Source: Promethearchaeota archaeon (GTDB taxonomy: Archaea; Asgardarchaeota; Lokiarchaeia; Sigyniarchaeales; SOKP01). From it: DNA of 64,000 nucleotides. The stretch covers positions 102,455 to 166,454 of the forward strand of contig JAHLWS010000073.1 in assembly GCA_019057795.1 (NCBI GenBank). The letters run 5' to 3'. The translations under genes and the position numbers were made by a program. Under the pieces are notes generated by a model, which worked only from the letters and a program-made list of their open reading frames with translations, made no database searches and was not told where the DNA came from. This document shows positions 1 to 64,000 of this stretch, one piece after another (the stretch's first letter is position 1; the number at the start of each line of letters is the position of its first letter).

Positions 1-142
1 AGCTGTACCAAGATTAAGACCAGCGAAAATGAAAAAAACAAATAGGGTTTCCAGAAGAGCAAATCGACCTGAAAGCGGAAGATACTGTGCTAAATGTTTG
101 CAAACCTTACTAAAAGAATCTGTGTGGCAAGCAGAAGTTTAA
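1..142 (+). CDS. rpl34e: 50S ribosomal protein eL34, 3' part (truncated by window start)
   Basis: Manual translation of frame 2 gives AVPRLRPAKMKKTNRVSRRANRPESGRYCAKCLQ...*, with the RP.GG..C..C-like motif; it precedes cmk-rpl14e as in the usual archaeal order. Confidence 0.9.
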   Translation, partial: AVPRLRPAKMKKTNRVSRRANRPESGRYCAKCLQTLLKESVWQAEV

Positions 143-227
143 TCCGATCTTGGAATTTCAAAAATATTAAATAATTTCTGGTTTTAATTTCTTTTAATAG
201 CTAAATTCAATTTTGAGAAATGTAAAA

Positions 228-764
228 ATGATAATTACGATATCTGGGCTTCATGGGACAGGAAAGAGCGTAATTGCTAAACTAATGGCAGAACGCCTCG
301 GGATACTCTACTACTCAACGGGACAAGCGTTTCGAGATCTTGCAAAAGAAAAGAACATGTCTTTAGAAGAATATACGAATTTTGTCGAAAATCATCCTGA
401 CATTGACAAAGATTTAGATAATAAAGTCGTTAACATGGCAAAAAAAGGTAATATTATTATTGATAGCCAATTAAGCGGACATATTCTCAAATCCATAGCA
501 GATTTTAGAATACACTTAACTTGTCCATTAAAAATACGTGTTAAAAGAATGTCAGGGAGAGATCAAACATCTTTCGAAGAAAAATTAAAAGAAACAACAT
601 TAAGGGAAAAATCTGAATTGGAACGCTTCAAAAACCTCTATAACATTGATTTAAGCGATAAAAACTTGATTAACGAATTTTTTGATTTAATTATTAACAC
701 AGAAAATTTATCTATTGAAGAAGTGTTAGCTAAAATCCTATCTGAGTTAAAAAATCTATTTTAA
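228..764 (+). CDS. cmk: Archaeal-type cytidylate kinase
   Basis: MIITISGLHGTGKS P-loop; lies between rpl34e and rpl14e; ATG at 228 preferred over TTG at 213. Confidence 0.9.
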   Translation: MIITISGLHGTGKSVIAKLMAERLGILYYSTGQAFRDLAKEKNMSLEEYTNFVENHPDIDKDLDNKVVNMAKKGNIIIDSQLSGHILKSIADFRIHLTCPLKIRVKRMSGRDQTSFEEKLKETTLREKSELERFKNLYNIDLSDKNLINEFFDLIINTENLSIEEVLAKILSELKNLF

Positions 765-901
765 ACTTTTTCTACGAAAAAAATCATAAAAAATTTATAA
801 TTGAAATTATTCCTTAATTTACGATAGATCGTTTATCTTTTCTGAAAATTAAAAAATTCAGTAATGATAAATTTATTGAAAATAATTTGGTGACAAATTA
901 T

Positions 902-1174
902 ATGAGCGTATACGATATTGGAAGAATTTGCGTTAAAACTATGGGAAGGGAAGCCGGAAACTATTGCGTTGTCGTCGATATCATCGATAAAAATTATATT
1001 TTAGTTGATGGTTTGGGAATTCGCCGAAGAAGAGTAAATTATAAACATATAGAACCGACAACAGACACGATTGAAATCAAAAAAGGTGCTTCACATGAGA
1101 ATGTCGAAACTGCTATTAAAAAAGCAAAATTAGAAAAAAAAATGAAAGAGACAGTTTCCATTCCTACAAAATAG
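902..1174 (+). CDS. rpl14e: 50S ribosomal protein eL14
   Basis: IGRICVKTMGREAGNYCVVVDIID KOW-type signature; ATG at 902. Confidence 0.95.
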   Translation: MSVYDIGRICVKTMGREAGNYCVVVDIIDKNYILVDGLGIRRRRVNYKHIEPTTDTIEIKKGASHENVETAIKKAKLEKKMKETVSIPTK

Positions 1175-1255
1175 TTATTTAACTTCTAAAAAACCATAAA
1201 AATAGAAATATTGCTGAGCGTCGCCATTGTGCGTCGTTAGCGCTAATTTTTTTTT

Positions 1256-1358
1256 GCAGACATTGCCTAGCCTGGTACGGCGCCGGCTTGGAGCGGAAAA
1301 ACGGTCCCAGAAAGCCGGTGTGTGAAAGCATCCGAGGGTTCGAATCCCTCTGTCTGCG
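1256..1358 (+). tRNA. tRNA-Ser(GGA) with a 19-nt BHB intron at position 37/38 (intron 1294-1312)
   Basis: Acceptor stem GCAGACA/TGTCTGC, anticodon stem CCGGC/GCCGG, long variable arm, T-arm GAGGG-TTCGAAT-CCCTC, discriminator G; BHB central helix UUGG/CCAG with bulges AG|C and AA|A. Confidence 0.93.
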
Positions 1359-1415
1359 CTTTATTACTTATAGAAATAAGGAAAGTAATAGAATCAAAAA
1401 ATCTCTTTTATTAAT

Positions 1416-2090
1416 TTAAACGTCAGGAAATTCCATAGCTTTAGCTTTCCCACCACCCATCATCTGCTCCATTCCTCCCGATGCTTGTGTCTGTAATTTA
1501 AAAATTCTTTGAAGAAGCGTGTTCACACCAAAACTACATAGAAAATACCAAGCAGTAAAATTTATCCAACCAGCTTCTAATCTAATAGTTCTGGCAACGC
1601 CGTACACAAGGGCAGTCCAGGGATATACCGTAGAACCCGTAGTACCCGCCATCATGTTGCCTATGAGCACTACATCGTTAGCATTCATTGGAGACAACGC
1701 AATGGGGTTATTCAAGAAAACTCCTCTTACTACTGTAAATATGATTATCATTGGAACGAATGTTATGCAACTGGGCAACATGCGCCTTAAAGCCATTTTC
1801 TGCTGTGATTGTTTTACCATCGAATCCAATCTTTCCCACCTCTTTCTTAACTTGTTATATTTTTCTGGATCCGTTTCAGATAATTCAATGATTTTTGCTT
1901 TTTCTTCGTCATGAGCCTTTTTTATAACTTGTTTTCTATTAATTTCATCAGTATCAATTAACCATTTAGTTAGTCCAGTACTAATTACTGCCGTTATAGA
2001 AGCCATTAATAATATAAAAATCATGGACCCAGGCGGGAAGCTAATCCAATCTAAAAAAGCATTTGATCCTTGTAATAATAAGAAAAGCAT
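1416..2090 (-). CDS. EMC3/TMCO1 (DUF106, Oxa1 superfamily) membrane insertase
   Basis: TM helix, then coiled coil, then TM helices; WYFLCSF motif; follows secY. Confidence 0.85.
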   Translation of the reverse strand: MLFLLLQGSNAFLDWISFPPGSMIFILLMASITAVISTGLTKWLIDTDEINRKQVIKKAHDEEKAKIIELSETDPEKYNKLRKRWERLDSMVKQSQQKMALRRMLPSCITFVPMIIIFTVVRGVFLNNPIALSPMNANDVVLIGNMMAGTTGSTVYPWTALVYGVARTIRLEAGWINFTAWYFLCSFGVNTLLQRIFKLQTQASGGMEQMMGGGKAKAMEFPDV

Positions 2091-2187
2091 AGTTATATTG
2101 AAGTAATCTTAATAATTTTTTAAACTTTTCAGATTAAAATTTTATAATAAAAAAATGTGTTACCATTTCTTTTGGAGAAGATTCTCA

Positions 2188-3642
2188 TCAATCCATGCCT
2201 AAGAAAGCGCGCATGCCCGGATATTGCTGTGCCGCCATTTCTTTTGCAATTTGCTCAGAGTATTGATGCACGATGCCTATAGCTATCAAAAGTCCCGTGC
2301 CTGAAGTCAACGCACCTAGCGAATCTGCGAAGAAACTCATTACTGCGATTATAATGCCGTTTATAATGATCAAAGTTGGAATATATCGCTTTAAAATCCG
2401 CTCAATTATTTTGTCCGAACTTCGAAATCCGGGAATCTGCATCCCAGAATCTATTATTTGCTGGGCTATATCGCGCGGCGCAAGTCCTGAGACTTCGACC
2501 CAAATCTTACCGAGCATAATGCACAGAAATATAAATATAATTAGATATATTATTGCTTTGAAGGGGTCAGCTAGTAACTCCAACAATCCTTGAGGAGGGG
2601 TAAGGTAATAAAGTAAACACCCTGGTAGTGGGACTAAATAATCACCACCTCCCCCCGTTGGAACACTGTCGAATTTACCTATTAAATCAAGGAACCATCT
2701 AGTATCGTCATTTCTAAAACCAGAATTAGGTCCAGCAATCATTTGCCCGAAAAATAGAAAATTGGCGTATAGGGCGTTAACTAAAATAACAGGGATATTT
2801 GAAACATATAGTAACTTCATTGGATATTTCCCCTTGAAACCTCTATACCCTTTATAGGCTAACGGAATTTCGACTCTAGTAGACTCGAACCAAATAACTA
2901 TTAGAAATATGCCTAAAGTCGTAATTCCTCCAAAAATGGAAGGTAGTCGGTCATGCCTCCAAAACAGTTCAGCTGTATCTATATTAGGATTCGTCAAAGA
3001 TTGAATGAAAGCAATAACAATTCCTCTTGCTTCATTAGTTTCACCTACTCCAATAAAACTAAATAAATTCCAAAATATTTGTCCAGCAACACCCGTAGCG
3101 ATAAATAAGGAGATTCCGCTTCCAATTCCCCAACCTTTTTGTAGTAACTCATCGAGTAAGATAATGACGACTCCAGAAAAAAGTAATTGCAAAAATATAA
3201 ACGTCATAGCCTGAAGGTCTAACGGTCCAAAAGCACCTCCGATTATATATGCGATGATATTGAACACAGTCAAAAACATTGCGAATACTTTTTGAGAACC
3301 GCTAAACATAGCCCGATCGTATGGATCGCTCAAATCAACTTTTATGATTTTGGAACCTAAGAGTAATTGCATTATTAATCCTGCCGTTACTATTGGGCCT
3401 ATACCTAATTCTGTAAGCGTACCTTTCTGACTTGCTAAAATAACTCTTAACCAATAATAATAATCTGTGGTGGCTTGAGTGGTTACTCCATAAAGCGGAA
3501 TATTTGACATTATTAAATATATTATTAATGCGAGCCCTGTCCACATTAACTTTTCTTTGAAACTTACTTCTCTCTGAGGCTGTTTGATTTCAGGCATTAC
3601 CCGTACAAAAGGAGAGAAGAATTTGAGGAATTTTCCGGTCAT
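2188..3642 (-). CDS. secY: Protein translocase subunit SecY/Sec61-alpha
   Basis: GTLTELGIGPIVTAGLIMQLL, GIGSGISLFIA and YPMKLLYVSNIPVIL motifs. Confidence 0.98.
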   Translation of the reverse strand: MTGKFLKFFSPFVRVMPEIKQPQREVSFKEKLMWTGLALIIYLIMSNIPLYGVTTQATTDYYYWLRVILASQKGTLTELGIGPIVTAGLIMQLLLGSKIIKVDLSDPYDRAMFSGSQKVFAMFLTVFNIIAYIIGGAFGPLDLQAMTFIFLQLLFSGVVIILLDELLQKGWGIGSGISLFIATGVAGQIFWNLFSFIGVGETNEARGIVIAFIQSLTNPNIDTAELFWRHDRLPSIFGGITTLGIFLIVIWFESTRVEIPLAYKGYRGFKGKYPMKLLYVSNIPVILVNALYANFLFFGQMIAGPNSGFRNDDTRWFLDLIGKFDSVPTGGGGDYLVPLPGCLLYYLTPPQGLLELLADPFKAIIYLIIFIFLCIMLGKIWVEVSGLAPRDIAQQIIDSGMQIPGFRSSDKIIERILKRYIPTLIIINGIIIAVMSFFADSLGALTSGTGLLIAIGIVHQYSEQIAKEMAAQQYPGMRAFLGMD

Positions 3643-3905
3643 AGTTTATCAGCACAAAACCTTTAGTGAGTATAATCCTTTTTAGTTAAAATAAAAGTTT
3701 CTCAGTTTAGAAATGTAACTTAAAAAAAAATGAATTTAAAAAAAACTTTTTGATTTAATAAGTTCGTTTAAGCAGATATTTTGTTTCTTTATATAATTCA
3801 AAAACATTATCGTTAAAAAATAGTAGAAAAAAAATAATTTAAAAAAATTTTGAAATAAATTTTGCTTATACTTTTGCTTTGTTTTGCTGAAGAGTCTTAA
3901 CCCGT

Positions 3906-4205
3906 TTAAAATAACGAGCCAATTCCCGTAGGTTCTTCCTCAACTTCTTCTTCCTTTTCCTTCTTCTTTTTCTTGGAGGCTGCTTTTGCAGACACTGAAG
4001 AAGCAACCGGAGCGGCCATCACTGGAGCTGCGGCGGCAGAACTGATTATTGATTCAATGTCAGCCTCCTTAAGCCCTGCTACTACTTTTGTAAGTTGAGC
4101 TTTATCAACAGTTACATCTACAGCTTTTAATATCTTTTCGATGTTTGCTTCTGTAATTTTCTTATTTGCTTTGTTAAGCAGTAACGCAGCATATATTGAT
4201 TCCAT
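3906..4205 (-). CDS. rpl12: Ribosomal stalk protein P1 (aL12)
   Basis: MESIYAALLL start, Ala-rich hinge, acidic tail ending GIGSLF. Confidence 0.95.
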   Translation of the reverse strand: MESIYAALLLNKANKKITEANIEKILKAVDVTVDKAQLTKVVAGLKEADIESIISSAAAAPVMAAPVASSVSAKAASKKKKKEKEEEVEEEPTGIGSLF

Positions 4206-4278
4206 CTTTTATACCTCTTTTTTTTTATCCAATTATTATTAAAATTTGTGTTTATTTATTTTATTTAAAAAAATTAAT

Positions 4279-5235
4279 TTAATTACCAAATAAGCCTCCA
4301 ATTCCAACTTCTTCTTCCTCATCTTCTTCTTTTTTGCCTTCTTCTTTCTTAGTTGAAACATGTAGGTCTTCTCCAAGTACTATAGCCTTGATAGTGATAG
4401 CATTTGATACGGCTTTTCGGATATATTCGTCCCTCATATCGTCAAAATAAACAGGTAATTCAAAAAGAATTCCAAGAGCCTCTCGGTGTGCTTTTTGGAT
4501 TAACGGTTCAATCGTTTCTTTATCGATAATGCCTAGTTCTAAAGCCAAACTTCGTGCGCCGAAGTACGCAAATGCAAGCTCTTGTTGGAATTGTTCCATA
4601 TCCATATACAGAATTTCCTCAGGAATTATTTCACCGTCGCTCCACGCGTAATGGATTTTAATAAGCGATTTAATTGGAGCTACACCTAACTTCTTTAAGA
4701 CTGCTGCCTGTTTTACGTTAACGTAATCTCCAGCTGAGTGCGTTCGCGTATCTTCTCTAACCCAAATCGTATCGTTCTGGATTTTGGTTGGAAGCCGGAG
4801 CGTCATGTTTAATTCACTGATAACTTGTCCCGTGGGCAATCCTGTGTCCCCCTCAGTAACCCAAATATCTACTGGCGTTATCTCGTTAGGTTTAGCAGAG
4901 ACCATCCATTCATTTTCATTAAATATATTCTTTAATTCAAAGATATCTATGTTGGTAAAACATAATGCGGATTGTCCTGAAATTTTTTCGGCGAGTTCAT
5001 CTAAGTTGTCTTTTTTAGAATCGTGTTTATACTGTTCTACGGCTCTTAGTTGAAGCTTCTTTTTTGACATTCTTATGATTGCTTTCCCTCTTAAGATTTT
5101 TCGCATCTCTTGAATTTGCTTGTCGTTTAATTTAGCAACTTCTATTACAGCAATGTTTTTATGTTTTTTAAACAAATCAACTAAATGAACAACTTCATCC
5201 AATTTCCATTGATGTATTTCTTTTTTTCTGATCAC
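4279..5235 (-). CDS. rpl10: Ribosomal protein uL10 (P0)
   Basis: WK..EV N-terminus, GDTGLPTG motif, acidic tail ending GIGGLFGN; operon position. Confidence 0.95.
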   Translation of the reverse strand: MIRKKEIHQWKLDEVVHLVDLFKKHKNIAVIEVAKLNDKQIQEMRKILRGKAIIRMSKKKLQLRAVEQYKHDSKKDNLDELAEKISGQSALCFTNIDIFELKNIFNENEWMVSAKPNEITPVDIWVTEGDTGLPTGQVISELNMTLRLPTKIQNDTIWVREDTRTHSAGDYVNVKQAAVLKKLGVAPIKSLIKIHYAWSDGEIIPEEILYMDMEQFQQELAFAYFGARSLALELGIIDKETIEPLIQKAHREALGILFELPVYFDDMRDEYIRKAVSNAITIKAIVLGEDLHVSTKKEEGKKEEDEEEEVGIGGLFGN

Positions 5236-5239
5236 TATT

Positions 5240-5968
5240 TTACACCTCTATACCCTTCAAAAACTGTTCATCAATTTTTATTGGATGCCCCATTGTAGTT
5301 TTTAAAAACATAGATTTAATATTGTTATATTTATGAGGCATCTGATCAGCAACGTACTCAACGACAGCTTTCATGTTTTCAAATATTTTATCCTTATCCA
5401 TAGATTTTTTTCCTACTTTAACTTGAATACTTGGTTGCTTCTTTAATTGAATTCGAATAACTTTTAAGTATCTCTCAATTGCCACGTTTAAATCACTCGG
5501 ATTGGAAATAATACCATATCCACTTGGGAAAGGTTTCGGCATTTTACCTAGCGGTCCAAGGAATCTCGCTAAATATCGAGCTACATTTGGCATCATTTTG
5601 TCTTCTACTACGAAGAAATTGTATTTCTTTACAAATTTTTTCTTATACTTTTTTTCTTCGTTATTTAGTTTGATTAAACCGTCTTTATCCATTGTTTCGA
5701 GCCCAAGATTCTTAGCTTCAAGAAGTATCTCGTCTGACGCAATTACGCAGATGTTAGGCCTATCTTTAGTTATTATGTTATTAGGTAGGATTATTTCCTT
5801 ATCGATCCTCTGCTTAGGGTCCTTGAGGTTAATGTCTTTCAAATTCATAATGAGGTCAATTGATTCGTCAAATTTCCTGACTTTATCTTTAAAGCCTTCC
5901 TTTTTAATAATCGAATGTTTAATTGCAGCATCTAACGATTTTTTTAATAGTTTGTCATCAATTTTCAT
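5240..5968 (-). CDS. rpl1: Ribosomal protein uL1
   Basis: RKFDESIDLIMNL, LGPLGKMPKP and KTTMG motifs. Confidence 0.96.
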   Translation of the reverse strand: MKIDDKLLKKSLDAAIKHSIIKKEGFKDKVRKFDESIDLIMNLKDINLKDPKQRIDKEIILPNNIITKDRPNICVIASDEILLEAKNLGLETMDKDGLIKLNNEEKKYKKKFVKKYNFFVVEDKMMPNVARYLARFLGPLGKMPKPFPSGYGIISNPSDLNVAIERYLKVIRIQLKKQPSIQVKVGKKSMDKDKIFENMKAVVEYVADQMPHKYNNIKSMFLKTTMGHPIKIDEQFLKGIEV

Positions 5969-5971
5969 TTT

Positions 5972-6527
5972 TTACAGCTCCCCCTTTATCATGTCGTCAT
6001 ATTCTCCATTCTCAATCTTTTTCTGAATTACTCGCGGGTCCTCGCCTTCTATTGTGGCTCCAATTGACAACACTGTCCCTATTACGGTCTTTACAGCAGT
6101 TTTGAAGGTTTTATCTAAAAAGATATCTTTTTTAGCGTTAGTAACGTTAACTACCTGTTCAAGAGTTAAATCTCCAATTTTTTCCTCAGAACTATTCGAA
6201 CTCCCTTTTTCAGCGCCTAATTCTTTTAAAAGTAGTGAAGCTGTACTTGGCGTCTCTACGAATATCTCAAACTGTTTTGTCTCAGGATCGCATTCGATTC
6301 TAACGGGTACCGTTAAACCTTTAAAAAGCATGGTTTTTTCGTTAACTGCGTCCACTACGTCCTTGATGTTTGCATAGGAAATCGATTCAATTTCCGTTTA
6401 TGCCAGTAGGACCTACAGCGGGACCTTTACATAAATAAAGCGATTTGCTTTATGTAATAGGCGGTCCTCCGCTCGCAGATCCCCCTGTAACTAGTGCCTT
6501 AACAATGATTTTGTTTGTTTTACTCAT
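5972..6527 (-). CDS. rpl11: Ribosomal protein uL11, split into three exons: join(6457-6527, 6398-6426, 5972-6369), 165 aa
   Basis: ATG at 6527 preceded by GAGG. Removing 6427-6456 and 6370-6397 gives 498 nt encoding MSKTNKIIVKALVTGGSASGGPPIGPAVGPTGINIKDVVDAVNEKT..., in frame with ORF 5972-6355; first gene of the L11-L1-L10-L12 operon. Confidence 0.93.
6370..6397 (-). other. Candidate BHB-type mRNA intron 2 of rpl11 (28 nt, frameshifting, contains TGA)
   Basis: Perfect central helix GCAU/AUGC, bulges AA|A and AA|A, intron hairpin GGAAAUUG/CGAUUUCC, exon pairing UG/CA plus GUCCU/AGGAC; product ATA AAC ATC = I-N-I. Confidence 0.87.
6427..6456 (-). other. Candidate BHB-type mRNA intron 1 of rpl11 (30 nt, contains an in-frame TAA)
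   Basis: Exon helix GGACC/GGUCC, central helix GCCU/AUGU (3 of 4 pairs), bulges AU|U and AA|A, intron helix ACAUAAAGC/GCUUUAUUU (8 of 9 pairs); product CCT ATA GGT = P-I-G. Confidence 0.8.
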
Positions 6528-6870
6528 TTTCCTCGTCAAAAATTTTTATTTAAATTTTATACTCAAAATTAGTGATTTAAAGGCTAAGAAACATAAAAAT
6601 AACGCATAATCTTTCGACTTTATTCATTCCAATATCTTTTTTATATTGAAACCGTATTATTATTACGTTCTAAGTCCTTCAAAAAACTAATTTTGAACTT
6701 AGTGTTTTTTAAAAATGAAATGAAATTAAAAAATTTTATGAAAATTATTATTTTTTGTTGACATGTATTTATTTATCTAATTAATAATATCATTAATTGA
6801 GAAACAAATAGAGTAATTATAGAACTAAATCTATTCAAATTTTAAGAACATTAAAGGGAAAGGTTGAAAG

Positions 6871-7716
6871 ATGATCCTTTGGATATTAAATAGTGATTCG
6901 GGCATTAAATTGTTATATAAATCCTTTTTGAAAACAGACGCTGATGAGGATATCGTTTCTGGATTCTTAACGGCCTTTCACCATTTCTCTATGGAAGAGT
7001 TTCACCAATCACTGGAATCTATAGAAATGGGTGGATTAAGGTGGATATATATATTGGAACCAAAATTCAAATTGCTTTTCGTTGCTGCTGGTATAAAAAG
7101 TACTAAAACGGGGATTTTGATGGGTAGACTTAACGTTATAAAAGAGTCTTTTATAAAAGAATTCAAGCCAGTTTGGATAAAAAAAGGACATAGTTGGAAT
7201 GGAAATATGAATGTTTATTTACCATTTCTTAAAGTAATTGAAGATTATTACGGCCAATGGGAGGAAGTAGAATCAATAAGTCAAGTAGCGGACTTTTTTG
7301 ATATTTTAGGAGTATTTCAACAAATTTTTATTATTTTGAGAAGTATCTTAGAAAATAAAATGTATACCAAATCAAAAAACATAATTTTACAGAAAATAGA
7401 AGAAGTATTTAAGAAATTTAGAGAACAAGAGAAATTTAAAAACCAACCCGAATTTGAAAATATTACATTTTCAAAAGAGAATTGGTTCAACATAATAGAT
7501 ATCAATTTGTTGAAATGTGAAAAGGAAGTCATTACTACATATTTAAAGTCTATTCTTTACGAGACCGTTCAAATTTTAAAGGAAGTAAAAGGGAAAAATT
7601 TGTGTTTGAAGTATTTTAGTGAAGAAAGAATTTATACCTATATTTTTAATAATATGGAATTATTGGGAGATTTGGGGTTAGATATGTATTTATTAGAACT
7701 GTTTTTGTTAATCTAA
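6871..7716 (+). CDS. Hypothetical protein with an N-terminal longin-like domain
   Basis: ILNSDSGIKLLY...DIVSGFLTAF...IEMGGLRWIY pattern typical of Asgard longin/roadblock-like domains (recognised by eye). Confidence 0.55.
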   Translation: MILWILNSDSGIKLLYKSFLKTDADEDIVSGFLTAFHHFSMEEFHQSLESIEMGGLRWIYILEPKFKLLFVAAGIKSTKTGILMGRLNVIKESFIKEFKPVWIKKGHSWNGNMNVYLPFLKVIEDYYGQWEEVESISQVADFFDILGVFQQIFIILRSILENKMYTKSKNIILQKIEEVFKKFREQEKFKNQPEFENITFSKENWFNIIDINLLKCEKEVITTYLKSILYETVQILKEVKGKNLCLKYFSEERIYTYIFNNMELLGDLGLDMYLLELFLLI

Positions 7717-7756
7717 ATTTAAGTACAAAAGCCTTTATGACTTCTTTGTATTTAAC

Positions 7757-7960
7757 TTAGAATCTACAACATAAACGACGACCAAAATCGAGATTATGTT
7801 TCAGATATTCATTAGATAGTATTTTCATAACTTTTTCATAATCTAGTTGAGTATTATAATCCTTATTGACCATTTCAGGAATATGTTCAATTTCTATTCC
7901 TGGAATACATACTAATCTAAATATCTCTTTCTTTACTTCTTCAGATATATCTTCAGTCAT
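7757..7960 (-). CDS. Small hypothetical protein (67 aa)
   Basis: ATG-started ORF with normal composition that fills the intergenic gap. Confidence 0.6.
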   Translation of the reverse strand: MTEDISEEVKKEIFRLVCIPGIEIEHIPEMVNKDYNTQLDYEKVMKILSNEYLKHNLDFGRRLCCRF

Positions 7961-8082
7961 ATAATAATAAATATTTTTTTGATTAGAAAAAGATTATCGA
8001 AAATTTGCATAATTTAGCTATAAATAATAATAATCTGTATCTTTAGGAATTTTAAATTTAAATAGAAGTCTAAAATAATTTG

Positions 8083-8760
8083 CTATTTCCGTTCTAAAAT
8101 AACTTCATGGGTAATGGTACCTATTTTCTCTATAGAAGCTTCCAGGATATCTCCCGGTTGTATTGGACCTATTCCGCTTGGAGTGCCCGTTGCGATTATA
8201 TCTCCTCTTTGCAAAGTAACGAACTTCGATAAATATTCTAAAATTTGAGGGATTTTAAATAACATATGTTTCGTATTAGAAAATTGTTTGGTTTGCCCGT
8301 TAAGCTTTAATTGAATTGTTAGGTTATGTGGGTCCTTAATTTCGCTGCTTGGAACAATTATTGGTCCTATCGGTCCAAAAGTATCGAAATTTTTGCTTCT
8401 ATACCATGGTAAATTTATATTTCTATCGCTTTTTTGCATAATTCTCGCAGTTAAATCCAGAAAAATTGTATATCCTTGGATGTAATCGAAAGCGTTATCA
8501 ACCGAGATGTTTTTACATGTTTGGAAAATAACAAAAGCTAGTTCCACTTCGTGATCTACTCGATTATAAATCTGACTTTCATACAAAATTTTAGGATAAA
8601 TAATTGGTTTATTATCAGTTACTAGCGTATTAAGTGTTTTAACAAAAAATACTGGTTCCGTAGGAATTGGAGCATTTGTTTCTCTAATATGATCCAAATA
8701 GTTCCGTCCTAGACATACAATTTTGGTTGGATTTATATTACTATTGCCAATTTTTACCAT
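8083..8760 (-). CDS. Fumarylacetoacetate hydrolase family protein
   Basis: KIVCLGRNY, DHEVELA, SKNFDTFGPIGP and GDIIATGTPSG motifs. Confidence 0.93.
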   Translation of the reverse strand: MVKIGNSNINPTKIVCLGRNYLDHIRETNAPIPTEPVFFVKTLNTLVTDNKPIIYPKILYESQIYNRVDHEVELAFVIFQTCKNISVDNAFDYIQGYTIFLDLTARIMQKSDRNINLPWYRSKNFDTFGPIGPIIVPSSEIKDPHNLTIQLKLNGQTKQFSNTKHMLFKIPQILEYLSKFVTLQRGDIIATGTPSGIGPIQPGDILEASIEKIGTITHEVILERK

Positions 8761-9444
8761 TTAAGTCAACTCCTTCTCTAATACAACTTTATTTGTCAAA
8801 GTACCAATTTTTTCGATCGATGCTTCTATCAGATCTCCAGGTTTGATTGGTCCTATGCCTGCGGGTGTTCCAGTTGCTATAATATCTCCTGGTTCCATAG
8901 TAAAAAATTTTGAAATATTTTCTAAAAGCTCCGGAACTTTAAACAACAAATATTTAGTATTCGATAATTGTTTAGTCTCTCCATTTACTTTTAACTCAAT
9001 TTTGAGATCATGAGGATCTTTAATTTCAGAAAGACTTACAATTCTAGGGCCAATTGGACCGAAAGTATCTAATGATTTAGAGCGAAACCAAGGTAATTTT
9101 GAAACTATATCTTTAGTTTGTATCTTCCGTGCAGTTATATCGTTAAATACAGTATAACCTAAAATGTGATCGTAAGCTTGACTTGCACTCACATATTTAC
9201 ATCTATCTTTAACGATAAATGCTAGTTCTACTTCAAAATCAATTCGATTGTATTTACGGTTACTAAATATCCAGTTTGGATAAATAATTGGTTCACCATC
9301 CCCTATAAGACAATTTAATGTTTTTGGAAAAAGAACGGGTTCTTTTGGTATTTCTGACTTTGTTTCTTCAATGTGATCCAAATAATTCGTACCAATACAT
9401 ATTATTTTTGTAGGGCTAATCGTCTTTTCTCCAATTTTTATAAT
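8761..9444 (-). CDS. Fumarylacetoacetate hydrolase family protein (tandem paralog, probable ATT start)
   Basis: Same motifs as the neighbour; the frame extends upstream of 9381 as IIKIGEKTISPTKIICIGTNYL, matching the paralog N-terminus, after an AGGAGTGA SD-like site. Confidence 0.9.
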   Translation of the reverse strand: MIKIGEKTISPTKIICIGTNYLDHIEETKSEIPKEPVLFPKTLNCLIGDGEPIIYPNWIFSNRKYNRIDFEVELAFIVKDRCKYVSASQAYDHILGYTVFNDITARKIQTKDIVSKLPWFRSKSLDTFGPIGPRIVSLSEIKDPHDLKIELKVNGETKQLSNTKYLLFKVPELLENISKFFTMEPGDIIATGTPAGIGPIKPGDLIEASIEKIGTLTNKVVLEKELT

Positions 9445-9623
9445 AATACATCACTCCTTTAAGTAGTTAGTGCCTTCCGTTAAAAAAAATCGTTTAGTTC
9501 GTTGTCTTCTAGAACAAGGCAACTATACTTAATTAAATAAGATTTAAATTTTAAAGATAATTAATTTTCAGATAATAGTAAAAGATTAAATTATAAGTAA
9601 AAAATAGTTAAAACAAAGAAAAA

Positions 9624-10157
9624 TTGATTAAAATGACCGAAAAAGATGTAATTTTGACATTAAAAATTGCTATGGCAGCTATTTTTATGGCTGTTGGAAT
9701 TACTTTAAGTTATCTTAATCCATTTGGATATTTTTTCTTGTTCGGTACAAAGATAAATCCTTTCGCTCATTTAATAAATGTAATAACGGGAGTTCTAATA
9801 GGAGTTACTTTTTCTAGCATTACTGCTTTAGGTATTGCAAGTATACGGTTTTCAGCTGGAATTGGAACGATCCATGCTTTTCATGGGGGTGTATCTGGCG
9901 CGGTTGTTGTTGGAATCGTATCTCACTTTTTATGGAAAAAAAAACCAAAGTATGTTGAATATGCCGCATTTACAGAACCAATTGGTACAGTATTCATTGG
10001 TGGTACCATAACAGCTTTAATTCAAGGGTTTACACTAGCAAATCTACTATTTTTTTGGTGGTTATTTATGCTGAGCTCTGTTGTGGGATCTGTTCTAGGT
10101 TTCATAGTTTTAAAAATTCTTAAGCGCTCTGGGTATTCAAGAGATAGGTTCTACTAA
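9624..10157 (+). CDS. thiW: ECF transporter S component, ThiW family
   Basis: PFAHLINVITGVLIG, GIGTIHAFHGG and TEPIGTVFIG motifs. Confidence 0.85.
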   Translation: MIKMTEKDVILTLKIAMAAIFMAVGITLSYLNPFGYFFLFGTKINPFAHLINVITGVLIGVTFSSITALGIASIRFSAGIGTIHAFHGGVSGAVVVGIVSHFLWKKKPKYVEYAAFTEPIGTVFIGGTITALIQGFTLANLLFFWWLFMLSSVVGSVLGFIVLKILKRSGYSRDRFY

Positions 10158-10188
10158 ATACAAAAAAATTTGTTATTCTAAAAAATTT

Positions 10189-10776
10189 ATGAAATTTAAT
10201 AGAGACTTAAATTTTGGCAATTTAATTGGTCAGAAAACCCTTATCTATGGGGAAACAAATACCGGAAAAACTTTATATACCGCTAATTTTGTTCAATTTC
10301 TCCTAGAAAGTAAAAACATTGACCCTAAAGAGGTTAGCATATTAGATTTTGCTCCAAAGTTAACTTATTTTAACGATTTAAAGATTGGTGGAAGAGTTCA
10401 AGATTATTTCGAAAATAGCGTAAAATGCAATAACATTAAATTAATAGGAGAGATTATTCCCCCCCGCCTAAATGCTAAGAATAAAAATGAAATGTATAGC
10501 AACATTTGTCATAATTTTCATAAAATATATGAAATTATAGAAATTTATAACAGTAACCCAACTCCAGTGTTAATCATCAACGATATCTCTTTATATTTGC
10601 ACTTAGGGAGCAATAAATACTTAATTAATACGATAAATAAATCAAATACTTTTTTCGGAAATAGTTATTATGGTACCTCAATTGTTCGTAAATTTTCGAA
10701 TTTGTTGAGTATTAAAGAAAAGAAAAGAGTTGAATTTCTAATTAAAAATGTAGATAATCCTTTTGTAACGGAATAA
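10189..10776 (+). CDS. Small P-loop NTPase (HerA/DUF87-like)
   Basis: Walker A GETNTGKT; Walker B-like LIIND. Confidence 0.6.
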   Translation: MKFNRDLNFGNLIGQKTLIYGETNTGKTLYTANFVQFLLESKNIDPKEVSILDFAPKLTYFNDLKIGGRVQDYFENSVKCNNIKLIGEIIPPRLNAKNKNEMYSNICHNFHKIYEIIEIYNSNPTPVLIINDISLYLHLGSNKYLINTINKSNTFFGNSYYGTSIVRKFSNLLSIKEKKRVEFLIKNVDNPFVTE

Positions 10777-10872
10777 TATGCTAGTGAATTTTGGTAAATA
10801 TTTTAAGAAAGTTATTTAATTCACTTATACTCTTTAATATTAATAAAAAATAATATTCGCTTAGTATAAGAG

Positions 10873-11535
10873 ATGATTAAACTGAAATCAAAAGTGCGAG
10901 TAGTTCTTTTCGGACCTCCAGGAAGTGGAAAAGGCACGTTCTCTTCTCAAATAAAGAAAGTTTTACCTGATATACCACATATTAGCACTGGGGATATTTT
11001 CCGAGAAAATTTAAAAAATGAAACACCCCTTGGTTTAAAGGCTAAAGAATATATGGATAAGGGTGAATTAGTTCCGGACGAAGTAACTATTGATATGGTG
11101 AGGGATAGACTAAGCAAAGAAGATGTAAAAGAACATGGATTCATATTAGACGGTTTTCCAAGAACTCTAACCCAAACTGAAGCTTTAACGGAGATAACTA
11201 AAATAGATTTATTCCTTTTATTAGATGTAAGTCGCGATATCATTACAAAAAGAATTTTAGGAAGATACTCTTGTAAAAATTGCAGTGAAATCTATAATAA
11301 ATACACTCTTCCACCAAAAACAGAAGGTATTTGCGATAAATGTGGCGCTGAAATTAAATTTGAACAAAGAAGCGACGACAATGAAGAAACCTTAAAAAAT
11401 CGGTTAGATACTTACGAAAAGAACGCAAAACCAATAATAAAATACTACAAAAAGAAAAAGTTGATGAGAAAGATAAACGCTGAAAATACTTTAGAATTAA
11501 CCGAGAAGGATATTATAAAAATACTCGAAGTGTAA
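10873..11535 (+). CDS. adk: Adenylate kinase, bacterial/eukaryotic long type with Zn-lid
   Basis: GPPGSGKGT, HISTGDIFR and FILDGFPRT motifs; CxxC...CxxC lid; RSDD. Confidence 0.95.
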   Translation: MIKLKSKVRVVLFGPPGSGKGTFSSQIKKVLPDIPHISTGDIFRENLKNETPLGLKAKEYMDKGELVPDEVTIDMVRDRLSKEDVKEHGFILDGFPRTLTQTEALTEITKIDLFLLLDVSRDIITKRILGRYSCKNCSEIYNKYTLPPKTEGICDKCGAEIKFEQRSDDNEETLKNRLDTYEKNAKPIIKYYKKKKLMRKINAENTLELTEKDIIKILEV

Positions 11536-11570
11536 ATTTATTTTTACAATAATTTTTTTATAGGATTATA

Positions 11571-12326
11571 ATGAAATATAAGATCTGTATTGCAATTCCA
11601 ATTAAATCTGATGATCTTAATATAAATAGTCAATTAGTAGAAACATCGCTAGAAAAAAAGCCTGATTTAATTGAATTTAGATTTGATTACATAAATGATG
11701 TAAAATTTATCACTTTTTCCTTTTTAACAGAATTATTGAATCTCATCACTCCTAAAATACCAATAGTCTTTACTTTTAGGAGAATTCAAGAGCGAGGTCA
11801 ATATAATCTTAATAAAGATGAACGATTACAAATTTTAAAGTTATTGGTTGAAGCAAAACCCGATTATTTGGACATAGAAATGGAGTCTGATATTAAGATT
11901 TTGAAAACAATTACAAATTTAGCTTACAAAAACAATGTAGATTTAATTTTCTCTTTTCATGATTTTGAAGATACTCCTACATATGAAGAAACAATTACTC
12001 TTCTAGATAAGTTTGAAGATAAGTTAATTCATGAGTGCTCTATAGATTTAGATAAAATGGGTGAAAGCGTCTTTAAATTAATATTTACTCCTCAAATTTT
12101 TGAGGATAATTTAAACATTTTAAAAATTTGTAGAACACTTTCACAAGACGGCAAAAAGATAGTATGTTTTGCTATGGGCGAATTGGGGATTTTTTCCAGA
12201 ATTATGTGTGTTAAATTTGGGTCATTATGGACATATGGTTCTCTAAGAGATAAAACAGCTCCTGGACAAATTAATATCAATACTTTACGAGAAATGTATC
12301 AATTATTATTTAATTCTAATTCTTGA
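11571..12326 (+). CDS. aroD: Type I 3-dehydroquinate dehydratase
   Basis: DLIEFRFD, FTFR, SFHDF, AMGELGIFSR and TAPGQ motifs. Confidence 0.92.
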   Translation: MKYKICIAIPIKSDDLNINSQLVETSLEKKPDLIEFRFDYINDVKFITFSFLTELLNLITPKIPIVFTFRRIQERGQYNLNKDERLQILKLLVEAKPDYLDIEMESDIKILKTITNLAYKNNVDLIFSFHDFEDTPTYEETITLLDKFEDKLIHECSIDLDKMGESVFKLIFTPQIFEDNLNILKICRTLSQDGKKIVCFAMGELGIFSRIMCVKFGSLWTYGSLRDKTAPGQININTLREMYQLLFNSNS

Positions 12327-13821
12327 GATTAATGACATTCCGATCCAGGTTAATGTCATAATAAACAGGAAATCTTTGACCAACGAGTTCTTGCTTTTCT
12401 AATTTAATTAAAATATCTGGAACAGCATTAATAAAAGCTATAGTACGACGATTATTTTCAAGAGTTCCTATTACTATCCCTTGCTTGGGTATTCCAGTTC
12501 GATCATAGGTTATTGTATATCCATCAATAGTAAGATTTCCATTAGCTTGTTCTATAGGTTTTTGTAATTGTCTAGCTAAGATTGATTGTTGTATTTCAAC
12601 CTGATTTTCTTCACCCCATTGTATAAAAGGTGGTTCAGTACCGTAAATACCAAAGGACTGTTTTGTATTATATCCTCCATTTGCTATAACCATTACCTTC
12701 AATAAAGGATTTTTACGAATAAGATATACAGCAGAAACAATTGCGTGTAAAGAATAATTACTCCATGGACCACCAAAAAATGGAAGCCCACCTGTAATTG
12801 ATAATGGCCGAGGATCATCTTCTTTTATCCCTAATTCATTTTTAATGATTTCTACAATAGATGGAAAACAACTATAAATATCAAATAAATCGATATCATC
12901 TAGTTTAAGTCCAGCTTGTCCTAAAGCTAGATGTGCTCCTTCTTTTGTTGCGGGTGAATTATAAAGCTTTGGACGTTGAGTAATATTAAAAATATTTTTT
13001 AAGTCTGCGCCTCCCATTGGATAAATCCAGAGTTTAGGGTCAATTTTAAGCTTCTCAGCGTTTTCTTCACTGGTCATTATTAACGCGCTAGATTGATCTA
13101 CAAATACATTAGAACACATAAGTTTAGTGTAAGGGTGCGTGATATAACGGTTACTAAGAGTAGGTGTTATAATTTCTTTAGCAGAATAAGAACAATTGGT
13201 CCAAGCGTGGGCGTTATTAGATGCAATCTTTGAGAAAATTTCAAAGATTTTACCTATATAATTTCTATGCTCTTCCAAACTTCTTCCTGAAGCAGTGCGT
13301 ACAGCAGTCTCAAGAATGGCGTATGTAACGGAAGGATATTTCAACTTATATTTATTTGCAAATTCATTTATACCATTCCACAATTTACCCTCCATATACT
13401 TAGGATCCTTCCATTGAGGCCAATTTAAATTAAGTTTACCCTTTTTTGCCTTGTATCTGGAGTAAGAGGCTTCTCCACCGGTAATCAGAATTGCTTGACT
13501 TTCTCCAGAAGTTATAGCCTTCGCTGCCCTATTTACTAACATCTGAGGACTATCTCCCCCATCAGGTAAATAAACTTTATGTTCGGGTTTTAAACAGAGT
13601 ATCTTGCTAAGTTCTTCTGGAGCATCTTCGTAAGACCAACTATTAATATTAACCATATAAACTGAATTAATAAAATCCTTCAAATTTAGCGCACCAACAT
13701 CGTTTAAAGCTATCTTACATGCTTTAGCCATGAGATTTAGCGGATCAAGAGGATCAAGAGTATGTTTATGTTGTGTGAACTGAGCAGCTCCTACAATTAT
13801 TGGATGTGATTTATTACTCAT
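12316..13821 (-). CDS. Thiolase-like protein (acetyl-CoA acetyltransferase family, TLP1-type C-terminal domain)
   Basis: GGDSPQ, DIYSCFPS and TGGLPFFGGP motifs. Confidence 0.85.
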   Translation of the reverse strand: MSNKSHPIIVGAAQFTQHKHTLDPLDPLNLMAKACKIALNDVGALNLKDFINSVYMVNINSWSYEDAPEELSKILCLKPEHKVYLPDGGDSPQMLVNRAAKAITSGESQAILITGGEASYSRYKAKKGKLNLNWPQWKDPKYMEGKLWNGINEFANKYKLKYPSVTYAILETAVRTASGRSLEEHRNYIGKIFEIFSKIASNNAHAWTNCSYSAKEIITPTLSNRYITHPYTKLMCSNVFVDQSSALIMTSEENAEKLKIDPKLWIYPMGGADLKNIFNITQRPKLYNSPATKEGAHLALGQAGLKLDDIDLFDIYSCFPSIVEIIKNELGIKEDDPRPLSITGGLPFFGGPWSNYSLHAIVSAVYLIRKNPLLKVMVIANGGYNTKQSFGIYGTEPPFIQWGEENQVEIQQSILARQLQKPIEQANGNLTIDGYTITYDRTGIPKQGIVIGTLENNRRTIAFINAVPDILIKLEKQELVGQRFPVYYDINLDRNVINLKN

Positions 13822-13925
13822 AATTGATTGATTAATGTAAAAATTATTTTAAAAATTAAATATGAAAAGAATAAGAAACTCTTATCAATTATTATTTAAT
13901 AACAGATAAGAAATTATATTTAGTA

Positions 13926-14093
13926 TCATCTATCAAATACAGTACCACAACTACCGCATTTAATTCTTTTTTTATAAACTGGGGCACCCTGCATTGAATA
14001 ATAGAGTACTTGTGTTTTATCAGGCTCTTCGTGTAATTTCCGAGGACTTTCTTCTCCACAATTTCCACATTTGGTTCGTTTAGTTTCTGTCAT
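13926..14093 (-). CDS. Small zinc-ribbon protein, 55 aa (not in ORF track)
   Basis: Manual translation MTETKRTKCGNCGEESPRKLHEEPDKTQVLYYSMQGAPVYKKRIKCGSCGTVFDR*, two CxxC motifs. Confidence 0.8.
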   Translation of the reverse strand: MTETKRTKCGNCGEESPRKLHEEPDKTQVLYYSMQGAPVYKKRIKCGSCGTVFDR

Positions 14094-14228
14094 TTTTTTC
14101 TCGAAGGTTTTTTGAATAAATAATATGTTATATAAATTTAAATTTAGGTTTTACAATAAATGTGCGTTATGTCATCTTTACAAATAGAAGTGAAAATGTA
14201 AATAGATTCATTGTTAAAAATATAATAA

Positions 14229-14370
14229 ATTAATTATCTGTACTTCCTAGAATTTGCGTTAATTTTTTCCGATACTCTTCAAAAGCTTTCCTCCCTCCCT
14301 CCCTAAGCTTAAGCAATGTATTAGGTTTCTTATTCTTAAAACGCTTATAACCAAATTTTTTCAGTTTCTT
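14229..14370 (-). pseudogene. Remnant of a winged-HTH (ArsR/HTH_34-like) regulator, C-terminal half
   Basis: Reads KKLKKFGYKRFKNKKPNTLLKLREGGRKAFEEYRKKLTQIL with no start codon and no N-terminal half. Confidence 0.5.
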
Positions 14371-14379
14371 TCTATTCTC

Positions 14380-14904
14380 TCAAATATTAGTTTTTTCAAT
14401 GATCTCACTCGTGATTTCATCAATTGTTTTGTTTGTGGTGTTAGTAACAATTTCTGCTGATATTTTATAATAAGGTTCTCTTTGTTTCAATGCGCTTTCG
14501 ATTTCTTTAATTGGATCTTCTTTATCGATTAATGGTCTAGTCTCTTTCCCATCGATCATTACTCTATTAAAAATTTCTTTAGGGCTAGCTGTTAATAAAA
14601 CGATATGACAGGTTTTTTTTAAATTTTCTATATTTACTTTATTTAAAACAATTCCTCCCCCGCATGATATAATTGTTTTTTTTAGTTCTGCTGCTTTCCT
14701 ACAAGCTTCAATCTCGTATTCTCTAAATTTCGCTTCACCGTTTTCCGAAAAGATATTAGGAATTGGTTTACCTGTCATCTCTATAATTAGTTGATCGGTT
14801 TCTATAAATTTATAATCTTTTCCTAGATATTCCTTCAATGCCTTTCCTACTGTGGATTTACCCGTTGCCATAAAACCAATCAACGCAATAGAATCTTTAA
14901 TCAT
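14380..14904 (-). CDS. aroK: Shikimate kinase, bacterial AroK type
   Basis: GFMATGKSTVG, GEAKFR, SCGGG and RPL motifs. Confidence 0.93.
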   Translation of the reverse strand: MIKDSIALIGFMATGKSTVGKALKEYLGKDYKFIETDQLIIEMTGKPIPNIFSENGEAKFREYEIEACRKAAELKKTIISCGGGIVLNKVNIENLKKTCHIVLLTASPKEIFNRVMIDGKETRPLIDKEDPIKEIESALKQREPYYKISAEIVTNTTNKTIDEITSEIIEKTNI

Positions 14905-15005
14905 ACCAAATTAAACCAAATAGTATTTTTTGATAAACCTAACTATATTTTCAATTTTTTTTCTTTGTTACTGGTATCCTAATATCAAGAAAAAAAGTAG
15001 AACAA

Positions 15006-15560
15006 TCATTTCATTGAAAATCCGTGTTTTCCTAAAATACCCTTTTGTAAACCTATGTAATTTCCATTAATATATGCGAAGCAATTAAATTTTTCAGGGT
15101 CTAATCTATTATTCGTTACAAATCGCGAATCAGAATGAGTTGCAACCACTTCACCAAAGTAACAAACATGAGAACCAAACTCAATTCTTTTTATGACTTT
15201 GCATTCCATGTTCCATGGAAACTCTTTCACCATCGGGACTTTAACCACTACTCCTTGTTCTTGAGTTAGGTTCAATTCATTCCATTTATTCACATCTCTT
15301 CCCGACCTCGTCCCACAATAATCCATTTCTTTCAATTGGTCTTTAGTAGGGTAATTAATGACAAACTCTCCATGTTTTTCGATTAAACCATAGGAATGCC
15401 TCCTTGGCTGCATTGATATTGCAATAATTGGAGGTTTCATACATACCTTACCAATGTAAGCGAGAGTGATTAAGTTCGCTTCTTCACCAATTCCTACAGA
15501 TATAACTGCTGCGGGCATTGGGAACATTGTTATTCCGGTGTTAAGAGAAATCTTTTTCAT
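15006..15560 (-). CDS. Flavin reductase family protein
   Basis: GEFVIN, CGTRSGRDVNK and ECKV...GSH motifs. Confidence 0.9.
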   Translation of the reverse strand: MKKISLNTGITMFPMPAAVISVGIGEEANLITLAYIGKVCMKPPIIAISMQPRRHSYGLIEKHGEFVINYPTKDQLKEMDYCGTRSGRDVNKWNELNLTQEQGVVVKVPMVKEFPWNMECKVIKRIEFGSHVCYFGEVVATHSDSRFVTNNRLDPEKFNCFAYINGNYIGLQKGILGKHGFSMK

Positions 15561-15668
15561 TTCTTCAATCCATCCTTTATTTGTTTTCTACTTATAGCTA
15601 AATAATTATAAATTAATTTTATTCTTAAACATATTAATAGTTTTAAATTTAATAATTATAGTAATAAA

Positions 15669-16538
15669 ATGCTAAAAAAACCTTATATAACAGCTCGTAC
15701 TAATGTTTTATGTGTTATTGGACACCCAATCGAACATAGTATGAGTCCGATAATGCATAATGCTGCCCTTAAAGATCTGTCTCTCGATTATGTATATATC
15801 GCTTTTAATATTCCACCTAACGACCTTAAAAAGGCAGTGTTAGGGTTTAAAATGTTTAGTATAAAAGGAATAAATGTTACTATTCCATATAAAGAAAATA
15901 TTATCCCGTATTTAGATGAAATTGACCCACTTGCTGAAAAGATTGGTGCTGTTAATACTATAAAAAATGAAGGTAAATATTTGATTGGGAAAAACACAGA
16001 CGCATCTGGGGCTAAAAATGCTTTATTAGACGCGGGGTGCGAAATAACTGGAAAAAAAGCATTAATATTGGGTGCAGGAGGGGCGGCTAGAGCGGTTAGT
16101 TTTGCTATTTCAGAGGATTTAGATGTGGTATATATAGCTAATAGAACAGAAAAGCGAGCAATAAAATTAGCTAAGGATTTGACTAATAAAACGACGATTA
16201 AAGCAGTAGGAAAGAATTTGAGTATAAATACCCTGAAAAATTTAGTAAATGATGTAGATATTTTAATAAACACTACTCCACTCGGTATGTATCCAAATAT
16301 TGAAGAATCGCCGATTTCTGAGGAAATGCTACACAATAATTTGTTTGTATTTGATATCGTATATAATCCTCTCGAAACTCGATTATTAAAAGAAGCTAGA
16401 AAAAGTGGTTGCAAAACACTAGGTGGGTTAGATATGTTTGTTAATCAAGGCGCTTTAGCATTTGAATGGTGGACTGGTAAAAAACCAAATTTGAATTTAA
16501 TGAAAGAAAAAGTAGTTGAATTTTTAGGGAAAAAATAA
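15669..16538 (+). CDS. aroE: Shikimate dehydrogenase
   Basis: HSMSP, NVTIPYK, IGAVNT, NTD and GAGGAA motifs. Confidence 0.96.
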   Translation: MLKKPYITARTNVLCVIGHPIEHSMSPIMHNAALKDLSLDYVYIAFNIPPNDLKKAVLGFKMFSIKGINVTIPYKENIIPYLDEIDPLAEKIGAVNTIKNEGKYLIGKNTDASGAKNALLDAGCEITGKKALILGAGGAARAVSFAISEDLDVVYIANRTEKRAIKLAKDLTNKTTIKAVGKNLSINTLKNLVNDVDILINTTPLGMYPNIEESPISEEMLHNNLFVFDIVYNPLETRLLKEARKSGCKTLGGLDMFVNQGALAFEWWTGKKPNLNLMKEKVVEFLGKK

Positions 16539-17449
16539 TGTTGGGTAAAAGATTTACTATTATTGGCGGGTCTGGCGGAATGGGTAAAGTTTTTGGAAGA
16601 TTTTTTAAAAAACATGGTTTTGCTATAACTTTATTTGCTCGAAACGAAAATAAATTAAAAAAAGCAGCAATAGAGTTGAGTGTTAATTACGAGCTTTCGC
16701 TTGAAAAAAGCGTTAAAAACGCCGATATTGTTATGATCTCAATCCCAATAAGCTCTACTCCTGATATGATAAGAAAAATAGCACCACTTTTGAAAGAAAA
16801 TGCAATAGTCTTTGATATTACTTCTTTAAAATATGCCGTTTTTAAAGCATTGACAGAAATAAAAAATAATTTTCCAGTAAATTGCATTTCGCTACATCCC
16901 ATGTTTGGTCCAGGAATAAAAGATATGAAAAACTATTTTATGATGGTATTAAAAGTTGGAGGTACTGACCAATACGACGAATTAATTAATGAACTTTTGA
17001 ATTTATTTAAATTTGATGGATTAATAATTACTGAAACCTTACCAGAGATTCACGATAAGAGAATAGCTCTAACGTTAGGCGTACCTCACATGTTGAACAT
17101 TCTTTTTCTAAATCTTCTTAGAAGTACCAATGAACCTTTGAATGAATTAACCAGATACACAGGTACTACTTTCTTGCTTCAAAAAGTTTTTGCCGAAAGT
17201 ATTATCCAGAGAGAAATGGAAATGTTTGGAGAAATCCAAATGGAAAATAAAGAGTTTCTTAAAATCTTAGATTTATTCGAAAAGTTACTCCATCAATATA
17301 AAAAAATAATAGAAGAAAAAAATGTTAAAGGTTTTAGTGAAATTTTTTCTCAAAGCTTAGAATATTCTAAAAAAGACAATTACTTTGAGAATTCTTACAA
17401 GTACTTCTATGAATTTATGAATATTTTAAAAAGAGAAAATAAAAAATAA
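16538..17449 (+). CDS. tyrA: Prephenate dehydrogenase
   Basis: GGSGGMG, DITSLK, HPMFGP and HD motifs. Confidence 0.92.
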   Translation: MLGKRFTIIGGSGGMGKVFGRFFKKHGFAITLFARNENKLKKAAIELSVNYELSLEKSVKNADIVMISIPISSTPDMIRKIAPLLKENAIVFDITSLKYAVFKALTEIKNNFPVNCISLHPMFGPGIKDMKNYFMMVLKVGGTDQYDELINELLNLFKFDGLIITETLPEIHDKRIALTLGVPHMLNILFLNLLRSTNEPLNELTRYTGTTFLLQKVFAESIIQREMEMFGEIQMENKEFLKILDLFEKLLHQYKKIIEEKNVKGFSEIFSQSLEYSKKDNYFENSYKYFYEFMNILKRENKK

Positions 17450-17453
17450 ATAT

Positions 17454-17720
17454 TTAATTAATTTTTGTTCCACAGAACGCACAAAATTTTAACCCGTCTC
17501 TCTCAGAAAGTTGTACTCCACAGTTGTAGCAAAAATGGGAATCTTCTTCAAATGCGGCCTCATTTGATTTGTAAAGTTTAACCTCTCGATAACTTTTAGT
17601 TTCTTTAGTTTTTTGGTCATAAAATATGGGTGAAAGACAATAGAATCTATTTTAGAGTACAAAAAATCCTATCAATTGAGAAAACATACTTGAGAAAAGA
17701 AAAAAGCCCCAATATTTATT
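17454..17720 (-). pseudogene. Degraded paralog of the adjacent zinc-ribbon membrane protein
   Basis: 3' frame encodes FCYNCGVQLSERDGLKFCAFCGTKIN*, but upstream there is an in-frame TAA and no start; a hydrophobic remnant INIGAFFLFSSMF lies further upstream. Confidence 0.55.
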
Positions 17721-17789
17721 CTATCCACGAAAATGATCTATTTAGTATAAGATGTAGGTTATATTTTTAATGGGGAATTATTTAATAAA

Positions 17790-18224
17790 TTAAACTTTCG
17801 TGCCACAATGTGGGCAAAATTGTGCGTCCTTATTTTCTAAACGCTCTCCACAAAACGGACAGAAATTAAGTTGTATGGTTTTAACACCTTCAACCAATTC
17901 ACTAGCTGTATATTCATTTTTTTGCTGCTTTTGAGTTTCAGTCTGAAAGCGATATGGATTTTGAACATTTTGAACATTTTGAGCTATTTGTTGCACAGGT
18001 TGGACGTAAGGGGCTGATATTGCTGTAATTTGAGAGTGACAGTGAATACAGCGATCTTCAGTTTTACTATAATAAATTATTAAATATATAATAAGACCAA
18101 TTCCTGCCGTAAAACACAATAAAATTATTGCTAATGGCCAATTTATCTCTTCTCTAACTAATAAAACATTTTGTTTACAATTAGGACAAAATCCTGTGGG
18201 ATTTCTTGTTGTCATACTTATCAC
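17790..18224 (-). CDS. Membrane-anchored double zinc-ribbon protein
   Basis: CPNC, a TM hairpin, CIHC, and C-terminal FCPFCG...FCPHCG. Confidence 0.8.
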   Translation of the reverse strand: MISMTTRNPTGFCPNCKQNVLLVREEINWPLAIILLCFTAGIGLIIYLIIYYSKTEDRCIHCHSQITAISAPYVQPVQQIAQNVQNVQNPYRFQTETQKQQKNEYTASELVEGVKTIQLNFCPFCGERLENKDAQFCPHCGTKV

Positions 18225-18485
18225 CTTAATTTATTTTTAAATTAACTTATTAAAATGTATTAAGATATTGAATACAAATTTTCCTTTAAAATTTTAATCG
18301 AACATTTACAATTGTACTAAAAATTTAATTAATTTATATAACTTCACTCTTAAGTAGAGAAAATGTTTATCAACCTTAAAACCTAAATTAGTTAAAATTC
18401 AAATGATTATTAATTTATAGAGAAATTACAATATTTTCCTATTAATTTTTATAGATTCAAATAATAATTTAACATGAAATAAACG

Positions 18486-19103
18486 ATGCAACAAACATTA
18501 TTTATTGTACTTGATGGTATTGATGGCTCAGGTACATCAACACATAGCAAATTATTAGCGGGATTTTTAAGCTTGAAAGGTTTAAAAATCCATTTAACTC
18601 AAGAGCCTTCAAATAGCGAAATTGGAAAATTATTAAGAAATTTTTTGAAAGATGATAAAATTCCACCGTCAACGGACGCCTTATTGTTTGCTGCTGACAG
18701 GGACCTTCATTATAGAAATGAAATAAAAATGAAGTTAGAAGAAGGTTATATTGTCATATCAGATAGATATATTGAATCTTCTATTATATATCAATCATGT
18801 CAAACTGAAAAAATAACAATTGAATGGGTGAAGAGCTTAAATAAATTTGCAGGTAAACCCGACTTAACAATTATTTTAGACATCGATCCTAAAATGTCAT
18901 TAGCAAGAAAAAATCAAAGGGATTTGGAAAAATTCGAAGATACTTCATTTTTAGAACAAGTAAGAAAACTCTACATTACCCGTGCCAAAGAAGAGGGGTA
19001 TTTTATAATAAATACCGACGATATTATTGAACTTGTTCAAGAAAAAATTCAACAAATTGTATTAAATAAATTAAAAGTTAAGGGGATTCAAGTTAAAGAA
19101 TAA
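18486..19103 (+). CDS. tmk: Thymidylate kinase
   Basis: DGIDGSG, LLFAADR, SDRY and PDLTIILD motifs. Confidence 0.93.
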   Translation: MQQTLFIVLDGIDGSGTSTHSKLLAGFLSLKGLKIHLTQEPSNSEIGKLLRNFLKDDKIPPSTDALLFAADRDLHYRNEIKMKLEEGYIVISDRYIESSIIYQSCQTEKITIEWVKSLNKFAGKPDLTIILDIDPKMSLARKNQRDLEKFEDTSFLEQVRKLYITRAKEEGYFIINTDDIIELVQEKIQQIVLNKLKVKGIQVKE

Positions 19104-19158
19104 TGTTTGTATAATATAATATTTTTTGTGTAAACCAAGAACTTACGCGTGAAACAGA

Positions 19159-20424
19159 ATGAGTTATACAATAGCAGAAAAAATACTAAAAGAACATTCA
19201 AATCTTAAAGAGATATCGCCTGGACAATTTATCAATTCTGAAATTGATTTGATAATGGTTCACGAACAATTAGGTGGAAGAGTTCATATAGAATACGAGA
19301 AACTCGGAATTGATTATGTATGGGATCCAGATAAGATTTTTTTCATATTAGATCACTGGGTACCTCCTCCCACGATATCAGCAGCCCAAATGCACCAAGA
19401 CGCAAGAAAATTTGCTGAGAAATATAAATTCACTAATAACTATGGTTATCAATTAGACAAAGGCATATGTCATCAAGTTTTACCCGAAATGGGTTTTGCA
19501 AGGCCAGGAATGTTAATTGTGGGCTCTGATAGTCATACGACAACATACGGGGCTTTTAATTGCTTGTCTACCGGTATAGGTGCTACAGATGTTTCTGTCG
19601 TGTTTGCTACGGGTAAGATGTGGTTTAAAGTTCCCGAATCGTTTAAAATTAATTTATCTGGCACTCTAGATAAAGGTGTAATGTCAAAAGATTTTATCTT
19701 AACATTGATAGGAGATATTTCCACTAAAGGAGCTATTTATAAATCATTAGAATTTCATGGAAATGGCGCTCAACGCTTATCTATTGACTCTAGGATGACA
19801 GTTGCAAATATGGTTGTGGAAGCGGGCGCAAAATTTGGATTATTTTTACCCGATAAAAAACTAGAAGATTGGATAGAAAAGAGAACGGAAAAACAATATA
19901 ATAAAGTTTTGCCAGACGAAGATGCGGAATATGAGAAAGAATTTCACTACAACTTATCCGAAATTACTCCTGTTGTAGCTAAACCTTCAAACCCCGGAAA
20001 TATAGCTAAAATAGAAGATGTAGAGGGATATGAAATAGACCAAGCGTTTTTAGGTAGTTGTACTAATGGTAGAATGGAAGATCTTCGAATTGCCGCTAAA
20101 ATACTAAACAGTAAAAAAATCAATTCCAATACCAGATTGATCGTAACCCCCGCTTCAAAAGAAATATACTTGCAAGCTTTAAGAGAGGGTTTAATTGAAG
20201 TCTTTTTAAGTGCTGGTGCTATAGTTACTAATTCTACGTGTGGTGCTTGTATTGGGGGGCATCTTGGAGTATTGGGACCTGAAGATGTTTGCATCAGTAG
20301 CACAAATCGAAATTTTATCGGTAGGATGGGGGATCCTACTTCAGAAGTTTTCTTAGCATCACCAGCTACGGTTGCCGCATCAGCAATAAGAGGAAAAATA
20401 ACTGATCCTCGGGAGGTGCTATAA
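19159..20424 (+). CDS. 3-isopropylmalate dehydratase/homoaconitase family large subunit
   Basis: GICHQ, GSDSHT, GSCTNGR, CGAC and STNRNF motifs. Confidence 0.9.
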   Translation: MSYTIAEKILKEHSNLKEISPGQFINSEIDLIMVHEQLGGRVHIEYEKLGIDYVWDPDKIFFILDHWVPPPTISAAQMHQDARKFAEKYKFTNNYGYQLDKGICHQVLPEMGFARPGMLIVGSDSHTTTYGAFNCLSTGIGATDVSVVFATGKMWFKVPESFKINLSGTLDKGVMSKDFILTLIGDISTKGAIYKSLEFHGNGAQRLSIDSRMTVANMVVEAGAKFGLFLPDKKLEDWIEKRTEKQYNKVLPDEDAEYEKEFHYNLSEITPVVAKPSNPGNIAKIEDVEGYEIDQAFLGSCTNGRMEDLRIAAKILNSKKINSNTRLIVTPASKEIYLQALREGLIEVFLSAGAIVTNSTCGACIGGHLGVLGPEDVCISSTNRNFIGRMGDPTSEVFLASPATVAASAIRGKITDPREVL

Positions 20425-20426
20425 TA

Positions 20427-20927
20427 ATGGAAAATATTGAAGGAGAGATTTATATTTTAGGGGATGACATTAATACTGATGATATCGTACCTAGCTATAC
20501 TTTAACATTGAGAGATCCAAATGAAATGGCCAAACATGTTTTAGAATTTATAGAACCAAATTTTGCTCAAAAGGCAGTTAAGAGATTAATAATTGTAGGA
20601 GGATATAATTTTGGGACTGGAAGTTCCCGAGAAGAGGCAGTAAATGTATTTAAAATTCTCGGGATTAAAGCCATTATTGCTAAATCATTTTCAAGGATTT
20701 ACTTTCGAAATCTTATTAATAATGGAGTTGCTGGAATCAAATGTGATTGGGACGAAGCAACATTTTCCGATGGAGATCAAGTACAAATCTCGATTGAAAA
20801 TGGGATAATATTCAATAAATCAAAAAATCTTAATATAACATATAAACAATTCCCTCAATTTTTAAAAGAAATATTGGAATCTGGAGGAATATTAAATCAG
20901 CTAAAAGAAAAATTAAAATCACATTAA
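20427..20927 (+). CDS. 3-isopropylmalate dehydratase/homoaconitase family small subunit
   Basis: GDDINTD, NFGTGSSRE and SFSRIYFRN motifs. Confidence 0.9.
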   Translation: MENIEGEIYILGDDINTDDIVPSYTLTLRDPNEMAKHVLEFIEPNFAQKAVKRLIIVGGYNFGTGSSREEAVNVFKILGIKAIIAKSFSRIYFRNLINNGVAGIKCDWDEATFSDGDQVQISIENGIIFNKSKNLNITYKQFPQFLKEILESGGILNQLKEKLKSH

Positions 20928-20975
20928 TAAAGCAACTTCAACTTAGATTTTTCTTATACCTTTATCCAAATAAGT

Positions 20976-21239
20976 TTACCCTTTTTCATATATTACTCCT
21001 GTACCGCCTGATGGATAATGAAATTTAATGGCATCAGCTTCACAAACTTGATAACACGCAGCACATTCTAAACATTTCTCTTTATAATCTTCTGAAATAG
21101 AAATTACATTGTCGATCTTACGCCATAAATTAGCTACACAAACCAGAATGCATTGCCCGCATCTATTACATTTATTTTGATCAATGAATATAAAATCCCC
21201 TGTACCAGGTATGTGTTTTGTTAAACCAGTGGTTTTCAA
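20976..21239 (-). CDS. FixX-like 4Fe-4S ferredoxin
   Basis: CNRCGQCILVC and CLECAACYQVC motifs; C-terminal YPSGGTGV. Confidence 0.85.
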   Translation of the reverse strand: MKTTGLTKHIPGTGDFIFIDQNKCNRCGQCILVCVANLWRKIDNVISISEDYKEKCLECAACYQVCEADAIKFHYPSGGTGVIYEKG

Positions 21240-22642
21240 GTATCATCCCTCCTTGGTTTTTTTTTCTTAGGAATTAAATCCATTACCTTAGGAATTACAG
21301 ACATTAATTTCTGAGGATCCATCATTTCATCAAGATCTTCCTCGAATATTTTAGCTACAAGTGGAAGGACGTATTTCATTATGAAGGGTAGAGCTTTAGG
21401 CATGTATGATTTAATTTGTGATGCTATCTGTCGAACTCGTTTTGCATGTGGTTGAGACCAATCATATATTCCTCCCATTACCTCCATAAACATTGGAACA
21501 AACCAAGACATCGTTTCTTGTGGACTGAAAGGGAGTGCTTTCCAAAGATTATATAATTCTTCTCCAGCTTCGAATTCCTCACCAATAGATGTATTTTGCC
21601 ATACTTTGTCATATTTTGAGAGAAAGTTTTTTGAAAAATCTTCAGAGGTGATTGCTTCTGCTGCTACTTCTGCTGCTACTTTCCCTGTTACCATGGCAGG
21701 ATATATTCCTTCAGCTTCAAGTGGACAAGGAAATCCTCCTGCATCACCTATTAAGATAATTCCATCAGTGTGCGTGTTATATGGATATTTTAACCACGGA
21801 AGGAGGTGAGATTGAAGTTCTCTTGGTTTGGCATTCAATATTCTTAATAATCTTTGATAATATTTGAGGTTTATTACGCGATTTAGATAATATAGTGGAT
21901 TTTTATCCCATTTATTTAACCAATTGCCAAGACCTTGATGAAAGCCATCATGAAAGAACACTTGATAAGAAGCTGGAAAAATTGCAGACCACCATACTGC
22001 CAGAGTTTCATCTCCCATTATATCATCAATTTTTTCAGGACTTGCTTGAAAATCATATTGAGGTACTACTGTAATTTGATCTTGTGCCCATTTAGTCCTT
22101 AATCCACTTTGTTTTGCAACCATCGAAACTGCTCCATCAGCTCCAATAACGATAGGTGCTTCATATTTATTATTATGCTCATCCATTACACCACAAACTA
22201 TACCATCCTTTTTCAAGAGATTAGTAATTAAAGTTGACGTTTTTAATTCAGCGCCAGCATCTATAGCAAACTCTGCAACCCAAGGATCAAACTCACTTCG
22301 GTAACAATTCATCGTAATCCAACTTTTTGCTGGTTCATATGATACTGACTCGGTGGGACGAGCCATTACATAACCAGCAACAATACCCTCCTGATTGATG
22401 AAATAATTTCGAGCAGCAGAACCTGCTCTCATAGAAGGACATTTTTCAGGTGTTAGTTCCTTCATCATACTTGGAAAATCCTTCCACATCCGAGGACCTA
22501 AACCACATCCTGATGAATTTTTTTCACCTGGTTTTCGCCCACGTTCAAAAAAAATTGTTTTTAATCCCAAATCTGCTGCTGTTTTTGCTGACATTGAACC
22601 TCCAGGACCAGCACCAACAATTATTATATCATAAGTGTTCAT
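21236..22642 (-). CDS. FAD-dependent oxidoreductase (FixC/geranylgeranyl reductase superfamily)
   Basis: GAGPGG, GADG and GDAGG...EGI motifs; overlaps the ferredoxin gene. Confidence 0.85.
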   Translation of the reverse strand: MNTYDIIIVGAGPGGSMSAKTAADLGLKTIFFERGRKPGEKNSSGCGLGPRMWKDFPSMMKELTPEKCPSMRAGSAARNYFINQEGIVAGYVMARPTESVSYEPAKSWITMNCYRSEFDPWVAEFAIDAGAELKTSTLITNLLKKDGIVCGVMDEHNNKYEAPIVIGADGAVSMVAKQSGLRTKWAQDQITVVPQYDFQASPEKIDDIMGDETLAVWWSAIFPASYQVFFHDGFHQGLGNWLNKWDKNPLYYLNRVINLKYYQRLLRILNAKPRELQSHLLPWLKYPYNTHTDGIILIGDAGGFPCPLEAEGIYPAMVTGKVAAEVAAEAITSEDFSKNFLSKYDKVWQNTSIGEEFEAGEELYNLWKALPFSPQETMSWFVPMFMEVMGGIYDWSQPHAKRVRQIASQIKSYMPKALPFIMKYVLPLVAKIFEEDLDEMMDPQKLMSVIPKVMDLIPKKKKPRRDDT

Positions 22643-22876
22643 GAGTTCACCCGAATTAATTAAATTTCATTTTCAAAAAGAAATATTATAATATATCTTT
22701 ATGTTAATCACTATTTAAAATTCATTTTATTGGAACAATCAAAAACAATTTTTTAAATCAAAAAATGGAATCGAAAAATTAATCCGCAATTGATAAAAAT
22801 CCGGAATAATTTCAGAGAAGTGATCTGAAACACGGAGGTATTATTAACCAGCTAAAAAAAGACATATTTTTGTATT

Positions 22877-23410
22877 TTACATTAAATCCTCAATTTCTCT
22901 TTGGATTTTTTCAATCCGCTCCTTAGCTTTAGTGAGGATCTGAGTTTTACCATATTTGTTGAACCACTTTTCAAATCTCTGTTCGATTGAAACTTCTTTA
23001 GTTCCAGCTAAATGTTTATCCGCAAGACAGATAATTTTTTCTTCAAGGGTTTGTGGTAAAAGGTCTCTCTCAGGTAACCCAACTTGCTTAGCATCTTCTT
23101 TATCTAATCCACCTAAAATATGAGTTTCACAAATTTTGGCAAGTCGCTCTGATAAACCTCTTTCTCTAATTATTTTAGCCCCAATTAAGGCGTGATTAAA
23201 TCCATGAGTCTTACACCTACCAATATCGTGTAATAGGCTTCCAATTTCAATTAAATCCATATCTATCTCTCTCAACTTTATTTTTTCTGCTAATTCTAAG
23301 GCCTTCTCAGCAACTTTTAGAGAGTGACGCCGTACATTATAAGGAACTTTTAACTTTTTCAATAAGTCAAAAGCAAAATCGCTATTTGGTAGAGTTTCTT
23401 CGCTTGCCAT
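22877..23410 (-). CDS. HDIG-domain metal-dependent phosphohydrolase
   Basis: HS..V, LLHDIG and EEKIICLADK motifs. Confidence 0.9.
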   Translation of the reverse strand: MASEETLPNSDFAFDLLKKLKVPYNVRRHSLKVAEKALELAEKIKLREIDMDLIEIGSLLHDIGRCKTHGFNHALIGAKIIRERGLSERLAKICETHILGGLDKEDAKQVGLPERDLLPQTLEEKIICLADKHLAGTKEVSIEQRFEKWFNKYGKTQILTKAKERIEKIQREIEDLM

Positions 23411-23517
23411 TACACTTTAATAATTAATTATTAACTATAAGGTTTAGTCTAATATTAAGAAATAATTCAATTATAGTAGGAAACAAACTCTATCCAATAC
23501 TTTTTTTGTTTTATGAA

Positions 23518-24012
23518 TTAATAAACTTCTTCATACGGGCCACTAATTACCCCTCCAATTAAGCCTCCTATAATAGCCCCTATAAGTGCAGTAATTATTC
23601 CTCCAATTGTAACAGATAGTTGAGTTCCTTGAAATAAAGCCATTAAATCTTCACCAGATATGACGCTTAACAACATCCAGATTAAAAAATCGATTACGAT
23701 AACCAGCAAACTTGCGAGAAGACCTCTTTTCAAACCTTTTGAAATAGTACCACTCAAATAGCCAATAAAAATACTCGCTAGAAGCTGTGGAGCGAAAATG
23801 TCGATTATCGTGGACGATCCTGTAAATATTGAAAAGAGATCAAATTTAAAATTAGCTCCAATTAAAATAATTATAACTTTAAAAACGTCAATTTGTGAAT
23901 AAAGTTGTAGTTGGATTATTATCTCTTCCATATTAAAAAAGAATGCAGTAAAAAAACTAAAAACAATTCCAACAACAATTCCAAGCAATAATCTATACGA
24001 AACCATTTTCAA
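23518..24012 (-). CDS. Hypothetical membrane protein
   Basis: Several hydrophobic Gly-rich helices. Confidence 0.7.
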   Translation of the reverse strand: MKMVSYRLLLGIVVGIVFSFFTAFFFNMEEIIIQLQLYSQIDVFKVIIILIGANFKFDLFSIFTGSSTIIDIFAPQLLASIFIGYLSGTISKGLKRGLLASLLVIVIDFLIWMLLSVISGEDLMALFQGTQLSVTIGGIITALIGAIIGGLIGGVISGPYEEVY

Positions 24013-24183
24013 TCAAATATACTATTTGAGTTTAATAATAAATCTAATTATTTTGATATATTAAATCTTTAGTTCTAAGAGAATTAGAAGATTTCTTTTA
24101 ATAAAATATTAAAATTATGTTATTTTATTTAGTTTATCTAAGATTGTAATTTAATATACTAATTCTATTATAGGGTATATACA

Positions 24184-24996
24184 TTGGCTAAAAAAAAGAA
24201 AAAAACCGAAAAATCTAAGAAAACTGAGAAGGAAGAGAAGGAAGAAGAAGAAGATATCGAAGAAGATTTTGAAGAAGATTTTGATGAAGAATTAGATATC
24301 GAAAAGGAACTTAATTTGCTCGATACTGACGATATAGACGCTGAAGTTGAGCAAGCTGAAAAAATTATTGACAAGGATGAGGAAAAAAAGCAATTATATC
24401 TAAGTTGTGGAATCCACATTGGAACAAAATTATTGTCTGGAGATGCGAGACAATTTGTGTACAGACAAACTAATTACGGTTTGTACGTTATTGATTTGAC
24501 TAAAACTGACGAACGCCTAAATGTTGCCGCAAAATTCCTGAGCAAATACGTTGAGGGTGGAAGCGATAAGGTGATCGTATCCTCTGTCAGAAGATACGGA
24601 AAAGAACCCGTAAAGCAATTTTGCAAAGTGTTAGGATGTAGGGCAATCACCGAGCGTTTTATTCCTGGCTCTTTAACGAATCCTATCATTGAGGATTATA
24701 TTAAAGATGCGTCGGTGGTAGTTATCGTTGATCCTCATGCTGATAAAGTAATTTTAAGAGAAGCTCAATTAGCTCGAATTCCCGTCGTAGCGTTGTTCGA
24801 TACTGACGATTTACTTGACGGAATCGACCTTGCAATACCCGCAAATAATAGAGGGAAGAAAGCGTTAGGCTTAGCTTTTTGGTTGTTAGCACGACAGATA
24901 TTGCTGGAATTAGGGAAGATTTCAAGCGAAGACGATTTTCCCTACACTTTAGAAGAATTCACTTCCAAAATCGTTCCTATGTATCGTCAACAGTAA
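24184..24996 (+). CDS. rps2: 30S ribosomal protein uS2 with a long charged N-terminal extension
   Basis: GIHIGTK, RFIPGSLTNP and AIPANNRG motifs. Confidence 0.95.
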   Translation: MAKKKKKTEKSKKTEKEEKEEEEDIEEDFEEDFDEELDIEKELNLLDTDDIDAEVEQAEKIIDKDEEKKQLYLSCGIHIGTKLLSGDARQFVYRQTNYGLYVIDLTKTDERLNVAAKFLSKYVEGGSDKVIVSSVRRYGKEPVKQFCKVLGCRAITERFIPGSLTNPIIEDYIKDASVVVIVDPHADKVILREAQLARIPVVALFDTDDLLDGIDLAIPANNRGKKALGLAFWLLARQILLELGKISSEDDFPYTLEEFTSKIVPMYRQQ

Positions 24997-25168
24997 TTAT
25001 TCTCTTTTTTTTCTTCTTTACTTGTCTAATAATTTTTTTCGTCGTTTTTCTTATTTATTTAAAACAATTCTCTTAAATTGTTTTTATTCTATGAATAACA
25101 ACTTTTTAATCAATCTAAGATTTTCATTAATTAAAGTAGTATTTTATTATTATATTGAGAGACGAAAA

Positions 25169-25945
25169 ATGAAAAAAATTATAGCTTTTGCCGGAAAAGG
25201 AGGAGTTGGAAAGACCACGAGTTTAGTTCTTTTTTTAAAATATGTACTTGAGAATAAAAAAGCGCAAGATATTCTCGTTATTGATTCAGACCCCGATGCG
25301 AATGTTGCTGATGTCATTGGTGAAGAAGTTAAATTCTGTGATACAATTGGAGGAAAAATGAAAATATTAAAAGATAAAATCCAAAGTATGAAACTTTCAC
25401 CTAATACTCCAAAAAATCAACTAATTGAGTCGGATGTCTATACTTGTTTGATAGAAATGGACGATTTTGACCTATTGGAAATGGGTCGCCAAGAGGGAGA
25501 AGGGTGCTACTGTTTTATTAACGATGTACTAAAAAGGGTAATCGATACATTGTCTAAAAATTACGATTTAACTCTTTTAGATTCTCCAGCTGGATTGGAG
25601 CATTTTGCTCGAAAAACTGGTCGAGATGTTACCGACCTTGTAATCGTATCCGACGCTTCGAAAATGGGCATACATACGATGAAACGGATTTTAGAGATAA
25701 TCGACGAGTTAACTCTGAAATTTGAGAATATCTGGATTTTAGGAAATCGCTTTCCAGAGGATTTAAAGGATATTTTGGTAAAAGAAGTCGAGAATCTGAA
25801 TAGAGACCGCGTTAAATTGTTGGGGTTCATATCTAACAACGAAGAGATAAGCAAGATCAACATTACTGGTGGTAATTTAATCGATTTACCCGAAGAAAAC
25901 TCATCCTATCAAGAAGCAAAAGAGATATTTGCTAAAATAATATAG
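25169..25945 (+). CDS. CooC-type nickel-insertion ATPase (MinD family)
   Basis: GKGGVGKT, DSDPD, GCYC and AGLEH motifs; real start likely the ATG at 25169. Confidence 0.88.
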   Translation: MKKIIAFAGKGGVGKTTSLVLFLKYVLENKKAQDILVIDSDPDANVADVIGEEVKFCDTIGGKMKILKDKIQSMKLSPNTPKNQLIESDVYTCLIEMDDFDLLEMGRQEGEGCYCFINDVLKRVIDTLSKNYDLTLLDSPAGLEHFARKTGRDVTDLVIVSDASKMGIHTMKRILEIIDELTLKFENIWILGNRFPEDLKDILVKEVENLNRDRVKLLGFISNNEEISKINITGGNLIDLPEENSSYQEAKEIFAKII

Positions 25946-25978
25946 AGCTTTTAATTATATTAAAACTGAATTAAAAGC

Positions 25979-27190
25979 TTATGATTTAGTGGTAGATTCT
26001 GAAGAATCTAAATTTTTTCTTAATTTTTTATACACGAGAAAGATACCCATCGTTGTTGTCAGAGCCAATAGGAAAACATCAAAACCAGGGATGCTTAGTT
26101 CGAATTCTAAATTATCAATTGAAATTATGTTTAAACCACATCCCATAGAGGTAAATACCAGCAAATTACCAAGAGTTGCGTCTTCGTATAGTTTTGGATA
26201 CATCGCATAATGTTTTTTTCCTTCGCAATAAATGTCCTGATAATCGTCGTAGAACCCTATCGCTTGTAGAGACGATGGATTGGTAATGTCAGCAACAACT
26301 ATTCCTTCGGCGCAAGCTCCCGAGAATAATTTGTTATCGTGAATAGCGATTCCTACTCCGTTAATACCATCGATAAAAATGTCTGATAAAAAGGACGCGT
26401 TGGTTTTATCTGAGATGTCAATTGATTTAACATGGGCCCGATGAGTCCTTTCTGGTGAAACCGTTCTTGTACTATTAAGACCCGAAGTATACAACACATT
26501 TCCTTCAACGAAATAGCTTTGAGCGTAATACTCCCCTAAGTCAAACGAACTTATTAAATTTAGATTTGAAGGGTCAGTAGCATTTACAATTTTCAGTTGG
26601 TAGGTTGCCGTACAGACGTAAAGATAATTATCAATGAAAGTTAATGATTCACCAACTTCAGTCACATTAAGTCTATCTAATTCTACTGGGGAATCTACAT
26701 TTGAAAAATCAAAAGATATAATTTCAGTGTAATTATTTACGAAAAGAGTAGTTTCCGAAGCGTCAAAACCCCTCGCGTAGCCTAAATCTAACAATCCTTT
26801 ATAGATGGGAGATGCTGGCGAGGATATATTGAAATATTCGATATTCCAGTCTTGATCCTCCACTACTCTTAAGTATGCAACATCGTTAGCGATTTCAATT
26901 TCGTAACTGTTCTCTCCGGTTACTGTTCTAAAAGCAGTAAGAGACGGATTAGAAGGATCTGCCAAAGAGATCACTCTTAAACCCGGTAAACTGGCGTCTG
27001 ATACATACGCGTATGTACCATTAATTTCAATGTCCTCAAACATTACATTTACTCCTGACGGTTGATAGTGTCCAATGTGAGCGTTTTTAATTTCTTTGAA
27101 CTCTGCAGCATATGCGTATTTGATCGAAATGAAAATAAAAATTGAGGAAATTAGCAACACAAAAATAAATATTGATCGTTTTTGTTTCAT
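25979..27190 (-). CDS. Secreted LVIVD-repeat protein with an IPGF C-terminal sorting tail
   Basis: Signal peptide; repeated YAYVSD/LRVISLADPSNP units; IPGF + TM + basic tail. Confidence 0.8.
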   Translation of the reverse strand: MKQKRSIFIFVLLISSIFIFISIKYAYAAEFKEIKNAHIGHYQPSGVNVMFEDIEINGTYAYVSDASLPGLRVISLADPSNPSLTAFRTVTGENSYEIEIANDVAYLRVVEDQDWNIEYFNISSPASPIYKGLLDLGYARGFDASETTLFVNNYTEIISFDFSNVDSPVELDRLNVTEVGESLTFIDNYLYVCTATYQLKIVNATDPSNLNLISSFDLGEYYAQSYFVEGNVLYTSGLNSTRTVSPERTHRAHVKSIDISDKTNASFLSDIFIDGINGVGIAIHDNKLFSGACAEGIVVADITNPSSLQAIGFYDDYQDIYCEGKKHYAMYPKLYEDATLGNLLVFTSMGCGLNIISIDNLEFELSIPGFDVFLLALTTTMGIFLVYKKLRKNLDSSESTTKS

Positions 27191-27337
27191 ATTACTAGTC
27201 TATTGCATGTTCGATTTAAAAAATATATCGTATTACTAAAAAAATAATAGAATCGTTTATTTTTCTCGTTTATAGCTATAAAAGTTATATTTTTGATTTA
27301 AAAACTAAATATTAATATAACAAAAATTCAAAGGTTG

Positions 27338-28000
27338 TTAAAGAAATTCATTAAGGTTCCTATTTCGAAAACGCTTTTCTACGCCATTTTTCATCCCCGG
27401 TAACTTAAAACATTGGTCAGGAATCATCCTTTTAAAGTAAGGTTGGTTTTCTCGTTCAGATATGAATTGTGATTTGTATAGCGTTTCGAAGATTTCTTCA
27501 CCGGAAAATTGTATATCATCAAAATATGGGATGAGGGGACGATTCTTACTAATTTTTTCTACAACATTTTTTAGAGGAAAGTTAATTTCACGAATTAATC
27601 CTTTTTCGTCTATTACTCCAGTTTTATGGGTGTGTTCATTATACAAACAGATTACACATTGTGGCCACCTATCGTGAAAATAATTTAAGACAAGATCAAT
27701 TACTCTATGCTTGAGGTGTACAACTCCAAATAACACACCACGACTATTTATTTCTGTTCGAGCGAATTGTTTCGCACGATACGCTTCAGTAAACACTTCT
27801 CGCATCATTCGGTTAATTTTTTTTGCCAATGGAGTTCCTGAATTGCGTAAAATTACTTCTGGAAGCTTTTTGATGTGTTGCATTAGAACAGGAGAAAATT
27901 TAGAATGGCGCGGAAGATTAAGGACCAATTTTTCGCGTGAATATCCTTTAGCGCGCCCAATAACTTCTAATGGATCCCGACTATTTGTTATCTTTTTCAT
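27338..28000 (-). CDS. DUF4130 (TIGR03915-like) putative DNA metabolism protein
   Basis: REVFTEAYRAKQFAR, YFHDRW and YKSQFISERENQ motifs; coupled to the radical SAM gene. Confidence 0.75.
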   Translation of the reverse strand: MKKITNSRDPLEVIGRAKGYSREKLVLNLPRHSKFSPVLMQHIKKLPEVILRNSGTPLAKKINRMMREVFTEAYRAKQFARTEINSRGVLFGVVHLKHRVIDLVLNYFHDRWPQCVICLYNEHTHKTGVIDEKGLIREINFPLKNVVEKISKNRPLIPYFDDIQFSGEEIFETLYKSQFISERENQPYFKRMIPDQCFKLPGMKNGVEKRFRNRNLNEFL

Positions 28001-29325
28001 TAGATTTCACTCTGTAAAATTGTGTTATTGTTAAGATCGGTAAAAGCAGGAAGAGTAGTTTGCTTCTGTCCGTTTATCAAGAGGTACGGGTCAGCTCTTT
28101 TTAATACAACGCCAATAGATTTTAGATCTTGTCTGCGCTTAAACAAAAATTTTTTAGATCGTAAATTAATTATCCGTTTAGCGGAAATTGGACCAATTCC
28201 AGGAACGCGGAGTAACTCTTGGTATGACGCTTGGTTTGGATCTACTGGACCACGATCTTTAAAATACTCTCTTGCTAAGTGAATTTTAGGATCTCCTTCG
28301 GGTAAATTACCTTCTTCGGTCAATACTTCTTTCAAATCTTTTAATTTATAATGATAGATTCGTAATAACCAATCGCTTTGATATAGTCTATGTTCTCTTG
28401 CTAACGAAGCTGCTTGTTTACCTGATAACGGCGTACCTACAATTGGAATAAACGAAGAAAAATACGCACGCCTTAGATCAATTTCTTTATATCCCCAATC
28501 AATTCGTCTGAGTAGGTCGTAATCACTCTCACTTTCTGCAGCCCCCACTACAAATTGCGTGGTCTGTCCACTATTGAGAATTGGAGCGCCATCCCATCGA
28601 AATTTTTTATACCCATCATCCCGTCGACCTTTAATCAAATTTTCTTGGTATCTCAATTGATTGTCTTGTTTTAAATCTTTCAAGATTTTGAGAGTTTCCT
28701 CATTGTGTCTGATGCGGATCTGCTTTAACCAGCGTTGGCGAGTTATAATATCGTTATTAAAATCTTTCTGTTCAGCGATTTCAGCCAAGTAATCTTTAGT
28801 GGAGGCTTCCGAATTAATTGAAATTCGATCAGATAGAGATATTGCCTCTTTAAGGAGATACTTACTCACACCTGGTAAACACTTAAAATGCACGTATCCA
28901 CCAAAGTTATATTTGAATCGAAGTAGTCGAACTACTTCCAACATTTCTTCAGATGTTTCATCGGCGCTGCCACAAACTCCAGATGAAATGAAAACTCCTT
29001 CCACTACGTTCATCGAATAGAGTTTCATAAATGTGCGAGCATATTCTTCTGGTGTAAAACTCATCCGGTGCTTACAACTATTAGTAAAGCAGTACTTACA
29101 ACTGTAGATGCATTTGTTAGTGTATAGAGTTTTGAAAAGACTCACGCATCGACCATCAGGGGTATAGCTGTGGCAAATTCCCGCACTTGCTGTGACTCCA
29201 ATCCAATTTTTCGAATCTCCAAAAAGTTTTGGATATTTATCAGTGCGACTGGAAGCGGTACTCGCACAAATATCATATTTTGAATTTGCTCCCAAGACTC
29301 GAATCTTTTCTAAAGTAGACGGCAT
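28000..29325 (-). CDS. Putative DNA modification/repair radical SAM protein (TIGR03916-like) with a C-terminal HhH
   Basis: GICHSYTPDGRCVSL, CxxxCxxC, REHRLYQSDWLLR and LLRVPGIG motifs. Confidence 0.9.
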   Translation of the reverse strand: MPSTLEKIRVLGANSKYDICASTASSRTDKYPKLFGDSKNWIGVTASAGICHSYTPDGRCVSLFKTLYTNKCIYSCKYCFTNSCKHRMSFTPEEYARTFMKLYSMNVVEGVFISSGVCGSADETSEEMLEVVRLLRFKYNFGGYVHFKCLPGVSKYLLKEAISLSDRISINSEASTKDYLAEIAEQKDFNNDIITRQRWLKQIRIRHNEETLKILKDLKQDNQLRYQENLIKGRRDDGYKKFRWDGAPILNSGQTTQFVVGAAESESDYDLLRRIDWGYKEIDLRRAYFSSFIPIVGTPLSGKQAASLAREHRLYQSDWLLRIYHYKLKDLKEVLTEEGNLPEGDPKIHLAREYFKDRGPVDPNQASYQELLRVPGIGPISAKRIINLRSKKFLFKRRQDLKSIGVVLKRADPYLLINGQKQTTLPAFTDLNNNTILQSEI

Positions 29326-29519
29326 TTAAATCATCAGTTAAATAGAATTGTTTTTTTTAATAAGGTGTATAAATCTATCTCTTGATGTTTACTTTATAAA
29401 TCGAGGGGCATATTGAATTTTTAAAATAAATCATATTTTTATAAAAATTTAAGTTTTAATTTCTTTTCTGTTAAATATTAGATATATTTATTTTATACTT
29501 AGACCATTGATTGATAATA

Positions 29520-31337
29520 ATGCCTAAATATACTGGAGGCGAAATAATCGCCAAATATCTGATTAAAGAAGGCGTAAAATATGTTTTGGGGATACCTGGG
29601 CATGGGTGCTTAGCGTTCGTAGATGCATTATATAAAAATAAAGATAAAATTACATTAATTCAACCAAAGCAGGAAATGAGCGGGGTTCATATGTCGATAG
29701 GTTATTTTAGAGTCACTTCTCAACCATTATGCGTATTTACATCGATAGGTCCTGGTGCTATTAACACTGCCATTGGTCTTGCTGATGCTTTCGTAGATAG
29801 TTTTCCCGTCCTCTGCATTACAGGAAATACTCACACACACATGCGAGGCAAGGGAACACTTCAAGAGATTGAAAGAAATAGAGATTCTAATATGCCTCGA
29901 ATATTAGAGCCTATTGTTAAACGCTCTTGGCAAGTAAGTGATGTAAAACAATTACCTACAGTCATGCAAAGAGCTTTTAATCAAATGATGACTGGTAGAA
30001 TGGGACCAACTGTCATTGATCTTCCTATGGATGTTCAGGCGGATGCTATTGATGTCGAAATACCCGAGCCTCTGGAAAGAAGGGCAAGTGGAAAAGTATT
30101 AGGTGCTCCAGAACAAATTAAAAAGGTAGTAGAATTATTAAAAAAAGCGAAAAGACCAGTCCTATTATTAGGTGGTGGTGCAGTTACAGCCGAAACTTAC
30201 GACGAAGTTAAAGAATTAGCAGAGAAACTTGGTGCTGCTGTCGTCGTTACAATGATGGGTAAAGACGCATTTCCAAACGATCACGAGTTATTCGCTTGGA
30301 GCACTGGTAGCAAAGGGACTACTGTCGGGTTGAAAATGACTTCAACTGCAGATGTGCTTCTATCTATAGGTTGTCGATTTGCCGACGAAACTGCTAGTTC
30401 CTACAGGGATGGTGTAAGCTTTTCGATTCCGCCAACAAAATTAATACAAATCGATATCGATCCACACGAAATTGGCAAAAATTATCCTGTTGCAGTTGGA
30501 GTAGTAGGAGACGCTAAAGCGTGTTTGCGTCAAATTATTGAAGAATTTGGCGATTACGCAAGAAATTACCAAAAAACGGATTATTTTAAAGAAATACAAA
30601 AAGAGAAGAAAAAGTGGTTCGAATTTCTTGACGAGCATCGAGACGATTCAAAAGTACCAGTAATGATTTCAACCGTTTTAAGGGAAATAAGAAAGTTTTT
30701 CGATAGAGACGCAATAATTGTAACTAGCTCAGGTAATGTACAAGCTCAAATGATCCAAGAGTTAGAATTTTACGAGCCTAAAACTTGTATTACCGCTGGA
30801 GGATTCTCTACGATGGGATATAGCGTTCCAGCCGCAATTGGCGCAAAACTGGGCTCAATAGATATAGGAAAACCTAATCGTCAAGTCGTAGCACTCGTAG
30901 GCGACGGTGATTTGATGATGACGATTTCGGAGCTATCTGTAGCAGTTCAATTAGGATTAACTAACATCTTCTTTATAGTCTTAAATAATCATGGTTGGAT
31001 TGCTATCAAGGACCTTCAGCAAGCAGCATTTGGCGAAAATCGAGGTTATGGCACTAGTTTTTACGATAAAAGTGGAAATACCTATTCTCCCGATTTTACA
31101 AAAATAGCTGAGGGTTTTGGATGCTACTCTGAGAAGATTTCTAAAAAAGAAGAAATAATTCCCGCGTTAGAGCGAGCGACCAAATCAAATAAGCCTGTAG
31201 TTATAGAAATTCTTGTAAATCGGATTTTTCCTTTTACTGGCTCTCCCGCATGCGGATTTTGGGATGTACCAATTCCAGATTATCTAACAGAACGTAGAAT
31301 AAAGTACGAAGAAGAAATAAAAGGAGAAAAATTATAA
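29520..31337 (+). CDS. Thiamine-diphosphate-dependent enzyme (acetolactate synthase/IolD-like)
   Basis: GIPGHG, TSIGPG and GDG...NN motifs. Confidence 0.85.
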   Translation: MPKYTGGEIIAKYLIKEGVKYVLGIPGHGCLAFVDALYKNKDKITLIQPKQEMSGVHMSIGYFRVTSQPLCVFTSIGPGAINTAIGLADAFVDSFPVLCITGNTHTHMRGKGTLQEIERNRDSNMPRILEPIVKRSWQVSDVKQLPTVMQRAFNQMMTGRMGPTVIDLPMDVQADAIDVEIPEPLERRASGKVLGAPEQIKKVVELLKKAKRPVLLLGGGAVTAETYDEVKELAEKLGAAVVVTMMGKDAFPNDHELFAWSTGSKGTTVGLKMTSTADVLLSIGCRFADETASSYRDGVSFSIPPTKLIQIDIDPHEIGKNYPVAVGVVGDAKACLRQIIEEFGDYARNYQKTDYFKEIQKEKKKWFEFLDEHRDDSKVPVMISTVLREIRKFFDRDAIIVTSSGNVQAQMIQELEFYEPKTCITAGGFSTMGYSVPAAIGAKLGSIDIGKPNRQVVALVGDGDLMMTISELSVAVQLGLTNIFFIVLNNHGWIAIKDLQQAAFGENRGYGTSFYDKSGNTYSPDFTKIAEGFGCYSEKISKKEEIIPALERATKSNKPVVIEILVNRIFPFTGSPACGFWDVPIPDYLTERRIKYEEEIKGEKL

Positions 31338-31350
31338 ATCTTTTTCAATA

Positions 31351-31563
31351 TTACTTATCTTCTGTTGTATATTGATCCTTGAATTTTTCCGAAGCAGGTT
31401 CTCCACCAATTCCCCAATGAGTCTTTGGGATTTCGTGAACAATTACTTCTATAGCGTGTTGGGGGACGCCTAAGTCAACAAAGACTTTGGTTATGTTTTG
31501 TATTACGGTTTTAACTCTTTCATCTCCAAAGCCCTTCCAAACATTTACATGAATAATTGGCAT
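31351..31563 (-). CDS. 4-oxalocrotonate tautomerase family protein
   Basis: N-terminal catalytic Pro; HWGIGG motif. Confidence 0.9.
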   Translation of the reverse strand: MPIIHVNVWKGFGDERVKTVIQNITKVFVDLGVPQHAIEVIVHEIPKTHWGIGGEPASEKFKDQYTTEDK

Positions 31564-31671
31564 TTTTTCACATCTAATTTGTATTATTATATGATATGAT
31601 TCAACCCTTTAATTTTAATTTCTTTCATAAAAATAAAAAAAAAGAAATTTAATAATCAATTATTATATTGA

Positions 31672-32970
31672 GTGAGAATTCTTATGAAAGATTTTTTGGA
31701 ATTATTTGAAGAAAAAAGTATTGATTACATACAATTTCAATTTACCACGATTTTAGGGGAATTTAAGTGTGTTGAATTTCCAGCAAAAATCTGGGAAGAT
31801 ATGAAAGAGGGGGCCGGTATTGACGGGTCTAGTCTTGGGTTTTTAAAAACAGAACAAAGCGACATGAAAGTCGTGCCAGATTTAAACACCTTTGCGACTT
31901 TTCCATGGAATCATAGGGTGGGGAGATTTATTTGCGATATATCCGACAATAAAGGAATTGCTTATCCTACCTGCCCAAGAGGGATATTAAAGAGAATTTT
32001 AAGCTATGCAAATTCTAAGGGCTATGAATTTCTAACAAGACCAGAATTAGAATGGTATTTACTATCAAATGATCTAGAATTTACTGATAAGGGCGCTTAT
32101 ATGGATATGCCTCCTAAAGATTCATTTCACGAATTGCGACGTAAGATAACCGATGATATGATTAGTATGGGCATTAAGCTCAAAACTATTCACCACGAAG
32201 TTGGACCGAGTCAACACGAAGTAGAATTTTTAGCTAATAATGCGTTATATCAAGCTGATAATGTCCAAACAGCAAAAATGATTGTACATGTCGAATCAGA
32301 TTGTAAAAATCTAATATCTACATTCATGCCAAAACCATTTCCGTTAGTAGCAGGAAGTGGTTTACATATTCATCAATATTTAGTCAATAATGGGAAGAAT
32401 ATTTTTGCTGATGCTAATGTAGGTGTAAGCGATATCCTCCGTTATTATATCGGGGGGATTCAAAAGCGTGTGGCCGCCATATCAGCCATTTTAAATCCTA
32501 TCACAAATTCTTATAAGCGACTTATTCCTAATCACGAAGCGCCAGTTTATGTGTCTTGGGGGGTAGGTAATAGAACCGCTTTAATTCGCGTTCCAGGATA
32601 CGAAAAATCTGCTAGGGTAGAATATCGTGCTGGTGATGCGGCCATGAACATCTATCTTGGAACTGCTCTTTTACTTGCCTCTGGCTTAGATGGAATAAAA
32701 AATAAAATCGAACCCAATACTCCAATTACTGAAAATATAGACTCTTTAACTGAGGAGAAGCGAAAAATTTTTGGTATTAAAAAATTACCCCAGAATTTGC
32801 AAAAGTCTTTAGAGGCGTTCGAGAACAGTAAATTTATCAAGAAAATTCTTGGAAAACAATTGGTAGATATTTATATAGATATTAAACGAGAAGAAATTGA
32901 TCAATACCAAATTGCTAAAAACAACGGAAAAGAAGCCAAATGGGAATTGGATAAGTATTTGTTATTATAA
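31672..32970 (+). CDS. glnA: Glutamine synthetase family protein
   Basis: DGSS, HHEVGPSQHE, FMPKP, GSGLH, NSYKRL and NRTALIR motifs. Confidence 0.85.
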   Translation: MRILMKDFLELFEEKSIDYIQFQFTTILGEFKCVEFPAKIWEDMKEGAGIDGSSLGFLKTEQSDMKVVPDLNTFATFPWNHRVGRFICDISDNKGIAYPTCPRGILKRILSYANSKGYEFLTRPELEWYLLSNDLEFTDKGAYMDMPPKDSFHELRRKITDDMISMGIKLKTIHHEVGPSQHEVEFLANNALYQADNVQTAKMIVHVESDCKNLISTFMPKPFPLVAGSGLHIHQYLVNNGKNIFADANVGVSDILRYYIGGIQKRVAAISAILNPITNSYKRLIPNHEAPVYVSWGVGNRTALIRVPGYEKSARVEYRAGDAAMNIYLGTALLLASGLDGIKNKIEPNTPITENIDSLTEEKRKIFGIKKLPQNLQKSLEAFENSKFIKKILGKQLVDIYIDIKREEIDQYQIAKNNGKEAKWELDKYLLL

Positions 32971-32971
32971 A

Positions 32972-34480
32972 TTATCTATAAATCGCGTAATTTTCTTCTA
33001 ATTTTTTTTTTAGTTTTGATGAAAAATTAAATCTTACAGCATAAAAATCAAAAATTATATCATCAATTGATTTCTGCTCATGTGTATAATCATAACCTAA
33101 GTTTTTTTTCTTATATTCAATTATTTGTTCAACCAATACTTCAACCTCTTCTTGCGTTTCTTTGTTGGGCTTAATAAAAGGTAAAGAATGAATCCCAGAT
33201 ATTTGAATGCTGTTGGTATTGTTTATAATTCCTTTAGATAGATAATTATATAGAGAACTATTCAATAGCCCCAAGAAATATTCAATAGAAATCGATTTGT
33301 CCTTAGCGATAAAACCAATTGCCTTATTCGAGTCCCAATAACAACCTTTTGGCATATAACGGGCGGCTAACCTTGAGCTGATACCGCTAATAACGACTCC
33401 TTCTTTTTCAAAAGGCACGTTACTTGGAATGTCGTAAACAGTGATCGACTTATCGTTCCAATCTAAAGCTTCCATAATAGGTCTATAGTATTGATCTCCT
33501 CCACCTCTTTTTAGATATGGTTTCCATTTCTCTGTTTTCAAATCGCTTCTTAAAATAATTTTGAATTTCTCATTCTGTTTAATTTTTGTATAGTTTTTCT
33601 TTCTGAAAATGTCTGCTAGTTCCGTACCTTTAATCGCAGCAATGTATTTCTTATTGTTATGAGTGTGCATTCCAATGTACCCTTTAATAAAATTATCTAG
33701 TTTAGGAGCGTTTTCAAACAAATCAATTATTTGATCCTCTACTTCAAAAAAAAATATGTTAAAAGGTAAAGAACTATATCTTCTCTGCTTGATATCGTTT
33801 ACAACTTGTGGTTTCCAATATTCGTCTTCATTTTTTATCCTCGAAATTATACTCATTAAATTATTATCTCGAACTTGCTCATTGGTATCTCCGGAACGTT
33901 TAGTTAAAAAAATTATTGCTGGATATGTGCTAACGTTCTGCTTATCAAATAAATTAGTTGGTGCGAGTAATATTTCGTTTATTATACAATTCTTAAGAAT
34001 GAATTCTCTTAATTTTTTATGAGTGCTTAAAGTTAAGAAAGTATCGCTCGTGATGAAGCCTAATTTCCCTCCCTCCTTCAAACGCCATATACTATTCACT
34101 ATAAACATTGAATAAGTTTCGTGAGCGTTTGTTTTCCCATAAATTTTTTTTAACTTTACCCTATTTTCTCTTACGTAACTACTTGCCTTATTTAAGTATG
34201 GAGGGTTTCCAACAATAAAATCGAACTCATCATAGCAATCCGAATCAAACGATATTAAAGTATCTATTGCTTTAAAGGATACACCTAATTCTTCAATATC
34301 TGTTTTATAAACAAGATTCACATCATAAGCAGAAATCTGTGCTTTTTTAATTCCAGCTTTCAATAATGATTTAACAAAAGCTCCGGGACCTACGCATGGA
34401 TCTAATACTTTTTGATTGTTTTTAATTTTACCTAATTTTGATATGATATAATCTGCCGTTTTTGGAGGAGTTAAGACCAC
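32972..34480 (-). CDS. Eco57I/TaqI-like N6-adenine DNA methyltransferase (gamma class)
   Basis: Motif I LDPCVGPG, motif IV GNPPY, TaqI-like TRD (YFLGLLNS); frame extends upstream to ATA at 34510. Confidence 0.88.
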   Translation of the reverse strand: MVLTPPKTADYIISKLGKIKNNQKVLDPCVGPGAFVKSLLKAGIKKAQISAYDVNLVYKTDIEELGVSFKAIDTLISFDSDCYDEFDFIVGNPPYLNKASSYVRENRVKLKKIYGKTNAHETYSMFIVNSIWRLKEGGKLGFITSDTFLTLSTHKKLREFILKNCIINEILLAPTNLFDKQNVSTYPAIIFLTKRSGDTNEQVRDNNLMSIISRIKNEDEYWKPQVVNDIKQRRYSSLPFNIFFFEVEDQIIDLFENAPKLDNFIKGYIGMHTHNNKKYIAAIKGTELADIFRKKNYTKIKQNEKFKIILRSDLKTEKWKPYLKRGGGDQYYRPIMEALDWNDKSITVYDIPSNVPFEKEGVVISGISSRLAARYMPKGCYWDSNKAIGFIAKDKSISIEYFLGLLNSSLYNYLSKGIINNTNSIQISGIHSLPFIKPNKETQEEVEVLVEQIIEYKKKNLGYDYTHEQKSIDDIIFDFYAVRFNFSSKLKKKLEENYAIYR

Positions 34481-34540
34481 TCCTAAATTCTTTTTGCTCG
34501 AGTCTATTATTGTTAAACACTTTAAAATTTAATATCTAAA

Positions 34541-35737
34541 TTAAGTTTGGTTATCAAATACTATTAAGTTATCGATGATCATCTCACATAAATTTTTTAA
34601 CAAGGAACTGTCTATTTTGTCTACTGTATCGCGGATCGAATGAATATATTTATACGATTCCATGTCGCCAATTCCTATCCCCTCAAACTTATTATTTTTT
34701 AAATAATATCCATCCGAATGAGAGCCAAAATATATTTTCTTAGGATTTCTTTTAATTTCCAAACCCTTATTATTATTTAAAAACGTGTTGTAAATGGATT
34801 TAACGTTTCCTGACATTTTTTTACCGGGAAATAAGTAAATATTATTGGCGATCGCGTCAAAATTGAAAATTATGGACTCTCTTTTGTTAATGCGTTCTAA
34901 TTTATAGCAGAAATTCCGGATTCCCATAGTTCCACATTCTTCCGCACCCGTAAACACGAACCATAAATTGAAATGATTTAACCTAAATTCTGGATTTGAG
35001 TAGTAATTTAACAATTCAAGTACGCACGCAATTCCAGAAGCGTTATCAATAGCTCCTTTTGACTTGTTATTTGTGGCGTTTAATAGGATAAAAATTGTGG
35101 ATATTAGGTTAATTGCAATTGGAAATGCTCCGATGATGTAAAACAATAATGAATATGAAACGAAAATATAGTTCTTGCAAACGGTTATAATAATTATTGT
35201 AAGGGATGAGAAAACCCAAACTCTTATAGCTCTTATTCTTACAAGAATTGAAAACCTTTGCCCTTTTGAGTCTAAATGGCAAAAGAATAGAACGCCTTTT
35301 TCGCGGTTGCTATCATTGATTATGTTAATTTCTGACTCTTCATTCTTGGACATTAAGTTAAGTTTAACGTAAAGGTTTGCTGAATTTAACTTCTTTCCTA
35401 TTTTTATGCGTTCCGGTTTTCTTGTAATTGTAAATAAAAAGCCCAATAACAATAAAATAAGTATTGAAGAAATTGGAATAATAATTGTATTAAAATTTAA
35501 AAACAACATTAACAGAAGTGCAAATCCCGATAAAACCGCAATTTTAGGGTATATTCTTGCATAAAAAGTACTAAATACGAACTCTTGACTTAACGGTTTA
35601 AATTTTAATTGTTCTAGTTTCTTAAATGCTAAATTAAAAGCCTTTCTTTCGTCGTCCGTACCCGATAATCTTGGAAAGGCAAACGATTTTAAGTTTTCTC
35701 TTATGCGTTTTTCGTCGATCATTATGATTTCTATCAA
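34541..35737 (-). CDS. Membrane M28 family metallopeptidase
   Basis: HLDS, GAIDNASG, GAEE, SD and H motifs plus TM helices. Confidence 0.85.
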   Translation of the reverse strand: MIEIIMIDEKRIRENLKSFAFPRLSGTDDERKAFNLAFKKLEQLKFKPLSQEFVFSTFYARIYPKIAVLSGFALLLMLFLNFNTIIIPISSILILLLLGFLFTITRKPERIKIGKKLNSANLYVKLNLMSKNEESEINIINDSNREKGVLFFCHLDSKGQRFSILVRIRAIRVWVFSSLTIIIITVCKNYIFVSYSLLFYIIGAFPIAINLISTIFILLNATNNKSKGAIDNASGIACVLELLNYYSNPEFRLNHFNLWFVFTGAEECGTMGIRNFCYKLERINKRESIIFNFDAIANNIYLFPGKKMSGNVKSIYNTFLNNNKGLEIKRNPKKIYFGSHSDGYYLKNNKFEGIGIGDMESYKYIHSIRDTVDKIDSSLLKNLCEMIIDNLIVFDNQT

Positions 35738-35742
35738 TTTAT

Positions 35743-37410
35743 TTAATCTAAATAAGCCCCGTACTTTGCAGAACTTACAATTTTTCTGTATATATTTAAA
35801 AAACCTTTCTTTACCTTAGGTTCAGGTTTTTTCCAATTCTTTAATCTATTTTTAATTTCTTCTTCTGAAACTAATAAGTTCAATAGACGATTTTCTAAAT
35901 CTATTTCAATCATATCTCCATCTTGAACTATTGAGATTGGACCACCTTCAAATGCTTCGGGACAAACATGTCCTATGAAAGGTCCTCTTGTTGCGCCTGA
36001 GTACCTTCCATCAGTTATCATTGCTACAGAATCTCCTAGCCCCATACCTATTAGAACGGCTGCGGGGATAGATAATTCTCTCATACCCGGGCTTCCTTTA
36101 GGACCTTCGTATCTAACGACTAAAACATCCCCTTCTTTAATTTTATCACTCATCAAAGCGTCTTTTAATTCTTCTTCCGCTTCAAATACTTTGGCAGGTC
36201 CTTTATGATGTCTCATTTTATAGTCAACTGCACTCTGTTTTACGACTGCTCCTTCTGGCGCTAAGTTCCCTTTTAATACCGCAATACCTCCTTCATTTGA
36301 AATCGGATCGTTTAGGTCGCGTATTATCTGATGTTCTAATACTTCAACTCTTTCAAGATATGTTTCTAACGACTCTCCAAAAATATTTACTGTCGATAAA
36401 TCTAAAAGCTTGGATAATTTCTTGGTAAGAGCTTTAACGCTCCCCGCTTCGTGAAACTCTGTGAGGTTATATTCGGAAGCCGGTTTGAATTTAGCCAATA
36501 ACGGAACAGATTTACTTAATCTATCGAAATCAAAATGGTTTAGAGTGCCGCCAATTTCGTGAGATAACGCACACATATGAAGAATCATGTTAGTGGACCC
36601 TCCAAAAGATAAAGCAACTTTGCACGCATTTTCTATCGATTTATGTGTGATCAAATCTAGAGCGGTAATATTCATTTCTACCAAATTCATTATAGTTTTT
36701 CCCGTTTCTTTACTCAATTCTTCGCGTTCCTTTCCTATTGCGCTTGTAGTAGCACAATCAGGTAACGAAAGCCCCATTACTTCAACGATACAAGCCATTG
36801 TGTTTGCTGTGCCCATCATGTTACACGCTCCTGGAGAACAACAAGTTTCAGATTCAATAAGATAAAAAACTTCCTCACTAATTTTTCCTGCTTTAAATCT
36901 ACCAATTGCCTCTTTGATATCAGAAGTTACAAAAGTCTTTCCTTTTAACGGGCCGTCATTGAAATATTTTGGCTTCATAATACCTCCAGTTAAAAATACT
37001 GTAGGAATATCACATCTGGCGGCTGCTAAGAGCATACCTGGAATAATTTTATCGCACGAACTTAGCATTACCATTCCATTAAAGTTATAGGCTTTTATTG
37101 TACTTTCAATTGACGCAGCTATTATCTCGCGCGAAGGTAAGACAAATTTTGAATAATTGCCTGAATTGGCAATACCATCGCATGTAGCAATTGTATTGAA
37201 TTCCATAGGAGTGCCTTCTGCTTCTCTTACGCCTTCTTTGACATAACTACTCAACTTCCGTAAATGAATGTGTCCAGGATTAATCTCATTCCATGAATTG
37301 ACGATCGCTATATGTGGTTTGGCTAAATCTTTATAAGAATAGCCACAACCACGAAATAAAGCTCTGGAATAAGCTTTCAAAGGATCTAAATCTTCTTTTT
37401 CTGCTGGCAT
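35743..37410 (-). CDS. ilvD: Dihydroxy-acid dehydratase (IlvD/Edd family)
   Basis: CDG, CDK, GTANTM, GPKG.PGM and TDGRYSG motifs. Confidence 0.9.
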
Positions 37411-37571
37411 TTTAAGTTCTACTACGACTTATTTATATAATTTAAATTTAATGTTCCTTCTAGATATTATCCGAAAACCAACTATTTTTTAAAAATTTTT
37501 GTTTAATAGTATTTTAGAACATTTTCAGAAATAGAGTTATATATATTAAATTAAATCTTTTACTATTTGTC

Positions 37572-38678
37572 ATGCTGAAAGTAGGAATAATTGGTACTGG
37601 CGTTATTTTTGATCTTAATGTATTAGGATATTTAAATAATAATGATGTTAAGATTACTTGCCTATGTAATAGAACTACAGAGAAAGCAAAAAGAAAAATC
37701 AAACAGTTCGATTTAGATAAAAACATCAGAATATATTCTGATTTTAAAGAAATGTTGGATAAAGAGGAATTAGATATCGTTGAAATCCTCCTACCTCATC
37801 ATCTTCACGCCAAAGTAACTATTTATGCTGCTGGGAGGGGTGTAAAAGCAATCTCAGTCCAAAAACCCATGGCTTTAACGCTAGGTGAAGCAGACAAAAT
37901 GATTAAAGCGTGTAAAGAGTCTGGATCAATTCTTTCGATATACGAGAATTTCTTATTTACCCCCCACGTATTAAAAGCCAAAGAATTAATCGATTTAGAT
38001 TATATTGGCGATCCCTCATCAATTCGAATAAAAATTGCGATGGGCGGTAAAGGTGGTTGGAGCACGACAAGTAGTGCAAACAAATGGAGAAAGGACCCAA
38101 AAAAGATAGGCGGCGCTAAAACGGGCTCCCCAGTTCTACTTGACAACGGGTGGCATGCGTTTGCTTTAGCAAGGTGGTTCTTTGATGAAGATATCGATAA
38201 AGTTTTTGCGTGGACAGACAATTTTAAAGGTTTAGATGCTCCAGCATATGTAATGTTCAAATATAATCAAAGTAGAGAACATGTTGTTCCACAATACGGT
38301 CATATGGAATTTTCTTTGATGCCTGAGATGACCCTTCCTTCAAAATATTATTCCACTGATGAATTTATTGAAATTATCGCAAGTAGAGGAATCATGAAAA
38401 TAAATCAAGGGACTTCTATTGGAAACCCTATGTCAAATTCAGCCATTTTTGCTCCTATTGTTATAATTCGCGATGGTAAAGTGGAAACTTATAACGAATT
38501 TGAAAATGACTGGAAACAAAGCTTTATTAATGCTACGAAACATTTTATAGAGGTTGTTAAAGGAAACAAAAGACCAATATTATCTGGTGAACAAGCCAAA
38601 TATAATTTAAGATTCAATTTAGCTGCTATAAGATCTTCTGAATTGGGCAAAGAAGTATCATTGAAAGAATTCCCTTAA
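37572..38678 (+). CDS. Gfo/Idh/MocA family oxidoreductase
   Basis: GIIGTG, QKPMA and DNGWH motifs. Confidence 0.9.
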   Translation: MLKVGIIGTGVIFDLNVLGYLNNNDVKITCLCNRTTEKAKRKIKQFDLDKNIRIYSDFKEMLDKEELDIVEILLPHHLHAKVTIYAAGRGVKAISVQKPMALTLGEADKMIKACKESGSILSIYENFLFTPHVLKAKELIDLDYIGDPSSIRIKIAMGGKGGWSTTSSANKWRKDPKKIGGAKTGSPVLLDNGWHAFALARWFFDEDIDKVFAWTDNFKGLDAPAYVMFKYNQSREHVVPQYGHMEFSLMPEMTLPSKYYSTDEFIEIIASRGIMKINQGTSIGNPMSNSAIFAPIVIIRDGKVETYNEFENDWKQSFINATKHFIEVVKGNKRPILSGEQAKYNLRFNLAAIRSSELGKEVSLKEFP

Positions 38679-38684
38679 AATAAA

Positions 38685-39941
38685 TTAAAGTTCGTATTGA
38701 TACTTAAATTCTTTATGCTCTAATCCTTCTTGAATCCCTTTTTTTAAATCCATTCTAATATTTTTAAGATATTTTCTAAATGTACCTCCATCAACTTCCA
38801 CAAGCTCCTTCACGGTACAAGAATCATTTTGTTCATTTTCTGGAGTAATTTCGTCCCACCTTACAATCCTTTTCTGTTGAGTCGAAATAAAAGGCATTTT
38901 AGCAAAAATGCTTAAATCCCTCCCTTGTTCGCCAGTATAAATCGGGTCGCTCTTTTCTTGTATAACACGAATAAAATGTTCAGTAGAATTAATAAAAGAA
39001 TATCTCCAATCCCGTGGTAATTCTTCTCCATAAGTTTTGACTTCACCACCACTATACACAACAATAGGTGGATATTGAGGCGTTTTAGATATCAGATTTC
39101 CTCCACAAGTACACTGGTTTAACCATATCATACCTTTCGTTCCAGAGATTTCAATAAATTCGTCACAATCGTAATAATTACTTGGATAATAAACATTAGG
39201 AGCAAGAGTAAACTGCATTGAACCGTATTTAGGGGGATCATCTAATTCTTTTTTGGGGTATTTCCAAAAAATGAGACTTGGTGAATCCATCACCGTCGAA
39301 AAATAATCGATCCAACTGTATAATTCATCGACTTTCTCTTGATCCATTAACCATAGCGCCATTGAGAATTTATGAATTCCATCATCATATATCCATGAAC
39401 CCCCTCCGCATTTATCAATATTACGACGCCAAAGAAGAGCTTTCATATCTACTGGCATACTTGGACCTCCCATGGCAATGGTATTTATTCTGAAATTTAA
39501 ACATTCTCCTATTATTCCTTGATCTAACAGCTCTTTTGCTCTTAAATAAACTGGATAAAACCTAAAGTTTTCAAATAGTTTAAGTTTTACATTTTCATCG
39601 TTACAAACACGAATCATGTTTTCACAGTCTGTTATAGTATGAGCCATTGGCTTTTGTACCGAAATTCCTGGAACTCCCGCTTTAGCACAATATGCTGTCA
39701 TTGGAGCGTGAAGATGATGTGGCGTTAAAATTTCTACGATATCAAGATCTTCGCGATCAATCATTTTCTTATAATCTTCGTATATTGGGACTGTCCGTAA
39801 GCCCCATCTTTCTAACTTTTTACCAGCAGTTTTTAAATCAGTATCGCTTACTCCCACAAGTTCAGTTTCTTGGGAACGAAGATATCCTAACACGTTTAAG
39901 TTTGCGATATCTCCACAACCAATTATCCCTACTCTCAACAT
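38685..39941 (-). CDS. Gfo/Idh/MocA family oxidoreductase (convergent paralog)
   Basis: GIIGCG, QKPMA and DDGIH motifs. Confidence 0.9.
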   Translation of the reverse strand: MLRVGIIGCGDIANLNVLGYLRSQETELVGVSDTDLKTAGKKLERWGLRTVPIYEDYKKMIDREDLDIVEILTPHHLHAPMTAYCAKAGVPGISVQKPMAHTITDCENMIRVCNDENVKLKLFENFRFYPVYLRAKELLDQGIIGECLNFRINTIAMGGPSMPVDMKALLWRRNIDKCGGGSWIYDDGIHKFSMALWLMDQEKVDELYSWIDYFSTVMDSPSLIFWKYPKKELDDPPKYGSMQFTLAPNVYYPSNYYDCDEFIEISGTKGMIWLNQCTCGGNLISKTPQYPPIVVYSGGEVKTYGEELPRDWRYSFINSTEHFIRVIQEKSDPIYTGEQGRDLSIFAKMPFISTQQKRIVRWDEITPENEQNDSCTVKELVEVDGGTFRKYLKNIRMDLKKGIQEGLEHKEFKYQYEL

Positions 39942-40155
39942 AATAGAACAGAAGTCATGTATTTAACGTTATCTTATTAAGTTTGCATAAAATTAAAAAG
40001 TTTTAGATGGAATTGATGCAAATTAATTTCTAAATTTAAAATTTTTATTGATATATTTTACTTCCGTACATTCTCAAAAAATAAAACTTTAAATAAACTT
40101 AAATCGTAATCTATAACTGTAACCTTATTAAAAAAAAAAAAGGTAGAAATTTAAA

Positions 40156-40584
40156 ATGGTTGACGAGAATTTAATAAAAGAATTAAAAGAAATGAGAGAA
40201 AAAGGTGCAAGCCAACCTTCTGACGCTCTCAAAATGTATGAGTTTGTCAAGCAAATGGCCGAGGAAAGCGAAGATTTAAAAGAAGAATTAGAAGATATCG
40301 ATCCTATGGCGGTTCAACTCGTAGTGACTGACGTTAATTATAAGTATTGGGTTACACTGGGAGACGGAAAGATCGATTATGGCGAAGGAGATGCTACTGA
40401 CCCGAGCGTTACCATGTCCGCGACAGGAGCAACTTGGGCAGGATTATCTTCTGGCGAATTAGATTCTACTAGCGCGTACATGTCTGGGGATCTAGTTATA
40501 GAAGGCAACCTTCAAGATGCTATCGCCTATGGGGAAATTGTTGGCCTAGCTATGGAAGAAGGAGCAGAATATTTTGAAGATTAA
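40156..40584 (+). CDS. SCP2 sterol/lipid-binding domain protein
   Basis: SGELDSTSAYMSGDLVIEGN motif. Confidence 0.88.
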   Translation: MVDENLIKELKEMREKGASQPSDALKMYEFVKQMAEESEDLKEELEDIDPMAVQLVVTDVNYKYWVTLGDGKIDYGEGDATDPSVTMSATGATWAGLSSGELDSTSAYMSGDLVIEGNLQDAIAYGEIVGLAMEEGAEYFED

Positions 40585-40712
40585 ATCTTCAATTATTATT
40601 TAAACATAATTTCACATCTTTTTTTTTATCCTTTTTTTAAAAAAAAAATAAAATTGTAATTCTAGTCTACATTTGATTTTATAAATATTATATTAAAAAT
40701 TTTTTAGCGATT

Positions 40713-42134
40713 ATGGTTGAAGAAGCTAGCCCCAGGGAGTTATTGGGATTTCGATTAATTGGTTATTCAATTGGAGATTTTGGAATATCATTAGTAAATA
40801 TATTATTCGGAACGTTTGTTTTCCAATTTTATGTGTATACAATTAATCTTAACTCAATACTTGTCTCAATTGGAATTTCAATGCAATTAATTATTGGTGC
40901 CTTTTTCTCAATAATATTTGGAGTTATTGTTGATAATAAAACACCCGGAAAATTGGGAAAAAGACGACCTTTTTTACTTTTTGCACTGCCATTATGGGTT
41001 TTAGCAAACATTTTAATATGGTTTCCTCCATGGTATGCTCCTCAAGCGGATTCTTTTTTTTGGCCAACGGCAATTTATTTATGGTTTATAATGATATTAC
41101 AAGCAATATCGGGTACATTAATTTTTAATGTTTACTTATCAATGTTACCAGAACAATCTCAGACTCAAAAAAACAGGAAAGTTGTTGCTTCTAATAGAGC
41201 CATATTTTCAATTATTGCTTCAATATTAGCATTATTGTTACCCTTAATAGTACAGAGTATACTCGCCGATCCTGAAAATGTAAAATGGTGGCAACCTTCA
41301 GGAGAATTAATACTTCTTTATATTCCAATGATAGGTATAACATTTGCTATTTTTGGGTTAATAACAATAATTTTCACTTTCTTTTCAGTAGACGAAAAAT
41401 TTCATAAAAATACCTCAATTAATGAAAAGAATAAAATATCGATTGTGTCTACTATTCAACAAATTGCAGTACCTATTAAAGATAAAAAATTTAGAAATTT
41501 CTTGGTAGTTAGGTTTTTTCAATCAATATCAGGAATCCTATTGGGGATTTTGGTATTCCCTTTTTTAGTGATTGTTCTTAAATTTAAAGAAAGCCAATTT
41601 TTTATATATGTAATAGTCTCTATTTTTAGTAAGTTTACCTGGTACTTTATATGGAGAAAAATCCTTACTAAAAGAAGTATCATAACAAAATATTTCGTAT
41701 GTATCGGACTTGCGGCAATTGCTTCATTATTAGAACTTCTCTTTTTGCTAGAGTTCCTTTCTTTTGAATTAAAAATTTTTATTTTTATACTATCAATTGG
41801 AACGGTATTAGGATCTATGTATGCGTTTCCATTATTTGCTATCCCTATTGGTGCTACTTTGGTTCATGAGGCCTCTCATAAAGATGAAAAATTAAATACT
41901 AGTATAGCAATCTCTAAATTATCAGGAGCTTATTATGGATCACTGACCTTTATTACATCTATTGGTCAAGCGCTTTCTTCAATCATATTAGGCTTTATTC
42001 TTTCTGGACCGAATGAAAATAATCCAATTATAATTACATTTTTATTATCATCCATGGGTATCTTCTACTTGATAAGCCTTCTATTTCTAAAAAACATTAA
42101 GTTAAATGAAGAGTTAAGTGAAATACCCACATAA
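40713..42134 (+). CDS. MFS transporter, GPH (MelB-like) family
   Basis: GKRRPFLL motif; about 12 TM helices. Confidence 0.88.
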   Translation: MVEEASPRELLGFRLIGYSIGDFGISLVNILFGTFVFQFYVYTINLNSILVSIGISMQLIIGAFFSIIFGVIVDNKTPGKLGKRRPFLLFALPLWVLANILIWFPPWYAPQADSFFWPTAIYLWFIMILQAISGTLIFNVYLSMLPEQSQTQKNRKVVASNRAIFSIIASILALLLPLIVQSILADPENVKWWQPSGELILLYIPMIGITFAIFGLITIIFTFFSVDEKFHKNTSINEKNKISIVSTIQQIAVPIKDKKFRNFLVVRFFQSISGILLGILVFPFLVIVLKFKESQFFIYVIVSIFSKFTWYFIWRKILTKRSIITKYFVCIGLAAIASLLELLFLLEFLSFELKIFIFILSIGTVLGSMYAFPLFAIPIGATLVHEASHKDEKLNTSIAISKLSGAYYGSLTFITSIGQALSSIILGFILSGPNENNPIIITFLLSSMGIFYLISLLFLKNIKLNEELSEIPT

Positions 42135-42209
42135 AATAACGAGCTTTCCCAATAAATCACATATATGAAAGAAAAAAAGCAATAGTAAGAAAATTGTAAA
42201 AATACAAAT

Positions 42210-44255
42210 TTATCCGATATATTCGATTTTACATTGAAGACGAATATCCCGTGAAGAGCTTCCAATTAAAATGTTGAATAAACCCTCCTCTACTTTCCAT
42301 TTACTGCTTACATCATCATAAAAAGAGAGATCGCTCTTTTCTAATTCAAATACAACATTAGTTTTTTCCCCAGAATTAAGATTTACTTTTTTAAATCCTT
42401 TCAATTCTTTTAATGGTCTCTCTACGCTAGATTCTATATCTTTAATATATAATTGTATAACTTCAGCTCCAACGCATTTACCTGAGTTTATGATGTCAAC
42501 TGATACTTTAAACGTGTCATCTCCTCTTACCTTTTCTTTATTAATTATTACATTTTCATAGACGAAAGTAGTATAAGATAACCCATGACCAAAAGGAAAG
42601 AGTGGTTCGATATCTTTTGTGTCAAAATGGCGATATCCAACAAAAATTCCCTCATCGTAAAAAACCTTATCATCCCCCGGGTAAGTTCTCTTTGACACAT
42701 GAGCGGGTGAATCTGAAAGTTTTTTTGGAAATGTCATAGTGAGTTTTCCAGAAGGGGTCACATCTCCAAATAAAATGTTAGCTATAGCGTGTCCAGCCTC
42801 CATTCCTCCGTACCAAGCTTCAATAACAGAAGGAACGTTATCGATCCAATCTTCCATGGCTATAGGGCTTCCATTGATGAGTACTACGATAGTTTTGGGA
42901 TTTTCCTTTACTGTTTTATTAATTAATTCAATTTGATCTGAAGGCAATTCAAACGCTTTTTTATCTACGCCTTCAGCATCCATACCTGGATCGTGATTGA
43001 GTCCAGCGAAAATTATCGTTACATCTGCTTTTGAAGGTGTATCTATAATTTCTAATTTATCCTTACATTTCTGCTTTAAACCCTCAAGAGGGGTAATCTC
43101 GTATGGAGGATAATTAACTGAGCTACCGCCCCCCCCAGATAATATACCACCCTCTACTATTTTAAAGTTCGCATTTGGTCCAATAACAGCTAACCTTTTT
43201 ATTGTATCGATATCTAAGGGTAGTAAAGATTCCTCGTTTTTCAAAAGTACGATCCCTTCTTCGGCTATCTTGCGAGCTACCGCTTGATGTTCAAGAGTAT
43301 TTCTACTACCGCGAGGGAGCGTATTCTCAGCGTCATATAATCCAACTAAAAACATAACCCTTAGTAATCTCTTGACATTATCGTTTAATGAGTCTTCGGT
43401 GAATTTACCTTCTTGAAAGGCTTTTTTCATATTTCTTTTATTATACTTTTTTGCTGTAGGCATTTCGAGAGATAAACCCGCTGTAACACAACTTCCTGTA
43501 CTTGTATTAGCTGTGGCATTCCAATCTGAAACTGTGAATCCTCTAAAGCCCCATTGTTCCATCAATCTTTCTCTTAATAGATTATAATTCTCTGATCCGT
43601 AAATTCCATTTACTTTGTTATAACAAGTCATGAAGGACCACGCATCAGCTTCTTGGACGGTCGCCTTAAAAGCGGGTAAATATATTTCTTGGAGCGCCCG
43701 TTCGCTCACTTCGGAACTCACTGTGAATCTATTTGTTTCTTGATTGTTACATATGAAGTGTTTTACACACGCCGCAATTTTTTGGCTTTGAATTCCTTTC
43801 ACGGTAGCAACAGCAAGAACTTTATTTAAATGTGGGTCCTCTGTTTGATACTCAAAAGTCCTTCCATTCATTGGAGTTCTTTGAATATTGATACCAGGAG
43901 CTAGTAGCATGTGAGCACCAACCTCAAGAACTTCTTCTGCTACAGCTTTCCCAAATTCGTGAGATAGTTTAGGATTCCATGTTGCTGTCCTACAAATACC
44001 TGAAGGAAAATAGGTACACTTTATTTCACCCTCAGTGTCGGGTCGAACACCGTGAGGACCATCGTACATCGTAAATGGTTTGATTCCTAACCTCTTTACA
44101 GGTTTAGTATGCCACATAAATCTTCCAGAGCATAGCTTAAATTTTTCCTCAAGCGTTAATCTATTTAATAAATCTTCTACCCGATTTTCCAAATTAAGGT
44201 TGCTATCCATAAATGGTAATTTTTGGAGTTGTTCTTTTGAATAAATCTCGTTCAT
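42210..44255 (-). CDS. GH3 beta-glucosidase with a C-terminal Fn3-like domain
   Basis: DGPHG, KHF, VSDW and PFGHGLSYT motifs. Confidence 0.95.
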   Translation of the reverse strand: MNEIYSKEQLQKLPFMDSNLNLENRVEDLLNRLTLEEKFKLCSGRFMWHTKPVKRLGIKPFTMYDGPHGVRPDTEGEIKCTYFPSGICRTATWNPKLSHEFGKAVAEEVLEVGAHMLLAPGINIQRTPMNGRTFEYQTEDPHLNKVLAVATVKGIQSQKIAACVKHFICNNQETNRFTVSSEVSERALQEIYLPAFKATVQEADAWSFMTCYNKVNGIYGSENYNLLRERLMEQWGFRGFTVSDWNATANTSTGSCVTAGLSLEMPTAKKYNKRNMKKAFQEGKFTEDSLNDNVKRLLRVMFLVGLYDAENTLPRGSRNTLEHQAVARKIAEEGIVLLKNEESLLPLDIDTIKRLAVIGPNANFKIVEGGILSGGGGSSVNYPPYEITPLEGLKQKCKDKLEIIDTPSKADVTIIFAGLNHDPGMDAEGVDKKAFELPSDQIELINKTVKENPKTIVVLINGSPIAMEDWIDNVPSVIEAWYGGMEAGHAIANILFGDVTPSGKLTMTFPKKLSDSPAHVSKRTYPGDDKVFYDEGIFVGYRHFDTKDIEPLFPFGHGLSYTTFVYENVIINKEKVRGDDTFKVSVDIINSGKCVGAEVIQLYIKDIESSVERPLKELKGFKKVNLNSGEKTNVVFELEKSDLSFYDDVSSKWKVEEGLFNILIGSSSRDIRLQCKIEYIG

Positions 44256-44337
44256 ATCAATTATCCCTTAATAATTTATTATACAAGTTAAAATGCAGAA
44301 TTAAAAATAACTTTTCATAAAAAAAAAAATAAAATGA

Positions 44338-45720
44338 TTAAAGATTCATTTCTTCTATTTTCAATTTGAGATCTATAGCCTCTTCTTTTGATATTTTATA
44401 CAGGAAGAAGAAAGCGGTCGTACCAATTATAGTTATAATCATTGGAATTATTGACATTTGAAAAAGTAAACCAAACTTTGCAGCATCAGTGTTCCCTGTT
44501 GTTAGAATTGGATCGTAACCCGTAAATATTGCTACAATCGCAAAAATTACTGTCTGAAAAAAGTATGAGAAAGCTGTGAAAATCTTGTAAATGCCTGAAT
44601 AACTTCCTTCTTCGCGTTTTCCGGAATTAACTGTTGCGTTGTCTATACCTTGTGCTCTCAGTAATCCAAAAATGACTCCCGCAGTTGCACTAAACCCAAC
44701 ACCCGCCAAAGCAAATACTAAAGCTAAACTAATTAAATCAGTAACAAACACCAATGAGAAATACGCGATAATATTAAAAAACATACCCGCTATATATGCA
44801 TTTCTAACACCGATTTTTCTAGAAATCCATGTCCACAAAGGAGCAAGAAGAAATCCAACACTATTCACCATCAAAAGAGGTAGATAAGTAGCCCCTATCT
44901 CTAAACCTAATGAATGTGTTACATAAAAATTAAGCCCATATAGAAAACACGCCCCAGCTACAGACCAGGAAAAACCTGCGATTGTAATTCCCATCCAACA
45001 ACGATCCTTAAAAACCCGTTTAACCACTTCACCCACAGGTGACGATCCCCTTTGTGAACTGTCCAATTCAGCACGAAATTCCTTCATTTCTTTAGGTTCT
45101 CGAATTCCAAAACTATATGGAATGACCAAAATGTAACCAATAATAACAACAAGAAAAACCGTTCCTAAATATCCAATTGACGATATGAATCTAGGGATTA
45201 AGACACTGATAAAAATTGTTGCTATACCCCCTATAATTGCTCCTATAACGATAACCTTTCTTCTATGGGAATCTTCCCTAAATAAATCGGGAAATAAAGC
45301 CATTTCATTAATCTCACTTGACGACATAAAAGTATCATATACCGTCATAATAACTATTAGCCAAATTACAGATATCAGAATGTCAGGAGAAATTTGGATA
45401 AAACTTAAGATTAAAAAAATTGGACCTATAACCAAACCTCCAATAATCCACGGAAATCTCTTTCCAAATCTTGAGGTCAATTTGTTGGATTTATCAGCTA
45501 GGTATCCAATTATTGGATCGTTTACACTATCTATAATCGAATATATTAAATATATCAATGGAATTACTGCTGTTGGTATTAATAGAATACTAACCGCAAA
45601 ATATTGAATTTGACCCCACATAGTGAACAATAAACCACTACTTATACCCCCAAGAGTATAAAAAACCATTTTTTTTGTTGTTATTGTATCAGAAAATTTC
45701 ATTTTTTTTTGTTCTGTCAT
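44338..45720 (-). CDS. MFS transporter, GPH family
   Basis: NDPIIG, GKRFPW and REEG motifs. Confidence 0.88.
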   Translation of the reverse strand: MTEQKKMKFSDTITTKKMVFYTLGGISSGLLFTMWGQIQYFAVSILLIPTAVIPLIYLIYSIIDSVNDPIIGYLADKSNKLTSRFGKRFPWIIGGLVIGPIFLILSFIQISPDILISVIWLIVIMTVYDTFMSSSEINEMALFPDLFREDSHRRKVIVIGAIIGGIATIFISVLIPRFISSIGYLGTVFLVVIIGYILVIPYSFGIREPKEMKEFRAELDSSQRGSSPVGEVVKRVFKDRCWMGITIAGFSWSVAGACFLYGLNFYVTHSLGLEIGATYLPLLMVNSVGFLLAPLWTWISRKIGVRNAYIAGMFFNIIAYFSLVFVTDLISLALVFALAGVGFSATAGVIFGLLRAQGIDNATVNSGKREEGSYSGIYKIFTAFSYFFQTVIFAIVAIFTGYDPILTTGNTDAAKFGLLFQMSIIPMIITIIGTTAFFFLYKISKEEAIDLKLKIEEMNL

Positions 45721-45938
45721 GATATATTCACTTGAAATATTGCATATCTAATTTAAATAAAGTAGTATTTATAGATTTTTAAAAAAAACCAAAATTGGAC
45801 AAAAAACTAGTATGACAAAAAGAATAACATTCTTTTTAAGATTGTAACACTTAATATTCGAATGAGTGGGATTTTATTTTTAATAAATAAAATTTTCTCT
45901 GGTTCATTAACAAAAATTATTAAAAGGACCGACTTTCT

Positions 45939-46679
45939 ATGAATATTTTATTTGATTTACTGCTTTTACTATTAACATTTGTCTATGTTTTTGCAACTAT
46001 TTTAATACCAGTTCAATTGAAGAAGAGAGATAAAATCACTAAATTCCAAGCTCGTAAAATGGTTCATTTATTTGCTGGGTTAAGTATTTTAATAACTCCA
46101 TATTTTACAACGCCATGGTGGGCTGTATTATTGGCTAGTTCAATGACAATTTTAACTTTTTTGAGTTCAAAAAAAAGTAAAGTAAAACAGTTAAGAGATT
46201 TATACGATTCAATAGGAGAAGAAGCAGAAGAAAAAGCGGGTTATTTACAGGGGCCATTTCATTATTGCTTATCGATTACAATATTGATCACACTTTTTGT
46301 TATTATAGCTCCAGATCAAATGTATTTCCCAATTGCAGGAATTCTATTAATGATTATCTCTGATACTCTAGCATCGGTAATTGGCAAAAAATACGGAAAA
46401 ATAAAAATAAATATTCCGTGGGTAAACACTACGAGGACTTTGGAAGGGTCGTTAGCATTTTTTGTAAGTGGATTTATGCTTTGTTTCATTGCTTTTATGT
46501 TTTTAGGAGTCACAAATCCAATAACGCAAATTCATATTTCATTAGAAGCTGCGCTTTTATATTCACTAATTACCAGTGTTTTAGCAACAATAATAGAGCT
46601 AATTTCTCCTAGTACGTGGGATGATCTAACGGTCCCAATTTTGACAACGCTAATAATTTTTCTAATAACATTAATTTAA
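45939..46679 (+). CDS. CTP-dependent isoprenol (phytol/dolichol) kinase family protein
   Basis: RKMVH, SDTLASVIG, RTLEGS and DDLTVP motifs. Confidence 0.85.
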   Translation: MNILFDLLLLLLTFVYVFATILIPVQLKKRDKITKFQARKMVHLFAGLSILITPYFTTPWWAVLLASSMTILTFLSSKKSKVKQLRDLYDSIGEEAEEKAGYLQGPFHYCLSITILITLFVIIAPDQMYFPIAGILLMIISDTLASVIGKKYGKIKINIPWVNTTRTLEGSLAFFVSGFMLCFIAFMFLGVTNPITQIHISLEAALLYSLITSVLATIIELISPSTWDDLTVPILTTLIIFLITLI

Positions 46680-46752
46680 TCTTAAATCTAACTTTTTATT
46701 TTTTATTATCATTAGAGCTATTGTTATCATCTAAAAAATAAAGAAAATCAAA

Positions 46753-48147
46753 ATGGAAAATTTAAAGAATAATTTTGACGTAATCGTAGTTGGAGCGGGA
46801 ACGGGAGGCAGTACAGCTGCTCGGTTTGCCGCTGAAAAAGGTTTAAAAGTTTGCCTTATCGACAGGAAGGAAAAAAACAAAATCGGCGATAAAATTTGTG
46901 GGGACGCTGTTGGAACAGACATTTTTGATTTTTTAAGTATTAACCATCCAAAAGATGAAGAGCTTTCATGCCGTATCAAAGGTGCGAAATTATTTACTCC
47001 AGATCTAAAAAAATGTATCGATTTAATTGATTCGAAGCAAGCAGGTTATATTGTTAATAGAATAGAGTTTGGGCAAAGATTACTTAACGAAGCGTTAGAT
47101 GCCGGTGTAGAGCTGTTTATGGATAAGACTATGGTCTTAGACTTATTATATAACAAGAATTTTGTTGCTGGGGTAAAAGTAAAGCTAAAAAATGGAGATA
47201 AAATAGATTTGAAATCTAAACTTGTAATTGATGCCTCTGGATTTTATTCTCCAATTAGAAAGAAAGTAAATAGCGCTTTAATTGAAAAAGAGATTTTAAA
47301 GGAAGATTGTATTCTTTGTTACAGGGAAATTGTAAAGTTCTCTCCTCAAGACCTAAAAGTCAAAGATCCTGAATATATTTCAATAATTTTAAATAGCGAA
47401 AAAGCACCGGGAGGTTATATTTGGTATTTCCCAAAAAATGAGTCATCCGTCAATATTGGTATAGGGATGTTTATGGATTACAAAGGTAAAGTAAAAAACT
47501 TCTATCAACAAAATGTTTTTAAAGAATATATTAAAACTTTAAAGTATGAAATTATTTCTTCTGGAGGGGGCGTAGTGCCCGTTAGAAAGCCTATTTGGTC
47601 GTGCGCAGACGATGGTATTATGCTCGTTGGAGACGCTGCTTGCCAAGTTAATCCACTTCATGGAGGTGGGATCGATCCATCAATGAGAGGAGGTTTTTTT
47701 GCTGCTAACACTGCTTTAACCGCTATTGAAAAAGAAGATTACTCAATCAACGCATTATGGGGTTATAATTATAGCGTAATGACCAGTTTCGGCGCAGAAT
47801 TTGCTTCATTAGATTTGCTAAGAATGACTCTCCAAGTTCTATCCAACGAGGATCTAAATTTTGCTTTGCAACAAGATTTACTAAGTGGAGAAGAAATTCT
47901 TGAAATCTCTTCAACTGGACGAATGGATTTATCGTTACTTAACATGGTAACAAAGGTGTTTAAAGGGCTATCTAAGCCAAAACTATTATTAGATTTAAAT
48001 TACCTTAGAATAAGGATGAACGAAATTTCTAAATTATACAAAAATTTTCCTAATGATATTGTAAAATTTGGGGAATGGAAGAGTCGGGTTACACAAGTAT
48101 ATGATAAAATTAAGAAAACGTTAATAAAGACTAAAATAGTAAATTAA
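46753..48147 (+). CDS. Digeranylgeranylglycerophospholipid (geranylgeranyl) reductase
   Basis: GAGTGG, APGGYIWYFP and GDAA...GGGI motifs; clustered with GGGPS and DGGGPS. Confidence 0.9.
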   Translation: MENLKNNFDVIVVGAGTGGSTAARFAAEKGLKVCLIDRKEKNKIGDKICGDAVGTDIFDFLSINHPKDEELSCRIKGAKLFTPDLKKCIDLIDSKQAGYIVNRIEFGQRLLNEALDAGVELFMDKTMVLDLLYNKNFVAGVKVKLKNGDKIDLKSKLVIDASGFYSPIRKKVNSALIEKEILKEDCILCYREIVKFSPQDLKVKDPEYISIILNSEKAPGGYIWYFPKNESSVNIGIGMFMDYKGKVKNFYQQNVFKEYIKTLKYEIISSGGGVVPVRKPIWSCADDGIMLVGDAACQVNPLHGGGIDPSMRGGFFAANTALTAIEKEDYSINALWGYNYSVMTSFGAEFASLDLLRMTLQVLSNEDLNFALQQDLLSGEEILEISSTGRMDLSLLNMVTKVFKGLSKPKLLLDLNYLRIRMNEISKLYKNFPNDIVKFGEWKSRVTQVYDKIKKTLIKTKIVN

Positions 48148-48156
48148 TTATAATAA

Positions 48157-48984
48157 GTGAATTTTATGGTTGATACGTTGACTAAAAATACCTTGAAGAC
48201 AACCACCTACGAATATCTAATAAATAAAATAAATCGAGATGGCACGCTCCACTTTTCCTTAATAGATCCTGATCCCACTAAGCAAAATCCCACCAAAGCA
48301 GGAAAAATGGCATTTTTTGCTGAGCAAGCAGGAACTGATGCTATTTTAATCGGTGGAAGTACTGTTTTTGACCAAAGATTTGTTGATGAGACAATATTGG
48401 CAATTAAAGAAAAAGTAAGTTTACCAATAATAATTTTTCCGGGAGGTATCGCAAATGTTTCAAAAGAAGCAGATGCTATTTTATTCATGTCTATTTTAAA
48501 TTCTGAAGATCCTTATTTTATTGTTGGACAACAAGCGCTTGCTTCATATACTGTGAAAATGTCTAACCTTGAAATAATATCCACAGCATATTTAATTATC
48601 GAACCTGGTGGTACTGCTGGATGGATAAGTAAAGCTAAACTACTTCCAAGAAAAAAACCTAAATTAACTGCTGCTTACTCATTAGCAGCTGAATATTTTG
48701 GCTTTAAACTTATATATCTAGAAGCTGGTTCTGGTAGTGAAAGTATTCCCACCGAAATTATTCGGCTTTGTTCAAATATGTTAAGCATTCCAATAATTGT
48801 GGGTGGAGGTGTTAGTAGTATAGAAGACGCTAGAAACTTTGTTGAAGCAGGGGCAGACATCATCGTAATGGGAACATTTTTAGAAAATAAAGTATTAAAA
48901 GACGATGGGAACTCTCTAAAAGCTATTATTGACGAAATAAAGAAAGCTGGTAAAAGTCGTAAAAATAATTATAAAAAAAATTAA
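48157..48984 (+). CDS. Geranylgeranylglyceryl phosphate synthase
   Basis: LIDPD, IGGS, YLEAGSG and VGGG motifs. Confidence 0.93.
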   Translation: MNFMVDTLTKNTLKTTTYEYLINKINRDGTLHFSLIDPDPTKQNPTKAGKMAFFAEQAGTDAILIGGSTVFDQRFVDETILAIKEKVSLPIIIFPGGIANVSKEADAILFMSILNSEDPYFIVGQQALASYTVKMSNLEIISTAYLIIEPGGTAGWISKAKLLPRKKPKLTAAYSLAAEYFGFKLIYLEAGSGSESIPTEIIRLCSNMLSIPIIVGGGVSSIEDARNFVEAGADIIVMGTFLENKVLKDDGNSLKAIIDEIKKAGKSRKNNYKKN

Positions 48985-49006
48985 AAATCCTTTAATTGTT
49001 TTTAAT

Positions 49007-49879
49007 ATGAGATTTAAAGACGCTATTGAAATTATACGGCCTATAAACTGCTTAATGGGGGCTTTAACAGTAATTATTGGCTTATTAAATACCAGATTAG
49101 GAATTCCATTAGATAAGTTATTAATTAATATAATTTTAGGCGTTTTTACATATATTTTTATTGCAGCTTCAGGAATGGTTATCAACGACATTTACGATAT
49201 TGAAATAGATAAAATCAATAGACCAGAACGCCCTATTCCAAGAGGTTCAATAAATTTAAAGCAAGCAAAATTACTCTATTCAATTTATCTTATTATCGGA
49301 TTAGCTCTTAGCGTTTTCCATAGTATTTTTTTTAATATAGGGTTATTAAATATCGTGTTAGCGTCGTTTTTTGGATTCATAGGTTGGTTGTATGCCGCAT
49401 ACGGTAAAAAGAGTGGTTTTTTTGGAAATATGGCAGTGGGTATTTCTTTTTCAATTGGTATGATTTATGGAGCGGTATTAAACAGTTCATCTATTCCTCC
49501 TTTCATTTATTTTTTCTTTATAACGGCATTCTCTCTTTTAGTTTCTCGAGAAATCATTAAAGGTTGTGAAGATATTGAAGGCGATAAAAATCATGGGGTT
49601 AAAACATTAGCTATTAAGATTGGAATTAGAAAATCTACCTATATTTCCTTAGTTTTTTCAATTACAGCAATAGTATTTTTTATATTACCTATTTTTACAA
49701 ACATTATAAATCCATTCTTTTTTATGGTTTTAATGGTTTTTGGTCTAATTGATGTACTTTACGCAATTTTTTTAATGTTTACTACGAAATTGGAAAGAAA
49801 GGATTTTAAAAGGATTAGTTTACTGTTAAAAATTGGAGCATTTCTAGGGTTAATTGCTTTTCTTTTTGCTAGCATTTAA
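49007..49879 (+). CDS. Digeranylgeranylglyceryl phosphate synthase (UbiA family)
   Basis: NDIYDIEIDKINRPERPIP and REIIKGCEDIEGD motifs. Confidence 0.92.
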   Translation: MRFKDAIEIIRPINCLMGALTVIIGLLNTRLGIPLDKLLINIILGVFTYIFIAASGMVINDIYDIEIDKINRPERPIPRGSINLKQAKLLYSIYLIIGLALSVFHSIFFNIGLLNIVLASFFGFIGWLYAAYGKKSGFFGNMAVGISFSIGMIYGAVLNSSSIPPFIYFFFITAFSLLVSREIIKGCEDIEGDKNHGVKTLAIKIGIRKSTYISLVFSITAIVFFILPIFTNIINPFFFMVLMVFGLIDVLYAIFLMFTTKLERKDFKRISLLLKIGAFLGLIAFLFASI

Positions 49880-49893
49880 TACGCTTTTATAAA

Positions 49894-51318
49894 CTATATG
49901 CTTTTTAAAAAAACTATTATTCCCTCAAAATCTTTACTAGTAATTAAGGATTTCAACTCTTGCGTTTTATTTGAAGTGAGCTTTCCATAGGGGAATGTTT
50001 CAATTAATTTTCTCGTTTGATTTAAACCTAAATATTTTCGCGTGTATTCTGCGTTTGAGTATTTATAGGATGTTAAAAATTCGCTGTCTAATTTGAGTCT
50101 AAATTGCTCTAAAATAAAATTAAAATAATTTCTTAAGAGAAGTTGATTATCTGTGGAAATAATTGGCTCTAAGAAGATTTGGATCGGATGGGTTCTATAG
50201 GTTTTATGGGATACATAAATCGCACTAACATCAAAATCTTCATTTATTTGACCTAATCCCGCTCGTCCATTATAAGAGCCTGTATCTACAGTTCTAACAT
50301 ATAAAATATTTGATTCAATTATTCGCTTTAGCTTTTCATTTACTTTAATTTTTAATTTTACATATTGATTGTTTTTGTACTGGTTCGCATCAATTACTTC
50401 GATCTCAAAATTGCCTTTATTTTGCGAAACATCTTCTTTCAATAAATAATACTTAACTATTAATCGATTAACCGCTTTATAACTCTCTAAAAATTCGTCA
50501 AATTTGGAACCTGCCCTGTATTTATATTTTGGGTTTAAATTATAATCCATTTTCAAAATTTCATTTTGCTTTTTGGTCTTTAACCCCGTAAATGTCTGAA
50601 TCTCATCTTGCGGAACTTTTTTCTTCTTGAAAAACCCAATACAAATGTTTGAACCTGTATGTTCAAAGATTTTAGTTTCAATTATTATCATTTTAAGAAT
50701 ATTATAGTATTTTAAAAAATCTAAACGAAATTTATTAGAAACAGATGCGCCATATAAAAAGTTAGTAGGAATTACATAAATCAGATTCTCAACATCGCTA
50801 CGCAAGTCATTAATCATAGCGATTTGATATAAATCTTGATACCCCTTATTTTCTTTTTTAAAATATTGAAGAAACTTTTGGGTTTCGTGGTGCTTCCTAA
50901 TGTAACCTAAATATAAGTATGGTGGATTGGTAATGTGAAAAAGTGGAAACTTTTTTCGTTTTAAATTTTGAGGAAAGCTTTCAAGATTATCACGTTTTTT
51001 AATATTATTTTCTGCGATTTGCTTAGGAATTCCATATTCCTCAGCATTATAAATGCACTTTTGAACCATATCTTTCTGAGTGTCAAATAAAAAAATATGC
51101 CCTCGGAAAAAACTTTCTCGCTTATCATAAGGGATTTCGTTCAAAATTGGCAAAATTAAATTCCCCTCACCTGCGTAAAGATCAACCCATAAGTAATTTT
51201 CTAATAGATCTTTAATTTCAGGAAAAATATATTTATTGAATATTTCAACTGAAGTTAAATGAATACCGAATTTTCGCCTTTTTGTTTTTTCCTTGGAATT
51301 TCTTGAATTATTATCCAT
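49894..51318 (-). CDS. Orphan amino-methyltransferase (probable m6A DNA MTase)
   Basis: Motif I DLYAGEG and motif IV TNPPY. Confidence 0.8.
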   Translation of the reverse strand: MDNNSRNSKEKTKRRKFGIHLTSVEIFNKYIFPEIKDLLENYLWVDLYAGEGNLILPILNEIPYDKRESFFRGHIFLFDTQKDMVQKCIYNAEEYGIPKQIAENNIKKRDNLESFPQNLKRKKFPLFHITNPPYLYLGYIRKHHETQKFLQYFKKENKGYQDLYQIAMINDLRSDVENLIYVIPTNFLYGASVSNKFRLDFLKYYNILKMIIIETKIFEHTGSNICIGFFKKKKVPQDEIQTFTGLKTKKQNEILKMDYNLNPKYKYRAGSKFDEFLESYKAVNRLIVKYYLLKEDVSQNKGNFEIEVIDANQYKNNQYVKLKIKVNEKLKRIIESNILYVRTVDTGSYNGRAGLGQINEDFDVSAIYVSHKTYRTHPIQIFLEPIISTDNQLLLRNYFNFILEQFRLKLDSEFLTSYKYSNAEYTRKYLGLNQTRKLIETFPYGKLTSNKTQELKSLITSKDFEGIIVFLKSI

Positions 51319-51513
51319 TTTTCTGTTAATCTAATCTTGTTTTTATGTAGTTATAGACCTAATTTTTGACATTCAATGTGTTCTTCCATCTTGATACAAT
51401 GTGATATTTAAAATTGGTCTCCGTTTTTTTTAAAAGAGTATTATCATTAGTTGTTATTAAAATATTGAATTAATATCTAATAAAAGTGTGATCAAATAAT
51501 AAAGTGGACAATA

Positions 51514-52725
51514 ATGAGTGATTCTGAGAATAAACTTGTTAAAAATTACATTGCTCAAGTTAAACAGAAACTTCCAGAATGGTTGAAATGGAAAGAAGAA
51601 GAATTAAAAAACATATTAAACGATTTAGAACAGCAGCTTTATAACGAGGCAAGAGCAATTTCTGGAGGAGAATCATTAACTGACGCAGATGTACAAGAAG
51701 CGATCATGCGAATGGGGACTCCCGAAAGCATAGCAAAATTATATAAACGCCGGGGTACACCAAGGTTCTATATTACACAAGAACTCATCGAGTTTTATTT
51801 AAGATCATTGTTTTTTTTCTTTGGAGTTGTGTTTTTTGTTAATATTTTAGGCGCAGTTTTTCAGTTCTTTTTTAAAGTTTGGTGGGAAGTATTAGGAGAG
51901 ATGCTAACTGGAATCTGGATTGGTTGCTTAATCTCCGCAGTTGTAATTACAATAGTATTCGTTTATTTTTCTATGGAAGGTTTCTTACCCGAAGATTTTG
52001 GAATAATTCCCAAGCGCTTGGCCATACTTTTCCCTTTCGATTTTAACGAAGAACAATTGGAAGAATCGAAAATATATACCAAACAAAAAATACAAGAAGC
52101 TAAAGTACTTCGAGAAGAAAAAATGGCAGCAGTTAAACATCGTGTAAAAGAGAAAATAATTGAAGTGAAAGCCATAGAAAAAGAGAAGTTAGCAACGGCT
52201 AAAGTTCTTCGAAAGCAAAAAGTGGAAGAAGCTAAGTTAAAAAGAGAAATCGGTAAAACCCAACCGGTCACTATAGGAGAACTAATATTTGGAACCTTAG
52301 CGGGAATAATTTTTGGTTTAATTCTAATAATCCAACCGTTTGCGGTTACGGGATTAATGCAACAAGCTTTTCTAGATTGGCTTAAGATGATGGGATTTTT
52401 AATTTTAGTAAGTGGTTTATTTAGCCTAGTTCGCCTTGTAATTGGCGTGAGTAATTACACGGGACAACAAGTCTTTTTGGTAATTGGAGCCATCTATAAT
52501 TTAGCTTATATTCCTTTATTTGTGCTACTTATAAACCAGCCAGAGATATTCCCGATTTCTTTGTTTTCAGGAGGTACTATTCCAGCTATACCTGCTGATC
52601 CAACAAACATCATTTTCATCGTTTACTTCTGGGTTATTATTGCAATAATTTTAGGCATTATGGGTGGAATGATTGGAAATTTCTTTAAAGTAGGAAAATA
52701 TTCAAAATTAAAAAAGGCTTATTAA
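51514..52725 (+). CDS. HAAS-domain membrane protein
   Basis: Y..QVK.KLP...MGTPESIA N-terminal domain followed by TM helices. Confidence 0.75.
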   Translation: MSDSENKLVKNYIAQVKQKLPEWLKWKEEELKNILNDLEQQLYNEARAISGGESLTDADVQEAIMRMGTPESIAKLYKRRGTPRFYITQELIEFYLRSLFFFFGVVFFVNILGAVFQFFFKVWWEVLGEMLTGIWIGCLISAVVITIVFVYFSMEGFLPEDFGIIPKRLAILFPFDFNEEQLEESKIYTKQKIQEAKVLREEKMAAVKHRVKEKIIEVKAIEKEKLATAKVLRKQKVEEAKLKREIGKTQPVTIGELIFGTLAGIIFGLILIIQPFAVTGLMQQAFLDWLKMMGFLILVSGLFSLVRLVIGVSNYTGQQVFLVIGAIYNLAYIPLFVLLINQPEIFPISLFSGGTIPAIPADPTNIIFIVYFWVIIAIILGIMGGMIGNFFKVGKYSKLKKAY

Positions 52726-52827
52726 AGCCTTTCTTTTATTTCTTTTTATTTTATTATTTTATTTTTAGATAATTTTAAACACAAATTCAAATTTCAAAAG
52801 TAAATGAGTTAGATTAATTTTTTATTT

Positions 52828-53445
52828 ATGAAAATCAATCGTCTTTCTAACCATTTTTTGAATCAAAAATTAATTAAAATATGTATTTATGTAAGTTTAT
52901 TAACTTTTTTACCTGGCCTTCTTATTGGGGTGTTAATTGCATATTTTTTTGGTCCAGAAAGTTATAACATAATTGACAATTACATTAGTGATTTAATAAT
53001 AGTTTCAGATACAAAAAATATTATTTTTAATTCAAATAAGTCTATTTTTAAAAGAATTCTTTGTATATACATCGATTTACACGCGTTTTTTGGTTTGCTT
53101 TCGCTTCTCTCAGGAGCAGTCGGATTGTTTGGGATAGGGTTATTTAGCGAGGATAGAACTACCGAGTTGGGATTACATTTTACTTTTTCAATTATAGTAT
53201 TCGCAGGATTAGCTTTTGGAGCGTTATTTAACGGCATAGCTATCCTATTAAAATTAAAAAAAACAATGTTTCCAAGACTTCTAGGGCTCTATATGATAGT
53301 AGGTCCATTTACAGCAAGTATCTTGTTTTTGTTTCCACCTAATTCAGTGACAAGACCCTTTCTTGAATGGATGATGCTTCTTGCAGCTTTTCTTTGGTTA
53401 ATCCCCGAATCGCTTCTAATATTAAAAAATTTTAAGTCAGCTTAA
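52828..53445 (+). CDS. DUF998-like membrane protein
   Basis: NYISDL, GIGLFSED, LH and EW motifs. Confidence 0.6.
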   Translation: MKINRLSNHFLNQKLIKICIYVSLLTFLPGLLIGVLIAYFFGPESYNIIDNYISDLIIVSDTKNIIFNSNKSIFKRILCIYIDLHAFFGLLSLLSGAVGLFGIGLFSEDRTTELGLHFTFSIIVFAGLAFGALFNGIAILLKLKKTMFPRLLGLYMIVGPFTASILFLFPPNSVTRPFLEWMMLLAAFLWLIPESLLILKNFKSA

Positions 53446-53581
53446 TCTTATACTGGGTTAATCTAAAAAAAATAATAGTAATTCTAAATTACGCTAAAAC
53501 ACTCTAAATTATCTAAAATTATCTAAAAAAATAGAATTTACGGAAATATTAATAAAAATTAAAAAAAAAAAAGAATTTGAT

Positions 53582-54628
53582 TTATACTTTATAATTTTGT
53601 ATTTTGAATATTTTGTACATATCTTCTGCTAATAATAGTACGGAACCAACAATTATGAGAACGATAATATTCCTGTAAAGACCATAGAATTCGGGAGCAA
53701 TTCCTATATGGACAAATGATTCAGTGACATCATCCCAATTAAGGATTGGGAAGATTTCAGGTTGATTCATCAATATTAACATTAAAGGTATTGGTGCCAA
53801 CTTAACGACGATCGTGATGATGTGAATAAGTTGGTGGGTACTAGGTTGTCGATTACCTATAATTCCTCTCGTAATGTCTAACGCACCCTCAGTAGCTATT
53901 AATGCTCCAAAAATGCGAAGCAAAATAAGAAATTGTGCATCCAGGAAATCTGTAGGAAATGGCAGAAATAGGAATATGCATCCAATTAGTATTACAATAC
54001 CACCACCAATAATTTCACCGATTGGTTTTATGAATGGTTTTAACGGTTTACCCGTTTTCCGGGAAATTGGCCAACCTTTCTCCTCAGCGGTTTCAGCTAA
54101 AAGTTTCTCCTTTGTTAAGTCTTTTTTAGATTTAAAATCCTCAGGAAAATAGCCTTCCATCGACAGTGCTACGAAAATAATGGATATAATAACAAAAGTT
54201 ATTACTAACCCTCCTTGAATATCCGAAATTATTGACAAAAGAACCTTTATGAAAAGTTCGCCTCCAAGGATTAAGTCAAAAACTATCCGAGTAGCTATAC
54301 TTATAGCGACTATTACTGAGAACACTATCAACAAAACTTTCGTGTATAATGGCCACATTTCTTCTGTTATATATACTTTTGGCGTTCCACGACGCTTATA
54401 TTCTTTAGCAATGCTCTCTGGAGCCCCCATGTGGGAAATTGCTAACTTCACTGAACTTTCTGTAGGATTTCCAGTTTCTGACAATTCTTCTGCTTTACTC
54501 CAAATGTGTTCTTCAAGTTCAGCTAGAAGATCTTTATGCTCTTTCTTGTCTTTTAACCAATCAGGTAGTTTTGCCTTCACTTCTTTTAAATATTCCTTAA
54601 TTGTTTTTTCCAAAATTTTTTCACTCAT
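53582..54628 (-). CDS. HAAS-domain membrane protein (paralog of 51514-52725)
   Basis: YLKEVKAKLP...MGAPESIAKEY; shares SMEGY/FFPEDF with the paralog; directly downstream of PadR. Confidence 0.78.
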   Translation of the reverse strand: MSEKILEKTIKEYLKEVKAKLPDWLKDKKEHKDLLAELEEHIWSKAEELSETGNPTESSVKLAISHMGAPESIAKEYKRRGTPKVYITEEMWPLYTKVLLIVFSVIVAISIATRIVFDLILGGELFIKVLLSIISDIQGGLVITFVIISIIFVALSMEGYFPEDFKSKKDLTKEKLLAETAEEKGWPISRKTGKPLKPFIKPIGEIIGGGIVILIGCIFLFLPFPTDFLDAQFLILLRIFGALIATEGALDITRGIIGNRQPSTHQLIHIITIVVKLAPIPLMLILMNQPEIFPILNWDDVTESFVHIGIAPEFYGLYRNIIVLIIVGSVLLLAEDMYKIFKIQNYKV

Positions 54629-54632
54629 TTTT

Positions 54633-55178
54633 TTAACCTCTTGTATTTAATTCTTTTTCTATATTATGACCGCATACGTCACAAAATCGGAGTTCTTCGT
54701 TACTAAGATCTATTTTATTAGCACACATTGGACAATAAAGGTACTTATCTTGTTTTAAATTTACTTTTACATCGAATAAAGGCGCTATTGCTTCAGTAAG
54801 TTTGGAAAAAAATCCTGATAGATAATAGTATATTTTTTCACCATATTCGGTTATGTTATAAAATTTTCTTTTTCTACCAGTTTCTTCTTTTTTAGATTCG
54901 ATTATCCCATCAGATTCTAACTTTCTAAGAATTGGATATAAAGTACCTTCTACAATGACTAACATGTCATTCGTTTGGTCAGTCAAATCTTTTAAGATTT
55001 GATAACCATGTGAACCGTCCTCACCGGCTTGTATAATTATGGATAGTATACAAAGTGAACTTATTCCACGATTAATCTCAGTTTCTTGTTTTTCAACGTA
55101 ATCTCGAAATTTATTTGATGCGATTAAAGCCTTTGAGTCTAATTCTCTCACGCGTTTTATCATGTTTTTCAACTCCAT
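54633..55178 (-). CDS. PadR family transcriptional regulator with a C-terminal zinc ribbon
   Basis: HGYQI, GTLYPILRKLE and RKFYNIT motifs; CPMC...CDVC. Confidence 0.9.
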   Translation of the reverse strand: MELKNMIKRVRELDSKALIASNKFRDYVEKQETEINRGISSLCILSIIIQAGEDGSHGYQILKDLTDQTNDMLVIVEGTLYPILRKLESDGIIESKKEETGRKRKFYNITEYGEKIYYYLSGFFSKLTEAIAPLFDVKVNLKQDKYLYCPMCANKIDLSNEELRFCDVCGHNIEKELNTRG

Positions 55179-55206
55179 TTATTTTATTTTTTATTGATTT
55201 TTTTGA

Positions 55207-55255
55207 ATAGTATTTTATCAATACTGTTTCTTATATAGTATATATAAAATACTAT
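55207..55255. promoter_or_regulatory. Nested palindrome, candidate PadR operator
   Basis: Perfect 12-bp inverted repeat ATAGTATTTTAT/ATAAAATACTAT enclosing ATACTGT-N7-ATAGTAT, just upstream of padR. Confidence 0.5.
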
Positions 55256-55301
55256 ATTTAAATGTTTTCATTTTTTATTATTTGTAAAATAAAAGCTTTT
55301 T

Positions 55302-56168
55302 ATGCTTCACTTATTCATATTTATCAGAATAACAATGGATTTATCTAATAATCTAAAAAACAAACTTGAAAGCCTTATATCTTTTTTAAGTGGAAAAAAG
55401 GTATTAGTGGCTTTTTCAGGTGGAGTTGATAGTAGTTTACTTGCTTTTCTTTCAAATAAATACGCAAAAGAAACGCTACTTGTAACTGAGAAGTCAATAC
55501 TTTATCCTGATGAAGAGATTAAATTAACTAGCGAATTTGCAAAAAAGTACGGCATAACGCACTTGATAATCAAGCGTGATCCTTTAAAAGATGAAAATTT
55601 TAGGGTTAATCCTAAAAATCGGTGTTATATTTGTAAAACAGGTTTATATAAGGATGTTATAAAAATCAAGGAAGAAAGGAATTTCGATTTAATATTAGAT
55701 GGGTCAAATATAGACGATTTATCAGATTATAGACCAGGAATGCAAGCTTTGAAAGAATTAAATATCGCTACTCCTTATATAGATTTCAAGATTAACAAAC
55801 AAGAGATTAGAGAGATATGCAAATACTTTAACTTAGAAGTACAATCGAAACCTTCAATGGCGTGTTTTTCGTCGCGTATACCCTACAATCAAGATATCAA
55901 CGAGGAGAAACTAGATATGATTAGAGAGGCTGAAAAATTCTTGAGAAATTCATACAATTTAAACCAATTACGAGTCAGACTTCACAAAGGAAAGCTAGCA
56001 CGAATTGAACTTATGCCTGAAGATATTATAAAAGTTATGACTGATAAAAACATTAAACACATTAAAACTAAATTCAAACAGTTAGGATTTTGCTATATTA
56101 CGATTGATTTAGAAGGATTTAGGTCTGGGTCACTAAATGAAGTTCTAACTTTTAATGAAGAAGATTAA
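55302..56168 (+). CDS. larE: LarE-like ATP-dependent sacrificial sulfur transferase
   Basis: AFSGGVDS, RCYICK, DYRPG and ACFSSRIP motifs; real start may be the ATG at 55335. Confidence 0.88.
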   Translation: MLHLFIFIRITMDLSNNLKNKLESLISFLSGKKVLVAFSGGVDSSLLAFLSNKYAKETLLVTEKSILYPDEEIKLTSEFAKKYGITHLIIKRDPLKDENFRVNPKNRCYICKTGLYKDVIKIKEERNFDLILDGSNIDDLSDYRPGMQALKELNIATPYIDFKINKQEIREICKYFNLEVQSKPSMACFSSRIPYNQDINEEKLDMIREAEKFLRNSYNLNQLRVRLHKGKLARIELMPEDIIKVMTDKNIKHIKTKFKQLGFCYITIDLEGFRSGSLNEVLTFNEED

Positions 56169-56197
56169 ATTATATGGTATAAAGAAGCTTTAAACAT

Positions 56198-57583
56198 TCA
56201 TAATGATTGTTTTTCAATGTAATCAATAATTTTTTGTCTTTTTTTCAAAGCCTTTGTTGCTGCTTTTTCAATTTTCTTTTCCATTTCTAACTTCAATTCA
56301 GGAGTTTCTTCCCCTATTTCTTGTTTAATTTTAGTGTAGGCAGATTCTCGAAATTGGGGGAGAATTGATCTTTTTTCTTCTCCTTCGTAAATCATAGTTA
56401 CTTGATTAGAATTGTCAACATAACCGATTTCAGCACATTTGATATTTATTGCAGCCAAATCACTAATTATTTGTTCCGATATAGTGTCTGAGCAGTAAAT
56501 TAAAAGCGCGTCTAGTGATACACCTAAGTAATCAACTCCCACTTTTTCTAATAACTCTAACACGATGGGGTTAACGAGTTCTCGTACTCGATGCTCATAA
56601 ATCGTTACGCCTGATTTCGCTTCGTAGTTTATTTCGTATAAATCTCCTCTAAGACCACCGTTTGTAACATCACACATCGCCCTTATGCCTTTAAGATAAT
56701 CTTTTTTTAGCAAGACATTGCATGCCTCTAAGAATTTAATATTCATCGTTTCGTTTACAACCTTATGGTTTCCCGAGTATATTGCGGTTGTCGTAATGGT
56801 CCCACCTCCTGCTCCTTCTGTCATTAATATTTTGTCTCCAACTTGGATATTTCGTCTCGCTAACAAATTATTTCTAACAAGACCGATAGCACTTATCCCT
56901 CCTACTAAGCGATCTCCAATAACCATATCTCCCCCTATTCTTAATGTAGAACCGGCAGTAATTGGTACATGTGAAAGCTCTGCTATTGCCGAAATCCCCG
57001 CCATAAAGTCAAATAATTTTCCTACATCGGCGTCGTCTCCTAAATGGACATCAATCATTATAGAAATTGGTTCTGCTCCTTTTACGTATAGATCGCGCAA
57101 ACACGCTCGTGTAACGTGAAATCCGCATATAAATGGAAAATCGCTGAGACGACTATGGATTCCCTCCATTTTAGAGACAATTATTAAATCCTCCTTTCCT
57201 TCAAAACCTTTAATATTCGATAGTTTAACAGCTCCAGCATCGTCTAAAGAACTAGGAGATAAATATGGTTGTCGTTTCGTTTCTGATAGTTCAGCTATCA
57301 ATTTATGAACAAAAAAATCCCCAGCCCCTCTACACCCTACTCCTTGCTTTCCCACCGTCACATTGGCTTTATTAACAGCTAATAAATCTTTAATGAAAGG
57401 TTCTGAAATTTTTGATATATCGCTCTTCTTACATTCTATTAGAACAGCATTCGCAAGCGTATAAGCTGACTCTATATCAATATCCTTAAAATCAACATAT
57501 TCTTGAACTAACCTCTTAAGAATTTCTTCGTCAGATTTTTTTTGTCTTAATAATCTTCTTGTTAACCCTTCTAAGTCGCTCAA
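56198..57583 (-). CDS. AIR synthase/selenophosphate synthetase-related protein
   Basis: GVGCRGAGDF, GIHSRLSDFPF and DVTNGG motifs. Confidence 0.8.
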   Translation of the reverse strand: MSDLEGLTRRLLRQKKSDEEILKRLVQEYVDFKDIDIESAYTLANAVLIECKKSDISKISEPFIKDLLAVNKANVTVGKQGVGCRGAGDFFVHKLIAELSETKRQPYLSPSSLDDAGAVKLSNIKGFEGKEDLIIVSKMEGIHSRLSDFPFICGFHVTRACLRDLYVKGAEPISIMIDVHLGDDADVGKLFDFMAGISAIAELSHVPITAGSTLRIGGDMVIGDRLVGGISAIGLVRNNLLARRNIQVGDKILMTEGAGGGTITTTAIYSGNHKVVNETMNIKFLEACNVLLKKDYLKGIRAMCDVTNGGLRGDLYEINYEAKSGVTIYEHRVRELVNPIVLELLEKVGVDYLGVSLDALLIYCSDTISEQIISDLAAINIKCAEIGYVDNSNQVTMIYEGEEKRSILPQFRESAYTKIKQEIGEETPELKLEMEKKIEKAATKALKKRQKIIDYIEKQSL

Positions 57584-57739
57584 AACCCTACACCTATTAG
57601 ATACTTTTAAAATTAGATTGATATTAGATTTGAAATTTTATTTTTAAGAATGATAGCAATAATTAGCAAAAAAATCTTTGCTCTTAAAACCGTCTACTTA
57701 GAAAAAAACATTTGACAAAATTATTTTAACTCTAAAATA

Positions 57740-58144
57740 CTATACGTGAATTTTAATTTTTTCTATAGAAGCGGCTTTTTCAATGTTATTAAATAACCTT
57801 TCGAGCGAAAAAGGTTTGTTTTTAAAACTTATAACCCCTATTGAAAGTGCTGTCTCCTTAATTGAGCGATCAGCGCTTATAAAAATAATTTTTGGCTTTA
57901 TGTCGCTTGAGTTTTGGAAAATTTCTTTTGTTGCTTCTATTCCATTTTTAATAGGCATCCTGTGGTCCATTAAAATAATATCTGGTTTAGTAGAAAAACG
58001 GTTGTACATATTTACGGCCTCTTCTCCATCTTTAGCAGAGCCAACGACATTATAACCGTTTAATTTTAAAGCTTTTTCATAAAGTAACCTTAGGGAGTGA
58101 TCATCCTCAACGATAAAAATGGTTATTATAGGAGTCCACCTCAA
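57740..58144 (-). CDS. Stand-alone response regulator receiver (CheY-like)
   Basis: VEDD, MDHRMP and KPF motifs. Confidence 0.92.
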   Translation of the reverse strand: MRWTPIITIFIVEDDHSLRLLYEKALKLNGYNVVGSAKDGEEAVNMYNRFSTKPDIILMDHRMPIKNGIEATKEIFQNSSDIKPKIIFISADRSIKETALSIGVISFKNKPFSLERLFNNIEKAASIEKIKIHV

Positions 58145-58586
58145 GCGCTAAATTTAATTTAATTAATTTCAATTTTTCATAATAATTTCTTCTAACTAAA
58201 ACTAAATGATTTAATAAACTCTATAAAAAAATCTCTTTATAAAAACTTGCTCAATCTTTTTACATCATTGTCTAAAAAACACAAAACCACGATTACAAAT
58301 AACAATATAAGATAACTTTTTTTATAATTGTTTGTTTGTAATAATAATACAATTTTTGATCCTTTATTTTTTGTCTTTTAAGAAATTAAGTTAAAAGCAT
58401 AACAATATATAGATATCAATAAATTAAATTATTAAAATTTAAGATTTTGGGTTCATATTTCCTTAAAACAAAAATAATTATCGTTCTTTTGAGAGATATT
58501 TTTTGATGAATTAACTAAAACTAAAAGGTTTAAATAAGTAGAATCTTTATTTTTAATTGGTAATAAAAACTTTAATAAAAAAAAAA

Positions 58587-58907
58587 ATGCCATTCCATCC
58601 ACATCACCCTAGACACCCTAGACATCCTAGAAATCGTAGAATAAGTCAAAAAATAGGAACTCGACTCATAACATATCTAACTGAGTGCGAAAGCGGAGAG
58701 GAAGTTATCGTATTAAGTGTAAATGCTGGATATAGGGCAAAGACACGCCTTGCTAATTTAGGGATTGTACCAGGAGTAAAAGTGAAAAAAATGAAAAATG
58801 CCCCTTTTCGAGGACCAATAGAAATAAAAGTTAGAGGCTCATCCTTAGTCCTTGGTAGAGGTTTAGCATCTAGAATAATAGTAAGTCGTAACAATTCTTG
58901 TACTTAA
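58587..58907 (+). CDS. feoA: Ferrous iron transport protein A with a His/Pro/Arg-rich N-terminus
   Basis: RLANLGIVPG and GP...LGRG motifs; upstream of feoB. Confidence 0.92.
   Translation: MPFHPHHPRHPRHPRNRRISQKIGTRLITYLTECESGEEVIVLSVNAGYRAKTRLANLGIVPGVKVKKMKNAPFRGPIEIKVRGSSLVLGRGLASRIIVSRNNSCT
58605..58631 (+). repeat. 9-bp coding tandem repeat (CAYCCTAGA)x3 encoding HPR-HPR-HPR
   Basis: caccctaga caccctaga catcctaga. Confidence 0.8.
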
Positions 58908-58992
58908 TAATAGCGTTATAAGATTAAATTAGATTATTTTATATAAATTTCTTAAGAATAATTCATTCAAAAAAGATGGGAAGTTTTAAAAA

Positions 58993-61131
58993 ATGAGTGG
59001 ACACATCCCAAATAATAAACTAAAAAACAAGGGAATGTTTAAAGAAACAATAAATATCGCCTTAGCAGGAAATCCAAACGTAGGAAAATCAGTTATTTTT
59101 AACCAACTTACTGGGTTAAGCCAAACCATAGGAAATTGGCCCGGTAAAACAGTTGAAAGAATGGAAGGCTATCTTGATTTTTTAGGATATCGTTTTAACA
59201 TCGTTGATTTACCAGGTATTTATTCTCTTTCTACCTACTCATTAGAGGAAATAGTAAGTAGAGAATATATTGTTTCTGATGATGTTGATGTTATTATTAA
59301 TGTTGTTGATGCCACGAATTTAGAACGAAATTTATTTTTTACGTTTCAGTTATTAGAATTAAAAGTTCCATTAATTATTGCAATTAACCAAATGGATATT
59401 TTAAGAAGAAGGAATATGGAAATTGATTTTAAAGCGTTGGAGACCGTTTTTAAATTGCCAGTACTCCCTGTAGTTGCTGTACATGGTACAGGTGTCCATC
59501 AACTCTTAGAAGAAGCGATTGAAATGGTCGTTTTTCAGCATCCCCATACTCATTACAACGGAAAAACCCGAGATGAGCACGACCATCACTCTCATAACTA
59601 TTATCGAACAGAACATATTCACGATAAAGTAAAAGTAAATAGTAAAGTGAAAAAAATTTTTGAATTTCCTGAGTTATCTAAAGTGCTCTCCTTTGGGAAA
59701 GAAGTTGAGTCTTGTCTTGGCAAATTAATTATGGAGATTAATAATAATCAACTATCTCCTGCCCTAATTAAATACCCACCAAGGTTTTTAGCAATAAAGT
59801 TATTGGAAAATGATGAAGAAATTAAAAGGAGTTTTAAAAATAATGATATTATAAAAATTGCCGATGAGTTTCGAAATCAATTAGAAGATATTCACGGAGA
59901 AGATGTTCATACGATCATATCGTCAGAAATTTACAATAGGATTCATGACATAACCGATAAAGTTTTAATAATAAAACCACATAAAGGAAAAAGGAAAGTC
60001 AGACTCGCTGATGTATTAGATCATCTTACTACACATTCAATCTTAGGTTATCTTATTTTAGTTGCTGTATTATTTGGTATTTATTTCTTTACTTTTTCTT
60101 TTGGAGATTTTTTTGGTGGATTAATAGATGAGCTATATACGATATGGAGTGAATTTATTTACAATTCTTTTGGGAAAGAAAATTTAATAGTTAAGATATT
60201 TTGGGATGGCGGGTTAGGAGGATTTCTAGGCGGTATAGGCGGCGTTTTAGTATATGTCATACCTTTCTTTTTAGTAATTGAAATTTTACAAGATTCTGGT
60301 TACTTGCCTCGAGCAGCATTTTTAATGGATAAAGCTATGCATACAATCGGGGTTCATGGAAAAACAATTATTCCAATGATTTTAGGTTTTGGTTGTAATG
60401 TCCCTGCATGTGCTGGATGTAGAATAATGGAAACAGAACGAGAAAAAAAATTATCTGTAGTATTATCTTCTCTTGTACCATGCGCAGCAGTAATGACTGT
60501 TGTGTTAGGATTGGTAGGGAGATATGTGGGGTTTTTCTGGGTAATTATTTTGTTTTTAATTAATTTTGGTGTTATTTTTTTAATAGGTCGAATTCTAAAT
60601 AAAGTAATGCCTGGTCAATGCACAGAACTCATAATGGAAATGCACGAATATAGGATGCCAAATTCTAAAGTTATTCTTAAACAAACGTGGATTAGAACAA
60701 AAGAGTTTGTATATAAGGCTTTGCCAGTTATAATTGTTCTTGGAATTCTTTTAGAAATTTTATTAATCTTTAATGCTTTAGAGCCAATAAATGTCATTTT
60801 GTCTCCTATAACCGTGTTCTGGCTAGGTCTTCCTCCAATAACTGGAGTATTTCTAATATACGGAATTTTAAGGAAGGAGTTAACTTTAGTACTGTTAGCT
60901 GTTTTAGCTAATTCAATTGGTGTTCCTTTAATAGAATTATTAACGCCCTTCCAAATGATTAATTTTAGTTTAGTTACAATGCTCTATATCCCATGTTTTG
61001 CGACCGTTATTATTATTGCTAAACAAACTAACTGGAAATACGCGATCCAAATTTCATTATTAGAGATAGGTGTGGCCTTATTGATTGGGGGTGCTTTAAA
61101 TTTTGGATTTATAATATTTTCAAGTTTCTAA
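58993..61131 (+). CDS. feoB: Ferrous iron transporter B
   Basis: GNPNVGKS, NWPGKT, DLPG, DSGYLPR and GFGCNVP motifs. Confidence 0.96.
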   Translation: MSGHIPNNKLKNKGMFKETINIALAGNPNVGKSVIFNQLTGLSQTIGNWPGKTVERMEGYLDFLGYRFNIVDLPGIYSLSTYSLEEIVSREYIVSDDVDVIINVVDATNLERNLFFTFQLLELKVPLIIAINQMDILRRRNMEIDFKALETVFKLPVLPVVAVHGTGVHQLLEEAIEMVVFQHPHTHYNGKTRDEHDHHSHNYYRTEHIHDKVKVNSKVKKIFEFPELSKVLSFGKEVESCLGKLIMEINNNQLSPALIKYPPRFLAIKLLENDEEIKRSFKNNDIIKIADEFRNQLEDIHGEDVHTIISSEIYNRIHDITDKVLIIKPHKGKRKVRLADVLDHLTTHSILGYLILVAVLFGIYFFTFSFGDFFGGLIDELYTIWSEFIYNSFGKENLIVKIFWDGGLGGFLGGIGGVLVYVIPFFLVIEILQDSGYLPRAAFLMDKAMHTIGVHGKTIIPMILGFGCNVPACAGCRIMETEREKKLSVVLSSLVPCAAVMTVVLGLVGRYVGFFWVIILFLINFGVIFLIGRILNKVMPGQCTELIMEMHEYRMPNSKVILKQTWIRTKEFVYKALPVIIVLGILLEILLIFNALEPINVILSPITVFWLGLPPITGVFLIYGILRKELTLVLLAVLANSIGVPLIELLTPFQMINFSLVTMLYIPCFATVIIIAKQTNWKYAIQISLLEIGVALLIGGALNFGFIIFSSF

Positions 61132-61236
61132 ATCTTATTTCTACCATAATTATCCCAATTTTTATTTATATTATATTTATATTATTTTGAAAATTCATAT
61201 TCTTAGTTTTGAATTTATTTTAAAGCTTAACTAAAA

Positions 61237-62250
61237 ATGGTAAAAATAAGAATTACGACCCCATGTCGAATCCACCTTTCCTTAATAGACGAAAATGGAT
61301 ACACTGGTAGAGTTGATGGTGGAATTGGTCTCATGTTAGACCGTCCTAATGTAGTTTTTGAAGCGACAAATCACGCAGAAGAATTTAAAATTGAAGCTCA
61401 CAAGTATTATCGAGAATCAATAGAAGTAATCAACGAACAAGCATCAAAAATTTTCAAGGCATATAGTATAAATAATAAAAACTTTCATTTTAATCTTAAA
61501 AGGTATTATCCAAGTCATGTAGGGTTGGGTTCTAAAACTCAATTATCTTTAGCAATCGCAATTGCTATTACTAAGCTGAAAAATAAGAGTGTCTCCATAC
61601 AAGAATTAACAAAATTGGTTCAAAGAGGCGGAACATCAGGAATAGGGTGGAGAGGTTTTGAAAAAGGTGGCTTTATAGTTGATGCAGGACACAATTTTGG
61701 TAAAGGAAAAGAGAAAGAATCGTTCTTACCTTCTTCAGCTTCATTAACAGCGGATCCAGCTCTTACGATTATGAGATATGCCATACCTGAACACTGGAGG
61801 TTTGTGTTAGTTATACCTAATGTTAAAAAAGGAGCTTATGGAGACGAAGAAATAAGCATTTTTCAAAGCCATGCTCCAATCCCAAAGGAAGAAGTTAATG
61901 AAGTTTCGCACCAAATTTTGATGAAAGTTATTCCCGGAATTATTAACGAAGATTTAGAATGTTTTGGTGAAGGTTTAAAAAGAATACAACGTATCGGGTT
62001 CAAGAAAATAGAGATATCTTTACAACATGATATTGTCAAAAATGTTCTATATCTTTTTGAAGAATATGGAGTTAAAGCGTTTGGAATGTCTTCTTTCGGA
62101 CCAAGTTTAGTCGGAATTGTTGAATCTGATGAAGAAGCGAATAAACTTTTAAAAAGTGTTCAAATACGCCTGAAAAACATTATTGGTCATATTTACATAT
62201 GCAAACCTAATAATTGTGGAGCAAAAATTGAATTTTTAGATGATAATTAA
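61237..62250 (+). CDS. mptG: Beta-ribofuranosylaminobenzene 5'-phosphate synthase (GHMP family)
   Basis: RIHLSLID, HVGLGS.TQ, RGGTSGIG and SSFGP motifs. Confidence 0.9.
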   Translation: MVKIRITTPCRIHLSLIDENGYTGRVDGGIGLMLDRPNVVFEATNHAEEFKIEAHKYYRESIEVINEQASKIFKAYSINNKNFHFNLKRYYPSHVGLGSKTQLSLAIAIAITKLKNKSVSIQELTKLVQRGGTSGIGWRGFEKGGFIVDAGHNFGKGKEKESFLPSSASLTADPALTIMRYAIPEHWRFVLVIPNVKKGAYGDEEISIFQSHAPIPKEEVNEVSHQILMKVIPGIINEDLECFGEGLKRIQRIGFKKIEISLQHDIVKNVLYLFEEYGVKAFGMSSFGPSLVGIVESDEEANKLLKSVQIRLKNIIGHIYICKPNNCGAKIEFLDDN

Positions 62251-62645
62251 TGCCAAATGATAATGAAAAAGTCTATTTTTCTTCTAATGTAAGTTTAAGA
62301 GAAAGAGCTAGTTTCGAAATAGGTATAAAATTAGGAACTCTTTATCATATTTTATGTGGGATACCTATATCTACAAATACTAAGGTTGTTGATTCTATCG
62401 AAAATGGCATAGAAGCAGCAATCTCGTGTCAACCATATGTAAAATCTGTTAAAATTAATATTGACCGCGAAAAAATCAAAGGGGATAAATCAACTGAATT
62501 TGAGTACGATGAGATTACTGGAAAAGTCATAAACGCGACAGTCGTGCTTGAGTATAAATCAGTTGAAATCACAGCAAAAGTAGAGTGGGTTGAGGATCTC
62601 AGATATCCATTGATGTTTATTGAAAAAATAACAACTAAAAACTAG
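62250..62645 (+). CDS. mptD: Archaeal dihydroneopterin aldolase
   Basis: RERASFEIGIKLGTLYH, QPYV and YPLM motifs. Confidence 0.85.
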   Translation: MPNDNEKVYFSSNVSLRERASFEIGIKLGTLYHILCGIPISTNTKVVDSIENGIEAAISCQPYVKSVKINIDREKIKGDKSTEFEYDEITGKVINATVVLEYKSVEITAKVEWVEDLRYPLMFIEKITTKN

Positions 62646-63391
62646 TCCTTTAAATTTTTAATATAGTCCTTAACATGTTCTACTACTTTTAAAGCACTTA
62701 AATTTTTTCCAAATCTTCGTATTTCGGCAAAGTAATCTTCAATTTTTTGCTCTATTTTTTGGACTAAAGCTTTGTCTTCTTTTTCTTCAGCAACTTTTAA
62801 TTTAGTTGCTAATATAATAGCTTCCAGGGCTAAATTTTCTGCTCTATTAAAAATTTTAAATGATTCTTTAAATTTATCGCACGAAATGATAGATAGGGTA
62901 AATTCAATAACTCTTAATTCTCCCAAATCATCATTTTTAACGATCTGCTCTTCACCCCTAGCTACACAAGCGATCATTGCCCATGCTTGTTTTATATAAG
63001 GTAATGAAACGATTTCTGAATTTGAGTGATTTTTAAAAACCTCTTTGATTTTTTCTTTATTCTTTATTTTATAATAATCGTAAAATTCTTCTGGAAAGAT
63101 TTTAACATTCTTAGAACGTTTTAAATCTTTTAATGAAGCTAAGGCATAAAGATATATGTCATCAACAAAATTTAGCGTAATAAGCTTATTACTTCTCAAA
63201 TTATTGTATGTAGATGTGTTTGGATAAGGACGCAATGTTATCGAGCTATTATCTATTAATCTTATACCCATACAAGCAGTATTTGGTATGATATTGTTGT
63301 TATTTATTGAGAAGGTTGTAGCTAAAACTTCATACAAGTAATCTTCTTTTAAGCCTATAGATTTGGGATTTGTTTGAAATGTGGATGACAT
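62642..63391 (-). CDS. DUF447 family protein
   Basis: PNTACMG, TYNNL and FNRAENLALE motifs. Confidence 0.75.
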   Translation of the reverse strand: MSSTFQTNPKSIGLKEDYLYEVLATTFSINNNNIIPNTACMGIRLIDNSSITLRPYPNTSTYNNLRSNKLITLNFVDDIYLYALASLKDLKRSKNVKIFPEEFYDYYKIKNKEKIKEVFKNHSNSEIVSLPYIKQAWAMIACVARGEEQIVKNDDLGELRVIEFTLSIISCDKFKESFKIFNRAENLALEAIILATKLKVAEEKEDKALVQKIEQKIEDYFAEIRRFGKNLSALKVVEHVKDYIKNLKD

Positions 63392-63574
63392 TACCTTAGA
63401 TATTTAATTTATTAATTTGTATAAATTAGAATACTTCCAAGATTTTTAATTCTTTATGTTTTAATGCTTTAATTATAACTTTTTAATTTTGAAGAAGAAC
63501 CATTAAAAATTAATAAAAATAAAAAGAATTATTGAACTTTCATAATTAGTAAATTAAAAGATTTATTGATTTTT

Positions 63575-64000
63575 GTGTATAAGGTAATCGGAATTGACCC
63601 TGGCTCTCTTTCTTGGGATTTCTTTGGTTTGGAAAACGATGAAATTATCCTAGATGCTTCTATTCCTACAAAGGAATTAATGAAAGAGCCACATAAAGCT
63701 ATTTCAATCATAAAATCAATTGGAAATGTTGATTTAATAGTAGCACCTAGCGGTTTTGGATTACCGTTGAAAAATATTAAAGATATAACTGAAAAAGATA
63801 TTTTTTTTACATTATTAAAATTTGATAAAAAAGAGAAGGATAAATTAATCGGTCTAGGAGAAGTCCTTCGTTTGATAAAAGCGGAAAATATACCCGGAGT
63901 TATTGTTCCAGGTGTTAAACATTTACAAACTGTACCCAGATATCGTAAAATCAATAAAATTGACCTTGGGACCGCAGATAAGTTGTGTACTGCTGTTACG
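63575..64000 (+). CDS. DUF1464 family (ASKHA/butyrate-kinase-like) protein, 5' part, runs off the window
   Basis: Manual translation from GTG: MYKVIGIDPGSLSWD...APSGFGLP...PGVKHLQTVPRYRKINKIDLGTADK. Confidence 0.85.
   Translation, partial: MYKVIGIDPGSLSWDFFGLENDEIILDASIPTKELMKEPHKAISIIKSIGNVDLIVAPSGFGLPLKNIKDITEKDIFFTLLKFDKKEKDKLIGLGEVLRLIKAENIPGVIVPGVKHLQTVPRYRKINKIDLGTADKLCTAVT

What the first reader, a model, noticed from the sequence alone, without database searches (positions are those of the whole stretch)
5972..6527. Core ribosomal protein gene rpl11 is split by two tRNA-type (bulge-helix-bulge) mRNA introns around a 29-nt micro-exon
Seen in sequence: the minus strand from ATG 6527 reads MSKTNKIIVKALVTGGSASGGPPI, then a 30-nt insert with an in-frame TAA, then GPAVGPTGIN, then a 28-nt frameshifting insert with a TGA, then IKDVVDAVNEK. 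The unspliced message gives only a 25-aa peptide. Both inserts fold with their flanks into exon helix / 4-bp helix / two 3-nt bulges / intron hairpin. Cutting after the second nucleotide of each bulge (the EndA rule) removes exactly 30 and 28 nt, giving a 498-nt, 165-aa uL11 with an undamaged GPPIGPAVGP motif. The rest of the gene and the L11-L1-L10-L12 operon show no decay. Established: archaeal EndA plus RtcB splice BHB introns in tRNA and rRNA, and mRNA BHB introns are known mainly from cbf5 in Thermoproteota. Inference: this is a multi-intron, endonuclease-spliced protein-coding gene in a probable Asgard archaeon. I do not know of a description of it, and gene callers would miss it by annotating a truncated L11.
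Basis: partly seen in the sequence, partly recalled or inferred. Interest (0 to 1): 0.97.

Follow-up and report, generated by a model that had tools for sequence, protein, structure and literature searches.

The report
Two tRNA-type introns split Asgard rpl11
The only gene for ribosomal protein uL11 in this Loki-type Asgard archaeon is broken by two tiny inserts shaped like tRNA introns, so its message almost certainly has to be cut and rejoined by the tRNA-splicing enzymes; in the papers I could search, this is documented for only one other archaeal protein gene (cbf5).

Summary
On the minus strand, rpl11 reads exon 1 (6527-6457), a 30-nt insert (6456-6427), a 29-nt micro-exon (6426-6398), a 28-nt insert (6397-6370) and exon 3 (6369-5972). 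Removing both inserts gives a 165-aa uL11 that aligns without gaps (95.8%) to an uninterrupted homologue.

It is the genome's only rpl11. Across about 94 related Promethearchaeota loci, the same 25-codon stretch holds four insertion sites, each present in some species and precisely absent in others.

Boundaries set from protein conservation alone fall on bulge-helix-bulge geometry in 48 of 53 distinct instances; slid registers give almost none. Compensatory changes occur, and RNAalifold recovers the motif independently. Exons upstream of the inserts are under normal purifying selection. Two EndA paralogues and RtcB are present.

Caveats:
- No RNA evidence exists for this locus, because the public RNA contigs do not reach the introns.
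- Intron 1's central helix has one internal mismatch.
- Genome-wide scans found no flood of such introns, although elf1 carries one.

The scan has flagged similar introns before on other genomes, including uL11. I did not verify those notes. I found no paper describing this outside cbf5.

The parts
6457..6527 (-). rpl11 exon 1 (71 nt; M1 to the first two bases of the Ile codon in GGPPI)
   Evidence: The upstream exons are under purifying selection in intron carriers.
6427..6456 (-). Intron 1 (30 nt, site B, phase 2, in-frame TAA). The 5' bulge is A6458 U6457 | U6456. The inner hairpin is 6455-6447 / 6441-6433 with loop AAAUC. The 3' strand of the central helix is AUGU at 6432-6429. The 3' bulge is A6428 A6427 | A6426.
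   Evidence: Homologous site-B introns occur in 12 other distinct alleles. The central helix has one C-U mismatch here.
6459..6467 (-). Exon-1 strands of intron 1's outer helix (GGACC, 6467-6463) and central helix (GCCU, 6462-6459). The partner of the outer helix is GGUCC at 6425-6421.
   Evidence: RNAalifold predicts outer helix, AAA bulge and 4-bp helix.
6398..6426 (-). 29-nt micro-exon (third base of the Ile codon, GPAVGPTGI, first base of the Asn codon). Bases 6403-6400 (GCAU) form the exon strand of intron 2's central helix.
6370..6397 (-). Intron 2 (28 nt, site C, phase 1, shifts the frame). The 5' bulge is A6399 A6398 | A6397. The inner hairpin is GGAAAUUG...CGAUUUCC. The 3' strand of the central helix is AUGC at 6375-6372. 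The 3' bulge is A6371 A6370 | A6369.
   Evidence: Homologous site-C introns occur in 15 other distinct alleles, and all 16 have a fully paired central helix.
5972..6369 (-). rpl11 exon 3 (398 nt including the stop). It holds the rest of the N-terminal domain and the RNA-binding domain.
   Evidence: Pfam PF00298 and PF03946. The spliced product aligns without gaps to a 165-aa homologue.
5240..5968 (-). rpl1 (uL1), the next gene in the operon
   Evidence: Pfam PF00687.
4279..5235 (-). rpl10/P0 (uL10)
   Evidence: Pfam PF00466 and PF17777.
3906..4205 (-). rpl12/P1 stalk protein
   Evidence: Pfam PF00428.

Best explanation
The two inserts are archaeal bulge-helix-bulge (BHB) introns inside the uL11 coding sequence.

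Proposed mechanism: the gene is transcribed with the L11-L1-L10-L12 operon. In the pre-mRNA, each insert pairs with the last bases of the upstream exon to form a 4-bp helix flanked by two 3-nt bulges. The heteromeric (alpha-beta)2-type splicing endonuclease EndA cuts after the second base of each bulge. RtcB joins the exons, probably releasing 30- and 28-nt circles. Only the doubly spliced message encodes the 165-aa protein.

Shown here: the anatomy, the conservation of the motif at protein-defined boundaries in many relatives, covariation, selection on the exons, presence of the enzymes, and the lack of a second gene copy.

Inferred: that EndA and RtcB are the enzymes, and that splicing actually happens on this transcript.
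For: 1. Exact anatomy; removal gives a 165-aa protein with a gapless 95.8% match to an uninterrupted homologue, identical across both junctions.
2. There is a single rpl11 locus in a genome scored 100% complete.
3. In about 94 related loci, every gene has exactly one way of removing 0-3 inserts that restores the conserved motif. Insert lengths are 28-38 nt; 38 of 53 are not multiples of three.
4. With boundaries set by protein alone, the 4-bp central helix is fully paired in 18/18 (site A), 8/13 (B), 6/6 (D) and 16/16 (C). Slid registers give 0-1 and shuffles 0.07-1.1.
5. Covariation: at site A, pair 1 is A-U 7 / U-A 8 / U-G 3. At site B the inner stem is G-C 8 / A-U 5. RNAalifold recovers the helix-bulge-helix-bulge-helix layout without my rule.
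6. The split codon always regenerates the conserved residue: S, I, V or N.
7. The upstream exons have the same synonymous excess in carriers (12,963 vs 2,234) as in intron-less alleles (12,037 vs 2,107).
8. Two EndA paralogues are present, one closest to crenarchaeal catalytic subunits 3p1z_B and 3ajv_B, plus one RtcB. Asgard EndA is reported as the broad-specificity (alpha-beta)2 type (PMC5829648).
9. A second gene in this genome, elf1, is split in the same way, with the insert present in some congeners and absent in others.
10. The cut rule matches the one established for cbf5 (PMC2738675).
Against: - Intron 1's central helix (GCCU/AUGU) has an internal C-U mismatch. It is the only internal mismatch among the 53 instances, and the energy model leaves that helix unformed.
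- Intron 2 has almost no outer helix.
- The exact allele was found only in runs of the source study.
- Established knowledge: uL11 is dispensable in some bacteria, so being the only copy does not by itself prove that it is functional.
Confidence: 0.85

Rival explanations
1. The inserts are removed from the RNA, but by machinery other than EndA and RtcB (an unknown nuclease and ligase, or RNA-catalysed excision).
For: No enzyme assay was possible. Intron 1's central helix is imperfect. 49 of 53 inserts share a hairpin with a 5-nt loop ending UC, which the classical BHB rule does not require and which could be a separate recognition element.
Against: The boundaries coincide with the EndA cut rule at four independent sites. 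The inserts are far too small for group I or II ribozymes, and no Rfam family matches. EndA and RtcB are present.
Confidence: 0.06
2. The gene is decaying or is used in truncated form: the inserts are dead insertions, and the cell makes only the 127-aa protein from GTG 6355 (or none).
For: Gene callers give exactly this 127-aa product. uL11 is non-essential in some bacteria (established knowledge). Intron 1 of this allele is shorter than its homologues and has a mismatch.
Against: Exon 1 and the micro-exon stay perfectly translatable after insert removal in all 50 carrier loci, with the same synonymous excess as intron-less genes. The inserts keep BHB pairing by compensatory change. There is no second copy. 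The 127-aa form lacks most of the N-terminal domain.
Confidence: 0.04
3. The ribosome skips the inserts during translation (bypassing as in phage T4 gene 60 or yeast mitochondrial byps) and the mRNA is never cut.
For: The inserts are short hairpins with stops near the 5' edge. In this genome's intron 2, the codon AAC occurs at both edges.
Against: Matching take-off and landing codons exist in only 1 of 53 instances. At sites A, B and D the conserved residue is encoded by a codon that exists only after joining two half-codons: AG|U, AU|A, GU|A. BHB covariation with the exon strand is not explained by bypassing.
Confidence: 0.03
4. The inserts are assembly or binning artefacts.
For: This exact allele was not found in the JGI metagenome contig collection. 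The independent DNA run I laid has no contig over the introns.
Against: Homologous inserts at the same codons occur in dozens of independent assemblies from different studies and habitats. The stretch is held in full by two runs and in part by many others.
Confidence: 0.01

Closest known systems
BHB intron in the cbf5 (pseudouridine synthase) pre-mRNA of Crenarchaeota (Watanabe 2002; Yoshinari 2006; Yokobori 2009, PMC2738675)
   Same: It is a short intron inside an archaeal protein-coding sequence, with a BHB-like motif built from exon and intron. The cut falls between the second and third bulge residues. It depends on a hetero-oligomeric EndA. It shows lineage-specific presence and loss, and it is mis-annotated as a frameshift or truncation.
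   Different: The gene (uL11) and the phylum (Asgard/Promethearchaeota) are different. There are two introns in one gene around a 29-nt micro-exon. Four insertion sites lie within 25 codons, with up to three occupied at once in relatives. Turnover is rapid among close species. cbf5 splicing was shown by cDNA and in vitro cleavage; splicing here was not.
Non-canonical and multiple BHB introns of archaeal tRNA genes, including the heavily interrupted Asgard tRNAs (PMC11291895; bioRxiv 10.64898/2026.10.13.758758)
   Same: The motif, the presumed enzymes and the size range are the same. Strict (hBHBh') and relaxed (HBh', hBH) forms both occur. Gains are repeated and lineage-specific. This genome also looks tRNA-intron-rich: ARAGORN finds only 18 tRNAs, 10 with introns.
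   Different: [quoted passage not shown] For example, the Gly-Pro codons GGACC/GGUCC form the outer helix, and removal must also restore a reading frame.
HAC1/XBP1 unconventional mRNA splicing in eukaryotes (Ire1 plus tRNA ligase/RtcB)
   Same: It is spliceosome-independent, protein-catalysed excision of a short intron from an mRNA, followed by RtcB-type ligation that changes the reading frame.
   Different: The endonuclease (Ire1) and the recognition motif (twin stem-loops) are different. It works as a regulated stress switch; no regulation is shown here.

Membership tests
Archaeal BHB (EndA-spliced) intron | A 4-bp central helix flanked by two 3-nt bulges on opposite strands | tested here: met
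   Intron 2 has GCAU/AUGC with AAA and AAA bulges. All 16 site-C homologues are fully paired.
Archaeal BHB (EndA-spliced) intron | The same feature, for intron 1 of this genome | tested here: inconclusive
   GCCU/AUGU gives 3 of 4 pairs with an internal C-U mismatch. The bulges AUU and AAA are in the right places. The helix is not formed in the energy model. 8 of 13 site-B homologues have 4/4 and the rest 3/4.
Archaeal BHB (EndA-spliced) intron | Cutting after the second bulge nucleotide on both strands yields the functional product | tested here: met
   This rule removes exactly 30 and 28 nt and gives a 165-aa uL11 identical across the junctions to uninterrupted homologues. It holds for all 53 instances. 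The rule is as stated in PMC2738675.
Archaeal BHB (EndA-spliced) intron | At least one flanking helix (h or h') next to the central helix | tested here: met
   Intron 1 has an outer helix GGACC/GGUCC that extends further, and an inner helix of 7-9 bp. Intron 2 has an 8-bp inner helix and an outer helix of only about 2 bp, the HBh' form.
Archaeal BHB (EndA-spliced) intron | The structure is maintained by compensatory change in relatives | tested here: met
   Examples are A-U/U-A at site A, pair 1, and G-C/A-U in the site-B inner stem.
Archaeal BHB (EndA-spliced) intron | The genome encodes a splicing endonuclease able to cut relaxed motifs, and an RtcB ligase | tested here: met
   There are two PF01974 paralogues of about 200 aa, one nearest to crenarchaeal catalytic subunits, and one RtcB. 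The subunit roles and the specificity loop were not examined.
Archaeal BHB (EndA-spliced) intron | Demonstrated cleavage and ligation (spliced RNA, circular intron, or in vitro cut) | tested here: inconclusive
   Public RNA contigs laid on 5800-6700 do not reach 6342-6641, so there are no joints. The exact spliced junction string is not in the metagenome contig collection.
Translational bypass element (T4 gene 60 / byp type) | Matching take-off and landing codons flanking the skipped stretch | tested here: not met
   Present in 1 of 53 instances. The junction codons at sites A, B and D exist only after joining.
Self-splicing group I / group II intron | A ribozyme core of hundreds of nucleotides | tested here: not met
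   The inserts are 28 and 30 nt. No Rfam family matches in 5700-6900.

The most novel reading that the evidence does not exclude
The inserts belong to one proliferating mini-intron family. 49 of 53 share an 8-9-nt stem starting right after the 5' bulge and a 5-nt loop ending UC. The family repeatedly lands in, and is precisely lost from, BHB-competent spots in messenger RNAs of this Asgard genus. That would make rpl11 (four sites in 25 codons, up to three occupied) and elf1 live examples of intron gain and loss in protein-coding genes, in the prokaryotic lineage closest to eukaryotes.
Probability: 0.35. Interest if true: 0.9.

Novelty: new variant of a known kind. Interest (0 to 1): 0.8.

Why it matters
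In the literature I could search, protein-catalysed splicing of an archaeal coding sequence is documented for a single gene family, cbf5 in Crenarchaeota. Here a core ribosomal protein gene of an Asgard archaeon needs two such splicing events, around a 29-nt micro-exon, to make any full-length product. Close relatives show four alternative intron positions in the same 25 codons, with rapid gain, loss or exchange.

If confirmed by RNA, four things follow:
2. It would offer a tractable natural system for asking how introns arrive in and leave coding sequences.
3. It would show that splicing must precede translation for an essential protein in a cell without a nucleus.
4. It would expose a systematic annotation error. 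Public databases hold the truncated 127-aa 'L11' for this locus, and similarly truncated 119-141-aa entries for relatives.

Tried and rejected
- Read laying: three metatranscriptome runs and one independent DNA run (all Logan contigs) were laid on 5800-6700. RNA contigs cover only 5800-6098, 6251-6341 and 6642-6700. There are no joints and no cover of the introns, so this says nothing either way.
- Exact-string scans of the metagenome contig collection for the doubly spliced junction and for unspliced intron 1 both gave 0 hits.
- Genome-wide scans were of three designs: BHB geometry plus reading-frame rescue, the same with stricter helix and bulge rules, and the same with the family's hairpin descriptor. 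None showed an excess over controls in which the 3' boundary was shifted out of frame (for example 60 vs 56-70, and 13 vs 13-20). These scans are blunt; they would miss both rpl11 introns and elf1-type short first exons. They do argue against hundreds of such introns with long exons in this genome.
- blastn-short of all 53 introns against the genome found no further copies beyond chance AT-rich matches.
The genome has one hppA, a continuous 726-aa ORF.
- The ARAGORN tRNA introns showed no shared signature with the mRNA introns, and their boundaries are unreliable.
- The in-window candidates from the scan are ordinary gene boundaries.
- Mapping intron states on an exon-3 tree cannot separate gain and loss from recombination, because the gene is mosaic.

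Full report
**What is in the sequence.** On the minus strand an ATG at 6527 opens rpl11. The parts are:
- exon 1, 6527-6457 (71 nt)
- a 30-nt insert, 6456-6427, with an in-frame TAA
- a 29-nt micro-exon, 6426-6398
- a 28-nt insert, 6397-6370, which shifts the frame
- exon 3, 6369-5972

ORF listing shows only a 29-aa and a 127-aa fragment. Joining the three exons in a script gives 498 nt and 165 aa. Pfam finds the L11 RNA-binding domain and only the last part of the N-terminal domain in exon 3. The downstream genes are intact L1, L10/P0 and L12/P1. The window is about 32% G+C.

**Whose genome.** The window lies in a 4.95-Mb, 87-contig assembly scored 100% complete and 7.5% contaminated. That assembly holds one rpl11 locus only. 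Named relatives are Promethearchaeota/Promethearchaeia MAGs, the Lokiarchaeia-type Asgard archaea.

**Comparative anatomy.** I fetched rpl11 from 40 related genomes and 80 named contigs and read the 5' ends.
- Other families of the order have uninterrupted genes.
- Within the genus-level clade, 50 of 94 loci carry one to three short inserts. They lie at four fixed positions within about 25 codons: A (GG|SASGG), B (PPI|GP, this genome's intron 1), D (PAV|GP) and C (GIN|IK, this genome's intron 2).
- Using protein conservation alone, every locus has exactly one way of removing inserts that restores the uL11 motif.
- Lengths are 28-38 nt, and 38 of 53 distinct inserts are not multiples of three.
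- The split codon always regenerates the conserved residue.
- Intron-less alleles have exactly the predicted spliced sequence.

**Is it a BHB motif?** The boundaries were fixed by the protein, with no structural input. I then asked whether the four exon bases upstream of the last two exon bases pair with the four intron bases upstream of the last two intron bases. That is the tRNA-like arrangement, with cuts after the second base of each 3-nt bulge; the rule is quoted in PMC2738675.
- All four pairs form in 18/18 (A), 8/13 (B, the rest 3/4), 6/6 (D) and 16/16 (C) distinct instances.
- Sliding the 3' strand by 1-4 bases gives 0-1 in total. Shuffled introns give means of 0.07-1.1 per site.
- At site A the first pair is A-U in 7, U-A in 8 and U-G in 3 instances. 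A synonymous Gly codon change is matched by a change in the intron.
- RNAalifold, run without my rule, predicts outer helix, 3-nt bulge, 4-bp helix and inner hairpin at site B, with G-C/A-U compensation in the stem. It predicts the central helix plus hairpin at sites C and A, and a textbook hBHBh' at site D.

**This genome's two introns.**
- Intron 2 is of the HBh' form. It has a perfect central helix GCAU/AUGC, AAA bulges and an 8-bp inner helix, but almost no outer helix.
- Intron 1 has a strong outer helix made of the Gly-Pro codons GGACC/GGUCC. This extends to about 18 bp between exon 1 and the micro-exon; the 131-nt region has a fold z-score of -4.95. It also has an inner helix of 7-9 bp.
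- Intron 1's central helix GCCU/AUGU has an internal C-U mismatch, the only internal mismatch among the 53 instances.
- The energy model replaces that helix with a 6x6 internal loop. Forcing the bulges open costs about 6.5 kcal/mol.
- Four other site-B introns also have only three of the four central pairs. This site seems to rely on its outer helix.

**Machinery.** The genome has two EndA paralogues of about 200 aa. One is closest to the catalytic subunits of crenarchaeal heterotetramers. It also has one RtcB. Asgard EndA is reported to be the (alpha-beta)2 type with the loop that allows relaxed motifs (PMC5829648). ARAGORN finds only 18 tRNA genes, 10 of them with introns. That fits the heavy, often non-canonical tRNA intron load described for Asgard archaea (PMC11291895; bioRxiv 10.64898/2026.10.13.758758).

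**Rivals.**
- Pseudogene or truncated use: codon differences in the exons upstream of the inserts are 12,963 synonymous to 2,234 non-synonymous in carriers, against 12,037 to 2,107 in intron-less genes. There is no second copy.
- Translational bypass: matching take-off and landing codons occur in 1 of 53 instances. Three sites need a codon that exists only after joining.
- Artefact: homologous inserts occur in dozens of independent assemblies.
- Ribozyme: the inserts are too small, and there is no Rfam match.
- Another nuclease cannot be excluded without an assay.

**Direct evidence sought and not obtained.** The single read-laying run used three RNA runs and one DNA run. The contigs stop short of the introns. 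Exact-string scans for the spliced and unspliced forms found nothing.

**Wider context.**
- Three genome-wide scans found no excess of frame-rescuing BHB inserts over out-of-frame controls. Such introns are therefore not numerous here, or the scans are too blunt.
- One earlier lead held. elf1 (C70, about 101.3 kb) is split into two frames by a 32-nt insert with central helix CCAA/UUGG. Pfam positions 1-27 and 26-76 lie in different frames. The insert is present in 11 of 24 congeners at the same codon and precisely absent in the others.
- Another lead, hppA, did not hold.
- 49 of 53 rpl11 introns share an 8-9-nt stem and a 5-nt loop ending UC. This hints at one family, but I found no further copies by sequence.
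- Intron states are scattered on an exon-3 tree; the intron-less label needs at least 10 changes on well-supported branches.
- The gene is also mosaic. Exon 3 is about 95% identical to intron-less L034 and L035, while the 5' 150 nt match a different lineage best. Recombination and gain or loss cannot be separated here.

**Annotation.** The truncated 127-aa product of this locus is in NCBI and Logan. Its 90% cluster mixes 119-141-aa truncated forms, some named '50S ribosomal protein L11', with 165-171-aa full-length forms.

**Novelty.** The held library documents confirmed splicing inside an archaeal coding sequence only for cbf5. Other cases were 'predicted', and I found no paper on Asgard mRNA introns. 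Subscription literature was not searchable.

This scan has noted similar introns on other genomes, including uL11, and some follow-ups reported spliced RNA. I did not verify those notes, and they do not enter my score.

The mechanism is of a known kind. The new points are the gene, the lineage, the two introns around a micro-exon, and the four polymorphic sites.

Noticed in passing
G000 contig C70, about 101,318-101,570 (loci L115/L120): elf1 (a transcription elongation factor 1 zinc ribbon) is split into two frames by a 32-nt insert between CPN and CGE. It has central helix CCAA/UUGG, bulges AC|A and AU|U, and an inner stem GGUAA/UUACC. The insert is present at the same codon in 11 of 24 congeners, precisely absent in the others, and absent outside the genus.
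   Followed up: partly
Loci L002-L113, rpl11 codons about 15-40: Relatives use four intron sites in rpl11, and two of them (A and D) are empty in this genome. L108 and L113 carry three introns (A+B+C) within 25 codons. Sites B and D both sit before AGGUCC and use Gly-Pro codons (GGNCC) as the outer helix.
   Followed up: yes
All 53 distinct rpl11 introns: 49 of 53 introns at four different sites share one architecture: an 8-9-nt 5' stem straight after the bulge, a 5-nt loop ending UC, and a 3' stem starting with G (or A). This is either common descent of a spreading intron family or an unrecognised requirement of the splicing machinery.
   Followed up: partly
window 5972-6700 compared with L034, L035, L040: rpl11 is mosaic. 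Exon 3 is about 95% identical in nucleotides to the intron-less L034 and L035. The 5' 150 nt are only about 59% identical to them and 83% identical to L040, whose exon 3 is 76% identical. This suggests recombination between lineages inside or just upstream of the gene.
   Followed up: partly
whole genome G000: ARAGORN with intron search finds only 18 tRNA genes (10 with introns) in a genome scored 100% complete. Most tRNA genes are probably interrupted in ways the program cannot model.
   Followed up: no
protein cluster of window:5975-6355:-: Public databases hold many truncated 'L11' entries (119-141 aa) from this clade next to full-length 165-171-aa ones. This is a systematic annotation error caused by the introns.
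   Followed up: partly
window 6251-6341: Three RNA contigs of run X18 all end at 6341, 28 nt short of intron 2's 3' splice site, with no loose end. The number is too small to interpret.
   Followed up: no

What the first reader, a model, noticed from the sequence alone, without database searches (positions are those of the whole stretch)
6370..6397. Intron 2: near-canonical BHB whose register alone predicts the correct reading frame
The central helix GCAU/AUGC is perfect, both bulges are AAA, and the intron hairpin is GGAAAUUG-AAU-CGAUUUCC. The neighbouring alternative register (CAUA/UAUG) would remove 26 nt and stay out of frame, whereas the GCAU/AUGC register removes 28 nt and restores G-I-N-I-K. 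Both mRNA introns and the tRNA-Ser intron in this window share the same 3' splice bulge AA|A, consistent with one processing enzyme. The insert is bounded by an AAAC direct repeat, so DNA alone cannot fix the junction; only the BHB rule does.
Basis: partly seen in the sequence, partly recalled or inferred. Interest (0 to 1): 0.85.

Follow-up and report, generated by a model that had tools for sequence, protein, structure and literature searches.

The report
tRNA-type mini-intron in Asgard rpl11 mRNA
A 28-base insert that breaks the only gene for ribosomal protein uL11 in an Asgard (Promethearchaeota) archaeon has the shape, cut sites, conservation pattern and intron-free relatives of an intron cut out by the tRNA-splicing enzyme. 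In the papers I could search, this kind of mRNA splicing is experimentally confirmed only for the cbf5 gene of another archaeal phylum.

Summary
The minus strand at 6370-6397 is a 28-nt insert in the codons G-I-N|I-K of the single-copy uL11 gene. It has a GCAU/AUGC helix, two AAA bulges and an 8-bp hairpin. A second 30-nt insert lies at 6427-6456.

Removing both inserts at the bulge-helix-bulge (BHB) cut positions gives a 165-aa uL11. Its N-terminus matches intron-free orthologs from residue 7 on. Removing 26 or 27 nt instead gives early stops.

Syntenic relatives at 90-94% DNA identity lack both inserts exactly. Across 48 distinct alleles:
- The 4-bp helix is 99.5% paired.
- 7 of 8 hairpin pairs covary.
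- In 8 alleles with no sliding ambiguity, the only protein-preserving junction is the BHB cut.
- All 22 intron-bearing alleles in an unbiased set fix the exon codons GGC-ATA, against 11 of 65 intron-free alleles.

The genome encodes two EndA paralogs and RtcB.

The G000 copy is near-canonical (a C·U mismatch next to the 5' bulge). Its minimum-energy fold prefers a 5-bp helix, so the register is settled by comparison with relatives, not by this sequence alone.

This scan had already noted similar introns in this and other Asgard genomes. I found no paper reporting them in the library I searched.

The parts
6457..6527 (-). rpl11 (uL11) exon 1, 71 nt, from ATG 6527 to ...CCU AU
   Evidence: It reads MSKTNKIIVKALVTGGSASGGPP plus the first two bases of the Ile codon.
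6427..6456 (-). Intron 1 (site B), 30 nt, with an in-frame TAA. BHB elements: exon helix GGACC/GGUCC, central helix GCCU/AUGU (one C·U mismatch), bulges AU|U and AA|A.
   Evidence: It is exactly absent in syntenic relatives G050 and G051. The central helix is a perfect 4 bp in other species.
6398..6426 (-). Micro-exon 2, 29 nt (A GGU CCC GCU GUA GGU CCU ACU GGC AUA A)
   Evidence: It encodes (I)GPAVGPTGI(N), identical to intron-free orthologs.
6370..6397 (-). Intron 2 (site C), 28 nt: the finding
   Evidence: Absent in G050 and G051. Found as 28- or 29-nt homologs in 14 genus genomes and 45 metagenome contigs.
6400..6403 (-). Central helix, 5' strand GCAU (exonic: codons GGC AUA)
   Evidence: Invariant in all 48 intron-bearing alleles. 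GGC-ATA is found in 22 of 22 intron-bearing alleles against 11 of 65 intron-free alleles.
6372..6375 (-). Central helix, 3' strand AUGC (intronic)
   Evidence: It varies as AUGC, AUGU, GUGC and GUGU while keeping the pairing: 99.5% of cells are paired.
6397..6399 (-). 5' bulge AA|A, predicted cut between 6398 and 6397
   Evidence: the bulge is AA|N across alleles (A 38, G 5, U 3, C 2). The rule that the cut lies between the 2nd and 3rd bulge nucleotide is from PMC2738675.
6369..6371 (-). 3' bulge AA|A, predicted cut between 6370 and 6369
   Evidence: A-N|A across alleles.
6377..6395 (-). Intron hairpin GGAAAUUG-AAU-CGAUUUCC
   Evidence: In 48 alleles, 7 of 8 pairs show compensatory changes, and 0 of 500 shuffles reach the observed value.
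5972..6369 (-). rpl11 exon 3, 398 nt including the stop codon
   Evidence: PF00298 matches here, and this is the only L11 locus in the genome.
1256..1358 (+). tRNA-Ser(GGA) with a 19-nt canonical intron (1294-1312) ending AA|A
   Evidence: Rfam RF00005, 42.5 bits. ARAGORN with intron mode also finds it. Fold.

Best explanation
The 28-nt insert is a bulge-helix-bulge (tRNA-type) intron in the pre-mRNA of ribosomal protein uL11.

Proposed mechanism:
1. After transcription, exon codons GGC-AUA pair with the intron's AUGC to form the 4-bp central helix. The intron hairpin closes one side and a short exon-exon helix closes the other.
2. The heteromeric (alpha-beta)2-type splicing endonuclease EndA cuts after the second nucleotide of each bulge (6398|6397 and 6370|6369).
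3. RtcB joins the exons and probably circularises the intron.
4. Together with removal of the upstream 30-nt intron (6427-6456), this gives an mRNA for a normal 165-aa uL11.

Shown here: the anatomy, the exact absence of both inserts in relatives, covariation, constraint on the exon codons, agreement between the BHB rule and the protein-preserving junction, and presence of the enzymes.

Inferred: that cleavage and ligation actually occur, and that they occur at these bonds.
For: - The gene is single-copy and otherwise broken.
- The spliced product matches intron-free orthologs from residue 7 on; 26- or 27-nt removal gives stops.
- Syntenic relatives G050 and G051 (90-94% DNA identity) lack both inserts exactly.
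- A homologous 28- or 29-nt insert sits at the same codon in 14 genus genomes and 45 metagenome contigs, and 21 contigs have none.
- In 48 distinct alleles the central helix is 99.5% paired, with wobble changes only on the intron side. 7 of 8 hairpin pairs covary. 0 of 500 shuffles reach the observed values, and slid registers reach only 23-43% pairing against 87.7%.
- 8 alleles have no junction ambiguity, and all 8 obey the BHB cut rule.
- Exon synonymous sites are frozen: GGC-ATA in 22 of 22 intron-bearing alleles against 11 of 65 intron-free alleles (Fisher 8.5e-13, not corrected for phylogeny).
- The same rule fits the protein-preserving junction at three other rpl11 intron sites. With a 4-bp helix: A 25/25, D 5/5, C 42/43, B 7/18. 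The other 11 B alleles have 3 of 4 pairs. Control cuts reach 1.9%.
- The genome has two about 200-aa EndA paralogs, each with PF01974 and PF02778, and one RtcB.
- Asgard archaea are reported to carry broad-specificity (alpha-beta)2 EndA (PMC5829648).
Against:
- The G000 copy is not strictly canonical. It has a C·U mismatch next to the 5' bulge, and the minimum-energy fold has a 5-bp helix. Read by the cut rule, that fold would give a 27-nt, out-of-frame excision.
- The exon-exon helix next to the 3' bulge has only 1-2 bp, and the longer GUCCU/AGGAC pairing is not supported by covariation.
- Crude genome-wide screens gave no excess of BHB-flanked ORF-merging inserts over controls, so I did not measure a genome-wide system myself.
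- The genome is a MAG with 7.5% estimated contamination.
Confidence: 0.85

Rival explanations
1. Translational bypassing (T4 gene 60 type). The ribosome takes off at AAC (6398-6396), skips 28 nt over the hairpin and lands on the matching AAC (6370-6368), so no RNA splicing is needed.
For: In G000 the AAAC direct repeat gives matched take-off and landing codons. A hairpin and a UGA two codons downstream lie in between.
Against: In 8 alleles (for example L006, L061, L064, L053) the borders share no repeat. No matched codon pair can produce G-I-N-I-K there, yet the BHB cut does. Bypassing does not explain conservation of the 4-bp helix with wobble-only changes, or of the A-N-A bulge. Intron 1, with its in-frame stop, would need a second independent bypass.
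Confidence: 0.03
2. The gene is a decaying pseudogene, or the insert is an assembly artefact. uL11 would be supplied by another copy or be missing.
For: As it stands the gene gives only a 25-aa peptide followed by out-of-frame ORFs. The genome is a draft MAG.
Against: There is only one L11 locus in a 100%-complete MAG. The same insert occurs in more than 55 independent assemblies. The exons remain under protein-level conservation, and the insert shows compensatory changes.
Confidence: 0.03
3. The element is cut by EndA, but mainly as a regulatory switch. Splicing would be partial or conditional, so that uL11 output is tuned and unspliced mRNA is a dead end.
For: Two or three introns are packed into about 100 nt of an essential, highly expressed gene. 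The G000 copies of both introns are relaxed, with mismatches next to or inside the helices. Loop residues (UC) are conserved beyond what pairing requires.
Against: Very close relatives do without any intron, so no essential regulatory role is needed. Nothing here measures splicing efficiency.
Confidence: 0.07

Closest known systems
BHB intron in the cbf5 (pseudouridine synthase) pre-mRNA of Crenarchaeota (Watanabe 2002; Yoshinari 2006; Yokobori 2009, PMC2738675)
   Same: A short intron in a protein-coding mRNA with a mostly relaxed BHB motif. The cut is predicted between the 2nd and 3rd bulge nucleotides. It is linked to a hetero-oligomeric EndA, and related species show patchy gain and loss.
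   Different: - A different gene (rpl11) and a different phylum (Promethearchaeota, Asgard).
- Up to three introns within about 100 nt, with a 29-nt micro-exon.
- Four insertion sites in one domain.
- Presence or absence varies among near-identical alleles.
- The cbf5 introns have cDNA confirmation; this one has none.
Canonical archaeal pre-tRNA intron at position 37/38 (hBHBh' motif; Marck and Grosjean 2003; PMC4090602)
   Same: The same geometry: 5' exon strand of a 4-bp helix, a 3-nt bulge, an intron helix, the 3' strand of the helix, a 3-nt bulge, then an exon helix. The tRNA-Ser(GGA) gene in this window is an example.
   Different: The host RNA is an mRNA, so there is no tRNA body to help recognition. 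The exon strand of the helix is made of codons, and their synonymous sites are therefore frozen.
HAC1/XBP1 unconventional mRNA splicing in eukaryotes (Ire1 plus tRNA ligase or RtcB)
   Same: Protein-only cut-and-ligate splicing of a short intron from an mRNA. It changes the reading frame, and RtcB acts as the ligase in metazoa (abstracts listed).
   Different: The endonuclease there is Ire1, which recognises two stem-loops, not EndA recognising a BHB. It is stress-regulated. No homology of the intron is implied.

Membership tests
Archaeal BHB intron (EndA/RtcB-spliced) | A 4-bp central helix between the two cut sites | tested here: met
   GCAU/AUGC in G000. 99.5% of cells are paired in 48 alleles, with variants AUGU, GUGC and GUGU.
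Archaeal BHB intron (EndA/RtcB-spliced) | Two 3-nt bulges on opposite strands, each lying 3' of its helix strand and closed by a flanking helix | tested here: inconclusive
   The 3' bulge AAA is closed by only 2 exon pairs. The 5' bulge AAA is followed by a C·U mismatch and then 7 bp, and the minimum-energy fold shifts it to AAC after a 5-bp helix. 36 of 48 alleles have a proper closing pair; G000 is among the 12 that do not.
Archaeal BHB intron (EndA/RtcB-spliced) | Cutting between the 2nd and 3rd bulge nucleotides yields the functional product | tested here: met
   It gives a 165-aa uL11 matching intron-free orthologs from residue 7 on. The junction is unique in 8 unambiguous alleles. The rule also holds at sites A, D and C, and at B with 3-4 of 4 pairs.
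Archaeal BHB intron (EndA/RtcB-spliced) | Precise absence of the insert in orthologs | tested here: met
   G050 and G051 in a syntenic alignment. 65 intron-free alleles against 22 intron-bearing alleles in an unbiased set.
Archaeal BHB intron (EndA/RtcB-spliced) | Splicing endonuclease and RNA ligase are encoded in the genome | tested here: met
   Two EndA paralogs (200 and 201 aa, each with PF01974 and PF02778) and one RtcB (561 bits).
Archaeal BHB intron (EndA/RtcB-spliced) | The intron is removed from the RNA (spliced junction, circular intron) | not testable with these tools
Translational bypass element (T4 gene 60 type) | Matched take-off and landing codons flanking the gap | tested here: not met
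   Present in G000 (AAC/AAC) but absent in 8 of 48 alleles that still encode G-I-N-I-K only after BHB-rule excision.
Self-splicing group I or group II intron, or any Rfam family | A ribozyme core or a match to a curated RNA family | tested here: not met
   The insert is only 28 nt. An Rfam search of 6300-6560 at E<=1 gives only a chance lncRNA match.

The most novel reading that the evidence does not exclude
The N-terminal-domain coding region of rpl11 is a hotspot for a family of mobile BHB mini-introns in Promethearchaeota.

Observed:
- There are four insertion sites within about 60 nt.
- Up to three sites are occupied in one gene.
- On an 86-allele tree the site-C state changes at least 18 times.
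- Near-identical alleles differ in intron content.
- Introns at different sites share a hairpin loop ending in UC and closed by Y-G.

Reading: this would point to ongoing intron gain, for example by reversal of EndA/RtcB splicing followed by reverse transcription and recombination, and not only to loss. [quoted passage not shown]
Probability: 0.3. Interest if true: 0.85.

Novelty: new member of a known kind. Interest (0 to 1): 0.68.

Why it matters
- **Beyond cbf5.** Endonuclease-spliced introns in archaeal protein genes are experimentally confirmed only for cbf5 of Crenarchaeota in the papers I could search. This candidate is backed by comparison with relatives but has no RNA confirmation yet. 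[quoted passage not shown]
- **Annotation.** Public records list these genes as truncated L11 proteins of 127-142 aa. Some of the shortest lack the L11 N-terminal domain hit. The gene calls are therefore wrong, which could affect uses that need full-length L11.
- **A natural data set for EndA.** The roughly 100 natural alleles define which parts of the motif tolerate change: the middle base of the 3' bulge, the third base of the 5' bulge, and wobble pairs on the intron side only. That is close to a ready-made mutational series for EndA specificity.
- **Codon constraint.** It shows that an RNA structure can freeze synonymous codon positions in a core gene.
- **Intron turnover.** The patchy distribution makes intron gain and loss in this lineage measurable.

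Tried and rejected
2. **Protein look-up for a spliced product.** The best full-length hit with the G000-type N-terminus (P0004; ENA ERZ27256772, a 561-nt contig) is an intron-free allele only 92.8% identical in DNA. It includes the upstream intergenic region, so it is not evidence of a cDNA.
3. **Genome-wide screen 1.** I looked for any 16-50-nt deletion that merges two open stretches of at least 60 codons and obeys the BHB rule, against registers slid by 1-3 nt. There was no excess (for example 71 against 56-82 loci at the strictest level). Adjacent genes swamp the signal. Relaxed introns and those near other introns, such as these two, are missed. The screen is uninformative and is not evidence of absence.
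4. **Genome-wide screen 2.** I looked for BHB geometry plus a 5-nt loop ending in UC and closed by Y-G. There was no enrichment over other loop endings, so by this screen the loop motif is not enriched genome-wide.
5. **A longer exon-exon helix** (GUCCU/AGGAC) from the minimum-energy fold is 78% paired with no covariation, so it is not part of the conserved motif.
6. **ARAGORN intron calls** across the genome were too unreliable to compare tRNA 3' bulges quantitatively.
7. **First automated junction test.** Using the gap placement of the DNA alignment failed, because synonymous differences move the gap. I replaced it with the protein-preserving test.
8. **hppA check.** The H_PPase family hit is uninterrupted over positions 1-624 of 645. 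I did not pursue it.
9. **Literature.** Seven searches found no report of BHB introns in Asgard protein-coding genes.

Full report
**What is there.** The finding lies on the minus strand inside the first gene of an L11-L1-L10(P0) ribosomal protein cluster.

From ATG 6527 the frame reads MSKTNKIIVKALVTGGSASGGPPIT and stops. The only long uL11 open frame starts far downstream, at 6355. The genome is a 4.95-Mb, 87-contig MAG with about 32% G+C, 100% estimated completeness and 7.5% contamination. It has one L11 C-domain locus and no intact L11 N-domain anywhere. The single uL11 gene is therefore interrupted.

- GCAU (6403-6400) pairs with AUGC (6375-6372).
- AAA bulges lie at 6399-6397 and 6371-6369.
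- The hairpin is GGAAAUUG-AAU-CGAUUUCC (6395-6377).
- AAAC stands at both borders.

The region folds better than shuffled sequence (z = -2.98). A second 30-nt insert with an in-frame TAA lies at 6427-6456.

**Consequence of excision.** I cut after the second nucleotide of each bulge. That rule is stated for archaeal BHB motifs in PMC2738675. It also follows from the canonical 37/38 tRNA geometry described in PMC4090602.

- The exons are then 6527-6457, 6426-6398 and 6369-5972. Together they make 498 nt encoding a 165-aa protein.
- Its N-terminus from residue 7 (...IVKALVTGGSASGGPPIGPAVGPTGINIKDVVDAVNEKTMLFKGLTV) is identical to that of intron-free orthologs.
- Removing 26 nt (the CAUA/UAUG register) gives a stop at codon 38. 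Removing 27 nt (the 5-bp helix of the minimum-energy fold read by the same rule) gives a stop at codon 42.

**How canonical is it?** Not strictly.
- In the 4-bp register the 5' bulge is followed by a C·U mismatch before 7 hairpin pairs.
- The exon-exon helix beside the 3' bulge has 2 pairs.
- The minimum-energy fold prefers GCAUA/UAUGC with an AAC bulge.

From this one sequence the register is therefore not uniquely fixed by structure. Comparison with relatives settles it.

**Comparative evidence.** Relatives are MAGs labelled Promethearchaeota or Promethearchaeia, that is, Lokiarchaeia-type Asgard archaea.

- *Exact absence.* Whole-region alignment of window 1-20000 with syntenic contigs of close relatives (90-96% DNA identity) shows both inserts exactly missing in G050 and G051. 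Across the five relatives compared, the only other in-gene difference of 12 nt or more is a 21-nt low-complexity insert that G005 carries in the P0 tail.
- *Homologs at the same codon.* 14 of 36 genus loci carry a 28- or 29-nt insert there. A pattern scan of metagenome contigs added 45 with the insert and 21 without.
- *Covariation.* In 48 distinct alleles (alignment A2), pair counting gives these results:
  - The central helix is paired in 99.5% of cells. The exon strand is invariant, and the intron strand varies only through wobble-compatible changes.
  - 7 of 8 hairpin pairs show compensatory changes.
  - No shuffle in 500 reaches the observed values.
  - Sliding the partner by 1-3 columns drops pairing from 87.7% to 23-43%.
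- *Register.* Eight alleles have no repeat at the borders. In all eight, the only junction that gives G-I-N-I-K is the BHB-rule cut. The rival CAUA/UAUG register needs a pair that most 28-nt alleles lack, because that column is a G closing the hairpin.
- *Canonical relatives.* 36 of 48 alleles have a proper closing pair after a 3-nt 5' bulge. G000 belongs to the relaxed minority.
- *Codon constraint.* In an unbiased set of 87 distinct alleles, every one of the 22 intron-bearing alleles uses GGC-ATA for the Gly-Ile codons that form the helix. Only 11 of 65 intron-free alleles do (Fisher 8.5e-13, not corrected for relatedness).

**The rule generalises.** rpl11 of this lineage has four insertion sites within about 60 nt:

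| Site | Position in the protein | Length (nt) |
|---|---|---|
| A | TGG\|SAS | 28-38 |
| B | PPI\|G | 29-36 |
| D | PAV\|G | 28-30 |
| C | GIN\|IK | 28-29 |

- Of 76 species-level genomes, 38 have at least one intron (C in 16, A in 17, B in 10, D in 6). Some have three.
- Among cut pairs that preserve the conserved peptide, one with a 4-bp helix placed exactly 2 nt upstream of both cuts exists in 25/25 (A), 7/18 (B), 5/5 (D) and 42/43 (C). The other 11 B alleles have 3 of 4 pairs. Only 1.9% of control cuts reach 4 bp.
- On a tree of exon 3 from 86 alleles, the site-C state changes at least 18 times. G000's own 13-member clade (SH-aLRT 99) holds B+C, A+C and intron-free members. Recombination between the gene's 5' and 3' parts could inflate this count.

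**Machinery.** G000 encodes two separate EndA paralogs of about 200 aa. Each has the N-terminal and the catalytic domain. One aligns with the catalytic half of fused EndAs and the other with the structural half. The genome also encodes one RtcB. This fits the (alpha-beta)2 enzyme with broad substrate range reported for Asgard and TACK archaea (PMC5829648). The same window holds a tRNA-Ser(GGA) gene with a canonical 19-nt intron.

**What is not shown.**
Splicing itself is therefore inferred.
- The shared AA|A bulge is a weak argument for one enzyme, because the 3' bulge is A-N-A with any middle base across alleles.
- My two crude genome-wide screens were swamped by noise. I therefore did not measure independently how many other genes are split.
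- Earlier notes of this scan list many candidates in this genome and in other Asgard genomes, one with reported RNA-derived support. I treat these as unchecked leads.

**Rivals.**
- *Translational bypassing* fits G000's AAC/AAC repeat. It fails in the alleles without any repeat and does not explain the helix conservation.
- *Pseudogene or artefact* is excluded by single-copy status, recurrence in more than 55 assemblies and structure-preserving substitutions.
- *A regulatory, partly spliced element* remains possible but is not needed, since close relatives lack the introns.

**Comparison and novelty.** The mechanism matches archaeal BHB splicing, and the closest precedent is the cbf5 pre-mRNA intron of Crenarchaeota. 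That paper says splicing of other archaeal pre-mRNAs had not been confirmed. Seven literature searches found no report for Asgard protein genes. The nearest is a 2026 preprint on Asgard tRNA introns.

I file this as a new member of a known kind. Its unusual features are several introns and a 29-nt micro-exon in an essential gene, and fast turnover.

**Verdict.** Observation confirmed; interpretation supported with the caveats above. Confidence is 0.85 that this is an EndA/RtcB-spliced mRNA intron.

Noticed in passing
L196, L201, L082 (rpl11 loci of other Promethearchaeota); window 6398-6527 for comparison: rpl11 has four distinct mini-intron sites (A, B, D, C) within about 60 nt of the N-terminal-domain coding region. 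Some genomes carry three at once, and 38 of 76 species-level genomes carry at least one.
   Followed up: partly
window 6384-6388 and 6441-6445; introns in L014, L018, L050, L154, L196 and others: Introns at all four rpl11 sites tend to have a hairpin whose loop ends in UC and is closed by Y-G ('UCG'): B 25/26, D 7/7, C 49/58 plus 8 with UCA, A 9/20. The UC is invariant in 48 site-C alleles. It is not enriched among BHB-like hairpins genome-wide. This could reflect common ancestry or a bound factor; it is unexplained.
   Followed up: partly
L212:5594-5623 (relative G005), equivalent to window about 13963, minus strand: G005 carries a 30-nt insert with stop codons and a GUAAAGAUUCUUUAC hairpin. 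It lies inside a small zinc-ribbon-like ORF (...KCGSCGTVFDR) that is uninterrupted in the window. This is a possible further mRNA mini-intron in a relative.
   Followed up: no
whole genome G000; window 1256-1358: ARAGORN in default mode finds no tRNA in the 64-kb window. With intron mode it finds only 29 tRNAs in the 4.95-Mb genome, 16 of them with introns and several of those calls dubious. tRNA genes here are heavily interrupted and poorly detected.
   Followed up: no
P0005-P0007, P0057, P0085, P0091, P0099 and others: Public gene calls for intron-bearing alleles are truncated '50S ribosomal protein L11' entries of 127-142 aa. Those of 127-128 aa lack the Pfam L11 N-domain hit. The introns have gone unannotated.
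   Followed up: partly
window 6427-6456: Intron 1 in G000 and three near-identical metagenome alleles is a 30-nt short form of the usual 35-36-nt site-B intron. Its central helix carries a C·U mismatch (GCCU/AUGU), whereas some other species have a perfect GCCU/AGGU or GCCG/UGGU.
   Followed up: partly
window about 6724 (intergenic, upstream of rpl11); L211: Relative G005 has an extra 44 nt containing a palindrome (TTGAACAAG...CTTGTTCAA) in the rpl11 upstream region. Its meaning is unknown.
   Followed up: no
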